Positions 1 to 64,000 of a DNA stretch of 64,000 nucleotides are shown here, in pieces. The stretch spans positions 30,779-94,778 of the forward strand of contig JBIOIY010000005.1 of NCBI GenBank assembly GCA_044450345.1. Reading direction: 5' to 3'. Numbering within the stretch: position 1 is the first letter of the stretch; every line of letters starts with the position of its first letter. The notes under the pieces were generated by a model. It did no database searches and had not been told where the DNA came from. It saw nothing but the letters and a program-made list of their open reading frames with translations. This DNA comes from Thermodesulfovibrionales bacterium. Its GTDB lineage: Bacteria; Nitrospirota; Thermodesulfovibrionia; Thermodesulfovibrionales; UBA6898. A program made the position numbers and the translations under genes.

Positions 1-2
1 AG

Positions 3-2204
3 CTAGACTGAGGTGTCCCGGTCGCCATAGCCGTACTGGTATTGCCGGTAATAATACTCATTCTTCCTGATATCGAGTCCATTAATGACGACCCCTAGAA
101 AATGAGCTTCGATGTCATTAAGGGATTTCAGCGCCCTGCTTACACTTTCATACGTGGTTTGTCCCGCTCTTGTCACAATAATAGTCCCATCCAGGATCTT
201 GCTGAGGACGAGACTATCCGTGACCGTCAGCAGAGGAGCAGCGTCCCAGATGATAATATCGAATTTCTCATTCAGCACCCCGATTAAATCGTACATCCTG
301 CCGGAACTCAGGAGCTCTGAAGGGTTCGGAGGCACCGGGCCCGAGGGTATGATACTAAGGTTCGGTACCGTCCCCTTGCAGATGATATCGATGCCGGAGG
401 CACCGGCAAGATACGTACTCAGCCCCTTGGAATTGTCCAGTCCGAAGATCTTGTGGATACGCGGTTTTCTCAGATCGCTGTCTACCAGAAGAACTCGATG
501 CGCCGCCTGTGCAATCGTTATTGAAAGGTTTACCGAAGTTACCGTTTTGCCTTCACCGGGCGACGGACTCGTCACGAGAACGTTTTTCGGAGGGGTAACG
601 GCAGAGGAAAGCAATATCGCCGTTCTCAGCACCTTGTAACTCTCCGCGAAAACAGAATGCGGTTCTTTCAAGAGTATCTCTTCCATGCTGTTTCCGCCGG
701 ACTTCAGCAGAGAGACGACCCCGAGGACCGGAACGCCCAGTTTTGTCTCGACGTCTTCGGTTGACTTGACCGTGTTGTCAAGATACTCAACAAAGAAAGC
801 GGCCCCGATCCCCCCAAAAAGTCCTATGACCAGCCCGAGGAGAGCGTCACGGGCATTGTTCGGTTTAAAGGGCATCTTCGGAACCTCGGCCTTTTCGACG
901 ACCCACACGTCGACAGTCCGGATGTCCTGAGAAATGTCTTGTTCCTTGATCTTCTTTATGATGGCGTCGAAGAGCTGTTTGCTCGTTTCCGCTTCCCGCT
1001 TCAACGCCTCATACTGGACGAATTTCTCATTCAGTGTCAGTGTCTCGCTTTTTGTCTGTGAGGCCATCTTGCGAAAATTCTCTTCGTTTGCCCTGGCGAG
1101 TTCATAATCGTTCTTGATTGACTCCACAACCCTCCTGATTTCCTGCTCCTTCTTTTCCTTCAATCCCTTCAGGTCGGCCACAGCCGTAATCATTGCCGGA
1201 TGTTTCTGACCATACTTCTTCGACATCTCTCCGATATTCTGCTCGGCCTTGAGTATCTGCACCCGCAACGACTGAATGGTAGGGTCGGACGTGATCACCG
1301 GTATCGTCTCGGCCTTGTCGGGGTTATGCATCACCTCCTTGACCTTATTGTAAAGAGATTCCAGTTCTTTTCTCCTGGACTCGGAGACCGCTATCTTTGT
1401 AGCGACTTCAGACAGCTTTTCCGGCACCATGGTAAGCCTGTTTTCGAGCGTAACGATATCTTTCGTCCTTTGATACTCCTGAAGCGTCTTTTCCGATGTT
1501 TCGAGCTTAGACTTTTCCTCATCCGCCTTTTCGGTCAGCCACCGCATCGCATTCCTGGAAGAACTCATCTTCATATCAAGGAGGTCGTCAATGTATGCCT
1601 TTGCAACGGAGTTCACTATCAGGGCAGAGAATTCCGGGTTTGAGGACACGTACCCGATGTCCACCAGTTTGCTGTTCTTTATAGGCGTCACGACAATCGA
1701 GGCGCTTATCGTCTTTGCTATCGCAGTGGCCCTCGCATTAGCCTCCCCTTCAGAGTCTTTTTTGACGGAAGAGGTCGGATCGGGCCTGGTTATGCCGGTC
1801 ACATTCAGTATTACGTTAAATATCCCCTTAAACCAGTCTATGGTCCCCGCCACGATATTGAATCCTGTGCTATCCTTCTTAAAATAAGACTCGTAATTCT
1901 TATCAAGGGAAAGCGTCCTGACTACCTTATTGGCGACTGAGGCACTCCTAATGAGCTGGTACTGCGTCTCATAAAAATCCGGATCATAAGACGAGTAATA
2001 CATGTTCATAGGCCCGAGGTTACCGGGCTCGCTCTTTTCTATCAAGACCTTCGTCGTCGCCACGTAAATCGGCGTTGCGGAAAAAGTCATTATCAGAGAT
2101 ATAGCAAACACCACGCCAAAGAACGTGTACACCAGCTGCCTTCTCTTGACGATGACTTTCAGGTAGTCCCTTAAATGTATTTCTCTCTCTTCCATATCAC
2201 TCAT
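3..2204 (-). CDS. wzc: Polysaccharide co-polymerase / BY-kinase (Wzc/GumC family)
   Basis: N-terminal Wzz-like segment (EIHLRDYLKVIVKRR) plus TM helix, coiled-coil periplasmic region, second TM, Walker A SPSPGEGKT, VDSDLRKP, GPVPPNPSELL and a C-terminal Tyr cluster (YYYRQYQYGY). Confidence 0.93.
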   Translation of the reverse strand: MSDMEEREIHLRDYLKVIVKRRQLVYTFFGVVFAISLIMTFSATPIYVATTKVLIEKSEPGNLGPMNMYYSSYDPDFYETQYQLIRSASVANKVVRTLSLDKNYESYFKKDSTGFNIVAGTIDWFKGIFNVILNVTGITRPDPTSSVKKDSEGEANARATAIAKTISASIVVTPIKNSKLVDIGYVSSNPEFSALIVNSVAKAYIDDLLDMKMSSSRNAMRWLTEKADEEKSKLETSEKTLQEYQRTKDIVTLENRLTMVPEKLSEVATKIAVSESRRKELESLYNKVKEVMHNPDKAETIPVITSDPTIQSLRVQILKAEQNIGEMSKKYGQKHPAMITAVADLKGLKEKKEQEIRRVVESIKNDYELARANEENFRKMASQTKSETLTLNEKFVQYEALKREAETSKQLFDAIIKKIKEQDISQDIRTVDVWVVEKAEVPKMPFKPNNARDALLGLVIGLFGGIGAAFFVEYLDNTVKSTEDVETKLGVPVLGVVSLLKSGGNSMEEILLKEPHSVFAESYKVLRTAILLSSAVTPPKNVLVTSPSPGEGKTVTSVNLSITIAQAAHRVLLVDSDLRKPRIHKIFGLDNSKGLSTYLAGASGIDIICKGTVPNLSIIPSGPVPPNPSELLSSGRMYDLIGVLNEKFDIIIWDAAPLLTVTDSLVLSKILDGTIIVTRAGQTTYESVSRALKSLNDIEAHFLGVVINGLDIRKNEYYYRQYQYGYGDRDTSV

Positions 2205-2209
2205 CCCGC

Positions 2210-3004
2210 TCAGAAAAAACTCTCGGGAACGACTATAATGTCACCGGCCATGACCGGTTCGTCCATCGCCGCCCTTTCGATGATCTTCTCTTTCCCATCG
2301 ACTTTCCGAATGATCTTTATCCTCCCCTGCGATGCCTTGTCAGTAAATCCCCCGGCCATCGTTGCAGCCTTGATCACGGTAGTGCCTTCCTCGCATTTAT
2401 AGGCATCGGGCTTCTTGATCTCTCCCGTGATATAAAAAACACCTGCCTTGGCGATATATACGTTATCGTTGTCCAACAAGAGAACATCCGAAGAAGTGTC
2501 CCCCTCTTCAACGAGTTTCTTGAGGTCGATGGTAATGATACTTTCCTGTTTTACGGGCGAAACGGTCTTCCTTTTTATTACGGCTTTGTCTCCGGCCTCC
2601 TTGGTGAGGCCCCCGGCCCTGGACAGCAGTTCGAGGAACGTAGTGTTCCCGCTGAGCGCGTAAATACCCGGTTTGTTCACCTGCCCCATGATAATGGTCT
2701 TCCTGCTTCTAAACTCTTCGACAAAAACAGATACATGGGGGTCAACGATATACCCGTCGGCGAGAAGATCGGTTATCTCTTGAGCGATCTGTGAAGTAGT
2801 CAGTCCCGACACTTTAATCGCACTTATCAGCGGCAACTTTATGAACCCGTCGCCGCTTACCCGCGCCACAGCAGTAAGATCGGGATGATCGTATACCGTG
2901 ATCTTCAGCACGTCCTCTTCCCCAACCAGGTAATCCTGGGCAAAGAGAATACCGACGTTCCAGAAGATAACGATGCCCAGCATGAGTATAAGGTATTTTC
3001 TCAT
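2210..3004 (-). CDS. wza: Polysaccharide export protein (Wza/OPX family, Poly_export + SLBB repeats)
   Basis: Signal peptide; YLVGEEDVLKITVYDHPDL...VSGDGFIKLPLI; SLBB motifs GQVNKPGIY and GEIKKPDAY; ends PESFF; directly upstream of wzc. Confidence 0.9.
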   Translation of the reverse strand: MRKYLILMLGIVIFWNVGILFAQDYLVGEEDVLKITVYDHPDLTAVARVSGDGFIKLPLISAIKVSGLTTSQIAQEITDLLADGYIVDPHVSVFVEEFRSRKTIIMGQVNKPGIYALSGNTTFLELLSRAGGLTKEAGDKAVIKRKTVSPVKQESIITIDLKKLVEEGDTSSDVLLLDNDNVYIAKAGVFYITGEIKKPDAYKCEEGTTVIKAATMAGGFTDKASQGRIKIIRKVDGKEKIIERAAMDEPVMAGDIIVVPESFF

Positions 3005-3070
3005 TGTTGCTACTTATACAAATTATAGAATAAATGGGGGAATAAATACACGAACGTGCTGTCGCAGAAG

Positions 3071-4660
3071 CTAGAGCGAGCCCGTCACCCTGAAAAAAAT
3101 GGTATTACTGGAATAGTTGAAATCAGGGAAATTGGACTCCCTTGTCGCATACGTGTAGTAAATCCCTGCCTTGAGCCATTTTCTGAAATCGTATTGGAAC
3201 CCGAGAGTGGCCTGATAAAGATTGTCTCTTCTCTTCGCGGTATTGCCGCCGAAGGTCAGATCCTCCCCGTAACTCTCCTGAGTGTACCCCAGGTCCAGAG
3301 ACCCTGTGATCTTGGAGGTGAGCATCTGTTGATATCTCACCGCGAAGGCATTCGTAAGCACAAAGAAGGTGGAAGGTATGTTGGACTCGTCAATCCTCCT
3401 CGATGCAGTTAATGTCAAAGAAGTCTTCGGGGTAAATTTATGATCCACATTGCCCTCAAAGACAAAAGTCCTGCTATTTGCCACTGGATCCGAGAAGTCC
3501 CGGAGGCTATAGCCTGCCCTGACGCTCCCCTTTGATTTAGCCGTGATTTGCCACTCCATGCCCAAGAGGAAATTATGCTCCTTGCTGTTGAGAGAGGCGT
3601 CGTTCGAATATCCTATATCCTTAAAGACATATTCAAAGAAAAGTGACGTCTTAGATCGGAGTTTGTAGAAGAGATACGTCGAAAACGAATTATCCACCCG
3701 GTCTCTCAAGGAGTTCCTTTCGGCATCATAACTCACAAGAAAGTGGGAGTAATCAAAACGGAACCGGAGCTTGTTGCCCGTGTCGTACGACAACATCGCA
3801 TAAAAAAGATTGCTGTTATATTGGTCCACTTCGCCCGGGCCAACCAGCACCGACGTATCGGTCGTCTCATAATTTCTTGAGAATTCGTCGTTCACTGCTA
3901 TAGAAAGACCGCCGCGGAAATTATAGGCAAGGCCCCCCTGCACGTTTTGGGTTATCATATTCCCGGAGGGGGAGTTCTGCGAATGAATTGGGATGTCCGA
4001 CTGGTAGAGCAAAAATGCCTGGTAGCGTTTCGCTGTTCCTCCCCCTTCCCTGCTCAAAGAGAGCCCCCCCCCTGAACGCGGGTCAATGAGACCCAGACCC
4101 TCAGGTTTCTCATTTACTCCCGGCATTGATATCCAGACTTCGGGGGACAGGACCGTGTATAGGTCGCTTTTTTTGTCCGTCCTGGTGTTGAATGCGTTGT
4201 CGGTGTAGATTTCCGAGACGGTCAAGTCTGCATGGAAATATCTCGCCGAACGCAACAAGATATCCGTGGCTGTCTTCTTCTTTCCGACAGGAGGTTCAGC
4301 TTCGGAAGAAAGTCCCGGCTCACCGCTACCTTTGGGAGGCGGTTTTTGCATACCGGCCGCCGGTTCCCGGTGTATGATTACAAAGACTCCGTATACCGTC
4401 TTGCTGTCCTTTGCTTCATACTCACGGAAATACGTTTCGAAACCGTCGCTTCTGATCTTCTCAGAGAGCTTTTCCGCCTCCTCTCTTGTCGTAAACACCG
4501 ATATCTCGACCTCGTTCTGGGGATCTTTCTTGCCGGCACTTCCTTCCTGCGGTATGCCTTCTTTTTGCCCGGCGAAACAGACGGGATTTGGGAACAAAAG
4601 ACTACTGATCAAAAAAGCAGTTATACAACTAATTATGCTACCCAGCGCCCATTTTATCAT
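3071..4660 (-). CDS. Outer-membrane beta-barrel of the EPS export locus with an N-terminal SPOR-like domain
   Basis: Signal peptide; SPOR-like segment (FTTREEAEKLSEKIRSDGFETY); Pro/Gly linker; amphipathic beta-strands with Y/F alternation, YTDNAF motif, ending FRVTGSL; co-oriented with wza/wzc. Confidence 0.72.
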   Translation of the reverse strand: MIKWALGSIISCITAFLISSLLFPNPVCFAGQKEGIPQEGSAGKKDPQNEVEISVFTTREEAEKLSEKIRSDGFETYFREYEAKDSKTVYGVFVIIHREPAAGMQKPPPKGSGEPGLSSEAEPPVGKKKTATDILLRSARYFHADLTVSEIYTDNAFNTRTDKKSDLYTVLSPEVWISMPGVNEKPEGLGLIDPRSGGGLSLSREGGGTAKRYQAFLLYQSDIPIHSQNSPSGNMITQNVQGGLAYNFRGGLSIAVNDEFSRNYETTDTSVLVGPGEVDQYNSNLFYAMLSYDTGNKLRFRFDYSHFLVSYDAERNSLRDRVDNSFSTYLFYKLRSKTSLFFEYVFKDIGYSNDASLNSKEHNFLLGMEWQITAKSKGSVRAGYSLRDFSDPVANSRTFVFEGNVDHKFTPKTSLTLTASRRIDESNIPSTFFVLTNAFAVRYQQMLTSKITGSLDLGYTQESYGEDLTFGGNTAKRRDNLYQATLGFQYDFRKWLKAGIYYTYATRESNFPDFNYSSNTIFFRVTGSL

Positions 4661-4768
4661 AATTTCTTTTCAAAAACATTGTGTTAAGGGAAATACCTTT
4701 ACCATATTCTCAGGGAATAACCCCAAATTGTCAAGAAAAAAAGTGTTTTCGGGGTTATTGACGCGTCG

Positions 4769-5551
4769 ATGACTTTTTCCGGCCGGTCTGATATACTTCT
4801 CTTAGCTGAGGTATTATTGAAATATATCTACTACATTATCGTCATTTTGCTGATACTGTCGGCCCTGATCGGATATGCGCTGATACCTGCGCGAGTACCT
4901 GAAAATAAGGCCGCCCTTATCATCAACGGCAAAACCGTGTCGGCCGATGAGTTCAATAAACTCTTTTCATCACAGTCAGGACCCCATCCTGACCGCGAAA
5001 CCTTCATAAACTCCCTGATAACCCGTGAGTTGCTTATCCAGGAGTCTCAAAAGGAGGGCATCGACAAGGAAGAGACATTCAGGAGATCGATACAGAATTT
5101 CTACGAACAATCGCTGATTAAACTTCTCATGGACAGAAAGTTCGCCTCATTGGGAGCTTCGGTAAGCGATGATGAACTCAACAATTATATCTCCCTTCTG
5201 AACAGGAAGATGCAGCTCACGATATTCAATTTCAGAAGTCCAGGAGAGGCTAAGAAAAGCAACTTGGCAGGCGGAGAACGCAGGACTATGTACCTTGAGG
5301 ACCTCTCTTGGGATCTGAGGGTCCCGATCGCGGCGCTTGCAGTCGGTGGGCATACCGGGCCGATCAAGACAGGCGGGAATTTCGTGGTGGTGAGACTCGA
5401 CGGAATGGAGAAGCCGTCGGCCCGTCCCGCCACGCCGGATCGGGAGAGCATCCGGAAAATGGTAGCCGAAAAAAAAAGGGAAAAGATGATCAACGACTGG
5501 ATCGACGATCTCAGGGAAAAGGCCAAGGTAAAAATACTGATCAAGGAGTAG
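4769..5551 (+). CDS. SurA/PrsA-like periplasmic chaperone (degenerate rotamase domain); real start probably TTG near 4817
   Basis: N-terminal membrane anchor, ALIINGKTVSADEF, LITRELLIQES.KEGID, C-terminal WIDDLREKAKVKIL typical of SurA_N/PrsA. Confidence 0.65.
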   Translation: MTFSGRSDILLLAEVLLKYIYYIIVILLILSALIGYALIPARVPENKAALIINGKTVSADEFNKLFSSQSGPHPDRETFINSLITRELLIQESQKEGIDKEETFRRSIQNFYEQSLIKLLMDRKFASLGASVSDDELNNYISLLNRKMQLTIFNFRSPGEAKKSNLAGGERRTMYLEDLSWDLRVPIAALAVGGHTGPIKTGGNFVVVRLDGMEKPSARPATPDRESIRKMVAEKKREKMINDWIDDLREKAKVKILIKE

Positions 5552-5552
5552 C

Positions 5553-6155
5553 ATGGGGGAGATGGACATGGAAAGGAAATGGAGAAGAAAAAACTATTTC
5601 ATAAAGAAAGAGCTCCAGGGGAGATTTATTTTCAGTTTTTTCATCTTTGTCGTGGTCGGAAGTTTTTTTTTTACAGTAATCTTCAGCCTGCTCTCGGCCG
5701 ATACGCTGACGATCGCGTATAAGAATTATGACCTCAGGCTGGGCAAGACCCCGGTGATCCTTTTGAGAGAGACCCTGAGCGCACATTGGATATTTATTTT
5801 CACCGGCGGACTCCTCGTGGTCCTCGCCTCGATGTTCCTCACCCACCGTTTTGCAGGACCGGTTTACCGGTTTGAGAAGTCCCTCGAAGAGATGATGAAG
5901 GGCAACTTTGACTTCGAGATCAGACTGAGGGCCAAGGACGAGGCCAAGGAACTCGCACAGATGATGAATGATTTCAATTCCCGCCTCTCCTCGCAGCTGA
6001 AGGAGATAAGGGACCTCGCGGACGATGTGGGATCACACATTTCGAAGGCAAAGGGGTCGTCGGGCGCGGAGGCCGGCGTTGAACTCGATGAAGCAGAGGC
6101 CAACAACAGAAGGATCAGAGAGATACTCCGCAATTTTACGCTGAAGAATGAGTAG
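5553..6155 (+). CDS. Two-TM HAMP-domain membrane protein
   Basis: RRKNYFIKKELQGRF N-terminus, two TM helices, THRFAGPVYRFE...LRAKDEAKELA HAMP signature. Confidence 0.75.
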   Translation: MGEMDMERKWRRKNYFIKKELQGRFIFSFFIFVVVGSFFFTVIFSLLSADTLTIAYKNYDLRLGKTPVILLRETLSAHWIFIFTGGLLVVLASMFLTHRFAGPVYRFEKSLEEMMKGNFDFEIRLRAKDEAKELAQMMNDFNSRLSSQLKEIRDLADDVGSHISKAKGSSGAEAGVELDEAEANNRRIREILRNFTLKNE

Positions 6156-6157
6156 TT

Positions 6158-6691
6158 ATGCCCCGAGGCCTGTTCAGTGCAATTCTTGCTGGATTCCTCC
6201 TGGTCGCGTCGGCCACTGCGGCTTTCGCATCGGAGTTGAGGACGCAGTACACAACCATCGCATACGATAAAGAAGAACAGCTTCGGAAATTCAACAGAGG
6301 GGTTTCCCTTGGAAGCCTCTCATACCTCCTCAGGAACAAGAGGAGTATAACCTCCGACGATGAAGCGAGAAACAAGGTAGACGTCCTGGTCGAAAGGGTT
6401 GAAGCGATCCTTGATATGTTCCCCAGGGATCTGAAGTTCAAGATAGTCCTTCTCTCCACGGATACCGATGTACAGAGGGTCTATAAAAATAAATATGGTG
6501 CGGCCGTCGATTATATATCCTTTTACTCTCCGAGGGAAAAAACCGTGTATATTTCAGTCGACGATATAAGGATCGGCGTCTTAGCGCACGAGATGGCTCA
6601 CGTCATACTCGACTTTTATTTCGGTGTGTCCCCGCCCGTAAAGATACATGAGGTCCTCGCACAGTTCGTGGAATCCCATCTGAAGGATTAG
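6158..6691 (+). CDS. Exported protein with zincin-like HExxH motif
   Basis: Signal peptide ending AAFA; LAHEMAHVIL followed by a downstream HEVLAQ glutamate. Confidence 0.6.
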   Translation: MPRGLFSAILAGFLLVASATAAFASELRTQYTTIAYDKEEQLRKFNRGVSLGSLSYLLRNKRSITSDDEARNKVDVLVERVEAILDMFPRDLKFKIVLLSTDTDVQRVYKNKYGAAVDYISFYSPREKTVYISVDDIRIGVLAHEMAHVILDFYFGVSPPVKIHEVLAQFVESHLKD

Positions 6692-6706
6692 GCCCCCGGG
6701 CCGGGA

Positions 6707-7486
6707 TCAAAAAGAGGAGGGACTTATGGACCTGCCTGCAGTATTTCCTCTCGGGGCAGAATCCATGGGTACTAATTCATCTGCGGGGGGAGGCGAATAC
6801 CCCAGACCGGAGACGGGCTGGAAATAACAGAGGCTTGTCGTACCTGCCAGGACAAGGCACCTTACCACTTCAGTAGCCTCGGCGCCTGCATCGATAGCAC
6901 ACCTCGATACGACATCAGGAGTTGCACCCGCCTCGACCGCACCGGCGATGATCTGGTTCAGATCACCCCCGCCCGAAATGGCGCATTTCACAACATAACA
7001 GGCGTTATAGCCCATTTCAATGCCCGTCTTTACGATCTTCTTTATTTCATCGCCCTTTTGGACGCTCGCCTTTATAACTGAACAAACTTTTTCCCCCTCG
7101 TGAAGATCGACATTAGGGGTATTTTTGACCTCTGGAATCTCTTCTTTGGGGAAGACATGGTTGTCACTTTTCTGATTTGTAGTAGCAATTGAACCCGGAG
7201 AATTTTCTATTGTTATGTTTCCATCCTTTTCACTCTTGTTAGATGGTTCCGGGGTTGAGTTTCCCGATTCAGCTTTTGGGATGATAGGTTGAACCTTTGC
7301 GACCTCATTCTTTACTTCTTGCGCCGGAGCACGTTGAGGCTGTTGATCCCGTGAGGAGGCGAGCTGGGGCACTTTTGGTAATGGTGCAATTGCGGAGACA
7401 TTTGGTTGCTTATGATAATAAAAAAACAATGATGAGGCTGAAATTAATAATCCTCCAATAATAAGTATCAAAAGGAGCTTTTTCAT
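6707..7486 (-). CDS. Membrane-anchored hypothetical protein with low-complexity linker and short Ala/Cys-rich helical repeats
   Basis: N-terminal TM, P/Q/E/K/N/S-rich linker, repeats such as VVKCAISGG, IIAGAVEAGA and VSRCAIDAGA. Confidence 0.55.
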   Translation of the reverse strand: MKKLLLILIIGGLLISASSLFFYYHKQPNVSAIAPLPKVPQLASSRDQQPQRAPAQEVKNEVAKVQPIIPKAESGNSTPEPSNKSEKDGNITIENSPGSIATTNQKSDNHVFPKEEIPEVKNTPNVDLHEGEKVCSVIKASVQKGDEIKKIVKTGIEMGYNACYVVKCAISGGGDLNQIIAGAVEAGATPDVVSRCAIDAGAEATEVVRCLVLAGTTSLCYFQPVSGLGYSPPPADELVPMDSAPRGNTAGRSISPSSF

Positions 7487-7598
7487 GGCCTTATCTCGGA
7501 AATACCGGGGCCATAATATATGCCAAACCGCTTCTCATAATAAAAACATACCACAATTCTAGGGATTTGTCATCAAAAAAATTCCGGGACAGGTTTCC

Positions 7599-8555
7599 TT
7601 ATTTCGCACATCGGAAACCAATATCCCGGCTTCTTATCGCGGGATCGAGCCAATAACGGTATGAACTCCTCAGCATTTTTTCTTCGCTTTCTTCCCATGA
7701 CCCCCCGCGAAGCACCTTGAAAATTCCGATCGGCGGCCCCTTAGGGTCATATTTCGGCGGCATATCAGGCCCCTTTTTGTCTTTTGTCTCCGGCTTCTTG
7801 TCGGTCCCAATTAGTCTGGAAGCGTTCTCCAAATAATCAGCGCTGTCAGGATCACAGTAATTACAGTAATTCTGCCGGTACCAGTCATTAACCCACTCCC
7901 GGCAATTTCCGGCCATATTGAGAACGCCGTAATACGAAGCCCCTTCGGGAAGAGCATCTACCGGGACCATCGCTCTCAACCCCTGCCCTTCCCATTTTTG
8001 GTGATATCTGGCCTTAACGTCATCCGCCGGGTCGTCACCCCAGGGGTAAAGCCTTCCCTCATTTCCCCTCGCCGCCTTCTCCCACTCTGCCTCGAACGGC
8101 AGACGTTTCCCCTTCCATCGACAGTATTCATCTGCTCCGTACCATGAGACGTTGTTGGCGGGATAGTTCTCAAAACCCTTACGGGGGGCATACTGCGGAT
8201 TTCCGCTTTTGCCGTTTCTTTCCTTTTCTTCGACTATGGTCGAGTAATCGTCGGAAGAAAAATATTTATTATCAGGGTTGCCTTTCTCGTTGAGAAACAG
8301 GGCAAAATCCCTTGCGGATACCTCATACTTGTCCATCATGAAGGCATCCAGGAAGACATCATGCTCCGGTCTTTCATTCAGTTCCGAATTATTGGCCCCC
8401 ATCTTGAACCAACTCTCGCTAATGATGACCATGTCAGTGGCTTCCTCGGAGGAAAAATCGACTCCTTTGTTCTTATTCACTGATGAACAGGAGATAAAGA
8501 GGAACACCGAAGCGAGAGAAATAAAAAAAATGCCGGCTAATCTTCGTCTTCTCAT
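7599..8555 (-). CDS. FGE-sulfatase (SUMF1) domain lipoprotein
   Basis: Lipobox-like FISC; FKMG..ERPEHDV; P..NVSWYGADEYC.W.GKRLPFEAEWEKAARG; NMAGNCREW; RGGSW; GFRC. Confidence 0.88.
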   Translation of the reverse strand: MRRRRLAGIFFISLASVFLFISCSSVNKNKGVDFSSEEATDMVIISESWFKMGANNSELNERPEHDVFLDAFMMDKYEVSARDFALFLNEKGNPDNKYFSSDDYSTIVEEKERNGKSGNPQYAPRKGFENYPANNVSWYGADEYCRWKGKRLPFEAEWEKAARGNEGRLYPWGDDPADDVKARYHQKWEGQGLRAMVPVDALPEGASYYGVLNMAGNCREWVNDWYRQNYCNYCDPDSADYLENASRLIGTDKKPETKDKKGPDMPPKYDPKGPPIGIFKVLRGGSWEESEEKMLRSSYRYWLDPAIRSRDIGFRCAK

Positions 8556-9077
8556 CGTCTGTATTATACATTTTTTCGAGGGCGCGTCAACACAAGCCCG
8601 AAAGGGATTTTTCCTGGAAAAAGCAATCCGGAAAAGGCTCCGGTCTTCCAGGCTGCGCTCACCTTGCTATAATCCTTTGCCAAAATTACCCCCTACCCAG
8701 GTAGGATTGAATATCCGTCTCATAAATCGCAAACTATACATAAATAGCGGAGTGAATTGATTATTTTGTCGCCAGGCTTCTCAACATGGCAGTAAAATGT
8801 TATTATTATTAATCAAAAATTATAAAAAAGAGTTGTCTGCCAACTCGGAGAGAAATATGCACAAAACAACTTCTTCAGGTATGGCCAACGTAGTGTCTCA
8901 TAAAGACCCTTTTTCTAATTATCATGCCGGCTTCTCCGGCCTGAGACTCATAGAGAATCTTGAAGAAGGATTGCATACAAGCCGAAACTACATCCGGCGT
9001 AATCATACTTGCTTTCCTTACGGTACGTATTTAGTTTCGAGTAATAACGTATGTCCCTATGTAGCGGAGGTATAGCA

Positions 9078-12000
9078 ATGTCTAAAAAGAAATTCACAAA
9101 ATCGACACTCATCCTTTTTAAGCTGTTATTAGCTCTTACATTCTTATTATTTTGCGCGACATACGGCTATGCCGCCGGTCCTGCGGGCTACTCGGAATAC
9201 TATATTCCGGGTGACGAAGACGATATGGGCCTCGTCCTCTGCTCCTATGGGGCGACTGCTTGCCCCGCAGGCTACCACATGCACACCGTGATCAGCGTGA
9301 CCGCCTGGTCGGACAACACGACAATCTATTACGACCAATGGGAAAACGGCTATAACTTTGATCCGAACAACCCCGGTGCTACTGCCGATGAGACATACAC
9401 GCTCAACGCTGGTCAGGTCATGGTTTTCGAGAGCGCAAACATAGCCTTACCCCGCACTGCTACCCCCCCGGCAACAACTTGCACCAACTACCGCAACGGG
9501 ACACTTATCGGCACCTCTACGACTTGCTACGACGGAAAAGACAGGATCTACGTGGCGGGAGGAACTGTAACAGTCACGCGCGTAAGCTACATTGAGGAGA
9601 GGGGTGTGGGTCTCCAGGGGGCGGCGTGGGAGATCTACCCTCTCCAGCCACAGTTGACGACCTATGCCGTCCCTTTTGGGGAAACCAACGGTTGGTACGG
9701 CTTCCAGCGAGTGAGCACACTCATCCAGGCCACGCAAAATAATACTGTTGTTACCGTGGACCTCAACCACGACGGCACCCCGGACCCATTATATACCCAG
9801 GCTGGCGTCCTCATTGGTCCCAGCGTCACGCTGCAACAAGGACAGACCTTTCTGTTGAACGACGTGAGCGCTAACGTTGCCGCGGGGACCATGGCCGGCG
9901 GAGCGATAATCACGGGGTCCAGTACGCTTCAGGTCAAATACCTCGCCGGGCGTACGGACGTTAACAATTGCACGCGCGGGTTCAGCGCCTTTCCGCGCGG
10001 ATTCTGGACAAAGGACTATTATGCGCCGCTAAGCCAGCCCGGCGTAGATCTCACCGGGCAGGCGAGCGACACCGACTACTACCTGTATAACCCAAACTCT
10101 GCTGCCATCACGGTTAACTGGCAAGGCACCGCCACTTCGGGGTCATTCCCTATCCCTGCCACCTCCACCGTCTCTTTCCGGACGGCTTCGGGCGGCGCGG
10201 TACCGACCGGCTCGGGGCTTTATTTCAATGGAAGCGATATCTTCTGGGGGGTCGGTTCAAACGATACCGATAACATCGGCGGCGCGAGCGGATACGCCCA
10301 CGAGTGGGGATTCAGCCTGCTGCCGTCTACTATGCTCTTCACAGAGCACTATCTCGGCTGGGCCCCTGACGGCCTTCCCCTTGCTGCCGGGCAAACCGAG
10401 ATGGGCGTCTTTCTCACACCCGCCCAGGACAACACGCGCGTCTTCGTGGACTTCAACAACGACGGCATTATCGATCAGACGTATACGCTGAACCGGTTGC
10501 AGACCCAGTACATCACAAATCCCAACGGCGACTTGTCGGGGGCGCACTTCTGGGCGAGCGGCCCCTTCACCATGGCCTACGGCCAGAACTCCGCCACATC
10601 GAACCTCAGTTCCCCCGCGCTGGACCTCGGCTACATCGCCATCCCCGGAAGCGACTTTGTCTCCCTTGTACTCACGGTTGCCAAGTCCGTCAGCCCACAA
10701 GTCGTGCCCACTGCGTCAGGTTCAGTTGCGACATTCACGATCAAGGTTGACTCCCAAAAATACACGGTTGATGGGGTGAACGTCACCGACTATTTGCCGC
10801 CGAACTGGAACTACGTTGTCGGCACAGACACCACAACCATAACTAGACCTGACCTGACCACGGTCACCGGCTCTTCAGCAGACCCTACGAAAACCGGCGC
10901 CGGACCTTACACCCTCACCTGGAGCAGCGCCCAGCTCGGCACGAACGGAACTCCCGGTATGGCCACAAACCAGGAGGTCACTATCACCTTCACCTCACGG
11001 ACAACGGCTGTACTTGCCGTCGGAACTTTGAGCCAAAACAAGGTAAAGGCCGTCGGTACAAGGACGTTCGGCACGCCGAGTCAGACACAAACCTTCACGG
11101 CATCAGACTTCGTCTACGTTACCTCCGGTGCAGTCACCATCACTAAAACATCGAGTGTTCCTGCTGCTACCCCTGTTTCTCCCGGCGACAGCTTCACGTA
11201 CTCCGTGGTGGTTGCCAACCCGTCTGCTAGCGGAGTCACTTTGACTAACCTCTCGCTGTACGATGCTCTGCCCACCGGCGTGACCAATGTCGCTGGGACG
11301 ACCACCATCAGCCGCGCATCAACTGTCGCAGATACTTTCACGACCCAGGCATACAGCAACAACGACGGCACCCAACCCTGGGCAGGCAACTGGACCGAGA
11401 CGGACATTAGCGGAACAAACCCCGGCCCCGCCGGGCCGACTACGGGGTTTGTGCAGGTCGCAGGCAATGCGCTGAGATTCGGATATCAGGCTTCAAACGT
11501 GGCCGACAACTTCAACACGGGCAGCGTCTTCACTCAGAATGACGGCAACACCAACTGGTCCGGAAACTGGACGGAAACCGGCGATAACAATAACCCCGCC
11601 ACAGGAACCATCCAGTTCAATGTGGCTGCGGCCGGGAAGGTCGATTTTACGAGATGTGGTGCGGCCGGCTGCAACATCCAGAGGTCAGCTCCGTTCTCGG
11701 GAGGCAATGTCACCATAAGCTTTGTGCTTACCCAGAATGGTCTTGCAGTCAACGAGTTTCTGGAGGGTGACTACAGCCTCAATGGCGGCACAACCTGGGT
11801 CGGTATGCAGAGGATTACAACGGGCAACGCACTTTCAACACCGCCGGGCGGCTGCGGCAATCCATGCACGATCTCCACTGCTGGCGCCACTTCGCTTACA
11901 GTTCGTTTCCAGGAGACTACTCGGTGGGCCACCAACACCCACCATGCGCAGGTCGATAATGTCAACATCGCCTTTAATGATTCCATCGGATCTGCCGCTC

Positions 12001-15000
12001 AGCGGACCGCGAACCTTACCGGCGCTACCAGCGCAACGCTCAACTTCACTTACGCTTCCGCGAACCTCGCGGGGACCGATACTGTGGTAGTCCAAGCGAG
12101 CAATGCCGCAGCCGGGCCCTTCACCACACTGGCGACGTTTACTGCGGGAACTCCTAATGTTGCGCCCCCATACAATCTGACTACTTATATCTCGGCCAAC
12201 ACCACTATTCGATTCCTTGTTACGGGCGGAATCAACGCTCCGACCAAGACCTTCTCCGTCGATAACGTCACATTGGCCTATAACACATCCCTGGCAGGCG
12301 CTAATCCGCCTGAACTGGTCTCTTCCAGTTCCGCCTACAATCTTACTCCCGGCGAAACACTTACAGCATCTTTCGACGTTACAGTGGACAATCCCCTGGC
12401 AGCAGGGATCGACACCATAACCAACACCGCCTCGACAACATCAACCCAGTTCCCGATACAACTCAGCGCGAGCGTCACTAATCTTGTCGTCAACCCTTCT
12501 TCCGGGAGCGCCAGTGTGGGAAATAGGGTCTGGCTGGACTCAGACGGCGACGGCGTACCGGAAGTGGGAGAGCCCGGTCTGGCCAATGTGGAGGTGATGC
12601 TGAAGGACCAGTTCGGCACGCCGGTTATGGTGACTACCACTGACGCCACAGGGCATTACCAGTTCACTGGCGTGAAAGCCGGAAGCGGGTATTATGTCGA
12701 GGCAACCTCAAGTACCATTCCGTCCGGGTTGACCCAATCCGCCGCAACCGGTAGTAACAACCGCACGAGTGCCTTCAATCTGACCGCGGGTCAGTCTTAT
12801 ACGAGTGCGAACTTGGGGTATAAACCTGTTACTGGGACTGCCACCATCGGCAATTTTGTATGGTCCGATGCAAACGCCGACAACATACGTAATCCCGGTG
12901 AGCCCGGCATAGCCGGAGTTACCGTCAGACTTTACATAGACACTAACCGCAACGGCACCTACGAGGCCGGGACCGATACCCTTTGTACTATCGCCACTTG
13001 CGGTACAAACGGCACTACCACAACCGCTCCGGACGGAAGCTATTTGTTTACCGGCGTGACCGCCAGCGGAACTCAGGATTACATCGTTTATATCGACGAG
13101 ACAGCCCTATTGGCAGCGGGATATGTGCGGACGTCTCCTCCCAGCGGCGGCCCCCTGTTCTCTATCATGAATGTCAGCGCCGGGGCCTCCATCCTCTATG
13201 CGAACTTCGGCTATCAGGGGACGACATACTCGATCGCAGAACGCGTCTGGTTTGATGTCAATGGTAGCGGCACTCCGGACGCAGGCGAATCAGGGATTGG
13301 CCTGGTGACGGTTGAACTGCTTGATGCCAGCCTCAACGCGATCGCAACTACAACGACTGACGCCAATGGGTATTTTACTTTCTCCGGAGTGAAGGGGGGC
13401 GGGGCCAACTACACAGTCAAGATCACCGACACGAACGCTGTACTGGCCAATTATTTCGGCACAACTGTCGCAGCTACGGCCGGCAGTGAAAAAATCAATA
13501 ACCTCAGCGGCAATATCGACTATACCTCGACGCCTCATTTTGGGTTTAATCTAAGCAGGAGCATCAGCGGCACCGTGTTCAACGACAATGGGGCCGGCGG
13601 CGGTACCCTTGGCGACGGCATCAAAAACGGCAGCGAGCCTGGAATCTCCGGGGTGGTCGTAAAATTATACAACGACGCAAACGGTAATGGGCAGATCAAT
13701 GCACCTAGCGATGCCGTGATCGCCACCGTAACGACCGATGCCAACGGCAACTATATTTTCTCCGGTCTGAGCAACGGCAATTACATCGTCAGTATCGAAT
13801 CACCTCCTGCCGGGTACACGTACGCCGGGACCGATAGCGATGCAGGCACCACGGGGCAGCAGAGAGCAGCAAGTATTGTCAGTAACGGCAACGCGCCGAA
13901 CATAAACTTCGGGTATCATGCTTCTACGCCCCGCAGTGTATCAGGCACGCTGTGGGAAGACACCAATAAGAACGGTGTTATGGATAGCGGTGAGGCCGAC
14001 ATATCTGGAGTGACGATCGATTTGCTCAATGCAAGTCTCGCCGTTGTTGCCACCGCAACCACGGACGCCCACGGCTTTTACAGCTTCACCGGCATAGCAA
14101 GCGGCACTCCTTATTATGTCAAGATTACCGACAACAACGGTGTTTTGAGCGGATACACTCCAACCTACCAAATTACCGGGGGCACCGCAGGTCCTTTCAC
14201 AGGGCAGGAAACCGTTAATCTGAGCAGCGGGGACAAAAACGGCGTCAATTTCGGCTACTATAATCCCATCCCCACTCTGGCTGTCATCTCTTATTTCGGT
14301 GCCTATGAAAAAGACGGCAAGGTTATAGTACAGTGGGAGACGGCCTCTGAGATAAATACACTGGGATTTAATCTTCTCAGGCTCGATCCTCTCACGGGAG
14401 AATACAAGCAAGTCAATTCGGGTCTCCTCCCCTCTATGCTCAAGCCCCACCGGGGGGGGAAATATACCTTCAAAGACACCGGGTCCCTGCCAGGAAAAAC
14501 CTATACATACAAGCTAATCGAGATTGAAGTGGATGGGAATGAGCGGTCCTATGGCCCATTCGCAGTCTTCCCCGCAAGGATAACGGATGACAAAGGTCTT
14601 GACCTCTCCACCAATGCAGATTACGGACGGACTGAGCGTGACAAGCCTGAAATGCATAAGGTCCGCACAGACGGTAGAAAGTCCGGGCAGCCGGGCAATG
14701 TCAAGACTGGAAGCGGAGAACGAATAAAAATATCTGTTATGGACAGCGGGATTTATTACGTGGATGCGAAGGACATCTCCTCTTTACTCGGGATATCTGC
14801 GGACAAGATCCCTTCCATGATAGGTCACGGCCAGTTGTCTCTGAGTAATCAGGGCAAGCAGGTCGCCTATCTGCCTGCAGCAAATAACGCCGGCCTTTAC
14901 TTTTACGGGACAGGGATAGACAGCATCTACACAAAAGAGAACGTCTACTGGCTCGACAAGGGCGCAGGGACACTCATGCCCGTGGTTGAGGGCACAGGCC

Positions 15001-16796
15001 CAGCGCCGTCGCCGGAGGGAGGCAGCTTCACCGAGACAGTGCATCTTGAGGAAGATGTGATTCCGTGGGAAACACTTTTCAACGACCCCAATGTCGATTA
15101 CTGGTTCTGGAACCAGATATTTGCGAGCAATTTTTACACCGATCCCGCGAGGAGTTTCACGTTCCAGCCGCTTGGGCCGGCTCCCCAGACCACGGCCGTG
15201 ATGCAGGTTCATCTTTTCGGCGGATCAGATGCGGGAGTAACGAATGACCACCATGTTGTGGTGAGTCTCAACGGTCTGTCGGTAGAGGACTGGTGGAGCG
15301 GTTTGACCCCCCATACCATTACCGGAAGGTTTCCTTTGCAGCCGGGCGAAAACATCATTACGGTAGCGGCTGAGGCCGACGAAGGGGTTTCGTCGAGTTT
15401 TATTTTAATTGATTCATTCGATATTACTTATAAGCGGCTTTACGATGCTGACGGCGACAAACTCTTCTTCAGAGGAGACGGAGCCCCGTCGGTGACCATC
15501 GGAGGATTTGCGTCAGCCGGCATCAAGGTCTTTGACCTCACGAATCCCATCATACCGAAATTAAATGCGGCCACCACGATCGAATCTTCCTCAGCATCAG
15601 GGACGGCCAGCTATACCGTCAGCCTGAAACCCGCTTCTGCAAATACCCCTTATATTGCCGTAGCTTCCGCAGGGATAAAAGCGGCGTCTGCCAAGGCGGC
15701 GTCTTTTTCCAAACTTTCTGCGAAGCAAAATTCGGCCGACTACATCGTCATCGCCCCTTCTGAATTGGTTTCCACCGCCCAGGGCCTTGCCGACTACCGG
15801 GCAGGACAGGGTATGAAGACGATGGTGGTGAATCTGGAAGATATCATGAACGAATTCAACTATGGGATATCAAGCCCGGAGGCTATTAAGTCATTCCTGT
15901 CTGTTGCCCATTCGAAATGGAAAAAGTCACCAAGATATGTAGTCCTGGTCGGAGACGGAAGCTTGGACTATAAAGATAATCTGGGATTCGGCGGGAACCT
16001 CATTCCATCGAAGTTGGTGCCTACCGACTTTGGTCTTGCCATGTCGGACAATTACCTTGCAGATATCAACGGAGACCATCTGCCGGAGATTGCCATTGGA
16101 AGACTGCCGGTAGCAAACCCTGCCGAGTTGCAAACCGTCATCGGCAAGATAAAGACCTATGAGCGCAACCTCGGAAACACCCGCGTGGTCCTCGTGGCTG
16201 ATACTCCCGGTGATGGAGGAGACTTTATCGCCGATAGCGAAACGCTTGCGGGCCTTTTCCCATACGGCTATGCTCTCACCAGGATCTACCTGGACGACCC
16301 GGCTATAGTCGACGCAAAAAGGGCGGCCCTCATAAGCGCCATAAACCAGGGGGCGGCTTTCTTTAATTATGTGGGGCATGCCGGGCCCGATCAACTTTCT
16401 AATTCAGGGTTGTTGTCTTATTATCCCTATCCTGAGTACAATCCGCCTACAAACGATTTGCCTTCGCTGACAAACGCAGCCATACTGCCGGTGATGACCG
16501 CCATGACATGCGGACTGGGTAATTTCTCCGACCCCTACGAAGACGTGCTGACGGAGGCGCTGCTGCTGAAGTCGGACGGTGGAGTTGCCGCCGCGTGGTC
16601 GCCGACAGGACTTTCTGATGATTCGCAGGCGGGGATTCTCAACCGTGAGTTTTATAAGGCAGTCTTTTCCGCCAAAAAAGCTGTACTCGGTGACGCGGTC
16701 CTTCAGGCGCTTTCGGTTTACAAGAAGCAGGGATCGATGCCGTTTATGATGGATACCTATTGCATACTGGGTGATCCTGCCCTTAGAATAAGGTAA
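9078..16796 (+). CDS. Giant secreted multidomain protein: DUF11 domains, five SdrD-B-like repeats, C-terminal C25 (gingipain/PorU-like) cysteine peptidase
   Basis: ATG 9078 follows GGAGG (track ORF starts 9051). Signal peptide; DUF11 motifs (LTVAKSVSP..., PGDSFTYSVVVAN); repeats G.RVW.D.DGDG..GEPG; WETASEINTLGFNLLR; C25 motifs ADYIVIAP, YVVLVGDG, EIAIGRLP, YVGHAG, TAMTCG, ILGDPAL. Confidence 0.85.
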   Translation: MSKKKFTKSTLILFKLLLALTFLLFCATYGYAAGPAGYSEYYIPGDEDDMGLVLCSYGATACPAGYHMHTVISVTAWSDNTTIYYDQWENGYNFDPNNPGATADETYTLNAGQVMVFESANIALPRTATPPATTCTNYRNGTLIGTSTTCYDGKDRIYVAGGTVTVTRVSYIEERGVGLQGAAWEIYPLQPQLTTYAVPFGETNGWYGFQRVSTLIQATQNNTVVTVDLNHDGTPDPLYTQAGVLIGPSVTLQQGQTFLLNDVSANVAAGTMAGGAIITGSSTLQVKYLAGRTDVNNCTRGFSAFPRGFWTKDYYAPLSQPGVDLTGQASDTDYYLYNPNSAAITVNWQGTATSGSFPIPATSTVSFRTASGGAVPTGSGLYFNGSDIFWGVGSNDTDNIGGASGYAHEWGFSLLPSTMLFTEHYLGWAPDGLPLAAGQTEMGVFLTPAQDNTRVFVDFNNDGIIDQTYTLNRLQTQYITNPNGDLSGAHFWASGPFTMAYGQNSATSNLSSPALDLGYIAIPGSDFVSLVLTVAKSVSPQVVPTASGSVATFTIKVDSQKYTVDGVNVTDYLPPNWNYVVGTDTTTITRPDLTTVTGSSADPTKTGAGPYTLTWSSAQLGTNGTPGMATNQEVTITFTSRTTAVLAVGTLSQNKVKAVGTRTFGTPSQTQTFTASDFVYVTSGAVTITKTSSVPAATPVSPGDSFTYSVVVANPSASGVTLTNLSLYDALPTGVTNVAGTTTISRASTVADTFTTQAYSNNDGTQPWAGNWTETDISGTNPGPAGPTTGFVQVAGNALRFGYQASNVADNFNTGSVFTQNDGNTNWSGNWTETGDNNNPATGTIQFNVAAAGKVDFTRCGAAGCNIQRSAPFSGGNVTISFVLTQNGLAVNEFLEGDYSLNGGTTWVGMQRITTGNALSTPPGGCGNPCTISTAGATSLTVRFQETTRWATNTHHAQVDNVNIAFNDSIGSAAQRTANLTGATSATLNFTYASANLAGTDTVVVQASNAAAGPFTTLATFTAGTPNVAPPYNLTTYISANTTIRFLVTGGINAPTKTFSVDNVTLAYNTSLAGANPPELVSSSSAYNLTPGETLTASFDVTVDNPLAAGIDTITNTASTTSTQFPIQLSASVTNLVVNPSSGSASVGNRVWLDSDGDGVPEVGEPGLANVEVMLKDQFGTPVMVTTTDATGHYQFTGVKAGSGYYVEATSSTIPSGLTQSAATGSNNRTSAFNLTAGQSYTSANLGYKPVTGTATIGNFVWSDANADNIRNPGEPGIAGVTVRLYIDTNRNGTYEAGTDTLCTIATCGTNGTTTTAPDGSYLFTGVTASGTQDYIVYIDETALLAAGYVRTSPPSGGPLFSIMNVSAGASILYANFGYQGTTYSIAERVWFDVNGSGTPDAGESGIGLVTVELLDASLNAIATTTTDANGYFTFSGVKGGGANYTVKITDTNAVLANYFGTTVAATAGSEKINNLSGNIDYTSTPHFGFNLSRSISGTVFNDNGAGGGTLGDGIKNGSEPGISGVVVKLYNDANGNGQINAPSDAVIATVTTDANGNYIFSGLSNGNYIVSIESPPAGYTYAGTDSDAGTTGQQRAASIVSNGNAPNINFGYHASTPRSVSGTLWEDTNKNGVMDSGEADISGVTIDLLNASLAVVATATTDAHGFYSFTGIASGTPYYVKITDNNGVLSGYTPTYQITGGTAGPFTGQETVNLSSGDKNGVNFGYYNPIPTLAVISYFGAYEKDGKVIVQWETASEINTLGFNLLRLDPLTGEYKQVNSGLLPSMLKPHRGGKYTFKDTGSLPGKTYTYKLIEIEVDGNERSYGPFAVFPARITDDKGLDLSTNADYGRTERDKPEMHKVRTDGRKSGQPGNVKTGSGERIKISVMDSGIYYVDAKDISSLLGISADKIPSMIGHGQLSLSNQGKQVAYLPAANNAGLYFYGTGIDSIYTKENVYWLDKGAGTLMPVVEGTGPAPSPEGGSFTETVHLEEDVIPWETLFNDPNVDYWFWNQIFASNFYTDPARSFTFQPLGPAPQTTAVMQVHLFGGSDAGVTNDHHVVVSLNGLSVEDWWSGLTPHTITGRFPLQPGENIITVAAEADEGVSSSFILIDSFDITYKRLYDADGDKLFFRGDGAPSVTIGGFASAGIKVFDLTNPIIPKLNAATTIESSSASGTASYTVSLKPASANTPYIAVASAGIKAASAKAASFSKLSAKQNSADYIVIAPSELVSTAQGLADYRAGQGMKTMVVNLEDIMNEFNYGISSPEAIKSFLSVAHSKWKKSPRYVVLVGDGSLDYKDNLGFGGNLIPSKLVPTDFGLAMSDNYLADINGDHLPEIAIGRLPVANPAELQTVIGKIKTYERNLGNTRVVLVADTPGDGGDFIADSETLAGLFPYGYALTRIYLDDPAIVDAKRAALISAINQGAAFFNYVGHAGPDQLSNSGLLSYYPYPEYNPPTNDLPSLTNAAILPVMTAMTCGLGNFSDPYEDVLTEALLLKSDGGVAAAWSPTGLSDDSQAGILNREFYKAVFSAKKAVLGDAVLQALSVYKKQGSMPFMMDTYCILGDPALRIR
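12513..14262 (+). repeat. Five tandem SdrD-B-like (~110-130 aa) repeats within the giant protein
   Basis: Repeat starts SVGNRVWLDSDGDG, TIGNFVWSDANADN, SIAERVWFDVNGSG, SISGTVFNDN and SVSGTLWEDTNKNG. Each has a T-T-D/A-x-x-G-x-Y/F core and ends NFGY-like. Boundaries approximate. Confidence 0.8.
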
Positions 16797-16805
16797 AATA
16801 CAAAT

Positions 16806-17123
16806 ATGTCTAGTGGTACAGCAGAGGACAATATCTGGATAAAGGTATTCGAGAGGCCGAAGAACATCGTCTCCCGCAGTATCGCAGGAGAGCTTTTTCT
16901 CGTCCCGGTTGCGGGAAAACTTGCCGATATGCAGAGGATGTTCGCTCTTACTGCGGTCGCTGAGTTCATTTGGGAGAGGCTGGACGGCCGAAGGAGCCTG
17001 GATGATATCCGCAACGATGTTCTGGAATATTTTGACGCCGAGGAAGAACAGGTCGAAGCTGATATCAAGGCTTTTGTGACCGAACTTATGGCAGAGGGCC
17101 TTCTCATTGAGGTAACTGGCTGA
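16806..17123 (+). CDS. PqqD-family RiPP recognition element (RRE)
   Basis: VSRSIAGELFLVP...ALTAVAEFIWERLDGRRSLDDI...YFDAEEEQVEADIKAFVTELMAEGLL; starts 9 nt after the giant ORF. Confidence 0.9.
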   Translation: MSSGTAEDNIWIKVFERPKNIVSRSIAGELFLVPVAGKLADMQRMFALTAVAEFIWERLDGRRSLDDIRNDVLEYFDAEEEQVEADIKAFVTELMAEGLLIEVTG

Positions 17124-17125
17124 CC

Positions 17126-18247
17126 ATGCAATGTCACGATACAAAATGGCCGGACACAGGAGAATATCTGGAGGAGTTTATTGCGAAGGCCGAACAGCTT
17201 CATATCCCCCTTGCCGGAAGCCTGGAACTGACCCACCGATGCAATCTCAACTGCGTCCACTGTTATCTTGGACAGCAGGCCAAAAGGCAGGTACTTCGGG
17301 ACCGCGAGATGAGCGCAGCCAGGATACACACTTTAATCGACGAGATTACGGAGGCCGGTTGTCTGAATCTGCTGATCACAGGGGGGGAGCCCCTTCTGAG
17401 GGAAGATTTTCCTGAGATTTATCGCCATGCAAAGGGAAACGGGCTGTTGGTCACAGTCTTTACCAATGGGACGATTATCGGGGAGAAGACTATCGAGCTG
17501 TTCTGTGATCTCCCTCCTGTTGAAGTCGAGATAAGTGTATATGGCGCTACGGAGCATGTTTATGAGAGCATTACGAGCGTCCACGGATCATATAAGAAAT
17601 GCCTGCTGGGCATCAGAGGTCTTTTGGAAAACGGCGTCAGGGTGAACCTTAAGACAATCCTCATGACCATAAACCGTCATGAGTTTACAGACATGGAAAA
17701 TATGGCGAAGGAACTCGGCGTCAGGTTCCGTTTTGATGCTGCAATATCGCCGCGCATGGACGGTGACAATTCGCCGCTCGGCCTTCGCGTCCCGCCGGAG
17801 GAGGCCATAGAGAAAGAAATGTCCGGTGCCGGGAAGGTGGAAAGCTGGAAAACTTTTTTTGAGAAATTCAAAGACCGCACACTTGGTTCCGGCCTCTACG
17901 GCTGCGGTGCAGGCCTCACCGCCTTTCATATAGACCCTTTCGGCCACATTCTTCCCTGTATGATGGCCCTTGATATGAGATACGACATCTCGGAGGCAGG
18001 ATTTAAGGAAGGATGGGACAATATTATGCACCGCATAAGGGATAAAAAGACTGCAGCCGACTTCGCCTGCAGGGGATGTGTTAAGATAAATCTCTGCGGT
18101 TACTGTCCGGGGTTTTTCAGACTGGAAAATGGTCTTGAAGACGTCCCTTCTGAATACATCTGCCGGATGGGCGGCCTTCGTTATGAATATATTCACGATC
18201 ATGCAATGAAAGGAGATCATGGTGGACAACCAGAAAAAGTCAGTTGA
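17126..18247 (+). CDS. Radical SAM protein with SPASM domain (peptide maturase type)
   Basis: ELTHRCNLNCVHCY (CxxxCxxC), TGGEPLL, TNG; SPASM Cys set CGAG...IDPFGHILPC...CRGC.....CGYCPG...C. Confidence 0.92.
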   Translation: MQCHDTKWPDTGEYLEEFIAKAEQLHIPLAGSLELTHRCNLNCVHCYLGQQAKRQVLRDREMSAARIHTLIDEITEAGCLNLLITGGEPLLREDFPEIYRHAKGNGLLVTVFTNGTIIGEKTIELFCDLPPVEVEISVYGATEHVYESITSVHGSYKKCLLGIRGLLENGVRVNLKTILMTINRHEFTDMENMAKELGVRFRFDAAISPRMDGDNSPLGLRVPPEEAIEKEMSGAGKVESWKTFFEKFKDRTLGSGLYGCGAGLTAFHIDPFGHILPCMMALDMRYDISEAGFKEGWDNIMHRIRDKKTAADFACRGCVKINLCGYCPGFFRLENGLEDVPSEYICRMGGLRYEYIHDHAMKGDHGGQPEKVS

Positions 18248-18398
18248 CAGGCTGCCGTATGCGAAACCAAGGTTGAGAATCATCACCCTTGTCGCTGAGG
18301 AAGTCCTCGCGATATCATGCAAGCAGGCCACTGGGGCGCCTGCAAAGAATGGACATGGGTGCGGATTTCCCAGTTGCCGTGCCGCAGGAGGCTCATAA
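18219..18398 (+). CDS. Putative RiPP precursor peptide, 59 aa (not in ORF track): MVDNQKKSVDRLPYAKPRLRIITLVAEEVLAISCKQATGAPAKNGHGCGFPSCRAAGGS
   Basis: Translated by hand. AAGGAG at 18210-18215, ATG 18219, TAA 18396-18398. YxxPxL leader motif (YAKPRL), Gly/Ala-rich core with 3 Cys. Overlaps the end of the rSAM gene. Confidence 0.85.
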   Translation: MVDNQKKSVDRLPYAKPRLRIITLVAEEVLAISCKQATGAPAKNGHGCGFPSCRAAGGS

Positions 18399-18431
18399 TC
18401 ATGAGATGGATATGAGCCGTTACGGAACTGG

Positions 18432-19355
18432 TTGTTTTTGAATATCGTTATCGCTGATATTCATTTCCGCATACGCTCCGGAGATATGCCCCTTCTGAAT
18501 GACCCCTCGCGAAGAACCTATGGGCCGTTCATCGCAGACAGAGTCTCTTCCGGCGAAGGGGCCGCAAGCATTGATATCACCATTGAGGCAAGAGACTTCC
18601 CCAACACCGGGCAATTAATAAAGATATTTGAAACTCCGGATTCCTGGTCTATGTTCAGGGACGGAGACCAGTATTTCTGGATGGATATCTCTGCATCGTT
18701 GGGAGGGAAGCCGGATTATGTTGCCAGTTTCCATCGGCGGCCTGAAAAGGTGACGGTCTATTGCGGGGAATCTTTTGTAACGGAAAGAGACGGCAAAAAA
18801 ATGCTCATGAACCCCATCGCCTATCCCCTGGACCAACTCTTACTTATGTATGCACTGGCGGAAAGGGAAGGTGCCTGCATGCATGCAGCCGCCCTTGATT
18901 TGGACGGTAAGGGATATCTCTTTCCCGGCAGATCGGGCGCCGGCAAGAGCACGATTGCGCGAAGCTTCACAGCCAGAAACCGTGCCTTATTGAGTGACGA
19001 CAGGGTGGTCGTCAGGAAGATAGGCGACAAATTCAGGTGCTTTGGGACACCATGGGCCGGCGATGCCGGGATTGCCGAAAACAGGAGTCTGCCTCTCAAC
19101 GGAATCTTTTTCATCCATCATGGGAATGAAAACAGGATTGAAACAATAACACCGAGAGAGGCATTTGAGAGACTCATGCCTGTGACTTCCATCCCCTGGT
19201 ACGATGATAAAGTCATGCCTGCCGTACTCTCTTTCTGTGAAGATCTGGCCCTGCATGTGCCCGCCTATGTCCTGCACTTCACGCCGGACCGCAGGGCCGC
19301 GGACTTGATTGAAGGGTTCGTTTCGGATAAGGAAATACATGGCGCTATTCCGTAA
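18432..19355 (+). CDS. HPr-kinase-like P-loop protein (RiPP-associated kinase type)
   Basis: MHAAAL..G.GYLFPGRSGAGKST (His + Walker A), LLSDDRVVVR, GTPWAG. Confidence 0.8.
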   Translation: MFLNIVIADIHFRIRSGDMPLLNDPSRRTYGPFIADRVSSGEGAASIDITIEARDFPNTGQLIKIFETPDSWSMFRDGDQYFWMDISASLGGKPDYVASFHRRPEKVTVYCGESFVTERDGKKMLMNPIAYPLDQLLLMYALAEREGACMHAAALDLDGKGYLFPGRSGAGKSTIARSFTARNRALLSDDRVVVRKIGDKFRCFGTPWAGDAGIAENRSLPLNGIFFIHHGNENRIETITPREAFERLMPVTSIPWYDDKVMPAVLSFCEDLALHVPAYVLHFTPDRRAADLIEGFVSDKEIHGAIP

Positions 19356-19370
19356 AGGATTACCTTAGGC

Positions 19371-19814
19371 ATGTTAGACATCGGCAGGGAAAATTTCCAT
19401 GATATAGCGAAAGAGGTACTGGGAAGCGGCAAAGGTCTTGTCTTTGTGGCAGGCGGGAGCAGCATGTCGCCCTTCATTAAGCATGGGGATACCGTAGAGA
19501 TACGACCTGACAGATCGTTACGGTTGGGCGATGTCGCTTTCTTAAGGAATCAGGAAGGCCGACTCGTATTGCACAGGGTCATAAAGATGACGGGGGCCGG
19601 CATAATTACGAGGGGCGACGCGGTCGAAGGGGATGACGACTTCACCCCGTTCGGAGATGTGCTCGGCAAGGCGGTCAAGTCTTCAGGATATAATTTTCAT
19701 CTGAAATTCCCGTTCAACCGGCTCATAGCCCGGGGGTTCATCCGCCCTTCGAAACTCTCGCGAAACAGATTGTTATTCCCTCTCGCCAAAAAGATTGCCT
19801 CCCTCCTCGGTTGA
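19371..19814 (+). CDS. S24/S26 family peptidase (signal peptidase-like, Ser/His type)
   Basis: GSSMSPFIKHGD, LGDVAFL, LHRVI and TRGDA are S26 box B-E-like motifs; no N-terminal TM. Confidence 0.82.
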   Translation: MLDIGRENFHDIAKEVLGSGKGLVFVAGGSSMSPFIKHGDTVEIRPDRSLRLGDVAFLRNQEGRLVLHRVIKMTGAGIITRGDAVEGDDDFTPFGDVLGKAVKSSGYNFHLKFPFNRLIARGFIRPSKLSRNRLLFPLAKKIASLLG

Positions 19815-19894
19815 GGGGAGAAACAGCATTATTTATTACGCTGTCCGGCACGCCTATTTCTCTTTTAATGCGATAGCCGCGGAGACCGTACGAG

Positions 19895-20333
19895 TTATTC
19901 GTCATGTGTCGGCTCCTGTTTCTTGATGGTTATCGGCGTATCCGCCACTCCGGCATAGAAGACAAGAATCTCTGCCGTTTTAACGCCTTCATTCTTTCCG
20001 TAATGCCGTTTATTCACGACCTCGACAATTGAATCTCCGGCTTTTAGATGTAATGTCTTGTTGTCCTCGGCAACAGCAGTCGGCTCCCCACTCAATAATA
20101 CGCCTGCATTTATAACCGGATGTTTATGCAGAGATAATGGCGCTCCCGGCGGGATTTTTATTCTGAGAATCGTCAGTTCCGGGGGTGCCCTTCGGGTAGT
20201 CGGGCAGACGGCTCCCATCCCAGCTTAAACTCGTTTTTGTTAATACATCAACCTGGACGGCATTCAGATCCCCGGCAAAAACATTACTTGATAACAATAA
20301 AGCAAAACATATTACGTAAATCAGCTTTTTCAT
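19895..20333 (-). pseudogene. Exported cupin-domain protein, frameshifted
   Basis: N-terminal half MKKLIYVICF...SWDGSRLPDYPKGTP (ATG 20333) and C-terminal half PELTILRIKIPPG...HKHPVINAGV...E...HYG lie in different frames. The shift is at the G5 run 20181-20185. Confidence 0.8.
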
Positions 20334-20522
20334 TTCATAGTCCTTTCTTTTGCACGGGGGCAGAAGATCCCCCGATCCGCTGATAAATATTAATGAAAAG
20401 GGGGAATGTATGTGAAGAAGAAAACGTGAAACGTGAGAGGTCAAAGAGTGGAACTGGATTCTCTACGGGTCGTAGACCCGCCTTCGCGGGCATAACGGAA
20501 TCGGAAAAAACCCGGACCATCC

Positions 20523-20747
20523 TCAAAGATGGCGGGCAAGCCGTCGGTTCACTTCATATATCAACCTCACGGCTATTTTTTCGGAATCGATCTCATAAGT
20601 CCCTGCGGTCAGCGCTTTTTTGATGGCCTCGATCTTACCAATCCTGATCTCGGGCAGCCGGCCGATAGCGTTTTTAAACCCTGCTATTTTCTCTGCCCTG
20701 AAATGAAGGTCCCGCCCTTCCGGCGGCATACCGCCATCTGTCTTCAT
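20523..20747 (-). CDS. flgM: Anti-sigma28 factor FlgM (short, probably internally shortened)
   Basis: LPEIRIGKIEAIKKALTAGTYEIDSEKIA matches the FlgM C-terminal signature; next to fliA; preceded by a sigma28 promoter. Confidence 0.78.
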   Translation of the reverse strand: MKTDGGMPPEGRDLHFRAEKIAGFKNAIGRLPEIRIGKIEAIKKALTAGTYEIDSEKIAVRLIYEVNRRLARHL

Positions 20748-20777
20748 TGCGACCTCCTGATGCGGGTGTTTTATTTC

Positions 20778-20804
20778 TTATCGGCACTTTTCTCAGTAAC
20801 TTTA
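20778..20804 (-). promoter_or_regulatory. Sigma28 (FliA) promoter of flgM
   Basis: Minus strand reads TAAA-GTTACTGAGAAAAGT(15 nt)-GCCGATAA, an exact match to TAAA-N15-GCCGATAA, about 30 nt upstream of the flgM ATG. Confidence 0.9.
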
Positions 20805-20939
20805 CACGAAGAGCTGTGAAACGATCTTGTCATAGACATTGACGTTAGCCGAAGCGGCGATCCTTTTGCCTTTTTTTGACCCGGTCAAAAAAACCGTTCT
20901 ACCGGGCGGTAAACTCCCTCGGTGGATTGCAGAAGGTCC

Positions 20940-21746
20940 TCACCCCGCCGTGTAAGCTCCCACCAAGGCCGCACCATCGGCCATTCTTCGGTCTTTCGCA
21001 GGACACTCCTTCGGGGAGTCCTTTGCGGCCGCCATTTTCGCTTTCAGCCTTATCAACGCCTGATTATGCAGTTGGCAGATTCTTCCTTCAGTCAGTTTCA
21101 TGATCTTGCCTATTTCTTTCATCGTGAGTTCCTCCCAGTAATAGAGCGAAAGAAGCAGCCGCTCTTTCTCGGGAAGCTCATCAATAAGCCGCGCTATCAT
21201 CTTTTTTCCCGCCTTTTCCTCCAGTGCTATCAGGGGATTGCACGCATTCGGATCAGGTATGCACTCCAGGATGTTCAGGCCGTCGTCCGTCGGGCCGTTG
21301 CCGTCGAAGTCCTCGAACCTGAACTCGACAGCGCCGTTTGCTTCGCCGAGCGTCTTGTAATACTCGTCGAGCGTGAGGTTAAGCGCGCCCGCGACTTCCT
21401 CCTCTTCCGGCGGTCTGCCGAATTCTCTTTCAAGCCCGGTATAGGCCTTCTTAAGGACGTTTACCTTCGCTTTCAGAGATCTCGGGAGCCACTCCACCGC
21501 CCGCAGTTCGTCGAGCATAGACCCCTTGATCCTGAACTCTGCGTACGTCTTTAACTTGGCCCTGCCGCGCTCATATTTTCCCATGGCGTCGAGGAGCCCC
21601 ATCAAGCCCGCGCTGATCAGGTCGTCCACCGTAAGCTGAGGCGGAAGCCGCCACGCCAGCCTGCCGGCGGTGTATTTTATAAAAGGCAAAAAATCTCGTA
21701 TGACCTGTTCCTTCTCTTCTTCCCGGATTTCTTCATCTGTCTGCAT
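20940..21746 (-). CDS. fliA: RNA polymerase sigma28 FliA/WhiG
   Basis: LPPQLTVDDLISAGLMGLLDA, TYAEFRIKGSMLDELR..WLPRS, LYYWEELTMKEIG...TEGRICQLH. Start set at ATG 21746 after AGGGAGG. Confidence 0.93.
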   Translation of the reverse strand: MQTDEEIREEEKEQVIRDFLPFIKYTAGRLAWRLPPQLTVDDLISAGLMGLLDAMGKYERGRAKLKTYAEFRIKGSMLDELRAVEWLPRSLKAKVNVLKKAYTGLEREFGRPPEEEEVAGALNLTLDEYYKTLGEANGAVEFRFEDFDGNGPTDDGLNILECIPDPNACNPLIALEEKAGKKMIARLIDELPEKERLLLSLYYWEELTMKEIGKIMKLTEGRICQLHNQALIRLKAKMAAAKDSPKECPAKDRRMADGAALVGAYTAG

Positions 21747-21848
21747 GGTGATCCTCCCTGTCCCCCGGCCCATCACCCGCGCACGCCGGAAATGCCTCAA
21801 GTGGTTCCGGCTGCGGCACAGGTCCATGACGCCTTTGTCATTTCGTAC

Positions 21849-22661
21849 CTATACGGGTACGTTCCATTTTCCTCTGACCAAGTTCCCCCAGGAAAGCTGG
21901 AGGGTCCCTTTGACCCTGCTCGGGCGCTCACGAACGAGCCTCGAAGCTATCGCCGAAATATGTTTGGCTGCCCGGCTGCCGGGATCAGCATCTATGAACG
22001 CCTTCCGTGCCATGACCGCCTTCTGTATCGAACCGTCAAGCGGGATATATCCGAGATAATCGAGGGATATGTTCGGAAACTTCTCCGTAGCAAGAGAAAG
22101 TCTTCTGAAGACCTCGATCGCATCATACCGGCCCTTTGCCAAGTTGACGAGGACCTTGAAGTCCTTCTCCTGATATCTCGTAAAAAGGGCCTTGATGAGC
22201 GCACAGGCGTCGGTCATGGAGGTCGGCTCCGGCGAAGTGACCACGATGATCTCCTGTGAGGCCATGCAGAAAAACGCGACGTTTGCGGATATCCCGGCGC
22301 CGGTGTCGATGAGGAGAAAATCCAAGTCGATATTACACGCTTCAAATTCTTCGATGAGTCTCATCCTCTGGAACTCATCGAGATCCGTCATCTCCTGCAC
22401 CCCGGAACTGGCGGGCAGTATCCTGATACCGTAAGGCCCTTCGATGATCACGTCCATGAGCCCCTTTTCTCCGTTGAGAACATGATGGATGTCATATGGC
22501 GCCGCGAGGTCCAGCAGGACATCGATATTGCCCAGGCCAAGGTCGGCGTCGAAGATCATCACTTTTTTCCCTATCTTCGCCAGGGCGACGGCAAGACTCA
22601 CCGCCATGTTGGTCTTGCCTACCCCTCCCTTCCCGCTTGTTATCGTGATCGTCCTGGCCAT
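21849..22661 (-). CDS. flhG: FlhG/FleN MinD-like ATPase
   Basis: TITSGKGGVGKT, DADLGLGNIDVLL, DTGAGIS, PEPTSMTDA; directly upstream of fliA. Confidence 0.9.
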   Translation of the reverse strand: MARTITITSGKGGVGKTNMAVSLAVALAKIGKKVMIFDADLGLGNIDVLLDLAAPYDIHHVLNGEKGLMDVIIEGPYGIRILPASSGVQEMTDLDEFQRMRLIEEFEACNIDLDFLLIDTGAGISANVAFFCMASQEIIVVTSPEPTSMTDACALIKALFTRYQEKDFKVLVNLAKGRYDAIEVFRRLSLATEKFPNISLDYLGYIPLDGSIQKAVMARKAFIDADPGSRAAKHISAIASRLVRERPSRVKGTLQLSWGNLVRGKWNVPV

Positions 22662-22814
22662 CCTGTCACCCTTTAAATCATTGTTCATCACACCACTTCT
22701 GTTAAGGACCATGTCTGAGGGTCGCTCGCTGTTCGGAAAATCGCTGTCCACCGGCGCCCTCTGCCCGCCGCTCTATACCCGCCATGTTTTTCGATTGATA
22801 CTCGCCTGGGTAGA

Positions 22815-22831
22815 ATCAAGTACCGTGCCAG
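22815..22831 (-). promoter_or_regulatory. Probable sigma54 promoter for flhG-fliA
   Basis: Minus strand CTGGCACGGTACTTGAT: perfect -24 element, with TTGA instead of TTGC at -12. Confidence 0.6.
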
Positions 22832-23142
22832 TGGAAAAACGTTGGAAATTAAGACTTTTTAGTGAGTAGATCGTTCTGCTTGGCGTCAAAGAAATGACAG
22901 AGTGATGGTTTTTCAGCTTTGTATGGAAGAGGGCAAGTCAACCAGGGAATAAGTCAAAGTCATGCCGGCCGTATCATTCGCTCTCCAATGATGAAACGCG
23001 TACCTCTATACTTCATATACTGTCAGAGGTTTGACATGAGTGCTGAAAGCGCTAAACTTGGAATAATGAGGGGTCTGTAGTCAGATTCAATCGCGCCTCC
23101 GAAAGGACGACGAGATACACTTTGCCGAGGTAAAGGAGGGAC

Positions 23143-24594
23143 ATGCACAACATACTCGTAATAGATGATACCGAATCGATCAGGGACTCACTAAGTATTT
23201 TTTTTGCGGAGGAAGGATTTCATGTTGCCGCCGCCGCGGACGGCAAAACCGGACTCGATATGCTGAGACGTGAACACTTCGACATCTTTCTCGTAGATCT
23301 CATGATGCCCGGGATGGGCGGTCTCGATGTCCTCAAAGAGACCATCGCTCGCAAAATCCACGTCCCCTGCATCGTTATGACCGGCTATGCCACTGTCCAG
23401 ACCGCGGTCGAAGCGATGAAACTAGGCGCTTTCGACTATGTCACCAAACCGTTTCTGTACGAAGAGATCCTCATAAACATACGGAGGGCGCTGGATATTT
23501 CAAAGCTGCAGAGAGAAAATGAGATGCTGAAAAAGCAGCTGAAAAGTAAATACGATTTCCACGGCCTCACCGGGACCTCGCCACAGATAGAGAAGCTCCA
23601 TAAATACATCGAAAAAATTGCGGATACGGAAAGCACCGTGCTTATCTCCGGCGAAAGCGGCACCGGCAAGGAAGTTGTCGCCAAAACTATTCACTACAAT
23701 AGTTCGAGGTCCTCCAAACCGTTCATACCGTTAAATTGCGCAGCAATTCCTAAAGACCTCCTTGAGTCGGAGCTCTTCGGACATGAAAAAGGCTCCTTTA
23801 CAGGGGCGCACACCACAAGGATAGGCCGCTTTGAACTGGCCAACGGCGGTACCCTCCTTCTCGATGAGGTAGGCGAGCTCCATCCCAACCTCCAGGCAAA
23901 GATCCTCAGGGTGCTTCAGGAAAGGGAGTTTGAACGGTTGGGCGGCACGAAGACCATTAAAACCGATGTGAGAATACTTGCAGCGACGAACAAAGACCTC
24001 TTAAAGGCGACGAAGGACGGCACGTTCAGGGAAGACCTCTACTACCGCCTCAACGTGATACCCCTTCATATACCTCCCCTAAGGGAAAGGAGAGAAGATA
24101 TCGCCGTCCTGATCGAGCACTTCATGGGCGAGATCTGCAGGAGAAAAAAGAAAAAGCCCCTGACAATAGGTACTGCGGCGATGGAACATATCATGAACTA
24201 CAGTTGGCCGGGCAACGTCAGAGAGCTCGAGAACCTAATAGAAAGACTGGTTATACTCGATGACGACGGCCTGGTTTCGACGGACGACCTCCCCGAACGT
24301 TTCTTCGAGGCGGTGCAGACCTCGGCAGAAGGCCCTGAGCAGCAGACAAAGGACCTGGCCTTCCAGACGGGAATCATTCTTCCGAGGGAGGGCATTGATA
24401 TGAATGCCTGCATCGACGAAATAGAGAGGGGCCTGATCGTGCAGGCGCTGGAAAGGGCGGGGGGGGTCAAGAAAAATGCCGCTGCGCTGCTCGGACTCAA
24501 CCGAACAACCCTCCTCGACAAGTTGAAGAAGAAAGGCATTCAGACCGGTTCTCCTGCAACTGAGGACCCAAAGGAGAAAACTTTCTCTCCTTGA
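23143..24594 (+). CDS. Sigma54-dependent response regulator (REC-AAA+-HTH; NtrC/FlgR/FleQ-like)
   Basis: REC domain (VIDD, DLMMPG); GESGTGKE; ESELFGHEKGSFTGA; LLDEVGE; WPGNVRELEN; Fis-type HTH AAALLGLNRTTL. RBS AAGGAGG. Confidence 0.93.
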   Translation: MHNILVIDDTESIRDSLSIFFAEEGFHVAAAADGKTGLDMLRREHFDIFLVDLMMPGMGGLDVLKETIARKIHVPCIVMTGYATVQTAVEAMKLGAFDYVTKPFLYEEILINIRRALDISKLQRENEMLKKQLKSKYDFHGLTGTSPQIEKLHKYIEKIADTESTVLISGESGTGKEVVAKTIHYNSSRSSKPFIPLNCAAIPKDLLESELFGHEKGSFTGAHTTRIGRFELANGGTLLLDEVGELHPNLQAKILRVLQEREFERLGGTKTIKTDVRILAATNKDLLKATKDGTFREDLYYRLNVIPLHIPPLRERREDIAVLIEHFMGEICRRKKKKPLTIGTAAMEHIMNYSWPGNVRELENLIERLVILDDDGLVSTDDLPERFFEAVQTSAEGPEQQTKDLAFQTGIILPREGIDMNACIDEIERGLIVQALERAGGVKKNAAALLGLNRTTLLDKLKKKGIQTGSPATEDPKEKTFSP

Positions 24595-24611
24595 AAATCA
24601 TGGACACTGAG

Positions 24612-26318
24612 TCAGCTCTTCCAGAAGCTCATCAGCCTTATGGGAAGATCCGAGACCATCTCCTCAGTTGCCTCCTCGATATTGTCCTGCATATTGAGCG
24701 TCGTATAATTGACGGTTTTTGTCCGGGGCGCCGAGATTGTCTTCTTTGTCGCCGTATCGATGACCTTGATCGAAATTGTGGAGGCGTACTGTTCCATAGT
24801 CTGGCCGTAAAACTGGAGGGGCCCCGCATTCATGGTATTGACGGTAACATAGACAAGCACGTCCGCCTTCAGCTGACGCTGGTCTAACGCGTTCAGCGGT
24901 ATCCCGTGTTTGGTGGAGGTCGGAAAAGACCGCTCCTGTAATTTCCTTCCGATAACGGATTCAACGATTTGTGAAATATTCGGTTCGCCGGAAGTCACGA
25001 CGAGGACTGCAGGCATCACGGCACGCTTCGACGGCCGGGACCGTTCGGCAGGAGCGGTACCGGGTTCTGTCTGCTTTGCCTCAGGGGCAAGGCTGTCCCG
25101 CGCCGCTCCTCTCACCTTACTGCCGGGCGCTGCGGGAGGGACACTCGCGATCTCATGTGAACCCGGGACATTCCCCCCGGCAGGCGGGGAAGATTCCACT
25201 CTCGAACCGTCGCCTCCCTGTGAGGACGGTTGTCCGGCCTCTCCGGCCGGCTGCGGGGCCGGGTCCCCTTTCTTTTCTTCCTGAGCAGAGGAAGGAAACA
25301 CCTTAGTAAAGAGCGCCCGGTAGCCATACTTGGAGGCATAGAGGGCAGAGCCCCCCATGAGCGCAATGATCAGCACGGCCGCAACCAGAAACGGGACATT
25401 GCTTCTGGCCTTTGTCGTCGTTGCACCCCTAGTCTGCGGGGATGTCTGCGGCTGAACAGCTAAGACAGCCGCCTGCTTCGGGACCTCACCCTTTGGCTGT
25501 ACTTTGTTCAGAGATTCAAGCGCCTCCCGGAATTCCACGACATTCTGAAATCGGTCCTCCGGTTTTTTGGCGATGGCCTTCAATACCACCGCCTCCGCTT
25601 GCGGGGAAATGCCGGGATTTATCGATCTCGGAGACGGCGGCGCTTCATAGACGTGTTTGAAAATAACAGAAGATGGGGTATCGGCCTTGAAGGGGACGCT
25701 TCCCGTCAGGAGTTGGTAGAGGACGATTCCGAGGGAATAGATGTCGGTCCGATGGTCCAGAGGCTTCCCTTCCCCCTGTTCAGGAGAAGTATAGGCCACA
25801 GTCCCCATATACATGTTGGTCTGGGTCAACTTTTTCGTCGCATCGAGGCTCTTGGCGAGCCCGAAATCGGCGATCTTGACGGTACCGTTTTTTGCGACCA
25901 TGATATTGCTCGGTTTGATATCCCTGTGGATGATGTTCTTTCTCCATGCAGCCTCAAGTCCGCGGCAGACCTGGACGGTGATATCTATCGCCTCGCCCTC
26001 TGAGAAGGTGACCCCTCTCTTTATCTTGTCGGCGAGGTCCTCCCCATCGACGTATTCCATAGCAAAGTAATGTATCCCGTCATCCGTAACACCTTTGCTG
26101 TATATCTGAAGGATATTTTCGTGCATGAGGGACGCGACCGCCTTTGCTTCAATGTCGAACCTCTCGCGGAATTCCTCGACCTCGCTGAGGTTACTCGGCA
26201 ATATCTTTATCGCCACGTCCCTGTCAAGGGAAATCTGTCTAGCCTTGTACACCTGGCCCATTCCGCCCTTGCCGATCTCTTCCGTGATCTCAAAATCTCC
26301 GAATCTTTTTCCTATCAT
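24612..26318 (-). CDS. Hanks-type Ser/Thr protein kinase with TM helix and extracytoplasmic C-terminal domain
   Basis: IGKGGMGQVY, VAIK, HRDIKPSN, DFG, YTSPEQ, DIYSLG; TM near FLVAAVLIIALMGG; Pro-rich linker. Confidence 0.93.
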   Translation of the reverse strand: MIGKRFGDFEITEEIGKGGMGQVYKARQISLDRDVAIKILPSNLSEVEEFRERFDIEAKAVASLMHENILQIYSKGVTDDGIHYFAMEYVDGEDLADKIKRGVTFSEGEAIDITVQVCRGLEAAWRKNIIHRDIKPSNIMVAKNGTVKIADFGLAKSLDATKKLTQTNMYMGTVAYTSPEQGEGKPLDHRTDIYSLGIVLYQLLTGSVPFKADTPSSVIFKHVYEAPPSPRSINPGISPQAEAVVLKAIAKKPEDRFQNVVEFREALESLNKVQPKGEVPKQAAVLAVQPQTSPQTRGATTTKARSNVPFLVAAVLIIALMGGSALYASKYGYRALFTKVFPSSAQEEKKGDPAPQPAGEAGQPSSQGGDGSRVESSPPAGGNVPGSHEIASVPPAAPGSKVRGAARDSLAPEAKQTEPGTAPAERSRPSKRAVMPAVLVVTSGEPNISQIVESVIGRKLQERSFPTSTKHGIPLNALDQRQLKADVLVYVTVNTMNAGPLQFYGQTMEQYASTISIKVIDTATKKTISAPRTKTVNYTTLNMQDNIEEATEEMVSDLPIRLMSFWKS

Positions 26319-26427
26319 AAGCGTCCTCCAACGGGTTTAGGCTTGTCAGCTATCGCCCCTGTCCCGGCCCTTCCCTTCTCGTTATCACGGATCTGTATGT
26401 CCTCCGGGACCTCCTGTGGCTACAGGA

Positions 26428-27390
26428 TTATAAAATATTCCTCGCCCCTTCGTCATTTTTCCCGCCGCACCAGATTATTTCGTAAATGCCCGTTTTATTT
26501 TTCACGCCTTTGAGTTGTTCATGTCCTATAAACCGGCACCGTATATCCTTGTCATCCCTGATCGCCTGATAAAGGTCCGCGGTGATGAATATGTGTTCAG
26601 GAGGCGCAATGGCCTGGACCCTGGAGGCTACATTGACGGAATTTCCAAAGACGTCATGGTCTTCGAACAATACAGCTCCCATGTTCATCCCGATCCGCAG
26701 GTAATAGCGCCCCGCTTCATCCGCTGTCCGGTTATGCTCTTTCAGGTCGGCCTGCATCTCCAGGGACGCCTTTGCCGCCTCATGAGGGTCGTCGAACACC
26801 GCAAGAATCGCATCGCCGATATTTTTCACGTGGGCTCCCCGGTGGGCGCCTATTATCGATGACAGCATGCGATACAGGTTCAAGATCCACTTACGGGCGA
26901 CGATCGTGCCCCTCTCCTGGAAGAAATCGACAGATCCTTTAAGGTCGGCAAAAAGGATTGTCATCGTCTTCCTGCGCTGTTGTATACATGCGGTCTCCTC
27001 ATCTCCGGACGGATGGACTAATGTATCATTGCCGGGTTCCGCGATCTTCACCACAGCCTCAAAAATAGGGGTGAAATTTAATCGTTGACCGTCCTTGATC
27101 CGGACCCTCTCCTTGGGCAACAGCCGTTCCCCTTCGAGGAACGTTCCGTTGCTTGAATTGAGGTCTATAACAAACCACGTCCCTTCACTCCTGACAAACC
27201 GGGCGTGTCTTCGTGATATCTCTTCGTGGATTTCAAGCACTTCCCTTCCGACCGCAGTGCGTCCCACAACATCTCCGTCTCTTACCTCGACGACCCTGCC
27301 GTCGGGCGAAGTTAAGGTGACCGTCCCTTCATGAGAAGGCCGATCATTCTTCTCCTCCTTAATCGGCTGTCTATGTTGTTCGGGGGTCAT
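26428..27390 (-). CDS. FHA domain + class III nucleotide cyclase (adenylate cyclase-type residues)
   Basis: FHA motifs VVGR, ISRRHA, DLNSSNGTF; cyclase motifs ILFADLKGS, KNIGDAIL, RIGMNMG, DVFGNSVNVASRV. Confidence 0.9.
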   Translation of the reverse strand: MTPEQHRQPIKEEKNDRPSHEGTVTLTSPDGRVVEVRDGDVVGRTAVGREVLEIHEEISRRHARFVRSEGTWFVIDLNSSNGTFLEGERLLPKERVRIKDGQRLNFTPIFEAVVKIAEPGNDTLVHPSGDEETACIQQRRKTMTILFADLKGSVDFFQERGTIVARKWILNLYRMLSSIIGAHRGAHVKNIGDAILAVFDDPHEAAKASLEMQADLKEHNRTADEAGRYYLRIGMNMGAVLFEDHDVFGNSVNVASRVQAIAPPEHIFITADLYQAIRDDKDIRCRFIGHEQLKGVKNKTGIYEIIWCGGKNDEGARNIL

Positions 27391-27489
27391 AATCTTTCAG
27401 TGGAACGCTGCATTGAATCTCTTAGCTATAATGATACAGTCATAAAGAACTTTTTGGAAAGAGGGAAAATTACCCCGCGCCGCGGGAAA

Positions 27490-27520
27490 CAAAAAAGGGC
27501 CTACATCTCTGCAGACCCTT
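27490..27520 (-). terminator. Intrinsic terminator after tRNA-Met
   Basis: Minus strand AAGGGTCTGCA-GAGA-TGTAGGCCCTT followed by a T run. Confidence 0.7.
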
Positions 27521-27529
27521 GATTTTAAT

Positions 27530-27606
<77 letters not shown>

Positions 27607-27678
27607 ATCGAGGTACTAAGAATAACTCATTATCCTTCAGGATGTCAAATAAGGCCTTTGCCTCAATATACGCATCCT

Positions 27679-28158
27679 TTATTTGCTTACTCGGGACCTT
27701 ACCGTATCGAGATATTTGATAAATTCGTCGGGGTCCACTTTGTCGATAAAGCAGAGTTTCTTCCCTGTTGCGTCTTTCACGAGGTCTCCGCTCTTATCAA
27801 GAAAGATGAGCAGACAGTCGTTCTTAAATTCGTACTTCTCTCCTAGCTTCTGTTCTTCCTTCGAGAGTTTCCTGGTCAAATCTATCCTAATTGGTATGAA
27901 ATCTTCCATTATCTTCCTGGCGATGGAGGGGTTGTGGTAAACTTCTTTTTCGAGAAATTCGCACCTGGGACAGCCCTTTCCGAAAAAGAAATCTACGATG
28001 ACCGGTTTCCCCTCGGCCTTTGATTTTACCTGGCCTTCCGTGAGCGTATACCATCTGACGCCGCTGTCAGCTAACGCAAAGGAAGCTAAAAGCAGCCCTG
28101 CGACTATCATGACTATAACCGGCTTCTTCATATAGACCCCCCTTTGGAGTAAGGGCAA
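27679..28158 (-). CDS. Exported thioredoxin-fold protein (SoxW/DUF255-like)
   Basis: Signal peptide MKKPVIVM...ALA; GKPVIVDF...GCPRC CxxC motif. Confidence 0.75.
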   Translation of the reverse strand: MPLLQRGVYMKKPVIVMIVAGLLLASFALADSGVRWYTLTEGQVKSKAEGKPVIVDFFFGKGCPRCEFLEKEVYHNPSIARKIMEDFIPIRIDLTRKLSKEEQKLGEKYEFKNDCLLIFLDKSGDLVKDATGKKLCFIDKVDPDEFIKYLDTVRSRVSK

Positions 28159-28288
28159 CTCATGAATTGCCTTTACTACATCATGTTTAATTTATATTAG
28201 CACAATTCCAGACACCGGGCGCCTGATTCCAGGCCTGCCCACCGCTGAATTAGCGGGTTTTCCATCCTCATTTGTTTTACAATCAGAT

Positions 28289-30526
28289 ATGTCGATAACA
28301 GACTTTGTCAGGTACCTCGGTGATGACAGGGAATTTCAGCTCCAGGTTGCCGGACACAAGTATATTCAGCCCAAGCCGCCCCGCTACGGGGAACTGGAGG
28401 TCGGTGACAGGCTAAAGGCCGCCTTTTCTCAAAAGGGGGTCGATCGCCTCTACCTTCACCAGACGGAGACGGTCGGACTCGTAAGAAAGGGCGTGAATGT
28501 CGTCCTGATGACCCCTACGGCCAGCGGCAAGAGCCTGGCATACAACATACCGGTACTGGAGACCATAATGGAGAACCCGGGCAGCACGGCGCTCTGCCTT
28601 TTTCCACTGAAGGGGCTCGAACAGGACCAGTTGAGAAACCTGAATGAGCTTTCCGGTCTTCTCGGACTGGAGGAGACCGGAAAGGTATACGATGGGGACA
28701 CGATCTCTTCTGCGAGAAGGGATATCCGTGAATTCCTTCCCCATGTCATCTTCACGAACCCTGACATGCTGCATCTCGCGATTATGGCTTTCCACAATAA
28801 ATGGGAAGAATTTTTTCGGAACCTTAAATTCATAGTAATAGACGAGATCCACAGTTACCGAGGGGTCTTCGGTTCTCATGTGGCTCAGGTGTTCAGGAGG
28901 TTGAGGAGGGTATGCGATTTTTACGACTCATCTCCGACCTTTATCGCCGCGTCCGCGACAATAGCGGACCCGTCCAAACTGGCCGGAGACCTTACCGGCC
29001 TCCCCTTCGAGACCGTGCGCGAAAACGGCGCTCCCTCGGCTGGGAAGCACTTTTATTTCATGAACCCGATCGAAAGCCCGTACACAGCGGCCACGAGACT
29101 CTTCGTGCAATGCATGAAGGCGGGCCTCCGGACGATCGTCTTTACCAAGGCGAGAAAGATCACCGAGCTCATCTACACATGGACATTGAACTACGCCCCT
29201 GAACTTCAGGGCAAGATAAGCCCGTACCGCGCCGGGTTCCTGCCGAAAGAAAGGCGCGAGATCGAGGCCAGGTTGTTCAGGGGTGAACTCCTGGGTGTGG
29301 TCTCCACCAGCGCGCTTGAACTCGGGGTCGACATAGGGGGGCTTGATTGCTGCATCCTATGCGGCTACCCCGGCTCCGTATCGAGTACGTGGCAGAGGGC
29401 GGGCCGGGTCGGCCGGCAGGGGGAAGAATCCCTCGTGGTGCTCATCGCCGGCCAGGACGCGCTCGATCATTATTTTATGAGGCACCCCGGCGAGTTCTTC
29501 GAAAAAAGCCATGAGGCCGCGGTAGTAGACGCAGAGAACAAAAACATACTGAAAAAACATTTGGTATGCGCGGCTGCAGAACTTCCCCTGAGTCGGGACG
29601 ACGCTGTATATGATATGGAGAGGCATATGCCTGTTATAGATGAATTGGTGTCCGAAGGAGTGCTGTCTCCCGGAAAAAGGGGAGATGTATGGTTTTCCGT
29701 CGACAAACATCCGCAGCGGCAAGTGGCGATAAGGGCGGTGGGAGAGCGGTTCGCCCTTGTCAACGAAGCCGGGAGGCATATCGGTGAACTGAGCGGATGG
29801 AGGGTCTTCGGGGAGGCATTTCCGGGTGCGATATATCTGCACCGGGGCCGGCAGCACAGTGTCCTGGAACTTGACATCACAAAGAAGAAGGCGGTCTGCA
29901 AAGAAGTGAGGTCACAGTATTACACTCAGCCACTAAGTGAGGGGAAAACGGAAATTATCGAAGAACAGGGAAAGAAGGGATTCAGGGGGACCGAGTTCAG
30001 TTGGGGCAGACTCAGGATGACCCAGAGAATCATCGGGTATGACAGGAAGAGGATCTTCGACAAGGTGAGGATCGCTACGCACGCGCTCTCTCTGCCGGAG
30101 TATGTCTTCGAGACCGAGGGCGTCTGGACCGTCATCGACAGGAAGATGAAGGCTGAGATCGAATCAGGAGGGTTCGACCTCGGCGGCACTCTCCACGCGC
30201 TCGAACATGCCGCAATCGCCTGCATGCCCTTGTTCGCCTTATGCGACCGCGGCGACATAGGGGGATTGAGCCATACAGGTTTCCCGGACTTCGGCCTTCC
30301 CGCGATCTTCGTGTATGATGGACACGAAGGCGGGGTCGGACTCTCAAAAAGGGCCTTCGAGGTCCCAGGGGATTGGCTGAAGGCCACCCTTGGAATTATC
30401 GAGGAGTGTCCCTGTACGGGAGGCTGTCCGTCTTGCGTACAGGACCCCCAGTGCGGAAACAGGAACGAGCCGCTTGATAAGGAAGGCGCGAAATTTTTAT
30501 TGAGGAAATGGCTGGCAGGATCATAA
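28289..30526 (+). CDS. DEAD/DEAH helicase with C-terminal DUF1998 Zn domain (MrfA/YprA/Hrq1 family)
   Basis: TPTASGKS, TNPDMLH, DEIH, SAT, TSALELGVDIG, QRAGRVGR, LHALEHA, YDGHEGGVG, CPC..GCPSC. Confidence 0.92.
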   Translation: MSITDFVRYLGDDREFQLQVAGHKYIQPKPPRYGELEVGDRLKAAFSQKGVDRLYLHQTETVGLVRKGVNVVLMTPTASGKSLAYNIPVLETIMENPGSTALCLFPLKGLEQDQLRNLNELSGLLGLEETGKVYDGDTISSARRDIREFLPHVIFTNPDMLHLAIMAFHNKWEEFFRNLKFIVIDEIHSYRGVFGSHVAQVFRRLRRVCDFYDSSPTFIAASATIADPSKLAGDLTGLPFETVRENGAPSAGKHFYFMNPIESPYTAATRLFVQCMKAGLRTIVFTKARKITELIYTWTLNYAPELQGKISPYRAGFLPKERREIEARLFRGELLGVVSTSALELGVDIGGLDCCILCGYPGSVSSTWQRAGRVGRQGEESLVVLIAGQDALDHYFMRHPGEFFEKSHEAAVVDAENKNILKKHLVCAAAELPLSRDDAVYDMERHMPVIDELVSEGVLSPGKRGDVWFSVDKHPQRQVAIRAVGERFALVNEAGRHIGELSGWRVFGEAFPGAIYLHRGRQHSVLELDITKKKAVCKEVRSQYYTQPLSEGKTEIIEEQGKKGFRGTEFSWGRLRMTQRIIGYDRKRIFDKVRIATHALSLPEYVFETEGVWTVIDRKMKAEIESGGFDLGGTLHALEHAAIACMPLFALCDRGDIGGLSHTGFPDFGLPAIFVYDGHEGGVGLSKRAFEVPGDWLKATLGIIEECPCTGGCPSCVQDPQCGNRNEPLDKEGAKFLLRKWLAGS

Positions 30527-30551
30527 CTCGAACGGAATTATTGGTTACACG

Positions 30552-31049
30552 TTAGATGCGTTTCTTGAGCCACTGAGCGGGCTTAATGACATGATACGCC
30601 CCATCGCCGTCGGAATAGACGATCTTAACTATCCCTGCGTTGAGGATCATCCTCTTGCACATCATACAGGGCTCGGAAAGACATTCACCCGCCCCGCTGT
30701 CGGCCCCTGATATATAAATAGTCGCGCCTTTCAGTTCATCCGCAGAGGCCCGAATTATCGCATTCGCCTCGGCGTGCACGCTGTGACAGAGTTCGTACCG
30801 CTCGCCGTGAGGTATCTGCAACTCCTTCCTCGTACACTTGCCGACGTCCAAACAATCCTTCACGCCCGATGCGGCCCCGTTATAGCCGGTGCTGACGATA
30901 ATATTGTCCTTTGTAATGACCGCGCCGTATCTGCGTCTCAGGCAGGTCGCACGCGAAGAGACCGCCTTGGCTATGGTAACGAAATATTCATCCCAACCGG
31001 GTCTTGAATGTCTTAAGGTCTTTTTCGCCACGCTTTTCGGTTTGTGCAT
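30552..31049 (-). CDS. dCMP deaminase / ComEB family
   Basis: RPGWDEYF, RATCLRR.YGA, TGYNG, HAEANA, PCMMC. Confidence 0.9.
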   Translation of the reverse strand: MHKPKSVAKKTLRHSRPGWDEYFVTIAKAVSSRATCLRRRYGAVITKDNIIVSTGYNGAASGVKDCLDVGKCTRKELQIPHGERYELCHSVHAEANAIIRASADELKGATIYISGADSGAGECLSEPCMMCKRMILNAGIVKIVYSDGDGAYHVIKPAQWLKKRI

Positions 31050-31147
31050 GAAGTTATTATAACTAAAACCACAACCGCCTGTCTTCGCAGCGTCGTAATC
31101 GAGAAGACCTGCCGGAAAACAACGAATCCGCTGCTATAGGCATCCCC

Positions 31148-32071
31148 TTACCTATGGGCAATTTTATCCTGACTCCACCAGTCCTTCTGCATGCTTATTC
31201 TTTTTATGAGAGACAAGGGAAGCCTTTGATACAATCTCCCGAGGTTGTAGCCCGCCAACTTTAGGGCCGTCCTTATCGCCAGTTCAGGGAGCAGGAGGTA
31301 TTTCCCCTTGCGAACCAGGTACCCCACGGCAGACCTGACATATGCCATCCCTTCGCCTTCCGCCTTGCCGAACTCCTCGAGGATCCACCCTTCGCACTGG
31401 TGAAAAACGCCGATGTCGAAGTACCTTTTGAATTCCTGGAAGGCCGTATAATTGTGGGAGTGGTAGACCAATGCGTCTGCCGCATAGGCTATCTTGTACC
31501 CTGCGAGCAATAATTTAGCGCCCGCATAGGTATCTTCTGCCAAAATCAGTCTGTCCTTGAATCCGCCGACCCCAAGAAGTGCTTTTTTCCTATATGCCGA
31601 AAACGCATTCGACAAAAATGGAGTCTTGATCTTAAATTTTTCCTTGTCCGACATGCTCCTGAGGGAGGATGTTTCCGGATAATTAAAAAGCCTGAGGTGT
31701 GCGGCAAAGGGCGAAGCATCAGGATAGGGCACTTGCCGGCCGTACACCGCACCGACAGTCCCGTCCTCGAAAGGCCCCACGAGGTTTTCGATCGACCGGT
31801 CATCTAAAGGCAGCACATCCTGGGTGAGAAATATGACGATATCGCCCTTGGCCTCTTCTGCCGCCAGGGTGCGGGTGCCCCCGTGGTCGAACTCCCCCTT
31901 TTTGACCTTCATCAGCCTTGCTCCGAATGATGCGGCGATTAGGTGGGCCTCATCCGTTGACGAAGAGTCGACAATAATTATCTCAGACTGGACGGTCTGT
32001 GTCCTTAATTTCTCCAGGAGATCACGCAACTCTTTCCCGGCGCCTAAAATGGGGATGATGACACTTATCAT
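31148..32071 (-). CDS. GT2 glycosyltransferase (rhamnosyltransferase-like)
   Basis: ISVIIP, VDSSSTD, FDHGGTR, FLTQD, AED, HSHNY, RYFDIG. Confidence 0.88.
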   Translation of the reverse strand: MISVIIPILGAGKELRDLLEKLRTQTVQSEIIIVDSSSTDEAHLIAASFGARLMKVKKGEFDHGGTRTLAAEEAKGDIVIFLTQDVLPLDDRSIENLVGPFEDGTVGAVYGRQVPYPDASPFAAHLRLFNYPETSSLRSMSDKEKFKIKTPFLSNAFSAYRKKALLGVGGFKDRLILAEDTYAGAKLLLAGYKIAYAADALVYHSHNYTAFQEFKRYFDIGVFHQCEGWILEEFGKAEGEGMAYVRSAVGYLVRKGKYLLLPELAIRTALKLAGYNLGRLYQRLPLSLIKRISMQKDWWSQDKIAHR

Positions 32072-32206
32072 GATATGGATCGTCCCTTTGTCCCGCTATC
32101 CGGGTATTATACAGCAACGCCTCCTTTTCATGGGAAATGCCTTTGACAGCGCCCTCTTATGGCCCCTTTTTGGTAAAAAGATCAGCCCGTATGGTATACT
32201 TTTTGT

Positions 32207-33751
32207 ATGTCCGATTCGGATACAAGCAGTACTTTGGATAAACCTTTTATCTCGGGCGATGACCTGCCCAAAGTGCCTTTCGTCTTAAACGGTATATCTT
32301 CGCGTTTCATCCGCGAGAGCCTGATCGTCCCGCTTGAGCTCAAACAGAACAGACTTAAGGTAGCGATGGCAAACCCTGAAGACTCGCAGACCATCGATGC
32401 CTTGAGGGTAGCAACATCGGCAGACGTAACTGTTTACGCCGCCGACCCCAAGGCCCTCAGCGACTATATAGCCAAGTTTTACGGTCAGGAGCCCCAGAAC
32501 ATTAACAAGATCGTCGAGGACATGGGGGAAAAAGGATTTGAGTTCGTCAAGGATGAAGAGGAAGATGTAGGCCATTTAAAGGACCTCGCGTCGGAAGCGC
32601 CGATCATCAGACTGGTCAATCTTATCCTGACGAGGGCGATCGAGAGCAGGGCCAGCGACATCCATATAGAACCCTTCGAGGATGAATTGAAGGTCAGGTA
32701 CCGGATAGACGGTGTCCTGCACGAGACCGAATCCACGCCGAAGAAACTGCAGGCTGCGATCGTGTCGAGAATAAAGATCATGGCAAAGCTCAATATCGCC
32801 GAGAGGAGACTCCCTCAGGACGGCAGGATAAAACTCAAGGTAGGCCCCAAAGAAGTCGACCTCAGGGTTTCGACCATACCCGTCCTTCATGGCGAGAGCA
32901 TAGTCATGAGGATCCTCCATAAAGAAGGCATCGTAGTAAATCTCGACCTTCTCGGGTTTCCGCCGGGAACGCTCGCGGGCTTCAACCAGGTCATCACAAA
33001 ACCTAACGGGATAGTACTCGTCACCGGCCCGACAGGCAGCGGGAAGACGACAACCCTTTACGGTGCGCTCGACAAGATAAATTCACCGGACAGGAAGATA
33101 ATCACTGTCGAGGACCCCGTCGAGTACCAGCTCAAGGGTGTAAATCAGATCCAGGTCAAACCGCAGATCGGCCTGCTTTTCGCAAGTACGCTGCGTCATA
33201 TCGTGAGGCAAGACCCTGACATCATTATGATCGGAGAAATCAGGGACCTCGAAACCGGAGAGATAGCCATCCAGTCGGCGTTGACGGGCCATCTTGTTTT
33301 TTCAACATTGCATACGAACGACGCGCCGAGCGCCATCACGAGACTGCTCGATATGGGGGTCGAGAATTTTCTCCTCTCCTCGACAATAAGGGGCATTCTC
33401 GCGCAAAGGCTTGTGAGGGTCATCTGTCCGTCCTGCAAGACGGTGGAAACGTCCGCCGCCGACAGGGAAGGCCTCGAGAAACTAGGCATCGGCAGCGACG
33501 TTACCATCTATAGGGGAAAGGGCTGCGAACACTGTGCCTATACCGGCTACTTCGGCAGGATCGGGATATTCGAGCTCCTGCTTGTGGATGACGAAATCCG
33601 GAGTCTGATTTTGAAAAGCTCGGATGCCAACCAACTCAGAAACGCAGCGAAACGGCATGGCATGAGGACGCTTCTGGAAGACGGCACCGAAAAGATAAGG
33701 GAAGGGAAAACAACCCTCAGCGAGGTGCTCAGGGTCACGCAGGAGGTATAG
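32207..33751 (+). CDS. gspE: Type II secretion ATPase GspE
   Basis: ASDIHIEP, AERRLPQDGRI, GPTGSGKTTT, EDPVEY, RQDPD, TGHLVFSTLHTND, Cys4 motif. Confidence 0.93.
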   Translation: MSDSDTSSTLDKPFISGDDLPKVPFVLNGISSRFIRESLIVPLELKQNRLKVAMANPEDSQTIDALRVATSADVTVYAADPKALSDYIAKFYGQEPQNINKIVEDMGEKGFEFVKDEEEDVGHLKDLASEAPIIRLVNLILTRAIESRASDIHIEPFEDELKVRYRIDGVLHETESTPKKLQAAIVSRIKIMAKLNIAERRLPQDGRIKLKVGPKEVDLRVSTIPVLHGESIVMRILHKEGIVVNLDLLGFPPGTLAGFNQVITKPNGIVLVTGPTGSGKTTTLYGALDKINSPDRKIITVEDPVEYQLKGVNQIQVKPQIGLLFASTLRHIVRQDPDIIMIGEIRDLETGEIAIQSALTGHLVFSTLHTNDAPSAITRLLDMGVENFLLSSTIRGILAQRLVRVICPSCKTVETSAADREGLEKLGIGSDVTIYRGKGCEHCAYTGYFGRIGIFELLLVDDEIRSLILKSSDANQLRNAAKRHGMRTLLEDGTEKIREGKTTLSEVLRVTQEV

Positions 33752-34944
33752 TGGGCATCTTTTCCTACAAGGCCACCACCGCAGACGGGGCCATCGTGGA
33801 AGGCGTGATCGAGGCAGCCGATGAAAGGGACGTCGCAGAACGCCTGAAGAACTCGGGCATAATCCCCCTTTCCATAGCCAGCCCAAAAGAAGGACTGGGG
33901 AAGCGATTTGTCCGTAAATCGTCACGAGGAGATATCCTCACTTTTACGACCGAGCTTTCCTCACTTTTGGGCGCGGGGTTGCCGCTCGACAGAAGCCTTA
34001 ACATCCTCTCCGACATCTCTGAGGGCAGTGAGATGAAGAACATCATCAAGTCGGTCTTGAAGTCCATCAGGGAAGGCAGTTCCTTTTCAGATGCCCTTCA
34101 GAAACACCCGCGGGTCTTTCCGAAGCTTTATGTAAATATGATCAGGGCCGGTGAAGCCGGCGGAGTGCTCGACGTCGTGCTCGATAAGTTGAACGAGTTC
34201 CTCGAATCCTCGAAGGAGTTGAAAGACCATGTATTCTCGGCAATGATATATCCGGTAATCCTTCTCTTTACGGGGGGGGCTTCGATCATAGTGCTCCTCA
34301 CATGGGTCCTCCCGAAATTCTCGGTGATTTTTTCTGAAATGCACACTCAGTTACCGGCTTCGACCCGTCTGATCATCGGATTCAGCGAAGCGATAGCTTC
34401 TTACTGGTGGATACTATTGGCCTGCATCATCATAGGATGGATCACTTTCAGAAATTATGTGAAGACCGAGGCGGGGCGGCTCCAATGGGACTCCTTCAAA
34501 CTCAAGCTGATTGGCGAGGTGATCACGAAGATAGAGACCGCAAGATTCGCCCGGACGCTCGGCACTCTCCTTAGAAGCGGCGTGCCGCTGCTGCAGGCGC
34601 TCCACAACTCAAAGGACATTATCAACAACCGGGTCATAGCCTCTGCCATCGACGCGGTGTCGAAGGGCGCAAAAGAGGGCAAGGGCATCGCTGCTCCCCT
34701 AGCCGGCGCAAATGTCTTTCCGGCCCTCGCCCTCTCCATGATAAAGGTCGGAGAGGAGACCGGGCAGCTCGACACAATGCTCCTGAAAGTGGCTGTTACC
34801 TATGAAAAGAGCCTGCGTGTTGCGATAAAGCGGTTCGTGAGTCTCATGGAGCCGGCAATGATCCTCGGTATGGGATTGGTCATCGGCTTTATTGTGCTGT
34901 CGATGCTCATGGCGATCTTCAGCATCACTGATCTGCCCGTTTAA
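33751..34944 (+). CDS. gspF: Type II secretion platform protein GspF
   Basis: LLGAGLPL, FPKLYVNMIRAGEAGG, AMIYP, LRSGVPL, GEETGQL, EP.MI. Confidence 0.92.
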   Translation: MGIFSYKATTADGAIVEGVIEAADERDVAERLKNSGIIPLSIASPKEGLGKRFVRKSSRGDILTFTTELSSLLGAGLPLDRSLNILSDISEGSEMKNIIKSVLKSIREGSSFSDALQKHPRVFPKLYVNMIRAGEAGGVLDVVLDKLNEFLESSKELKDHVFSAMIYPVILLFTGGASIIVLLTWVLPKFSVIFSEMHTQLPASTRLIIGFSEAIASYWWILLACIIIGWITFRNYVKTEAGRLQWDSFKLKLIGEVITKIETARFARTLGTLLRSGVPLLQALHNSKDIINNRVIASAIDAVSKGAKEGKGIAAPLAGANVFPALALSMIKVGEETGQLDTMLLKVAVTYEKSLRVAIKRFVSLMEPAMILGMGLVIGFIVLSMLMAIFSITDLPV

Positions 34945-34956
34945 ACGTCATAGTGC

Positions 34957-35397
34957 GTGCATATGAACAAGGATAAAGGATTCACGCTTCTGGAGTTGAC
35001 TGTCGTGATGTTTCTAGTAGGGCTGATGCTCTCGCTGGCAGGGGTCCTTTTTTCCAATACACTCCCTTCGAGCAAGTTCAGTGCAACTACACGAGAGATG
35101 GCGGCGACCATCCGGCATGCCAGGACCCTCGCGCAATTGAAGGGCGAAAACCAGACGGTCACCATAGACATGGAGGCCCGCAAATACGGTATAGATAACG
35201 TCACCGCCAAAGACATACCGCCCGGCATATCCGTCAAGATAATCGACCCGCTGTCGGGGGATGTACAAACCGGCAAATATCAGTTTAATTTTCCATCCAT
35301 CGGCGGAATCGAGGGCGGCACAATAGTCCTTTGGAACTCAAAAAAAACCGCCCGCATCGAGATAGATCCCATCGTGGGAGCTGCGGTGGTGAAGTAA
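34957..35397 (+). CDS. Minor pseudopilin GspH-like
   Basis: Prepilin motif KGFTLLELTVV; IRHARTLA region typical of GspH/FimT. Confidence 0.75.
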   Translation: MHMNKDKGFTLLELTVVMFLVGLMLSLAGVLFSNTLPSSKFSATTREMAATIRHARTLAQLKGENQTVTIDMEARKYGIDNVTAKDIPPGISVKIIDPLSGDVQTGKYQFNFPSIGGIEGGTIVLWNSKKTARIEIDPIVGAAVVK

Positions 35398-35804
35398 TGA
35401 GGGGACTGAGAAGATCTCTTGACTCCAATGCAAGGGGGTTTACGCTCCTTGAAGTCCTTGTTGCCCTGGTGCTCCTCAGCGTCGCCCTCGTGGCGATCCT
35501 TCAGCTTTTTTCGATAAACCTCCGGGGTATAGCCGCATCAGAGGATTTCGCAAAGGCGGTAATGAGGGCGGAGGCGACAATGCGTGACGTGCTCGATGAC
35601 GACGATATCGCAGAGAAGTCATCATCGGAAACAACGCCTGACGGATACAGGATAGACGTCGCCATAACAAACGCTGAAGAGAAGAGGACCGAGAATCTCC
35701 CTCTAAAACTGCTGCAAATAAGTCTCACCGTGCACTGGAAAGACGGGGTCAAAGAACGTGCCTTGACGCTAAAGACGATGAAAGCGGTAACCAAGAAGAT
35801 ATGA
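35397..35804 (+). CDS. Minor pseudopilin GspI-like
   Basis: RGFTLLEVLVAL; start set at ATG 35397 overlapping the upstream stop. Confidence 0.75.
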   Translation: MRGLRRSLDSNARGFTLLEVLVALVLLSVALVAILQLFSINLRGIAASEDFAKAVMRAEATMRDVLDDDDIAEKSSSETTPDGYRIDVAITNAEEKRTENLPLKLLQISLTVHWKDGVKERALTLKTMKAVTKKI

Positions 35805-36481
35805 TAAAAGACATCCGATATTTCGCCTTCGGCTGCAGGTCCTTTTCCTTGAGACGGGACAGCCGCGGCTTCACTCTCCTTGAACTGATGATATCCATAA
35901 CGATGCTCGGCATCATCGTCGTCATTGTAGCGGGGGCCTTGAAGCTGGGCATTCAGTCCGTCGAAAGAGGCGAGAGGAGGATAGAAGCACTTGAGCGCAT
36001 CAGGACATCGCTTAATACTGTCGAGGCGCAGATCCAGTCCCTGACAGGTCTTACCTATGATGACAACGGAGAAAAGAAACGCTACTTCAAGGCAGACCGG
36101 GATTCTTTGCAATTTTCGACCAACTATTCAATCTGGGGAGGCCAGAAAGGATATACTGTCGTGTCCTACACTGTAGGGACCGACAACAACGGGAAGCAGT
36201 CGTTGAAGGCATCTGAAACCATTGTCGGCATGAGCAACGCAAGGGAGACGTGGCTCATGGGCTCTTTCGACAAGATTTATTTCGAATATTTTTCCAAGGG
36301 CCCCACTGACGAGAAAGGCTCGTGGGCGGACAATTGGACGGACGATATCAATATCCCCGAGAAGGTAAAACTCCATCTGGTTTCAGGGCAAAATAATTTT
36401 GCCCTCATCATCCCGGTAAGGATCGCCGCATCTCTGAACAAGGACGCTGCCGTCTCAGTCACCTCGGCAACGAAGAAATGA
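35801..36481 (+). CDS. Minor pseudopilin GspJ-like
   Basis: RGFTLLELMISI; C-terminal W.D.W....IPEKVKL typical of GspJ. Confidence 0.78.
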   Translation: MIKDIRYFAFGCRSFSLRRDSRGFTLLELMISITMLGIIVVIVAGALKLGIQSVERGERRIEALERIRTSLNTVEAQIQSLTGLTYDDNGEKKRYFKADRDSLQFSTNYSIWGGQKGYTVVSYTVGTDNNGKQSLKASETIVGMSNARETWLMGSFDKIYFEYFSKGPTDEKGSWADNWTDDINIPEKVKLHLVSGQNNFALIIPVRIAASLNKDAAVSVTSATKK

Positions 36482-37530
36482 TGTCTGCCGGAGAACCATC
36501 AGGGACAGTCAATAAATTTTGTGCCGGCGGCGGAGGTGAAAAGGGGATCGCCCTTATCATGGTTTTATGGGTATTGACGGTGCTGATGGTCATCGCCCTT
36601 TCTTTTTCTTACATGGGGAAGACGGAGAGCCAGACTTCGCTTGCATTTAAGCAAGGGGTTGAAAAAAAATTTCTTGCCGAGGCCGGGATAGAGAAAGGCG
36701 TTGCGGAAATCCTCTACGCAAAAATGAACCCGAACCCTCAGGTCGTCCTCGAGGGCGGCGAGACCTGGAAAATGGACGGCACCCCGTATACCGTCAAAGC
36801 GGACGACGGATATTACACGGTCAGCATCATCGACGAATCCGGGAAGATAAACATTAACACACTCACCGACTCATCTGCTATAATAATGAAAAATCTCTTG
36901 ATGAATTCCGGGGTTGAGGCAGCAGCAGCGGACATCATCGCAGACTCCATTTTAGACTGGAAAGACGCCGATGACCTCACTAGGCTTCACGGCGCTGAAA
37001 GTGACTATTATATGTCCCTTCCGAACCCATACAAGGCAAAGAACGCCGATTTCGATTCACTGGAAGAGCTTTTGCTGGTAAGGGGAATGACCCCTGAGAT
37101 ATTGTACGGCCTTGACAAGAAAAAGGGTATGATAGATTTTTTGACGGTCAAGTCTAAGAGCAGCGGGATCAATGCTAGCTCCGCGCCTAAGGAGGTCTTG
37201 ATGGCTGTCCCCGGCATAACGGCCGAGATCGCTGATGCGATAGTAAGTTCACGCGGGAACCCGTCGGATGCGGCGAGTGCGGCGAATATTCAAGGGATGC
37301 TGGCGGCCGTTCAGCCGCCCTTTAACCAGTTCGTCACATTCGGCGCGGTGGGCGGCGCCTTCACGATAGAATCCTCGGCCTACAAAGGCGATTCAAAGGG
37401 AGCCTATACCGTCAAGGCCACGGTCATCATTGAGAGCGATAACACGTTCAGATATGTATACTATAAGAGTCCTGCAAAAAACCCTGTAAAGAACCAGACA
37501 GAAAGCAATGGCGGAAGCGATCATAGTTAA
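36478..37530 (+). CDS. gspK: Pseudopilin GspK
   Basis: KGIALIMVLW (no E5), DESGKININ, ILDWKDADD, GAESDYY, EELLLVRG, INASSAPKEVL. Confidence 0.88.
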   Translation: MMSAGEPSGTVNKFCAGGGGEKGIALIMVLWVLTVLMVIALSFSYMGKTESQTSLAFKQGVEKKFLAEAGIEKGVAEILYAKMNPNPQVVLEGGETWKMDGTPYTVKADDGYYTVSIIDESGKININTLTDSSAIIMKNLLMNSGVEAAAADIIADSILDWKDADDLTRLHGAESDYYMSLPNPYKAKNADFDSLEELLLVRGMTPEILYGLDKKKGMIDFLTVKSKSSGINASSAPKEVLMAVPGITAEIADAIVSSRGNPSDAASAANIQGMLAAVQPPFNQFVTFGAVGGAFTIESSAYKGDSKGAYTVKATVIIESDNTFRYVYYKSPAKNPVKNQTESNGGSDHS

Positions 37531-39094
37531 GAAATTGACATCCTTCGCCTTAGGTTCAATCCCGAGGTTGACGAGGGTGGTGCATTTTCTTCAGAGGGTG
37601 CTCACGTTCAGTCCTGCTGATGATTTTATCTTCCCGCAAAAGAGCCTTTCTGTCTCAATCGGGAAGGGGGACCTCTCTGTAGCATACGGCACGAGGTTCC
37701 TTTCCGGGATAATGGTGAAAGGCGCAAAGACATATCCTTTGGAAGACAGCGGCAGGTATCCTCAGCCCGAGGAAATAGTCTCATCGCTGGCGCTTGCGGT
37801 TAACGAATTCGGTGTTCCCAAAACCGACATCACGCTGAGCATACCAAAGGCATGGACTATCATCAGGACGGTCGAATTCCCCTCCACGGTCAAAGAGAAT
37901 TTGGCGTCAGTCATAGCCTATGAGATGGACAGAATCACCCCTTTCACCTCTGAAGAGGCTTTTTTTGATTTCAGGATGTTGAAGGAGGACGACGGGAGAA
38001 TTACCCTGCTCGTCATGGCGGCCAGGGTGGACGCAGTAATGCCCTATATAACCGCCCTTGAGGCAAACGGATTTGCCGTGAGCAGAATTACTGTCGACCT
38101 GGCAGGAATCGGAGCACTTTGCGCTAAGGATGAAAAAAATTCAGACATCTTCTTCATAGGGATCGACGAAAAGGGATACGAGGGAGCCCACTTTGCGGGG
38201 GGCTCCATGGTTCAGGTTTTTTCCGGCTCTTTTACGACGACCGATGAGGGTCCCCGTGCGGAAGCTATCTCTGCGTCGCTGAAAAATCTTATCGAGGCCT
38301 CGAAAGGCCGCGGCAACTCGCCGAAGGTCATCGCGCATTTAAAGGGGGGTAACCCTTCTCTCGTCGAGCTGCTTAAGGTCCGGATGGGTGTCCCCTTCGC
38401 CATCCTGAGGCTGACGGACGCACGTATAAAGTTCGCCCGGCCTTATCAAGAGTTGCCCTACGGCGCGGTCGGCAGTATGGTCGAGTCGCTTCAGCCGGTT
38501 AACGAGGGGCTGAACCTTTTGAAAAGAGGCATATATGCAAAACAGAAGCCTCCTTTGGCATTCACGATCATTTTGACGTGTGCGATCATAGTCTTATGGG
38601 CGGTCTACCTGATTGCACCTCTCCGTGTGGAGAAGGAAAGGCTCGCCGAGATAACTCACGCAATAGCTTCAAAAAAGGCAGCGGTGAAAAAAGTTGAGGA
38701 CCTGAAGAAGGAGGCCAATGAATTGACCGCGGAAATCTCTTCAATCAGGAGTTTCAAGGAAGACAGACCGCTGGTCTTAAATATCCTCAAGGGACTTACC
38801 GTCGTCCTTCCGAAGACAACGTGGTTGACACGTGTCAGGGTCACCGAGACAGGCGTTGATATCGAAGGCTATGCAGCGTCTGCAAGCGAACTCTTGCCGA
38901 GACTGGAGGCATCGAAATACTTCCAAAAAGTCGAGTTCGCTTCTCCGACATTCAGAGACGTGAGGATGAATTCCGACAGGTTTGTCATTAAGATGGAGAT
39001 TGAAGGCGTCAAGAAAAGCACCGAGACCGCCCCAAAGGCGGACGGCGGGACTAAGAAGGCCCCCGGGGAAAAGCCAAAGCATGACAAGAAATAA
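37508..39094 (+). CDS. GspL/PilN-like assembly protein
   Basis: Cytoplasmic actin-like region, NLL before a single TM, coiled coil, LP.TTWLT..IEGYA..LEAS.YF.VEF PilN-like C-terminus. Confidence 0.75.
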   Translation: MAEAIIVKKLTSFALGSIPRLTRVVHFLQRVLTFSPADDFIFPQKSLSVSIGKGDLSVAYGTRFLSGIMVKGAKTYPLEDSGRYPQPEEIVSSLALAVNEFGVPKTDITLSIPKAWTIIRTVEFPSTVKENLASVIAYEMDRITPFTSEEAFFDFRMLKEDDGRITLLVMAARVDAVMPYITALEANGFAVSRITVDLAGIGALCAKDEKNSDIFFIGIDEKGYEGAHFAGGSMVQVFSGSFTTTDEGPRAEAISASLKNLIEASKGRGNSPKVIAHLKGGNPSLVELLKVRMGVPFAILRLTDARIKFARPYQELPYGAVGSMVESLQPVNEGLNLLKRGIYAKQKPPLAFTIILTCAIIVLWAVYLIAPLRVEKERLAEITHAIASKKAAVKKVEDLKKEANELTAEISSIRSFKEDRPLVLNILKGLTVVLPKTTWLTRVRVTETGVDIEGYAASASELLPRLEASKYFQKVEFASPTFRDVRMNSDRFVIKMEIEGVKKSTETAPKADGGTKKAPGEKPKHDKK

Positions 39095-39632
39095 GACACT
39101 CGTACTCACTATGCCGTTGATGCTCTGTCTCATGGTCTTTGCGGCTTACCATTACGGATACGCGAGGATAAAATCGGATCTCTCCACTATTAAAGAAGAG
39201 CAGGAAGGGAAATTGAGGATTCTCGCTAAGTCTAATGCCCTTATTTCAGAAAGGCCCGACCTCGAAAAGCAGATTGCCAAATTGAAGGAGGAGAGGCAGG
39301 CTGAAAAGTCCAAATTAGTCGAAGGACAGACTCTTTCTCTTTCGGCCGCCTCACTCCAGGAAACGATTAAAGGCATCGTCGTCGGCAAGGGTGGGTCCAT
39401 TTCCAGCGAGCGGGTCGGGAAACCCGAAGACCATGGAAATTTCAAGGTCATTACAGTCAGCATCGACGCGGTATTGCCGGACACGCGGGCACTGGAAGAT
39501 ATCATTTTTTCGATAGAATCGAGGACGCCCTATCTTGTCGTGAAAGAACTTGATACCCGGGTGAGAAACTTCAGGGAACCTAGAGACCTCCTGATAAAAT
39601 TGGACGTCTCCGCACTTACGGGAGGCAAGTAA
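39081..39632 (+). CDS. GspM-like protein
   Basis: Single TM, coiled coil, LQE...IES.TPYL.V..L (T2SSM_b-like); start ATG 39081. Confidence 0.7.
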   Translation: MTRNKTLVLTMPLMLCLMVFAAYHYGYARIKSDLSTIKEEQEGKLRILAKSNALISERPDLEKQIAKLKEERQAEKSKLVEGQTLSLSAASLQETIKGIVVGKGGSISSERVGKPEDHGNFKVITVSIDAVLPDTRALEDIIFSIESRTPYLVVKELDTRVRNFREPRDLLIKLDVSALTGGK

Positions 39633-39634
39633 AG

Positions 39635-40336
39635 ATGGGAAGAATGAGATGGATACTCAGCAATCTCAGCGTAATCAATATTACGCTTGCGGCAGTGCTC
39701 ATTGTCTTTGCGGGTTATGCGTTCTTGCCTCTGTCCGGCAAAAGCGCCAAACTTGCAATGCCTGCCGCAAAAAGGCAGGCCTCAGCCGCGGCAACTTCTG
39801 AAAAACCCGCCGAGATCAAGAGTCCTTCCCCGTCCGACTACTTCATCATCGCCGAACAGAACATTTTTCACCCTGAAAGAAAGATACCCGTCGAGAAAAA
39901 AGAGGCCGCCGCGCCTCCTCTGCCCAAGCCCGATTTCGTTCTCTACGGGACATTAATTCTGGACGATATGAAAATTGCTTACATGGAAGACAGGAAGGCC
40001 CCCCAGAATTCGCCGACGAGGGGGAAAAAACAGATACCGCTCAGGCCGGGACAGGCATTAAGCGGGTTTGTCCTGAAAGAAATTGACGCCGACAAGGTCG
40101 TCATGGTCAGGGGAGATGAAAAACTCGAGGTCCAACTTAACGACGCTTCGAAATCCAAAACGAGAGAGGGAGCAACGACCGCAACGGGTACCCAGGCCGG
40201 GGCACCTCCTCAGGCCGCAGTTACTTCCCCTTTTTCATCCGCTCAGCCTCCAACCACTGGCGCGGCAACTGCCCCGCAGGCCGCGATGCCCGGGATTTTC
40301 AGGAGAGGAATAAGGCAGCGGCCTAGCGGTGGCTAG
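39635..40336 (+). CDS. GspC/GspN-like T2SS accessory protein
   Basis: N-terminal TM, NIFHPER, FVLYGTL, G.VLKEI..DKVV HR-domain-like pattern, Pro/Ala-rich tail; last gene of the gsp run. Confidence 0.6.
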   Translation: MGRMRWILSNLSVINITLAAVLIVFAGYAFLPLSGKSAKLAMPAAKRQASAAATSEKPAEIKSPSPSDYFIIAEQNIFHPERKIPVEKKEAAAPPLPKPDFVLYGTLILDDMKIAYMEDRKAPQNSPTRGKKQIPLRPGQALSGFVLKEIDADKVVMVRGDEKLEVQLNDASKSKTREGATTATGTQAGAPPQAAVTSPFSSAQPPTTGAATAPQAAMPGIFRRGIRQRPSGG

Positions 40337-40444
40337 GGCGGGCCGGACTTTGGAAGACTTATTGTGTCCCGCAGGCTCCGATCTGTTTCGGTAGATTTTC
40401 GGGGGCGGGATAACATGAATGGACCGGGACAAATAGGTATCGGT

Positions 40445-41392
40445 TTAAAGAAAGTCGGTATCTCCCATGGTATAGAAGAACCTTCCCTTCATTTCTTCCT
40501 TGGCCAGATAGCCTTCTATGGTAGACCGCGGGATAGAAATTCCGGCTGGGTACAGTGAAAAACCTTCGCGGGCAACTCGCTCTCTAAGATATTCCGGAAG
40601 CCAGAAGACCAGTTTCTTAATACCCGTTGAATATAAGTAATTTTCTATCTTTTGAAAAAAGGGGCCCAACAGGTCCAGCGGGCAGACGAAATCCATGAGA
40701 AGCATTCTTTCATTATCTTTCCTCATGACAGCGAGTCCGGCTAGCTGTAATCCCCACCGTTTCTTGAGGCCCCAGAACTCATATGAGAAATAAGGATGCC
40801 TTTGGTATCTCCACCTGAGGTACTCCCTGTCTCTAATAACCGCCAGGTGAATCCTTCCTTTTAACTGTTCCCATAGCGTGTCAATCCTGCTGTCCTCATA
40901 CCGTAGGGGAAAGAACCTGTACGTATAGCGGTTCAGATTATTATGGGATTGCACATCCTTGCCGGCTTCGAATACGTCTTCCACCTTCTCATAGAGGCCG
41001 AGTTTTTCAGGCAGGCGGAAGGCCCTTTCATTGGGAAACCCATAGCCCAGAACAATCCCGTTCCGCACAGCCTCGGTGGGACCTATTGTTGCTAGCTCTC
41101 TGAAAAGACGTATCCCCCTGCATTTAGGGTGAGTCATGACATCCCCTATGGAGATACCATAAATCTTCCTGCCACGGTGTATTGCGCGCTGAACCATGCA
41201 TCCGTAATGGCCGATAATTTCTCCCGAAACGTTCTCCGCAACCGATGAGTATACACTGCGTTCTCCCTCGCCCGTATATTTCCACATCCATTCCTCAAGA
41301 GACATCTCCCTGCCGAAGACCTCTTTAAAAAGGCCCCTAATGCCAACTTCATCGCCCGGTCTGTAGAGCCTGACATCAGGACTCTGTGTCAT
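40445..41392 (-). CDS. GNAT-family acyltransferase
   Basis: GDVMTHPKCRGIRLF acyl-CoA-binding motif, YGFPN, RD..YL.WRY..HP, TMGD.D. Confidence 0.75.
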   Translation of the reverse strand: MTQSPDVRLYRPGDEVGIRGLFKEVFGREMSLEEWMWKYTGEGERSVYSSVAENVSGEIIGHYGCMVQRAIHRGRKIYGISIGDVMTHPKCRGIRLFRELATIGPTEAVRNGIVLGYGFPNERAFRLPEKLGLYEKVEDVFEAGKDVQSHNNLNRYTYRFFPLRYEDSRIDTLWEQLKGRIHLAVIRDREYLRWRYQRHPYFSYEFWGLKKRWGLQLAGLAVMRKDNERMLLMDFVCPLDLLGPFFQKIENYLYSTGIKKLVFWLPEYLRERVAREGFSLYPAGISIPRSTIEGYLAKEEMKGRFFYTMGDTDFL

Positions 41393-41469
41393 ACAGGAAC
41401 CTGCCTTTCAATTTCATCCTTCATGGCCGCTGTCATGCCTGATCTCGGCGGGGACTGGACATACTGGGT

Positions 41470-42636
41470 TCAAATTGTCCATCTGTAGGGTATATTGATA
41501 AATCCCGGTTCCATACTTTCCTTGGGAACGGTAAAGGGAGTCGTCGCGCGGGTGTCATATTTATGAACAAAATTTTCGTCCATCACATGGATCTGCAGAA
41601 AAAAAGTGCCTTCCTTCAATTGAAGCGAGGGGAAACAGAGGGTGATCTTTCTGCTGCCATAAAACGGCTCGTAGGCCTTTGTGCCGATCCCTATAATCCT
41701 CAATTCGTCAATCCTGAAGAGGACCGCTGCCAACCGGTAGGGAACAGAATCATCCATTGACATTATTTCTATCTCGACAGTCAGATCGTCACCGCTCCTC
41801 ACTGTCGGGTATGGTGTCAGGATCAAGTTATGTATCATAATAGAAGCGGCCTCAGGGGACCTCACCCGCTCCGTCTGAAGGGTCTCCCCGCTCTTGGCCG
41901 CTTCCTTTTTCAATTGGTATGTCTCATATGCCTGCGTAACCTCATGGGCTGAGCCATCCATGGCAATCTCCCCGTTTCTTAGCCATATCACCTTGTCGCA
42001 CAACCTGTTGATATAGTACATGCTATGAGAACAAAAAATTATCGTCTTGCCCTTATCTTTAATCGACAAAATCTTGTCCGTGCTTTTCTTCTGAAAATAG
42101 AGGTCCCCCACGGAAAGCGCCTCATCCACAACCAGGATGTCAGGCTCAACAGCCATTGCGACCGAAAATGCCAACCGAACGTGCATGCCGGAAGAATAGG
42201 TCTTGAGAGGGTAGTTAATATGTTCTCCGATTTCGGCAAAGGAGACCACCTCCTGGACCCTCCTCTTCATCTCGGAAGAGGGTATCCCCAGAAGGGAGCC
42301 GTAAAAATAGATGTTGTCAATCCCTGTAAATTCGGGATGAAATCCCGCCCCAAGCTCCAAAAGGGAAGAGACCATCCCCTCGATATTGACCTCCCCGCCT
42401 GTGGGTTTAAGGGTCTTCGCAATTATCTTCAGCAGGGTCGACTTCCCGGCCCCGTTCTCACCGATTATACCGAGGGTTTCCCCTTTCTTGACCCTTATAT
42501 TTAGCCTATTCAGCGCGACGAATTCCTTGTGCAGCCGTTTGCGGAAGAGCGTCTCTTTGAGTCTGTCCACCGGCCTTTGATACAAACGGTAGACCTTGCT
42601 CACATCTTTTATACTGATTGCGACGCCTTCAATCAT
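41470..42636 (-). CDS. wzt: Polysaccharide ABC transporter ATPase Wzt with C-terminal domain
   Basis: GENGAGKST, LELGAGFHPEFTG, YSSGM..RLAF, DEALSVGD, SH; TGATG coupling to wzm. Confidence 0.92.
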   Translation of the reverse strand: MIEGVAISIKDVSKVYRLYQRPVDRLKETLFRKRLHKEFVALNRLNIRVKKGETLGIIGENGAGKSTLLKIIAKTLKPTGGEVNIEGMVSSLLELGAGFHPEFTGIDNIYFYGSLLGIPSSEMKRRVQEVVSFAEIGEHINYPLKTYSSGMHVRLAFSVAMAVEPDILVVDEALSVGDLYFQKKSTDKILSIKDKGKTIIFCSHSMYYINRLCDKVIWLRNGEIAMDGSAHEVTQAYETYQLKKEAAKSGETLQTERVRSPEAASIMIHNLILTPYPTVRSGDDLTVEIEIMSMDDSVPYRLAAVLFRIDELRIIGIGTKAYEPFYGSRKITLCFPSLQLKEGTFFLQIHVMDENFVHKYDTRATTPFTVPKESMEPGFINIPYRWTI

Positions 42637-43403
42637 CAAAGTATGTCCGCAAATCCTTCGTTCAGTTTCATAAAGACCTTTATGCCGAGAAATAAAAACA
42701 GACCCGAACAAAAGGCCATCGCGCCCATATGCCACGGTCCGGGGAGCGTACCTTCGAAAATTATCTTGTGGTAGGACTCGATATAAAGTGTAACGGGGTT
42801 AAGGTAGGTAAGACCTCTGACCCTCTCCGGAATAGCATCAAGACTGTAAAGTATGGGGGACAGGAAGAACATTCCCTGAAGCACATACCCGATTACCTGC
42901 TGGAGGTCCCTCATATAAGGGATTATTGCGGCAAGCAACATTCCGACCCCCATGGAAAAAAGAAGCTGGAGAATAAGCACTGGCACAATCAGAAAAAGGG
43001 AAAGATGCGAAAGCCCTGAAAACGTAAAGGCGAGGATAAAAAGAATGACACCCACCATGCTCTGCACATGGCTGGAAAGGGTAATCGATATCGGCAGGAT
43101 AATTATGGGGAAGGGGACTTTCTTCACCAACTCGGCATTCTCAAGTATGATCGTGCCGGATCTGGCTATGCTTTCGGATATGGCGAGCCAAAAAAAATAG
43201 GTGGAGAGAAGAAAGAAAACATACGGGATCTGCGCATTAGAGTGGGGCTTTACACGCATCACAGTCGAAAACACGAACCAGTACAACAGTATCTGAAAAA
43301 CAGGCATCATGACAGTCCAGAAAATTCCCAGGCCGGAGCCGGCATATCTGGACTTTATATCTTTGATGAGGAAATATTTTACAAGGTTAACCCAATTAGT
43401 CAT
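42636..43403 (-). CDS. wzm: Polysaccharide ABC transporter permease Wzm
   Basis: DIKSRYAGSGLG..W, LVKKV.FP, RDL, SPILY, NP, FADIL; six TM helices. Confidence 0.92.
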   Translation of the reverse strand: MTNWVNLVKYFLIKDIKSRYAGSGLGIFWTVMMPVFQILLYWFVFSTVMRVKPHSNAQIPYVFFLLSTYFFWLAISESIARSGTIILENAELVKKVPFPIIILPISITLSSHVQSMVGVILFILAFTFSGLSHLSLFLIVPVLILQLLFSMGVGMLLAAIIPYMRDLQQVIGYVLQGMFFLSPILYSLDAIPERVRGLTYLNPVTLYIESYHKIIFEGTLPGPWHMGAMAFCSGLFLFLGIKVFMKLNEGFADIL

Positions 43404-43642
43404 CTTGCGGTTATTATAATAATACTATTTTTGCGTCGATTTTATCCATACATGGCATGCCGAATCCTTAAACGGCTGCCAGCTTTTGCTGTCATGCAAT
43501 TATCTTAAAAATAGGAATCGAGTGTTTCGGCGCATATAATTAAGAAGGGAGTCACGTACCGGCATAACAATTCAAAAGGGCATCTCAAATCTCTCTCACC
43601 CTGATACTACAGTCAGATCGAAGGGCGGACGCTTAGGACACC

Positions 43643-44584
43643 TCAGCCATTTATTCTTAGCCAAAAAGAAGAACCGTGAATCAAAACAAGACCACTTGCA
43701 GCGCCCTTGTCATTTAGGGCTTTTTGGATTGTTGCGAGCATGTCAAACTCTTTCGCGCCATTCAGCAATGGGTCTTGCCAAACCGGATTCAAGATGCGAT
43801 TCAATTCCGCATCCAAACTAATAAAGGCATTGGCCAATAGCACTTCAAACTTATTACCCTCTGCCAAAAGATACGCCGCCAACAAGTATTGCTCGGAATA
43901 ATGTCTTTCTGCCCACTGCGGCGGATAATCAAAGGGCAGCACAATGTCATGAAATTCGACAATGACGCCAGGCCTTAAACGAGGGAGTATGTCCAGGAAA
44001 GCAACCGTTGCGTCAGAATTCATGAAAACGCGATGGGAATTATCTATAAATAAAATATCCCCCGCTTCCAATTCATCAAAAATTTCCAAGTCAATGAGCT
44101 CAAGCGGCTTTTGAATCAGCGCATCGCAAATATCTTCTATCCCCGGATGAGGATAAGGTTCAATTGCAGTAATCCGTGTTGGCAAACGCTGGTCAGAAAT
44201 AGCCCGACGGACAAATTTTGTCGATTGACCGATGCCTACCTCAAAATACCTTTTAGGTCTGAGAAGAGAAACGAAGCCATACAATGCGGCAGCGTCTAAA
44301 CCGGGCATCATACCATTGATCCAGGCGGGTTCATTACTCTGGTTGTCGGAATGATATTTTGGAATAGCAAGATAGTTTGCTTTAAAGGCCAAGAAAGTTT
44401 GCAAATGCCCTTCGAAAGTCTTTCTGCTTCTGTTGAGAATTTCATACAGTTTTGGATGAGGGGGCTTGCCCCATCCATACCGTGATTCGGACCGGAGAGG
44501 ATAGTCCAGAAAAATGGGATATGGGTAATTCAACTTATTTGAGATTGGGGAAACGGGATTGCTCAGAAAGGCAGGTTTATCCAT
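43643..44584 (-). CDS. Class I SAM-dependent methyltransferase (Methyltransf_24-like)
   Basis: FEVGIGQST, AIEPYP, GDILFIDNSH, LRPGV..FHDI, SEQY. Confidence 0.8.
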   Translation of the reverse strand: MDKPAFLSNPVSPISNKLNYPYPIFLDYPLRSESRYGWGKPPHPKLYEILNRSRKTFEGHLQTFLAFKANYLAIPKYHSDNQSNEPAWINGMMPGLDAAALYGFVSLLRPKRYFEVGIGQSTKFVRRAISDQRLPTRITAIEPYPHPGIEDICDALIQKPLELIDLEIFDELEAGDILFIDNSHRVFMNSDATVAFLDILPRLRPGVIVEFHDIVLPFDYPPQWAERHYSEQYLLAAYLLAEGNKFEVLLANAFISLDAELNRILNPVWQDPLLNGAKEFDMLATIQKALNDKGAASGLVLIHGSSFWLRING

Positions 44585-44921
44585 AAATCTAATCCCCTAT
44601 AATTCCAAAGTACCCGCTGGATATATTTGGTCACATATGATCTTTCCGAAAAAAAAGCAAGCCAACTCCTCTCAGCACTATTAAAAAGTAACACAAAAAA
44701 CGCGCTCAGGTCAAGCCGTGACATGCCAGGCATAATATTCGGGGAGCCGCTTCAGGCGTGACGACAAAGTTCAAACCCGTTTACTTTTTCTCTTCCGGCA
44801 TGCTAAATTTATTCTATGAGAGGAACGCAATTTCTTACAACTATACACGCTGCCGCCTTGCGCGGCAGGAGAAAAAGCTCCTTATTTTCACACGAGGGAT
44901 TGGCGTAAGAAGAAACTCATA

Positions 44922-45893
44922 ATGGCAAATTCCCCGGCGTTCATCGGAGGGTTTCGCAGCGGATCCACCCTGCTGATCAATTACCTCGGTTTGCATCCGC
45001 GCATATCGGCAATCTATGAGACCAAGTTCTTGACGGATTTGCTTCGCATCGCGCGGCTGCTTATGGATGAAAATGGGCGGGGGCGGCGTGAACTAACATT
45101 GCTCGCCGAATGGGTCGGGGTTCCGGCCATGTCTCGTGAAACGGCCATAGAGTTTCTTGTTCAACGGGCTCTCGAAGATATATCACTTACTCAGCGGGTC
45201 CTCGACGGAGTGGCTCCTGACGGCAAGGCCCCCCATGAGCGTTACGCCCTGGGGTCCAACCATATCCTCTGGTCGGCTACGGAGGCCATAGAGGCGATCG
45301 ATCCGTTTCTGCGTGCGGTGCGTGATAAAAGTGGGCCTCATCAGCTACTCCCCGTACTTGCCTCGGGTATGCAAGAGCTCTTCTCTTTGCACGCCGGCCG
45401 CGAGAGTAAGCGTTATTGGATCAATAAGACCCCGGAAATCCCGCGGTTTCTGCCGGAGCTCCGTCAGATGATGGGACGTATTCGTTTGGTCCATCTGGTC
45501 CGCGACGGTCGAGATGTGGTCCACTCTTCAGCGAAGTTAAACTGGTGGTCTGTCGAGATGGGAACGAAATGGTGGAAATTATTCATCGAGGATGTTCGGA
45601 CAGAGGCATCCCACTATCCCGAGGATTATCTGGAGTTGCGATATGAGGAGTTTGTTGCAGACCACACGGGGGCCATCAGCAAGGTGCTTGATTTCCTGGA
45701 GATAGAGGGAACCGCGGCAGAGTTCGTCGATGCCCAGGAACGGCACGCCCCGGATAGCACGTCCGCAGATGAGGCGGTACGCCGCATCGGGCAATGGCGC
45801 TCCGGAATGACTGCCAATGACAGGACAGTCTTCAAAACGATTGCAAATGATCTTTTAATATCCTTGGGCTACGCCAAGGATGCGGAGTGGTAG
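44922..45893 (+). CDS. Sulfotransferase
   Basis: 5'-PSB FIGGFRSGSTLL...LGLHP, KTP, 3'-PB LVRDGRDVVHS, RYEE, IGQWR. Confidence 0.88.
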   Translation: MANSPAFIGGFRSGSTLLINYLGLHPRISAIYETKFLTDLLRIARLLMDENGRGRRELTLLAEWVGVPAMSRETAIEFLVQRALEDISLTQRVLDGVAPDGKAPHERYALGSNHILWSATEAIEAIDPFLRAVRDKSGPHQLLPVLASGMQELFSLHAGRESKRYWINKTPEIPRFLPELRQMMGRIRLVHLVRDGRDVVHSSAKLNWWSVEMGTKWWKLFIEDVRTEASHYPEDYLELRYEEFVADHTGAISKVLDFLEIEGTAAEFVDAQERHAPDSTSADEAVRRIGQWRSGMTANDRTVFKTIANDLLISLGYAKDAEW

Positions 45894-45958
45894 GATATTC
45901 GGATTCTACACCTTAATGAAGCAGAAATTAAAGATTAAAGACATTGACAGGATAACAC

Positions 45959-46780
45959 ATGAAAAAAAGACATGAAAGAATCTTGGTAGCAGGAAACGGT
46001 AAATCTGGAACGACGGCACTCTATTTCAGAATCAAGAAATCTCTTCCGGGCGAGGTTTCGGGCTTTTTTGAGCCGGCCTGCTTTGAAGAAATAGAAAAAT
46101 ATGCTATGCCGGATCGCCACATTATTTCAAAAATTCTGTTGCCGGTGGAAGGCGGCTTTTTTGAACGCATAAATAGTTTTTTTAATAAGAAGATATTGAT
46201 AGTCAGGGATCCGAGGGACATAATAACCAGTTCGCTCCTTTACAAGGGGGCTTATGAATTAGTCTGGAAAAAAACTCCCGAGCAGATTTCCCAATGTATA
46301 AATCTCCTGAAAAAGAAGGAAGCTGATCCCTCTTCGCTGCCTGTGATTAAGCTGCTTCAACACTTGCATGATGATCATGATTTAAAAGACTACGCTGATT
46401 GGATCGCGCACCGCGTATCACTGACTGTCCAATTGGCCGATAACCCCTCCTTTTTTATTTTTAAGTACGAAGACCTTATCGCCGAAAGGTTAAATTCATT
46501 GGAAAATTATCTGGAATTTCCATTGACCTCAGATACGAGCATCGACGAGGAGTACTCGCGGGTGGTAAGGACCAAGAAGAGCGGATCATGGAAAGACTGG
46601 TTTTTGGAAGAAGACATACTTTTTTTTAAACCGTTATTCGCCGAGTGCATCGCCAAGTTGGATTATGATCCGGACTGGACGCCGAACGCTGACCGAAAAA
46701 TATTGCCCCAGCATTCCTCCGAATATTTCAGGAAGCTCGTCAACGAAAGAAGGACTCAAGAAGGGCTGCCACTGATATGA
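45959..46780 (+). CDS. Sulfotransferase-like P-loop protein
   Basis: AGNGKSGTTAL, FEP, VRDPRDIITS, KYED, GSWKDWF. Confidence 0.75.
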   Translation: MKKRHERILVAGNGKSGTTALYFRIKKSLPGEVSGFFEPACFEEIEKYAMPDRHIISKILLPVEGGFFERINSFFNKKILIVRDPRDIITSSLLYKGAYELVWKKTPEQISQCINLLKKKEADPSSLPVIKLLQHLHDDHDLKDYADWIAHRVSLTVQLADNPSFFIFKYEDLIAERLNSLENYLEFPLTSDTSIDEEYSRVVRTKKSGSWKDWFLEEDILFFKPLFAECIAKLDYDPDWTPNADRKILPQHSSEYFRKLVNERRTQEGLPLI

Positions 46781-46897
46781 GACAGTCAAGACCTTTATTA
46801 TTGTTCCAGGTCTGGAGGCTTCATAGACTTTGAACACTCCGCTAACGAAGGAGAGGCTTTCAATAGTCCCGATGAGGGAACTTATGAGGGCGGTTTT

Positions 46898-47611
46898 ATG
46901 TCTCCATTAACAGGTCCCGCTTGCGGGCTTCCCCCTATTGAGAGAGCCTTGTTCCTTGCGCCTCACCCTGATGATGAGGCGTTGGGCTGCGGCGGCACCA
47001 TACTCCGGTTGAATGCCGCCGGTGCGGCTTCCCGCGTCGTTTTTCTGACAGACGGGGAAAGGTTATACGGTGATCCCAGTCGTGATGTGGCCGAAAAAAG
47101 AAGAATGGAGGGCCTGAAATCTTCGGAACTGCTTGGATGCGGAGGGCCGGTCTTCCTCGGCTTTCCCGATGGCGGTCTCACTCACTGCATAATAGAGATC
47201 AGCGAAAGGTTGTCCGGTATTGTTGCCGCGATGAAACCTGACATTGTCTTTGCGCCTTCACCAATTGATTATCACCATGATCATATTGCGGCGTCAAGGA
47301 TTGCACAGGAGCTGCTGAGAAATCTCGGCTCTTTTAAGTTGGCATTCTATGAGGTATATTCCACACTGCGGTTTACCCATCTTGTCGAGATAACAGATGT
47401 TGCCGAAAAGAAGAAAGAGGCCATCCTCAATTACAGGACCAGTCTTTACGGGAAGCCGGATTTATATGTACATGCGGCTCTGGGTCTCAATGCCCACAGG
47501 GCCGTCTTTGTTCAGAAAGAAGGGTATTACGAGGCATTCCATGTTGTTGAGACAGCGGCGGATCTCAGCTCCCTGCTCGATTATCTCTGTTATAAAGACC
47601 TATATCTATAA
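46898..47611 (+). CDS. PIG-L family deacetylase
   Basis: APHPDDEALGCGGT, TDGE, RRME, HHDH. Confidence 0.9.
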   Translation: MSPLTGPACGLPPIERALFLAPHPDDEALGCGGTILRLNAAGAASRVVFLTDGERLYGDPSRDVAEKRRMEGLKSSELLGCGGPVFLGFPDGGLTHCIIEISERLSGIVAAMKPDIVFAPSPIDYHHDHIAASRIAQELLRNLGSFKLAFYEVYSTLRFTHLVEITDVAEKKKEAILNYRTSLYGKPDLYVHAALGLNAHRAVFVQKEGYYEAFHVVETAADLSSLLDYLCYKDLYL

Positions 47612-47702
47612 TTTCTCCCGCTTCAATGCGCTAATCGATGTGGGTGCCGCACTGTCCCATCGCTCGGATAATTATGCGAAGGCGGCTCGCATGTAACAGA
47701 TA

Positions 47703-48587
47703 TTATTTTTTAACGCCGGTCAGCAGTTCGGGATGCATCTCGACCTTGGCGTTTTTCAACGCATTATCTATAACATCTTTTGTCCTTTCCCTGGTCACTT
47801 CATCGAGCAGCTTCAGCCTGACTTTTTCCTTTGCGGTCTCGAAAGGCTCGACGCCGGCCTCCTTCTTCTCCTCGACCTTTATGATATGAAACCCGAAAGT
47901 CGTCTCGACCACGCCGCTCACCTCGCCGGGGTTAAGAGAAAAGGCGGCCTCTTCAAAGGGCTTGACCATCTTGCCCCTGCCGAAAAAACCAAGTTCCCCG
48001 CCTTTCGCTTTAGAGCCTGGGTCATCGGAAAACTCAGCGGCAAGTTTCGCAAAATCCTCGCCCGCCCTGATCTTTTTCAATAGGTCTTCGGCCTTTCCCT
48101 TCGCCTTTTTCTTTTCTTCCTCAGAGGCCGATTTATCGGCCTTGATGAGGATATGCCGGGCCTTTACCATCTCCGGGAACTTAAATGACTTTTCGTTTGC
48201 GATGTAATAGGTCTTCACGTCCTCTTCCGTTATATTGATCTTTGCGACTTCCTGTCTGAGAAGCTCCTGGGCAAGTATCTCATCTGCGTAGTAGTCAATC
48301 TGTTGTCTCACCCTTTCGTCTTTGTCCAGCCCCCTCGACCGTGCGATATCGGAGAGGGCTTTCACCTGCACGATCCTCCTCAGCAGCGTTTCGTTATTCT
48401 TCGGGTTCTCCACAAGCAACTTTTTCTTGTCCGGCGGAAAGGAGCTGATGAACCTCTCGAATTCGGCGACGGTTATATTCTTGTCGCCGATCTTTGCCAG
48501 TACCGCGTCATCGCCCGCAGACGAGGCGCTCACGTGGAGCAAAGCGGCCGCAATAATGGATACGCAAAACAACAATTTTCTTATCAT
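47703..48587 (-). CDS. Parvulin-type peptidyl-prolyl isomerase (PrsA/PpiC-like foldase)
   Basis: Signal peptide, [43 protein letters not shown]. Confidence 0.92.
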
Positions 48588-48621
48588 ACTCAGTCTCCTT
48601 GATAGATAGAATTTTTGGACA

Positions 48622-48655
48622 AAAATAAAGGGGAGTAAAAACTCCCCTTTATTTT
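48622..48655. terminator. Strong hairpin, probable intrinsic terminator of the Cys-rich surface protein gene
   Basis: AAAATAAAGGGGAGT-AAAA-ACTCCCCTTTATTTT, a perfect 15-bp inverted repeat. Confidence 0.8.
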
Positions 48656-48693
48656 AATACATCCGCCCTCTTTTTAAAAGAGAGCCGCCGGTC

Positions 48694-50073
48694 CTAAAAA
48701 GTTTTCCAATACAGATAGTACTGGACACTTTTGGTGCTCAAATTCTTCACAACTATGTAATAGGTACCGGGGAGCAGCGTCGTAGTATTCGATGTGATCG
48801 CGGTCGACTGTTTCAGGATCATAGTCTCACCCGAATAATCGCTTGCATTGGTAGCGCACCACACTGAAGGGGGATACGTTTTGACAGGGATATAGCTGGC
48901 AGTGTATGTCGCCGCGTCGGCGGCGGTCAGCGTTTTACTCGACGGCACAATGCAAAACTCCGTATAACCGTTCTGGGAGCCTGACGCCAGTGAGGCACGG
49001 GAGCTTGTCTGCCCGTTCGGCACGGTAATCTTAAAATACTGTGTTGCACCGGGGAGAATAGTGTACACCTTGTTATTTTGAGGTCCGTAAACGATCGTAT
49101 CGGTAATAGGGACTTCACCAATAGGGCAAGCCTCAGACAGTATTGGGTTGCCGCCTGAACAGCCAGCGGGTGAACTGCTGGCTATTGTTCTGGTAAGGTT
49201 CTGACCAGCCGTGCATGAAGTATCCGAGGGCGACCAAGCGGAATAAGTCCAACTTGTGCAAGGCACTGCTCCCGGAGTACAACTTATCGTCCCTGCCGGC
49301 GCACCGCCGCTGCACCCCGCTGGAGAACTGCTCGTCACCAAAGCCGGACAGGTGCCGCTCGCCGGACATGTTCCGTTGCAAGTATATGTGAATGAAGTAC
49401 AGGTTTGCGGAGGGCAACTCTGCACCGTGACCTGGTCAGGTATCCCGACGCAACCTGCCGGACTGCCGGTCGCCGTCCTGCTCTGGATGGAGCCGGCCGC
49501 GCACGATGCGGGTGTCCAGCTATTATAGCCCCAGCTAGTACAGGCCGGAGTGCACGGCAGTGTCGTCAATTGAGCCGCCATACACCCTTGCGGATTTCCT
49601 GTCCTGGTCATGACTCCGCCTGTGCACGCTGTCCAGGCGCCGTAGCTCGTGCAAGGTACATTAGCAGGGAACGCTGCATTAACAACAGAAGCGGTGATCG
49701 CAGGCGTAATTGAGCCGCAGTTTATTGTTGGCAGTGGAAGAGTCATTGTGGTTGCAAACTTACCGGTCGCATCAATCGTCCCGGTCCAACTAGGGGCATT
49801 TGTGGAATCAAATCCATTTAGTCTCACCGCGCCAGAGGCGGAATCCCAGAATAAATCCGGGGCATAACACGAGTTCGGGATTGGAACAGTCTGAGTCGGC
49901 GGCGGTAGTATGTTTCCATCACAATCCATTGCCTTTATCGTCAGCGCGCCGGTGGTGGCCGCTTGATAAACATAAATGCTTGTATCGCCCCAACTCAAGG
50001 CGCTGTTCAACAAAAGAAATGCTGTCACAATGACTACGGCAACTCCTATGCTCTTATTCGTCCTATAATTCAC
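48694..50073 (-). CDS. Secreted protein with four Cys/Trp-rich (thrombospondin-like) repeats and a C-terminal PPC-like beta-sandwich
   Basis: GTG start after AGGAGGTG; signal peptide; repeats CTS[YWF]...W...C...RT...P.GC; C-terminal YFKITVP...PGTYYIVV. Confidence 0.7.
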   Translation of the reverse strand: MNYRTNKSIGVAVVIVTAFLLLNSALSWGDTSIYVYQAATTGALTIKAMDCDGNILPPPTQTVPIPNSCYAPDLFWDSASGAVRLNGFDSTNAPSWTGTIDATGKFATTMTLPLPTINCGSITPAITASVVNAAFPANVPCTSYGAWTACTGGVMTRTGNPQGCMAAQLTTLPCTPACTSWGYNSWTPASCAAGSIQSRTATGSPAGCVGIPDQVTVQSCPPQTCTSFTYTCNGTCPASGTCPALVTSSSPAGCSGGAPAGTISCTPGAVPCTSWTYSAWSPSDTSCTAGQNLTRTIASSSPAGCSGGNPILSEACPIGEVPITDTIVYGPQNNKVYTILPGATQYFKITVPNGQTSSRASLASGSQNGYTEFCIVPSSKTLTAADAATYTASYIPVKTYPPSVWCATNASDYSGETMILKQSTAITSNTTTLLPGTYYIVVKNLSTKSVQYYLYWKTF

Positions 50074-50209
50074 AATGCACCTCCTGCTTTATACCAAAAT
50101 TATATTGATTCCTCAATGTCTTTTTTGCCCAATCGTTGAAGTATAGCATAGCAGCCATGTACCTTTTAAATTAAATTTCCTTAATAAATTCATTTATCTA
50201 ATTAAATAT

Positions 50210-50226
50210 AGCAGATTTCGTGCCAA
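50210..50226 (-). promoter_or_regulatory. Sigma54 promoter
   Basis: Minus strand TTGGCACGAAATCTGCT (GG-N10-GC), about 140 nt upstream of 50073. Confidence 0.82.
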
Positions 50227-50604
50227 CACTTCTGTGAGGCAGATCACAATGCTAGTACCAATAAATGCCTTAAAAACCATCGGTAAGGCCCCGCGTGATC
50301 GCAATTTATAGGGCAGGAAGCTTCCGGTCGGTGACAGTTTAGTGACAGAGTTGCGTCAAATTCGGTCAGTTGGACGTATTCATTACCCGAGGCTGACAAC
50401 CCTTAACTTTGGAGGGGGTGGGGAGTATCACTCAATGTTTCCTATATTAGAAAAAATTTTCCTACAGGGAAAGAGTTACCGGATTAGTGGGACCAGGACT
50501 TGGTACGAAGCTTGAAGTTAACATCTCCTGTCGATTAACTGCAAATACCGACAGGGTAACTGTTGTGCACCACCACGTTGTCCTTTTCATCCGGGATAAA
50601 AGGC

Positions 50605-50633
50605 AAAAAAAAAGGGGGGCAGATGCCCCCCTT
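50605..50633 (-). terminator. Intrinsic terminator
   Basis: Minus strand AAGGGGGGCA-TC-TGCCCCCCTT followed by a T run, 20 nt after the stop at 50653. Confidence 0.85.
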
Positions 50634-50652
50634 GCAAAACAAACACATATTA

Positions 50653-52032
50653 CTACCTGATTGATAAGTCGATCGGCTCTTCTGAAGTAGCCAATATGTT
50701 CGTGGTGAACTGCATCGGGAATGCGCCCGGATTCATCAGCGTCAAACCGAGCGAAGGCCAGCCCTGAGCAAATGCTACAGGGGCAACAGCCGGGAACGGA
50801 TTCTCATGAGCAGGATCAATAGCCGGCGAGAGGCTGGTTGCATTCAGATCCACAACGAACCACCCGAAATTGAAGGCGCTCTGAACGAGAGGAAGGACCT
50901 CAACATCAGATGTCATGATGCTGTTTCCGGTCTTAGGAAGAATAGCGTTAACTTCGAACGGGAGATTGTCCTGCTGGACCGGGGTGCACGGAGATCCGAC
51001 GCATCCGCTGCCTGTCGTCGTTTTTTCGTCATTGTCAAAGAACTGGAACGTCACCCTGTTGTCATCGAACTCGTCGTTGTCGGCTCCGCATACCTGGGTC
51101 AATGCCTTGGTAGGAAGGGTGACGATGAACTCGGTCTTCAGGTTGCTCAGGTCATAAATCGAAAAGAGCTGGGTCTTTGCGAGGATGAAGTTCACGCCCC
51201 TAATCCCGTCCTGACCGGAAGCAAGAGTCGGCAATGAAGTCGTCGGCTGGTCCTGTATATCGCCGCCGGCGAAATTAGCGATTGCCGTCGCGTCATAGGT
51301 AAACGTTGTTCCCAGCGATCCGCCGCTGATTATCGCCGCGTTGCCGAAAAGGCTGTTTGTCGGGGCGCCGATGTCGCGGTCGTCGAGAGGATTACAGCTC
51401 GTAGGCTCTGCCTCGATCGTTCTTTCGCCGATGATCTCGAAGTAACCTTCGAGCGTGTTGCCTGCGGTTATCCCTGTAATAGGGTTGCCGTTCCCGCCGT
51501 GTTTGAATGCAATACAATGATCAGCATCCGCGCCCGGGACACCAGTGAACCCGAAGAACCCGATAGCAGACCCGGCATTGGGGCCGAACCAGGTCATGGT
51601 CTGATCGCCTGCGAGTACGCAAATCTTTCCACCGCCGCCGGGGATCTGCTGGATCTTGGCAGCCCACATGTCGTTACTCGATAGGCAAATGTCGAAGTCG
51701 AGGACTTCAAAGCTGCCACGCGCCTCCTCAGGAGTGCATACGCCGTTTGGCTTAATGTCGGCAGCTTCACGGAACCTTACCCTGGCCCTGATACCTGAGA
51801 CATCGGTATTCACAACCGTGAAGAACGTAACATTGCCCCTCGCGTTGTAATAGTTGTAGATAAGGGTGTCTCCCACGCCCGCCGGGCTGACAAAGTTATT
51901 CAGCGTCGGCGGAAGGGTCGGGCCGGAGTTCGACTGCAGGCCACCGATCTGGGCGGCGCTTGCAATTCCAAATCCAGCCAAAACGAATAGAGCAACAAGC
52001 AAGCCAAAAATACTTTTTCGTGTAATCAACAT
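50653..52032 (-). CDS. Probable abundant cell-surface / S-layer-like protein
   Basis: Signal peptide (ASAA); SP.G.GD.LIY.YY....T...VVNT....RVRFRE...SFEVLDFDICLS.ND.W motif and GYFEII; strong RBS AAGGAGG; own terminator. Confidence 0.6.
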   Translation of the reverse strand: MLITRKSIFGLLVALFVLAGFGIASAAQIGGLQSNSGPTLPPTLNNFVSPAGVGDTLIYNYYNARGNVTFFTVVNTDVSGIRARVRFREAADIKPNGVCTPEEARGSFEVLDFDICLSSNDMWAAKIQQIPGGGGKICVLAGDQTMTWFGPNAGSAIGFFGFTGVPGADADHCIAFKHGGNGNPITGITAGNTLEGYFEIIGERTIEAEPTSCNPLDDRDIGAPTNSLFGNAAIISGGSLGTTFTYDATAIANFAGGDIQDQPTTSLPTLASGQDGIRGVNFILAKTQLFSIYDLSNLKTEFIVTLPTKALTQVCGADNDEFDDNRVTFQFFDNDEKTTTGSGCVGSPCTPVQQDNLPFEVNAILPKTGNSIMTSDVEVLPLVQSAFNFGWFVVDLNATSLSPAIDPAHENPFPAVAPVAFAQGWPSLGLTLMNPGAFPMQFTTNILATSEEPIDLSIR

Positions 52033-52221
52033 CTAATTCCTCCTTTTTCCTGTAATTAATTCATTGCTTCTCTCTAAGGAGAGATATTTAAAAACATTGC
52101 CTGTAATCAACAAAGCGCCGATTGATCCCTCTGATCTCTCACCTCCTTATCTTCATTAAGTTTAAAAGACAGATTCATAATCAGACCTCTTTATCAGTCT
52201 TTTCTTGTCAGGCCTTTTCTG

Positions 52222-52644
52222 CTACTCCGGCACATGATACCAGACGCCGTCGACCTTGACCCACTTTTCATTGAGTTCCATATACGAATTCATGTCAACC
52301 TTTTTCGGCACCTTTGGAACCATCATCTTGACCTCTGTCTCGACTCCGACTGTCATTGAAGCCGCTTCCTTCTCTATCTCGATTTTCCCAACCGTAGCGT
52401 TCTTCCACTTCATGTTGGGACGAATCCGCCTTATATAATCCATGAGCCCTACTGTTTTTCTGTATAAAGGATACTCAAATTCATACGCCTTGTCAAACTC
52501 CTGGTTGCATATGTATCCCCAGTATATCGTTCCCCTATCTTTCAGCATCTCTTCATCCGATCCATTTTTTGCTGTTTCTTTTATAGAACATCCGGCGAAA
52601 ATAATCAAGAAAAAAAAAGCTGTACAAATAAACTTTGCTCTCAT
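52222..52644 (-). CDS. Lipoprotein (NTF2-like fold, hypothetical)
   Basis: Lipobox FAGC; YW...F.KAY..E; C-terminal EKWVKVDGVWYH. Confidence 0.65.
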   Translation of the reverse strand: MRAKFICTAFFFLIIFAGCSIKETAKNGSDEEMLKDRGTIYWGYICNQEFDKAYEFEYPLYRKTVGLMDYIRRIRPNMKWKNATVGKIEIEKEAASMTVGVETEVKMMVPKVPKKVDMNSYMELNEKWVKVDGVWYHVPE

Positions 52645-52787
52645 TGTTCACGCCTGCCTCTTGATCTTCGCTAACGGAACACATCTTCGTAATAAGATAT
52701 TATCTATATTTTTTTCTGTCAAGCTTTTTTTTAATAAATTCATATTCATTTTGGCCTAGTTTGCACAATCGGTTGCCTAATTAGCTC

Positions 52788-52804
52788 TGCAATAAATATG
52801 CCAT
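52788..52804 (-). promoter_or_regulatory. Sigma54 promoter
   Basis: Minus strand ATGGCATATTTATTGCA (GG-N10-GC), about 145 nt upstream of the lipoprotein gene. Confidence 0.8.
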
Positions 52805-53006
52805 TATCAACATCGCCCATCCCATCAAGAAATGCATCATAACTCATCGTTTTTACAACATCTTGGGTTTTTTGCCTTGTCTATCAGTGTGTCGATAAAC
52901 ACACATGCTGTGTTTCTTAATGTACACTGCAAAGGCATCTGCACACCGTCTCTTGCCCGGTCGCTGATTTGGCAGCACGGAGCACTGAAAATCCGCATAG
53001 GTCAGT

Positions 53007-55226
53007 TCAATTTCCCGAATTAGGCACGGGCTCGACCGGCTGTTCCTTCTTAGGCTCCTGCTTCCTGCCTCTCTCTTTGATGAACTTGTCGATATCTTTG
53101 TCTTTGGCGCCGGCCCTATACCGGTCAACATACTCAGAGGTAACATCCTTCGCCTCCTGCTGGTTCCTTACCACATGGGGCGTCAGCAGGATGATAATCT
53201 CATTTCTCGTGACCTTGTCAGACGTATTCCCAAAAAGCGCACCGAGGATCGGGATCCTGCTAAGTAACGGCACCCCCGATGTTCCCTTAGATGTGTCCTC
53301 CCTAATGAGACCGCCTATAATAATCGTCTCGCCATCGCGGGCAACGAGATTGGAAGTAACCTCCGTCTTATTGATAGAGACTTCATCCAGGCCTCCGACT
53401 ACTACTGCATCACCGACCGCGGAAATCTCCTGGGACAACTCAAGAGAGATCAGCCCGCTGTCGTTTACCTGGGGCTTCACCTTGAGGATTATACCAATGT
53501 CTTTATATTGGACGGTGGTCGTGCCTATGACTGGCGTGTTGGTCGTGGCAATCCCAGTCGTCGTTGAAGTTGCCGTAATCTGAGAAGACGTCGAGGTCGC
53601 AAGGGGAATCTGCTGCCCCACCTGGATCCTCGCTTCCCGATTGTCCGCCACAAGGATGTGTGGCGCAGCCACGACTTTTGCCTTAGACCGGTCTTCGAGG
53701 GCCGTGAGCACGGCCCTTATGTTTCCCGTAGGATCATAGCCGATAAAGGTGAACCCGTCGGTCGGAACTTTAGAAAATGTGGTAGTATTCACTCCAAGGT
53801 TGCCGCTGCTGCTGCTATTGCTGCCGAGATCTACAGGATTTTTAAAAGGTTTTAGACCCGTTATCTTGAAATCGGTATTCATGGAATATGACATCCCGAA
53901 ACTTAAATTATCCGTCAGGGTCACTTGGACTATCAGTCCTTCGAGAATCACCTGTCTCGGCATAATATCGATTTTCTGGATCGTATCAAGTATGAGAGCG
54001 TAATCTTCCGGAGTAGCAAGGATCACGATCGAATTAGTGACCTCATCTGGAATAATCTTCGTGATCTCCGAAACAAGTCCCTCCCCTGTAGATTGGCCTC
54101 CTACTAATATCTGTGGCGAAGGCGCAGTCGGAGCTGTAGGTTGACCGGGGATAGGCGGCCTCTGCGATGTCGTTGTCGTCCCTGCGGTCGATGTTTTTGG
54201 GACGGTCGACGCTCCGCCCTTCTGGAAGATCTGCTGCAGAAGCGCAGCGACATCCTTCGCCTTACTGTTCTGCACAGCGTATACAAAGATTCTGGGGGTT
54301 ACCTGTTTGAGCTTCTCGTTGTCAAATGTGTCGACAAGCTGAAGGAGTCTCTTCACATTCGCATCCGTATCGATGATGACGATATGGTTGCTCTTCGGCA
54401 CATCGACGATCACGGCGCTCGTCGAAAGAAACGGGGTCAGTATTCTCGTCATCTCGCTGGACTGGATAAATTTGATCGGCACCACCTGAAGCCGCGCCTT
54501 ACCCGTCAGCTCGATTTCCTGAGGGTCCCTACCCATGCCTACAGCGGCCGGCTCCTTCGGCAGGTCGCCGATCGGCACAATGCGGTAGAGCCCGCCTTCT
54601 TCCACTACGCCGACGCCGTTAAGCCTCAGGATCACCTCCATCAAAGGAAGCACGTCCTCCTTGGCTACCGGGGCGACAGATCTGAAATTCACCCTGCCTT
54701 TGACACGAGGATCTATTATATAGTTCACTCTCAGGACATCCCCGAAGATTGTCTGTATCACCGAATAGACGTCGGCATCGTCAAAGTTGAAGCTGACATC
54801 ACCCTTCCTTGCCGTCGGGGTACGGGGCCTCACAGTCTGCGTCGCCGGTTGAGCAGGCGGAGGCGCAGGCGAAGGTGCCGGTTGGACCGCTTCAGGCTGC
54901 GGTGGCAGAGTTGTGGGTGCAGGAGGCGGTGCCGGTTGGACCGCTTCAGGCTGCGTCGGTGTTACCGCAGGCTGAGCTGCCGGCTGCGCAGGCGTAGGAG
55001 CTGGATTAACCGCTTCAGGCCGCGGTGCCGGAGTTGTGGGTGGTGCCGGGGACGGCGCAGGCTGAGCTGCCGGCGGCTGGGACCGCTGCTGCGGCATCTC
55101 GAAAAATGCTGTTTGGAAGGCGTTATCGGGCAACGGCCCCGCGGACGAAATCCCGGGGTCCGCTAAAAAAACGCAGCCAAGACAAAATAGTATAACTAAA
55201 GCGATTATTCGATTATGCATCAGCAC
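53007..55226 (-). CDS. gspD: Type II secretion secretin GspD with Pro-rich N-terminal extension
   Basis: SFNFDDAD, NYIIDPRVKG.V, N-domains, QVILEGLIVQV, DNREARIQVG, YKDIGIIL.VKPQVN, GETIIIGGLI, GVPLLSRIPILGALF, IILLTPHVV. Confidence 0.92.
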   Translation of the reverse strand: MLMHNRIIALVILFCLGCVFLADPGISSAGPLPDNAFQTAFFEMPQQRSQPPAAQPAPSPAPPTTPAPRPEAVNPAPTPAQPAAQPAVTPTQPEAVQPAPPPAPTTLPPQPEAVQPAPSPAPPPAQPATQTVRPRTPTARKGDVSFNFDDADVYSVIQTIFGDVLRVNYIIDPRVKGRVNFRSVAPVAKEDVLPLMEVILRLNGVGVVEEGGLYRIVPIGDLPKEPAAVGMGRDPQEIELTGKARLQVVPIKFIQSSEMTRILTPFLSTSAVIVDVPKSNHIVIIDTDANVKRLLQLVDTFDNEKLKQVTPRIFVYAVQNSKAKDVAALLQQIFQKGGASTVPKTSTAGTTTTSQRPPIPGQPTAPTAPSPQILVGGQSTGEGLVSEITKIIPDEVTNSIVILATPEDYALILDTIQKIDIMPRQVILEGLIVQVTLTDNLSFGMSYSMNTDFKITGLKPFKNPVDLGSNSSSSGNLGVNTTTFSKVPTDGFTFIGYDPTGNIRAVLTALEDRSKAKVVAAPHILVADNREARIQVGQQIPLATSTSSQITATSTTTGIATTNTPVIGTTTVQYKDIGIILKVKPQVNDSGLISLELSQEISAVGDAVVVGGLDEVSINKTEVTSNLVARDGETIIIGGLIREDTSKGTSGVPLLSRIPILGALFGNTSDKVTRNEIIILLTPHVVRNQQEAKDVTSEYVDRYRAGAKDKDIDKFIKERGRKQEPKKEQPVEPVPNSGN
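54874..54955. repeat. 28-bp direct repeat inside the gspD Pro-rich linker
   Basis: GGTGCCGGTTGGACCGCTTCAGGCTGCG at 54874-54901 and 54928-54955, encoding QPEAVQPAP. Confidence 0.85.
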
Positions 55227-55582
55227 CTCAATTCATATGCGTATCATAAAGATTACTTGTATAGCCGCCACGTGTCAAGGCACCAGAATCGCCCTCTGCC
55301 TCTCCGGTGGTTCGCAGGGCGGCAGGCGCGCCCGCCGACAGGCCGTCCGTTTTTCTCAGCTATAAGAATAGCAGATGCATCTCCGCGATTTCAATTTGCC
55401 AGCGCCGGGGAACGTGCGGCCGGCAGCCCGCCGAGAATGACCGGCAATGCCGCCTTCGCGCAGAGGCTCACTGTCTTGCGGTGAATTCCGGGGGGCTCCC
55501 TTGCGAACACGCGGAAATCTTAAGTATAATGATCGACAATGGTCTTTCGACTTTCATACCTCTCAGACGCCGCTCAGGCCGC

Positions 55583-56284
55583 ATGAACCATCTCATCATC
55601 CTGCCCGCATATAACGAAGAGAGGACCATCCTGAAGGTGGTCGAAGAGATAAAAATCAACATCCCGTTTTCCGACATCCTGGTCGTCGACGACGGCTCGA
55701 CCGACCGCACGGGCGCCATCGCGGCCGAAGAAGGCGTCATGGTGGTACATCACCCCTTCAACCTCGGGTACGGCGCCGCGCTGCAGACCGGATTCCGCTT
55801 CGCAAAAAAAAGAGGCTACGAATACGTGATCACGATGGACGCCGACGGCCAGCATATCAGCTCTTCGGCGACAAGCCTTATACGTGCAATGCAGGAGCAG
55901 GACGCGGACGTGGTCATCGGATCGAGGTTTACCGGGAACGGATACAGGATGGGACCTATGAGAAAAATAGGCATTATGCTCTTTTCCCTGGTGGCGAAGG
56001 CCTTTACGGGCATACGCATCACCGATCCCACTTCAGGCTTCCAACTCATCGGCAGGCGCGCGTTTTCCTATCTCGCAGAGGGCGACAATTACCCTCTGGA
56101 TTACCCGGACGTGAATATCATCATGGCCCTCCACAAGAAAGAGTTCAGGATCGTAGAGGCGCCGGTCACGATGAAAGAAAACGAATACGGGAAGTCGATG
56201 CACAACGGCCTCAAGCCTCTCGTGTATGTCCTGAAAATGTGCCTCGCCATTATAATGGTGCTCGTCAGGGGAAGGGGGAGATAA
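55583..56284 (+). CDS. GT2 glycosyltransferase, DPM1-like (polyprenol-phosphate glycosyltransferase)
   Basis: ATG 55583; IILPAYNEE, VVDDGSTD, NLGYGAALQTG, MDADGQH, IGSRF, DPTSGF. Confidence 0.88.
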   Translation: MNHLIILPAYNEERTILKVVEEIKINIPFSDILVVDDGSTDRTGAIAAEEGVMVVHHPFNLGYGAALQTGFRFAKKRGYEYVITMDADGQHISSSATSLIRAMQEQDADVVIGSRFTGNGYRMGPMRKIGIMLFSLVAKAFTGIRITDPTSGFQLIGRRAFSYLAEGDNYPLDYPDVNIIMALHKKEFRIVEAPVTMKENEYGKSMHNGLKPLVYVLKMCLAIIMVLVRGRGR

Positions 56285-56653
56285 ATGTCTTTTGGAATGA
56301 GGATAATGTTGTTCGTCTTCGGGGTGATTTTGTTTGCGATCATATTCGAACTCGTCAGGCGAAGACGTTTCAGGGAAGAGTTGTCAATTGCATGGTTCGG
56401 GGTCGCCATCGTGCTTATGGCGAGTTCGATTGCCGACAAAATCATAGACCCTTTCGCGAGAAGGCTCGGCATAGGATACCCGCCTGCGCTCGTCTTTGCA
56501 TGGATCGTCTTCTGCCTCATCCTCGCGCTTATCTACTTCTCGTCCGTTATTTCCGATCTCAAGGGGAAGATAAAAGAACTGAGCCAGAAGATAGCACTGC
56601 TGGAATTGGAGATGGAAGATAGGAAAGATGACAGCAGCGGTCGCACTCCCTAG
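56285..56653 (+). CDS. DUF2304-like small membrane protein
   Basis: LVRRRRFREELSIAW, LGIGYPP, IKELSQKIALLE; follows a DPM1-like GT2, the usual arrangement. Confidence 0.8.
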   Translation: MSFGMRIMLFVFGVILFAIIFELVRRRRFREELSIAWFGVAIVLMASSIADKIIDPFARRLGIGYPPALVFAWIVFCLILALIYFSSVISDLKGKIKELSQKIALLELEMEDRKDDSSGRTP

Positions 56654-56668
56654 AAGGGACGAAGTTTC

Positions 56669-58909
56669 TCAGGGGTTTCCGACGAGCGACCGTTTCAGCG
56701 ATTCGGGAGTATCTTCGATCGACAGCACTTCCTTCATATAGTACTTAACCTTTTCGCCGTCTCCCTTCAAATAGTAGGCCCTCGCCTTGCTGAAGGGGAT
56801 GAGGTAATCCTTCGCGCCGTGTTCCCTGGCCTTCCGGTAAAATCCTTCTGCGGCTTCCTCCTTCCCCATCACGGTCATGACGGTCCCCATGGTAAGATAA
56901 GGCTGATACTGTGAGGGAGATTGTGCAATCGCCCTTGCGGCAAACCGCTCCGCCTTCTCCGGAGGCTCTTTCCTGATCAGCTGGATATCGGCCATATCGG
57001 CCAGCGCAAGTGGATTGAGGGGTTCGAGGGCCAGCGTTTTGACAATATACTTTTCGGCCCTATCGAGGTCCTTCATGCCCAGATACGTCGTGCCGAGGCC
57101 ATAGTAGGCGGCGGCAAAAGACGGGTCGAGCCGGACCGCCTCCTCGTAATTTTCGATCGCCCGGTCAGGGACCCCTTTCTTCGAGAATGCGTCACCAAGC
57201 AGCGTATGAACAATGACCCTGTCCAATCCTGACGTCGACGGCAAAATTATGGTATATGTCTTTAGCGCGCCTTCGATGTCGCCGCTTACGAAAAGGTAAA
57301 AGCCTTTCAGTATAGTCGTCTTTTCACTGTCCTCTATCCTGGCATCCATCAAGGATATCACTCTTTTTGCCACTTCCAGGTCATTCGTAAAAAGTGACAT
57401 CATACCCAGGCTATATGCGGACTCCTGGAAAAAATTTGCCCTTCTCTCCGTCATACTTATTTCCATTACCTCTCGATAATATTGCTTTGCCGACTTCACA
57501 TCCGACATCTTGAGATACGCGTTTCCAAGCGCCTTCATCGCCCTCAGGTTCCGCTGGGTCTTATGAACAGTATCGGTCCACAAGGTAATGGAGTCCTTCC
57601 AATCAAGGTTTCGCTGGAAAGTCAAAAAGCCTAGGCAGATAGACAGAATTACAGTGCCGGTCCACAGGGTCTTCCCGTTGAGAACCCTTTCCCGTAAAGC
57701 AGTCATTGTCAGCAACTGAGAGGCAACGCCGAAGATAAGCCCCGCCGAAGGGAGGTAGTTTCTGTGTTCAAAATACAGGTCTGAACCCACAGCGATAAAA
57801 CTCTCAAGGGAAAGCGCAACAAAATACCAGAGAACCCCGAAGGAAAGAAAAGGCAGTTTCTTCCGCTTGTATATGGAAAAAGATATGATAGCGATTATCA
57901 TAAGAAACGAAGTCAGGGTCGTAACAGGGTTCAACATGCCGGCCGATATCGGAAATCCCCACCAATCGAAAACCAGGAACCGCGGCAACGGCGCGAACAT
58001 CAGAAAAATGTATCTTGCAATTACCCTGAACTCCGTAAGGATATGCTGAAGCGGCGTCCAGTAGACATCGATTGCGGTCCAGCCCGATGCGGCTATCGGC
58101 CGGTTGAACCCTATCAACGTGCTTCCTATCGAGATAAACTGCTTCTTTAGGCCGAGGACGAAATAGGACACCCCGAGCGCCAGCAATACCGCGGTGATGC
58201 CTATGCCGGTCTGCACAAGGCTTTTTTTGCGGTCTTTTTGAAGAAAAAAAAGGTCGTATAACATTAAAAGGGGGATGGCCATGATCCCATTCTCTTTTGA
58301 GAATATCCCCAAGAAAACAAATAACGCAGTCGCTGCATAAAATCCCGTCGACCTAACCATGCTTCCCGACGTCCTGGCCGAGATATAACTTAACAGCGCG
58401 AGAAGGACAAACAGTGTCGCCAGGGACGCCATCCTCTGGACTATATAGGTAACGGCATTGATATTAATCGGATGGAGGGCAAAAACCACAGCGCTCACCA
58501 GCGAGACCGCATATGCATAACGCCCGTACTTATCCCTGAATCCCGGAAGCCGCAAAGTCAGAAAGGCGAGCCGGTAAACGAGCATAGCGTTGACTATATG
58601 GATAAGGATATTGAATAGCCTGTAGTTCAAGGGACTAAAGGGGTCGATGAGCTTGTTCACCTGGAAAGACAGGTAAGCGATTTTCCTGTAGCCGAGGCGG
58701 AGGTTGAGTACGTTTGAGATGTTCTGAAACTGCCCGATAAAGCTGTCGTCAAGCGCCCATGTCCCGTTAAGAGAAGCCGAGTATGCAACAAAAGTCGCAA
58801 TAAACAAAAAGGCCCCGGCCCACAGATGCATAAGCTTTTTCTCTCTGGTGACTTCCGGCGATATCGCCTCCCTATTCGTTTTGGCAGCTTTCTTTTTACT
58901 CTTGCTCAT
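56669..58909 (-). CDS. Multi-TM GT-C glycosyltransferase with C-terminal TPRs (TMTC-like)
   Basis: LDD in first loop, N..IH..N, FALHP...AVTYIVQR, SKENG, EHRNYLP, RN.DW.D..TLW, then TPR repeats. Confidence 0.85.
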   Translation of the reverse strand: MSKSKKKAAKTNREAISPEVTREKKLMHLWAGAFLFIATFVAYSASLNGTWALDDSFIGQFQNISNVLNLRLGYRKIAYLSFQVNKLIDPFSPLNYRLFNILIHIVNAMLVYRLAFLTLRLPGFRDKYGRYAYAVSLVSAVVFALHPININAVTYIVQRMASLATLFVLLALLSYISARTSGSMVRSTGFYAATALFVFLGIFSKENGIMAIPLLMLYDLFFLQKDRKKSLVQTGIGITAVLLALGVSYFVLGLKKQFISIGSTLIGFNRPIAASGWTAIDVYWTPLQHILTEFRVIARYIFLMFAPLPRFLVFDWWGFPISAGMLNPVTTLTSFLMIIAIISFSIYKRKKLPFLSFGVLWYFVALSLESFIAVGSDLYFEHRNYLPSAGLIFGVASQLLTMTALRERVLNGKTLWTGTVILSICLGFLTFQRNLDWKDSITLWTDTVHKTQRNLRAMKALGNAYLKMSDVKSAKQYYREVMEISMTERRANFFQESAYSLGMMSLFTNDLEVAKRVISLMDARIEDSEKTTILKGFYLFVSGDIEGALKTYTIILPSTSGLDRVIVHTLLGDAFSKKGVPDRAIENYEEAVRLDPSFAAAYYGLGTTYLGMKDLDRAEKYIVKTLALEPLNPLALADMADIQLIRKEPPEKAERFAARAIAQSPSQYQPYLTMGTVMTVMGKEEAAEGFYRKAREHGAKDYLIPFSKARAYYLKGDGEKVKYYMKEVLSIEDTPESLKRSLVGNP

Positions 58910-60014
58910 TGACTGTCAATTCTAATGTATATTCAAATTCCTTAGCAATGGAACTCCACAGGAACTTTCTCGAATATTCGCGGCCCCTCGCACCCAATTC
59001 AGTCCTGGCCGCGCGGTCGTTCAGGAGAAAGGTTATTTTGTCCTTCAGTCCTTTCACCGATCCCGAGGTGAACCTGACACCGAAATGATTCTCTTCCACA
59101 AAGTCCATCTCCTCTATATCGCTCACGACGAGCGGCTTGCCGCAGGCTGCAGCCTCCACTATGCTTACCGGCGATGATTCATGCCGGGATGGCAGCACGA
59201 CGATCCTCGCCCCCGACAAAAGGGCCGTCTTTTGCGCGCCCGTCAGAAATCCTGCGTACTCGACCCTATTTTTCACATCCGCCGGAAGCCCCGAAACAAG
59301 CCTCTCAAAACTGTCGAACTCATACCCGGCCATAACAAGCCTTATGCCGGGAAAATCCCGCGCCAGGTCTTCAAACGCCCCCAAAAGGATATCGATCCCC
59401 TTTGTATACACGTCTATCCTGCTGAAAAAAAGTATGTAATCACCGTCCGCAGTTTCCGCGGTCAGGAGCTCTTCATTGACGCCGTTCGGAATGACGCGGC
59501 AGAGTTTCACCGGCCTCGTTATGCCACGCATGACTTTTGCCCTCGTAACGTCAGAGACAAAAATAAAGCGGTCGTGAAGTGACGGATAAAACCTCTCTAT
59601 GGCGTACATAGGGAAAGAATAGAGAGGGTTGAACTTTTTGAACGAATGTCCGTACATCACTCCCTGAACCTGCAGGATCACCGGTGTCTTTGACAAGAAC
59701 CTCGAAAAGAAGGGCGTTGAAGGAAGAAAATTTTCGACTATGATGTCAAAGTCACGGCCGAAATGATGCACGTACCGCCCTGCCTGTATGGTAAAAGCGA
59801 GCACACTCTTCGTAAGACTCTTGCTTTCAGTTCCGACGAAGACGTGTCTGAGCCCATGGACATCTCCATCTCTTGCCCCGGGATATTTCATACAAAGGAA
59901 CGTGGTCTCGTGCCGGTCCTGCAGCCTTCTGTATACCTCGTAAGCCCTCACGCCGGCGCCGCCAATGCCGAAAGGGTTCCCATGACTTTCATAGATGATC
60001 TGAAGAATTTTCAC
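58896..60014 (-). CDS. GT4 glycosyltransferase
   Basis: GGAG, VIPNGV, SRID..KG.DIL, PSRHESSP...EAAACGKP. Confidence 0.9.
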   Translation of the reverse strand: MKILQIIYESHGNPFGIGGAGVRAYEVYRRLQDRHETTFLCMKYPGARDGDVHGLRHVFVGTESKSLTKSVLAFTIQAGRYVHHFGRDFDIIVENFLPSTPFFSRFLSKTPVILQVQGVMYGHSFKKFNPLYSFPMYAIERFYPSLHDRFIFVSDVTRAKVMRGITRPVKLCRVIPNGVNEELLTAETADGDYILFFSRIDVYTKGIDILLGAFEDLARDFPGIRLVMAGYEFDSFERLVSGLPADVKNRVEYAGFLTGAQKTALLSGARIVVLPSRHESSPVSIVEAAACGKPLVVSDIEEMDFVEENHFGVRFTSGSVKGLKDKITFLLNDRAARTELGARGREYSRKFLWSSIAKEFEYTLELTVNEQE

Positions 60015-60099
60015 TTACGCACTGTCAGCAGAAGAAAGGGCCGGCATGCACACCAAGAACGCAAGGATAGAAAACATGAACGATCCCCCATAAGGTACT

Positions 60100-60909
60100 T
60101 TACCCCTTTTTCTTAGGATTTAAGACAAGCTCCTTGAGCTTGTCCGCATCTCTCCCGCCAACGACTACAAGACCGTCGGGCAATATAAGTGTGGGCGTAC
60201 CGCTTATCCCGAGTTCTTCGGCCAGTTTTAGGGTTTCGTCTACGGCCTTTGTTTCGCAATCAGGGCCGGAGATCGGCTTCTTCTCGAAATTGTCCTCCAG
60301 CCTCTGCATGGATCTCGCGCACAGGATACTTTGTGATTTCCAGTAGGCGTCGGGATGGAATTTCAGGGGCATAAGCTTCAGATAAAAGGCTATGTCCTTT
60401 CTTTCGGAAACGATTTTTTTCAGCTCCGTGTGAAGTTTGCCGCAGAAAGGGCATTCCGGATCTGTAAAGACGATCACCTTATAGCGGGCGTCCTTTTCTC
60501 CCAACACCAGGGCGTCGCTGACGGGAATCCTCGCGACGTCGACGTGCCTCTCGGCCGGTTCGTTCATCCCGCTGAGCGACTCTTGAGTCTTATTCGCGGC
60601 CGTCTCAACTTCATATATGGGGCCGGGCATGATATATTTTTTTGAAAAGCCCACATATATTACCCCGCGATTTCCTTTGTCCTCGACCGACACTTCCCAG
60701 AGTCCCCGCACCGGGCTCATCTTTATGTCCAGCACCTTCACATCAGGCGCCTTCATCTTTTCCAGAATCCCATGGACTTCTTTCTGCTCCAGAGAATGGC
60801 ACTTCTGACAGTTTTCCTCGCACCCGCCGAATGCGTACGCGCTACCGCTTAGCAGAAAAAACGAAAGCGCAACAGCAACAAGGCAGGAAAGGACAGTATA
60901 TTTTTTCAT
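60100..60909 (-). CDS. dsbC: DsbC-family disulfide isomerase with N-terminal CxxCH motif
   Basis: Signal peptide from ATG 60909; CEENCQKCH; SPVRGLWEV dimerisation domain; FTDPECPFC; GTPT. Confidence 0.85.
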   Translation of the reverse strand: MKKYTVLSCLVAVALSFFLLSGSAYAFGGCEENCQKCHSLEQKEVHGILEKMKAPDVKVLDIKMSPVRGLWEVSVEDKGNRGVIYVGFSKKYIMPGPIYEVETAANKTQESLSGMNEPAERHVDVARIPVSDALVLGEKDARYKVIVFTDPECPFCGKLHTELKKIVSERKDIAFYLKLMPLKFHPDAYWKSQSILCARSMQRLEDNFEKKPISGPDCETKAVDETLKLAEELGISGTPTLILPDGLVVVGGRDADKLKELVLNPKKKG

Positions 60910-60988
60910 TCGGTTCTTCTCCCTTTCAAAACAGGCATAAGCCATTATAAAACAAAAAACGTTCATTTCACCCTGAAAAAGGCCCGCC

Positions 60989-63115
60989 CTATCTATTCAC
61001 TCTCAGTATGCCTTCCATCTGGCTTATCTTGTGGATAAGTGTCTTCAATTGCGCGAGGTCCCTGACCCCTATGATAAAGGTTATGTGCCCTTTCAGGTCC
61101 TGAGTCGAAACCGCGAGATGGTTAATATTGATGTTGACGGATGAGATCAGGGCCGAAAGGTTCGCCAGGATCCCGGGTTTGTCGACGGTCTCGACAAAAA
61201 GCCTGGCGTTTGCCGTCGCATCGGTTGATGGCTGCCATTCGACATCGACAAGACGGGCGTCCTCGACGACAAGCCGTTCGAGGTTGGAGCAGTCCCGGCG
61301 GTGGACCGTTACGCCCTTGCCTATGGTTACGAACCCGACGAGATTGTCTCCGGGGACGGGATAGCAACACTTCGCAGTATGATAGAGGACGTCATCGATC
61401 CCTTTGATACTTACGCCTTTATGTTCCTTTACGGGCTTCCTCGGCCTGACCGGCTCGGGCTCTTCAGTCGCCTTTTCAGGAAGCAGCCTGTTGACGACCT
61501 GATGGGGGGAAACCTTTCCGAACCCGACCGATACGAAAAGGTCTTCGAGGGAAGTCATGCCGAGGGCCTTCGCCACTTTCAAGATGTCATCCGATTTCAT
61601 GAGCGCATTGCTCATGTTATGCTTCCTGAGTTCACCTTCCAAAAGTTTGATCCCGAGTTCTACGCTCTGGTGCCTCTCCTCGGACTTTATCCACTGCTTG
61701 ATCCTGGTCTTCGCCCGCTGGGTCATGACGAATTTGAGCCAGTCCCTGCTCGGCCCATGCGTCTGGGACGTGATGATCTCGATCGTGTCGCCGTTTTTCA
61801 GTTTGTATCTGAGCGGGACGATCTTCCCGTTTATCTTGGCGCCGACGCATCTGTGGCCTACCTGGGTATGGACGCCGTATGCGAAATCCACAGGAGTGGA
61901 CCCGATAGGCATTTCCTTGATCTCACCCTTAGGGGTGAAGACATACACCACTTCGGGCACGACCTCGCCCTTTACCGCCTCGAGAAAATCCATTGCGTCC
62001 GGAACGTCTTTTTGCACCTGCACGAGGTCCCTGAGCCACGAGATATATTTGCTGCTCTTTTCGTCGAGCGCCCCCTTTTCCTTGTATTTCCAGTGGGAAG
62101 CGATCCCCTCTTCTGCGATCCTGTGCATTTCTTCCGTTCTTATCTGGAACTCAACCCTCTCGCCTTTCGGACCTATCACGGTAGTATGAAGGGACTGGTA
62201 CATGTTCGATTTCGGCACGCCGATATAGTCCTTGAACCTCCCGGGGATAGGGGTCCAGAGAGAATGTATCAGCCCGAGAATGGCATAGCAGTCGGCCTTC
62301 GTATCGGTCAGTATCCTGAGCCCGAGGACATCATGGACCTGTTCGAAGGTAATCCTCTGTTTCTGCATCTTCTGGTAGATTCCGTAATGGTGTTTCACCC
62401 TGCCCGTCACCTTGCCGGGCAGCCCCTCCTCCTGCAGCTTTTTAGTAATAAGCTCTGTAAGTTCTTTTATGTATCCTTCCTGCTCTTCTTTTCTCCTGGC
62501 GACCTTTCTGACCAAATCCTCGTAAAGATCGGGCATCAGGAACTTGAAGCTCAGGTCCTCGAACTCGGCCCGCAGCCAGCCGATGCCGAGCCTGTTAGCG
62601 AGGGGGGCATATATTTCAAGTGTCTCGGCAGCTATCCTCTGGCGCTTATTTTCCGGCAGGTGCTGAAGAGTGCGCATGTTGTGGAGCCTGTCGGCAAATT
62701 TGATCAGTATAACCCTGACGTCTTCGGACATGGCAAGGAGCATCTTTCGGAAGTTTTCGGCCTGGGCCTCCTTCTGCGTCTTGAACTCAACTTTCGAGAG
62801 CTTCGTGAGGGACTCGACGATAAATGCGATCTCCTTGCCGAACAGACTTTTGACATTCTCGATCGTGGTGCCCGTGTCTTCTATGGTGTCGTGCAGCAGA
62901 CCTGCGGCGATTGAAGACGTGTCCATTTTTATGTCGGCAAGTATGTATGCTACGGACAGCGGATGCTTTATGTAGGGCGATCCCTCGCTCCGCTTCTGGC
63001 TGCAGTGGGCCTCCCTCGAAAAATGATATGCGTTTTCCAGGATCTCAAGGTCTTTCCCGTGGCTGTAAGCACGGACCTTGTCAAGGAGACCGTTGAGCGA
63101 CAAAGTGTCGGGCAT
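60989..63115 (-). CDS. relA: Bifunctional (p)ppGpp synthetase/hydrolase RelA/SpoT
   Basis: HD domain (PY..HP, LLHDTIED), ADRLHNMRT, synthetase KDYI..PK.N.YQSLHT and EFQIRT, TGS, CC motif, ACT domain. Confidence 0.96.
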   Translation of the reverse strand: MPDTLSLNGLLDKVRAYSHGKDLEILENAYHFSREAHCSQKRSEGSPYIKHPLSVAYILADIKMDTSSIAAGLLHDTIEDTGTTIENVKSLFGKEIAFIVESLTKLSKVEFKTQKEAQAENFRKMLLAMSEDVRVILIKFADRLHNMRTLQHLPENKRQRIAAETLEIYAPLANRLGIGWLRAEFEDLSFKFLMPDLYEDLVRKVARRKEEQEGYIKELTELITKKLQEEGLPGKVTGRVKHHYGIYQKMQKQRITFEQVHDVLGLRILTDTKADCYAILGLIHSLWTPIPGRFKDYIGVPKSNMYQSLHTTVIGPKGERVEFQIRTEEMHRIAEEGIASHWKYKEKGALDEKSSKYISWLRDLVQVQKDVPDAMDFLEAVKGEVVPEVVYVFTPKGEIKEMPIGSTPVDFAYGVHTQVGHRCVGAKINGKIVPLRYKLKNGDTIEIITSQTHGPSRDWLKFVMTQRAKTRIKQWIKSEERHQSVELGIKLLEGELRKHNMSNALMKSDDILKVAKALGMTSLEDLFVSVGFGKVSPHQVVNRLLPEKATEEPEPVRPRKPVKEHKGVSIKGIDDVLYHTAKCCYPVPGDNLVGFVTIGKGVTVHRRDCSNLERLVVEDARLVDVEWQPSTDATANARLFVETVDKPGILANLSALISSVNININHLAVSTQDLKGHITFIIGVRDLAQLKTLIHKISQMEGILRVNR

Positions 63116-63162
63116 GTCCTATTATACTACTTTGGGTGGGATCGGGATTGAGAAGAGACGAC

Positions 63163-64000
63163 TTACGCACTCGGTCTGAAGGCCCTAAGAACCAGTTGAA
63201 GGTATTTTCCTCCGTTCCATTCATTTACGGTCGGAGTAAAGACCGCATCTATCGTCTCATAAAGGTCGAGTTTGTCGATAAATCCGCCCATATCGAACCC
63301 TATCGCATCGACGCGACAGGACCTCTGGCAGAGCTTCATCCTCACATGCTTGGTCCCTACTATCCTCGGGGACAGAACGTTGACCCTCCGCGCACCGAAC
63401 AGAGGCTCGGGGTTCCCGAGTCCCAGGGGTTCGAGCATGTTCAACTCCTTGATCAATCCGAAGTTCATCTCAGACAGGTTCAAGTCGGCGTCTATCGTCA
63501 GCTCCGCTGCGGATTCGATTTCGCGTACCTCACCGAAAATTGAACGCAGCCTCTTTTCGAAGGCGGCCAGCTTCGACGCCTCGAGTTTGACTCCCGCAGC
63601 CTGTTTGTGCCCGCCGTGACTGATGAGCAGATCACTGCAGTCCGACAGCGCCTTGCAGATATCAAAGGATGGGACACTTCTCGCAGAACCCTTCGCAATC
63701 CCGCCCTTTACAGAAAATATGACCGCCGGCCTTGAAAACTTTTCCGCAAGCCGTGATGCAACGATCCCGACGACGCCTTCATGCCACCCCTGCCCTGAGA
63801 GGACAATCGCGGAGGATGTATCTTTGATGTCGAGCTTCTTAAGCGCCTCCTGAAATATACCCTCCTCTATCCGCTGTCTCTCCGTATTCAGTCTGTCCAG
63901 CCAAACAGCGATCTCCCATGCCTCGTCTTCGGACTCCGTCGTCAGCAACCTGACTACATCTCCCGATGCCGCAAGCCTCCCCGCCGCGTTTATCCTGGGG
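63163..64000 (-). CDS. recJ: ssDNA exonuclease RecJ, 3' part (runs off the window)
   Basis: PRINAAGRL at the window edge, WHEGVVGIVASRL, KGSARS, GGHKQAAG, LEPLGLGNPEP. Confidence 0.93.
   Translation of the reverse strand, partial: PRINAAGRLAASGDVVRLLTTESEDEAWEIAVWLDRLNTERQRIEEGIFQEALKKLDIKDTSSAIVLSGQGWHEGVVGIVASRLAEKFSRPAVIFSVKGGIAKGSARSVPSFDICKALSDCSDLLISHGGHKQAAGVKLEASKLAAFEKRLRSIFGEVREIESAAELTIDADLNLSEMNFGLIKELNMLEPLGLGNPEPLFGARRVNVLSPRIVGTKHVRMKLCQRSCRVDAIGFDMGGFIDKLDLYETIDAVFTPTVNEWNGGKYLQLVLRAFRPSA

Follow-up and report, generated by a model that had tools for sequence, protein, structure and literature searches.

A conserved six-gene cassette in Nitrospirota combines a three-cysteine precursor peptide with a radical-SAM enzyme and an HPr-kinase-like protein

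The closest characterized system to the one described here is LPP (linear polyphosphorylated peptides) of Bacillota, which comprises LppA, the RRE LppB, the HprK-like LppK and the SpI-like LppS (Popov et al., Nat Commun 2026, PMC13381572). According to that paper, a discrete RRE binds a [Y/W]xxP motif within the leader pattern YxxPxVLxHQxIxFETxxS, the kinase targets Ser3 of the core, and a signal-peptidase-like enzyme of archaeal type with Ser, His and Asp serves as an RRE-dependent leader peptidase; the core gene set includes an MsbA-like exporter together with an NTP transferase but no lasso cyclase, and the clusters lie in capsule loci. Phosphorylated lasso peptides, such as paeninodin and pseudomycoidin, come from clusters in which HPr-kinase-like enzymes (PadeK, ThcoK, SyanK and PsmK), with a catalytic motif named as His-Lys-Asp-Asp, phosphorylate a strictly conserved C-terminal Ser, and in which the precursors have a YxxPxL-type leader and a PqqD-type B1 partner, according to a review (PMC9266682). 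The SynChlorMet (SCM) gene set, represented by ScmC (TIGR04249), ScmD (TIGR04248), ScmE (TIGR04250) and ScmF (TIGR04251), has HprK-like, PqqD-like and radical-SAM/SPASM parts, the last in two copies; no paper using the name SynChlorMet was found in our literature search. The maturases of sacti- and ranthipeptides (SkfB, AlbA, CteB and PapB) are SPASM or twitch radical-SAM enzymes that carry CX3CX2C and a SPASM domain of seven Cys; an RRE that forms their N-terminal domain guides them to the leader of a Cys-bearing peptide. We know of no kinase or signal-peptidase-like enzyme in these classes, and no sacti- or ranthipeptide paper with either was found among the literature matches listed.

We analyzed a window of 64,000 nt from a Thermodesulfovibrionales bacterium (contig JBIOIY010000005.1, positions 30,779 to 94,778) and found in it an operon of six genes, in the order C25 protease, PqqD, radical-SAM/SPASM enzyme, precursor peptide, HPr-kinase-like protein and signal-peptidase-like protein:

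9051..16796, + strand: giant protein of 2581 aa, first operon gene (Pfam Peptidase_C25, 1.3e-73, residues 2231-2580)
16806..17123, + strand: discrete PqqD-family peptide chaperone (RRE), 105 aa (Pfam PqqD, 3e-16)
17126..18247, + strand: radical-SAM enzyme, 373 aa, C-terminal domain of SPASM type (Pfam Radical_SAM, 1.8e-22)
18210..18215, + strand: AAGGAG Shine-Dalgarno sequence of the precursor gene, within the 3′ end of the radical-SAM gene
18219..18398, + strand: precursor peptide gene, ATG start, 59 aa, TAA stop (homology, selection, profile family)
18432..19355, + strand: HPr-kinase-like P-loop kinase, 307 aa, TTG start (Pfam Hpr_kinase_C, 3e-8)
19371..19814, + strand: soluble archaeal/ER-type signal-peptidase-I-like (S24/S26) protein, 147 aa (Pfam Peptidase_S24, 1.9e-5)

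This cassette is conserved with its catalytic residues kept, and represents a widespread, experimentally unstudied enzyme set. The peptide gene was located directly 3′ of the radical-SAM gene in 6/6 public loci that had a radical-SAM identity of at least 39% and a contig extending past the radical-SAM gene. Among 20 loci fetched from the phylum, the peptide and kinase genes were found in all 20, the radical-SAM and peptidase genes in 19 each and the PqqD gene in 18, with most of the misses at contig ends. Wherever a locus extended far enough, the peptide gene had the radical-SAM gene on one side and the kinase gene on the other. The GC content of the cassette (0.51-0.52) is like that of most of the remaining window, and there is therefore no sign of a foreign island. 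Rfam gave no match in 8000-21000, and the 13 promoter-like and 17 terminator-like sites in 8400-20400 were not informative when compared with shuffled sequences (9.2 ± 2.9 and 11.9 ± 4.4, respectively). No paper on this cassette was found in the literature search, whose coverage was of main texts, and none that brought HPr kinase, SPASM and a peptide together; HPr kinase appeared with radical SAM only in a paper on lasso clusters, HprK and radical SAM appeared jointly in none of the matches listed, and neither PMC10288494 nor PMC12710340 contains 'kinase' or 'HPr'.

Compared with LPP, the cassette has in common a discrete RRE with a leader motif of the [Y/W]xxP type, an HprK-like kinase and a signal-peptidase-like Ser/His/Asp protein of archaeal type, the likeness to LppK and LppS being one of description, and both systems are without a lasso cyclase. 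The capsule loci that house LPP clusters also have a counterpart in the exopolysaccharide export genes that often adjoin the cassette. In contrast, the cassette has a radical-SAM enzyme, none being mentioned in the LPP paper, and a C25 protease, which is not part of LPP as described there. Moreover, its peptide matches only the YxxPx[L/V] part of the LPP leader, its conserved Ser is C-terminal and not core Ser3, and its core has three spaced Cys, whereas LPP cores are 35-200 aa long and without a Cys pattern. Neither of the two further LPP components, exporter and NTP transferase, was found in the cassette by Pfam scanning of the window ORFs; the lack of an exporter counts against our preferred explanation, though the first gene encodes a secreted protein. 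SCM models were among the NCBIfam matches for three window proteins, all far below the cut-offs (ScmC 38.5 bits vs 125, ScmD 39.8 vs 100, ScmE 82.3 vs 400 and ScmF 75 vs 400), and the window has one radical-SAM enzyme in place of the two of SCM, while the more distant loci L008-L021 have a two-radical-SAM layout.

The precursor gene had been proposed from the letters of this DNA alone, in what we call the sequence-only reading, and its coordinates, + strand, length of 59 aa and translation matched ours exactly. The AAGGAG that had been placed inside the radical-SAM gene and the C-x13-C-x4-C core ending in Ser were likewise recovered, the former at 18210-18215 and the latter as Cys34, Cys48, Cys53 and the C-terminal Ser59. 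As the AAGGAG, 3 nt before the ATG, falls inside the radical-SAM ORF (17126-18247), the radical-SAM and precursor genes share 29 nt. In 7/7 loci, the 20 nt 5′ of the precursor start contain a purine run resembling a Shine-Dalgarno sequence (AAGGAG, AGGAG, GAGGAAG or AAGGGG). Because 121 ORFs of at least 40 aa overlap 10000-27000, the size of the precursor ORF alone is not significant, and its shortness, the overlap and the many random ORFs of such size would suit an ORF arisen by chance, or the tail of the radical-SAM gene read after a frameshift. This explanation is already refuted by three observations: the 28 codons that differ from the nearest locus (L001) comprise 22 synonymous and 6 non-synonymous changes, with 9/1/21 differences at the three codon positions; a 16-sequence profile at E ≤ 0.001 recovers 971 cluster representatives; and the peptide gene is separate and non-overlapping in other loci, for example L065 and L076. 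The gene is genuine and under purifying selection, and that its product is a precursor peptide is close to certain. A hairpin after its stop codon (18390-18418; −17.6 kcal/mol, z −1.25) was not significant, 30/200 shuffled sequences being as stable. The metatranscriptomic run X18 contributed only two 151-nt contigs (17234-17384 and 17426-17576), both in the radical-SAM gene and neither covering the peptide gene, and such libraries can contain DNA, so nothing about transcription is concluded from them.

Ten database homologues of the precursor, at 57-88% identity, were found, and alignment of 16 sequences showed Y14, P17, C34, K35, C48, C53, G58 and S59 to be invariant. The following features of the peptide are used below:

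18258..18275, + strand: codons 14-19, YAKPRL, a YxxPxL RRE-binding motif (Y14 and P17 invariant; predicted interface)
18318..18323, + strand: codons 34-35, Cys-Lys, candidate first modification or processing site (at a fixed 20 residues from the Tyr)
18324..18389, + strand: codons 36-57, hypervariable core (Cys48 at 18360-18362, Cys53 at 18375-18377)
18390..18395, + strand: codons 58-59, C-terminal Gly-Ser, candidate phosphorylation site (G58 and S59 invariant)

The family consensus after YxxPx[L/V] is RxIELxAEEVLAxGCK. Among the best 150 of the 971 family members, the Tyr of YxxPx[LVIMFA] was present in 147, C[KR] in all 150, a last residue Ser in 144 and a final GS in 134, and the offset from the motif Tyr to Cys-Lys was exactly 20 residues in 147/147 members. 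The frame and the Cys, whose loss in related loci would have spoken against the sequence-only reading, are thereby conserved, with exactly three Cys from Cys-Lys onward in 147/151 members, a gap of 4 or 5 between the second and third Cys in 131/147, and five or six residues after the third in 139/147. At C48 and C53 the column entropy does not exceed about 0.1 bit, against high values at 36-47, 49-52 and 54-57. The same region distinguishes near-identical strains: 7 of the 31 differences from a near-identical soil contig sit at 18330-18367, and four amino-acid changes fall in codons 38-50 and none in the leader. Searches for known families returned nothing for the precursor in Pfam (E ≤ 0.01) and nothing for it and six related peptides in NCBIfam (E ≤ 0.01 or E ≤ 10), and the 30 nearest ESM Atlas clusters were all 'hypothetical protein' without a Pfam family. 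Members were seen in Nitrospirota, Planctomycetota and Thermodesulfobacteriota, with the Atlas pointing to Acidobacteriota as well, and the spread is patchy, with 28 of the 401 phylum genomes positive and the single genome from the same genus negative.

The leader motif predicted in the sequence-only reading is present as Y14-A-K-P17-R-L19. The best PDB sequence match of the PqqD protein was 9x8z_B (E 0.0076), and 9X8Z is the LppB-leader complex of the LPP paper (PMC13381572). Modelling PqqD with leader residues 1-36 bore out the proposed interaction, with scores of 0.61, 0.62 and 0.61 in three runs against 0.01 for the best control, although resemblance to RRE-leader complexes already solved may help such a model to pass. 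The predicted interface comprised peptide residues 11-25 and PqqD residues 43-52 and 72-99, with a partner pLDDT of 60-63. PqqD very probably binds the leader through the YxxPxL stretch.

Alignment of the kinase with L. casei HprK/P takes in the His, GxSGxGKS and DD motifs. H151, K172, D189 and D190 of the kinase are invariant in eight homologues, and its AF2 model (pLDDT 85.7) matches PEPCK and HprK folds. The argument that the C-terminal Ser is its substrate is strengthened by the Ser ending of the family and by the precedent of the lasso kinases, as described in PMC9266682. The position of the LPP phosphosite, core Ser3 in PMC13381572, counts against this. On balance we lean towards Ser59 as the residue on which the kinase acts.

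The signal-peptidase-like protein scored 36.4 bits against NCBIfam sigpep_I_arch (cut-off 51.85), and 11 homologues share its S31 (in GxSMxPF), H68-R69, G82-D83 and D89 without exception. A PDB sequence search gave no matches; the best fold match was the catalytic subunit of the human SPC (7p2q_A, E 2.4e-4, TM 0.44), and LexA was matched too. No hydrophobic N-terminus was found on this protein, and it is probably the leader peptidase. Across the family, columns 29-33 read V, L, A, V and G, and the two candidate cuts, after A31 and before C34, both have exceptions to the small-residue rule; a leader/core boundary after EEVLA is a guess. The sequence-only reading had missed both the probable role of this S24-like gene as the leader peptidase gene and the membership of the giant C25 protease gene in the operon.

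The giant protein has a signal-peptide-like N-terminus (judged by eye), SdrD_B/DUF11-type repeats and a C-terminal Peptidase_C25 domain (gingipain/PorU-like), which scored 204.8 bits against NCBIfam PorU, below the cut-off of 420, and in which the His of GHAG and the Cys of MTC are invariant across five aligned C25 domains. Its gene is separated from that of PqqD by 9 nt, and lies directly 5′ of the PqqD gene in L001, L003, L004 and L007 as well as in 13/17 testable phylum loci.

The radical-SAM enzyme carries CX3CX2C at Cys39, Cys43 and Cys46 and the full seven-Cys SPASM pattern (C260-X12-G-X4-C278, C315-X2-C318-X5-C324-X2-C327 and C346), in which the fourth spacing is X2 where X3 is usual. 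Its PDB sequence matches were the peptide maturases SkfB (6.4e-14), PqqE (2.7e-9) and CteB (1e-6), and as for the sacti- and ranthipeptides, it is accompanied by an RRE and a Cys-bearing core, the RRE here being a separate protein. All 76 of its NCBIfam matches were weak and far below the cut-offs: MftC was the best (109.4 bits vs 265), and PqqE (73.5 vs 381), AlbA (72.2 vs 850), StsB (75.3 vs 625), SkfB (62.2 vs 300) and PapB (63.3 vs 340) followed the same pattern. Assignment of the chemistry by NCBIfam was dropped, as these weak matches do not discriminate. Since sactisynthases, ranthisynthases, MftC, PqqE and heme enzymes all lie at about the same distance from the enzyme, with all scores below cut-off, its sequence does not tell which bond it makes.

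All chemical steps, their order, the point of cleavage and whatever part the C25 protein plays are inferred. In the scheme that we propose, the discrete PqqD would bind Y14-x-x-P17-x-L19, with the next residues as an added β-strand, and would present the peptide to the enzymes. The radical-SAM/SPASM enzyme would modify the core, most likely linking Cys34, Cys48 and Cys53 to backbone or side-chain carbons as thioethers. The kinase would phosphorylate, or possibly polyphosphorylate, the invariant Ser59, and the soluble signal-peptidase-like Ser/His/Asp enzyme would cut off the leader somewhere in residues 29-34. Taken as a whole, this reading of the operon, with leader binding, Cys linking, Ser59 phosphorylation and leader removal, has in our estimate a probability of roughly 60%.

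The thioether step by itself is tentative, its odds being slightly short of even, and the family columns hold no conserved acceptor residue besides K35, G58 and S59, which counts against our preferred explanation. An LPP-like phosphopeptide on which the radical-SAM enzyme performs another reaction (a C-C or C-O cross-link, epimerization, or an MftC-like reaction at the conserved C-terminus), with the Cys forming disulfides or a metal site, would accommodate this, given that the invariant residues are CK and the C-terminal GS. It would also suit an RRE, kinase and peptidase set of the same kind as in LPP, which is defined by phosphorylation, and the fact that the NCBIfam matches are headed by MftC (109 bits), an enzyme whose site of action is a conserved C-terminus. 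However, tight spacing of three Cys is the hallmark of radical-SAM peptides that donate Cys, thioethers are what the solved relatives SkfB and CteB make, the MftC score is far below cut-off, and the peptide has no C-terminal Val-Tyr, which makes this other chemistry rather unlikely. The leader had been called lasso-type in the sequence-only reading, a label that holds for its YxxPxL motif and goes no further. The PqqD-type RRE, the HPr-kinase-like enzyme with His-Lys-Asp-Asp and the conserved C-terminal Ser are as in paeninodin-type clusters; nevertheless, Pfam scanning of 12 + 42 window ORFs found neither an Asn-synthase-like cyclase nor a transglutaminase-like B2 protease. Lasso precursors form their macrolactam on an internal Asp or Glu of the core and conserve a Thr as the penultimate residue of the leader, whereas residues 32-59 of this peptide are without Asp or Glu and there is no conserved Thr near the leader end. 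Lacking a cyclase and B2 protease in the window and an acidic residue in the core, the product is not a lasso peptide, and that identity is already refuted unless a cyclase elsewhere in the genome (91% complete) acts in trans.

In a further alternative, the peptide would serve, as PqqA and MftA do, as the scaffold of a cofactor or signal: a small molecule would be cut out of it, for example out of Cys-Lys or Gly-Ser, the remainder of the core being a disposable spacer. A discrete PqqD with a SPASM radical-SAM enzyme is indeed the arrangement of PQQ and mycofactocin, invariant residues are few, and the cassette encodes two proteases. Against this, core length and Cys spacing are kept, the core changes fast between near-identical strains, a pattern more in keeping with a bioactive or recognition peptide, the distribution within the phylum is patchy, including the absence from the one same-genus genome, and no redox partner genes were found in the cassette by Pfam. 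PQQ and mycofactocin precursors have a C-terminal Val-Tyr or an internal Glu...Tyr; this precursor ends in Gly-Ser, its only Tyr is Tyr14 of the leader motif, and residues 32-59 have neither Tyr nor Glu. We consider a cofactor precursor very improbable.

Returning to the modified phosphopeptide, one extension would be that the cross-linked, C-terminally (poly)phosphorylated product is no free antibiotic and acts together with the secreted C25 protein and the exopolysaccharide export machinery. We regard this as improbable. If it were true, the phospho-Ser end could be a handle that is glycosylated or joined to a matrix polysaccharide, and the C25 domain could be a sortase-like transpeptidase or could carry out the last processing step, with a cut after Lys35. 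Peptide modification would then be tied to the assembly of the cell surface or biofilm matrix in Nitrospirota, in parallel with the unexplained association that LPP and paeninodin clusters have with capsule loci in Bacilli.

With this peptide, the substrate of a large family (971 cluster representatives) is defined. Radical-SAM cross-linking chemistry and the kinase/signal-peptidase logic, shown only in 2026 for LPP, are not known to be joined in any characterized system, and with the precursor, the Tyr-to-Cys-Lys register and the Gly-Ser end known, the chemistry is directly testable. The operon-linked giant secreted C25 protein and the recurring exopolysaccharide export neighbours hint at a role at the cell surface rather than that of a classical bacteriocin.

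The gene that the sequence-only reading proposed for a hidden precursor peptide forms part of a one-strand cassette with five more genes, and its place, strand, start, ribosome-binding site inside the radical-SAM gene and translation all match the sequence:

9051-16796, + strand: giant C25 protein of 2581 aa; SdrD_B/DUF11-type repeats, and Peptidase_C25 as its C-terminal domain (Pfam, 1.3e-73)
16806-17123, + strand: PqqD (Pfam, 3e-16)
17126-18247, + strand: radical-SAM enzyme, CX3CX2C plus a seven-Cys SPASM pattern
18210-18215, + strand: Shine-Dalgarno AAGGAG of the precursor, 3 bases 5' of its ATG, within the 3' end of the 17126-18247 gene
18219-18398, + strand: precursor ORF, ATG start, 59 codons, TAA stop
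18432-19355, + strand: HPr-kinase-like protein; H151, K172, D189 and D190 invariant in eight homologues
19371-19814, + strand: S24/S26-like protein; S31 (in GxSMxPF), H68-R69, G82-D83 and D89 invariant in 11 homologues

The gaps across the cassette are 9, 2, −29, 33 and 15 nt, the precursor and the radical-SAM gene sharing a 29 nt overlap, and the translated peptide carries Cys34, Cys48 and Cys53 and ends in Ser59. Because 121 ORFs of at least 40 aa overlap 10000-27000 of the window, the length of this ORF by itself carries no weight. In a word-indexed search, 10 proteins (58-65 aa) showed 57-88% identity to it, all unnamed or 'hypothetical protein', and among 1.84 billion cluster representatives a profile built from the 16-sequence alignment A2 matched 971 at E<=0.001 and 71 at E<=1e-10. 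Relative to L001, its closest public locus, 28 codons were changed, 22 synonymously and 6 non-synonymously, with codon-position differences of 9/1/21, and a Shine-Dalgarno-like purine run was present <=20 nt 5' of the start in 7/7 loci. The peptide and radical-SAM genes do not overlap in two phylum regions (L065 and L076), and the precursor is therefore not a frameshifted tail of the radical-SAM gene. Judged by these comparisons, the ORF is a real gene. Directly 3' of its stop codon lies an imperfect hairpin (18390-18418), with a U-rich stretch ~15 nt downstream, which could set the precursor-to-enzyme ratio; it is no more stable than shuffled sequence (z −1.25).

The frame and the three cysteines proved to be conserved as well, with Y14, P17, L24, A26, C34, K35, C48, C53, G58 and S59 invariant in the 16-sequence alignment. 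Among the best 150 of the 971 cluster representatives, the motif [YWF]xxPx[LVIMFA] has Tyr in 147, Cys-Lys/Arg is present in all 150, exactly three Cys occur in 136, and the C-terminal residue is Ser in 144 (Gly-Ser in 134), Thr in 4 and Arg in 2. In a set of 151 sequences, the distance from the motif Tyr to the Cys of Cys-Lys is exactly 20 residues in 147/147, the spacing between the second and third Cys is 4 or 5 residues in 131/147, and the tail after the third Cys is 5 or 6 residues long in 139/147; column entropy is low at residues 14-35 and high at 36-47, 49-52 and 54-57. A soil contig covering the entire 3021-nt stretch differs at 31 positions, 7 of which fall within 18330-18367 (binomial P about 1e-7) and give T38A, N44S, H46K and F50H, with an identical leader. 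The pattern is the classic one: the leader is conserved and the core changes fast. The fixed 20-residue register suggests that the docked leader would hold Cys34-Lys35 at an active site, and this pair could be where modification begins or where the peptide is cut.

The leader had been called 'lasso-type', and its motif stands, Y14 and P17 being invariant. The peptide is not a lasso peptide: a scan of 54 ORFs of the window turned up neither a cyclase nor a B2 protease, residues 32-59 contain no Asp/Glu, and there is no conserved Thr near the leader end. Membership in the SCM (SynChlorMet), GeoRSP, mycofactocin, PQQ, sacti and ranthi NCBIfam families was also rejected, with every score far below cut-off. 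Binding of the leader by PqqD, which had likewise been proposed, is predicted by modelling the complex: PqqD (10-row alignment) with peptide residues 1-36 (16-row alignment) scored 0.61, 0.62 and 0.61, against 0.01 for the best control. That mark is met by 116/157 solved complexes and 2/215 mismatched pairs. The runs had >=98% of contacts in common, with a partner pLDDT of 60-63, and placed peptide residues 11-25 against PqqD 43-52 and 72-99. Because solved RRE-leader complexes exist, the pass of this predicted complex is read as showing likeness, short of proof.

As for the other cassette proteins, the C25 protein has an N-terminus that is signal-peptide-like by eye, and the GHAG His and MTC Cys of its C25 domain are invariant in five homologues. 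The best solved relatives of the radical-SAM enzyme are SkfB, PqqE and CteB. In an alignment with L. casei HprK/P, the four invariant residues of the kinase-like protein fall on the matching motifs, and the AF2 model of the kinase-like protein (pLDDT 85.7) matched PEPCK and HprK folds. The S24/S26-like protein lacks an N-terminal hydrophobic stretch; its AF2 model (pLDDT 77.7) matched best the human signal peptidase complex catalytic subunit (E 2.4e-4, TM 0.44), followed by LexA, SipA and SpsB.

For synteny, 32 loci were collected by scanning with the radical-SAM protein. Among those with >=39% identity that extend past the radical-SAM gene (L006, L031 and L032 end inside it), the peptide gene lies 3' of it in 6/6 (L001, L002, L003, L004, L005, L007), and the complete order C25-PqqD-rSAM-peptide-kinase-peptidase is found in L001, L003, L004 and L007, with unrelated flanks. 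In the Nitrospira locus L003, PqqD and the radical-SAM domain share a single 388-aa ORF (3683-4846), which is a true gene fusion or the product of a frameshift in the assembly. Distant loci (32-37% radical-SAM identity) have a related layout of two radical-SAM enzymes, PqqD, a signal-peptidase-like gene and a peptide of WxxPxL...PEExVLxxCK type, in some cases with an ABC exporter. In L008:2902-3951, L010:2587-3627 and L016:2922-3941 of this group, one protein joins the signal-peptidase-like domain to a GNAT acetyltransferase domain.

Within the phylum, the peptide was found in 28/401 sampled genomes, including 11/14 other genomes of its own family; the one same-genus genome lacks it, and its own genome has one copy. 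Searching 20 fetched phylum regions with profiles from our own alignments recovered peptide plus kinase in 20/20, the radical-SAM gene and the peptidase in 19/20 each, PqqD in 18/20, and the C25 gene immediately 5' of PqqD in 13 of the 17 with sufficient upstream DNA; L077, L079, L081 and L082 lack C25. Region L068 has two precursor copies with an identical core (15285-15467 and 4773-4973, both − strand), one in the usual place and the other upstream of the C25 gene. The window has an FGE-sulfatase (formylglycine-generating-enzyme-like) gene 5' of the C25 gene and in divergent orientation (7602-8555, −), and such a gene has the same position in L068 (15808-16803), adjoining the second precursor copy there. 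An M48 (CAAX-protease-like) membrane peptidase gene adjoins the cassette in three loci of family f11 (L071:3207-4361, L072:2591-3841, L078:3283-4578), and in four loci of one genus the peptidase and BBP2 porin genes flank a gene for a 211-214-aa protein that belongs to no Pfam family (L064:7753-8394, L066:7835-8476, L069:3822-4463, L073:4147-4779).

Exopolysaccharide export genes adjoin the cassette at 6-4660 (−; Wzz/GNVR/P-loop, Poly_export/SLBB, BBP2_2 porin), echoing the capsule-locus link reported for LPP (linear polyphosphorylated peptide) and paeninodin clusters. Such genes lie near the cassette in 9/20 related phylum loci (L063, L064, L066, L069, L073, L074, L077, L079, L082; BBP2_2 porin in 7, Poly_export in 3, CpsB/CapC plus WecG in 1, GNVR kinase in 1), a count taken from 47/91 flank ORFs scanned in loci that are not independent because they come from about five genera. 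Farther along lie genes resembling those of type II secretion / type IV pilus systems (32207-40333; T2SSE, T2SSF, T2SSK, PilM/N, T2SSM and three prepilin-type N_methyl proteins) and a separate secretin gene (53010-55226), by which the C25 protein with its signal-peptide-like N-terminus might be exported. The genes at 41473-47608, which encode an ABC-2 transporter pair, one methyltransferase, two sulfotransferases and a PIG-L deacetylase, resemble a block for modifying and exporting sulfated glycans.

The nearest characterised system to the cassette is the LPP family of Bacillota, and the best PDB sequence match of the window's PqqD is chain B in the LppB-leader complex 9X8Z (E 0.0076). In the LPP system, the precursor has a YxxP leader and is presented by the discrete RRE LppB, the HprK-like LppK polyphosphorylates core Ser3, and leader removal by LppS, an archaeal-type signal-peptidase-like enzyme (Ser/His/Asp), requires LppB (PMC13381572). 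A radical-SAM enzyme is never mentioned in that paper (PMC13381572). Lasso-associated kinases are described as phosphorylating a strictly conserved C-terminal Ser and having a His-Lys-Asp-Asp motif in common (PMC9266682). From the LPP parts and these kinase facts we infer a pathway in which PqqD would dock the leader, the radical-SAM enzyme would modify the Cys-bearing core, the kinase would phosphorylate Ser59 and the signal-peptidase-like enzyme would take off the leader. No published account of a radical-SAM, HprK-like and signal-peptidase-like cassette was found in the main texts of non-subscription literature. The precursor-peptide reading of ORF 18219-18398 is supported, and the cassette is a variant of known RiPP logic, new in its combination, with putative chemistry.
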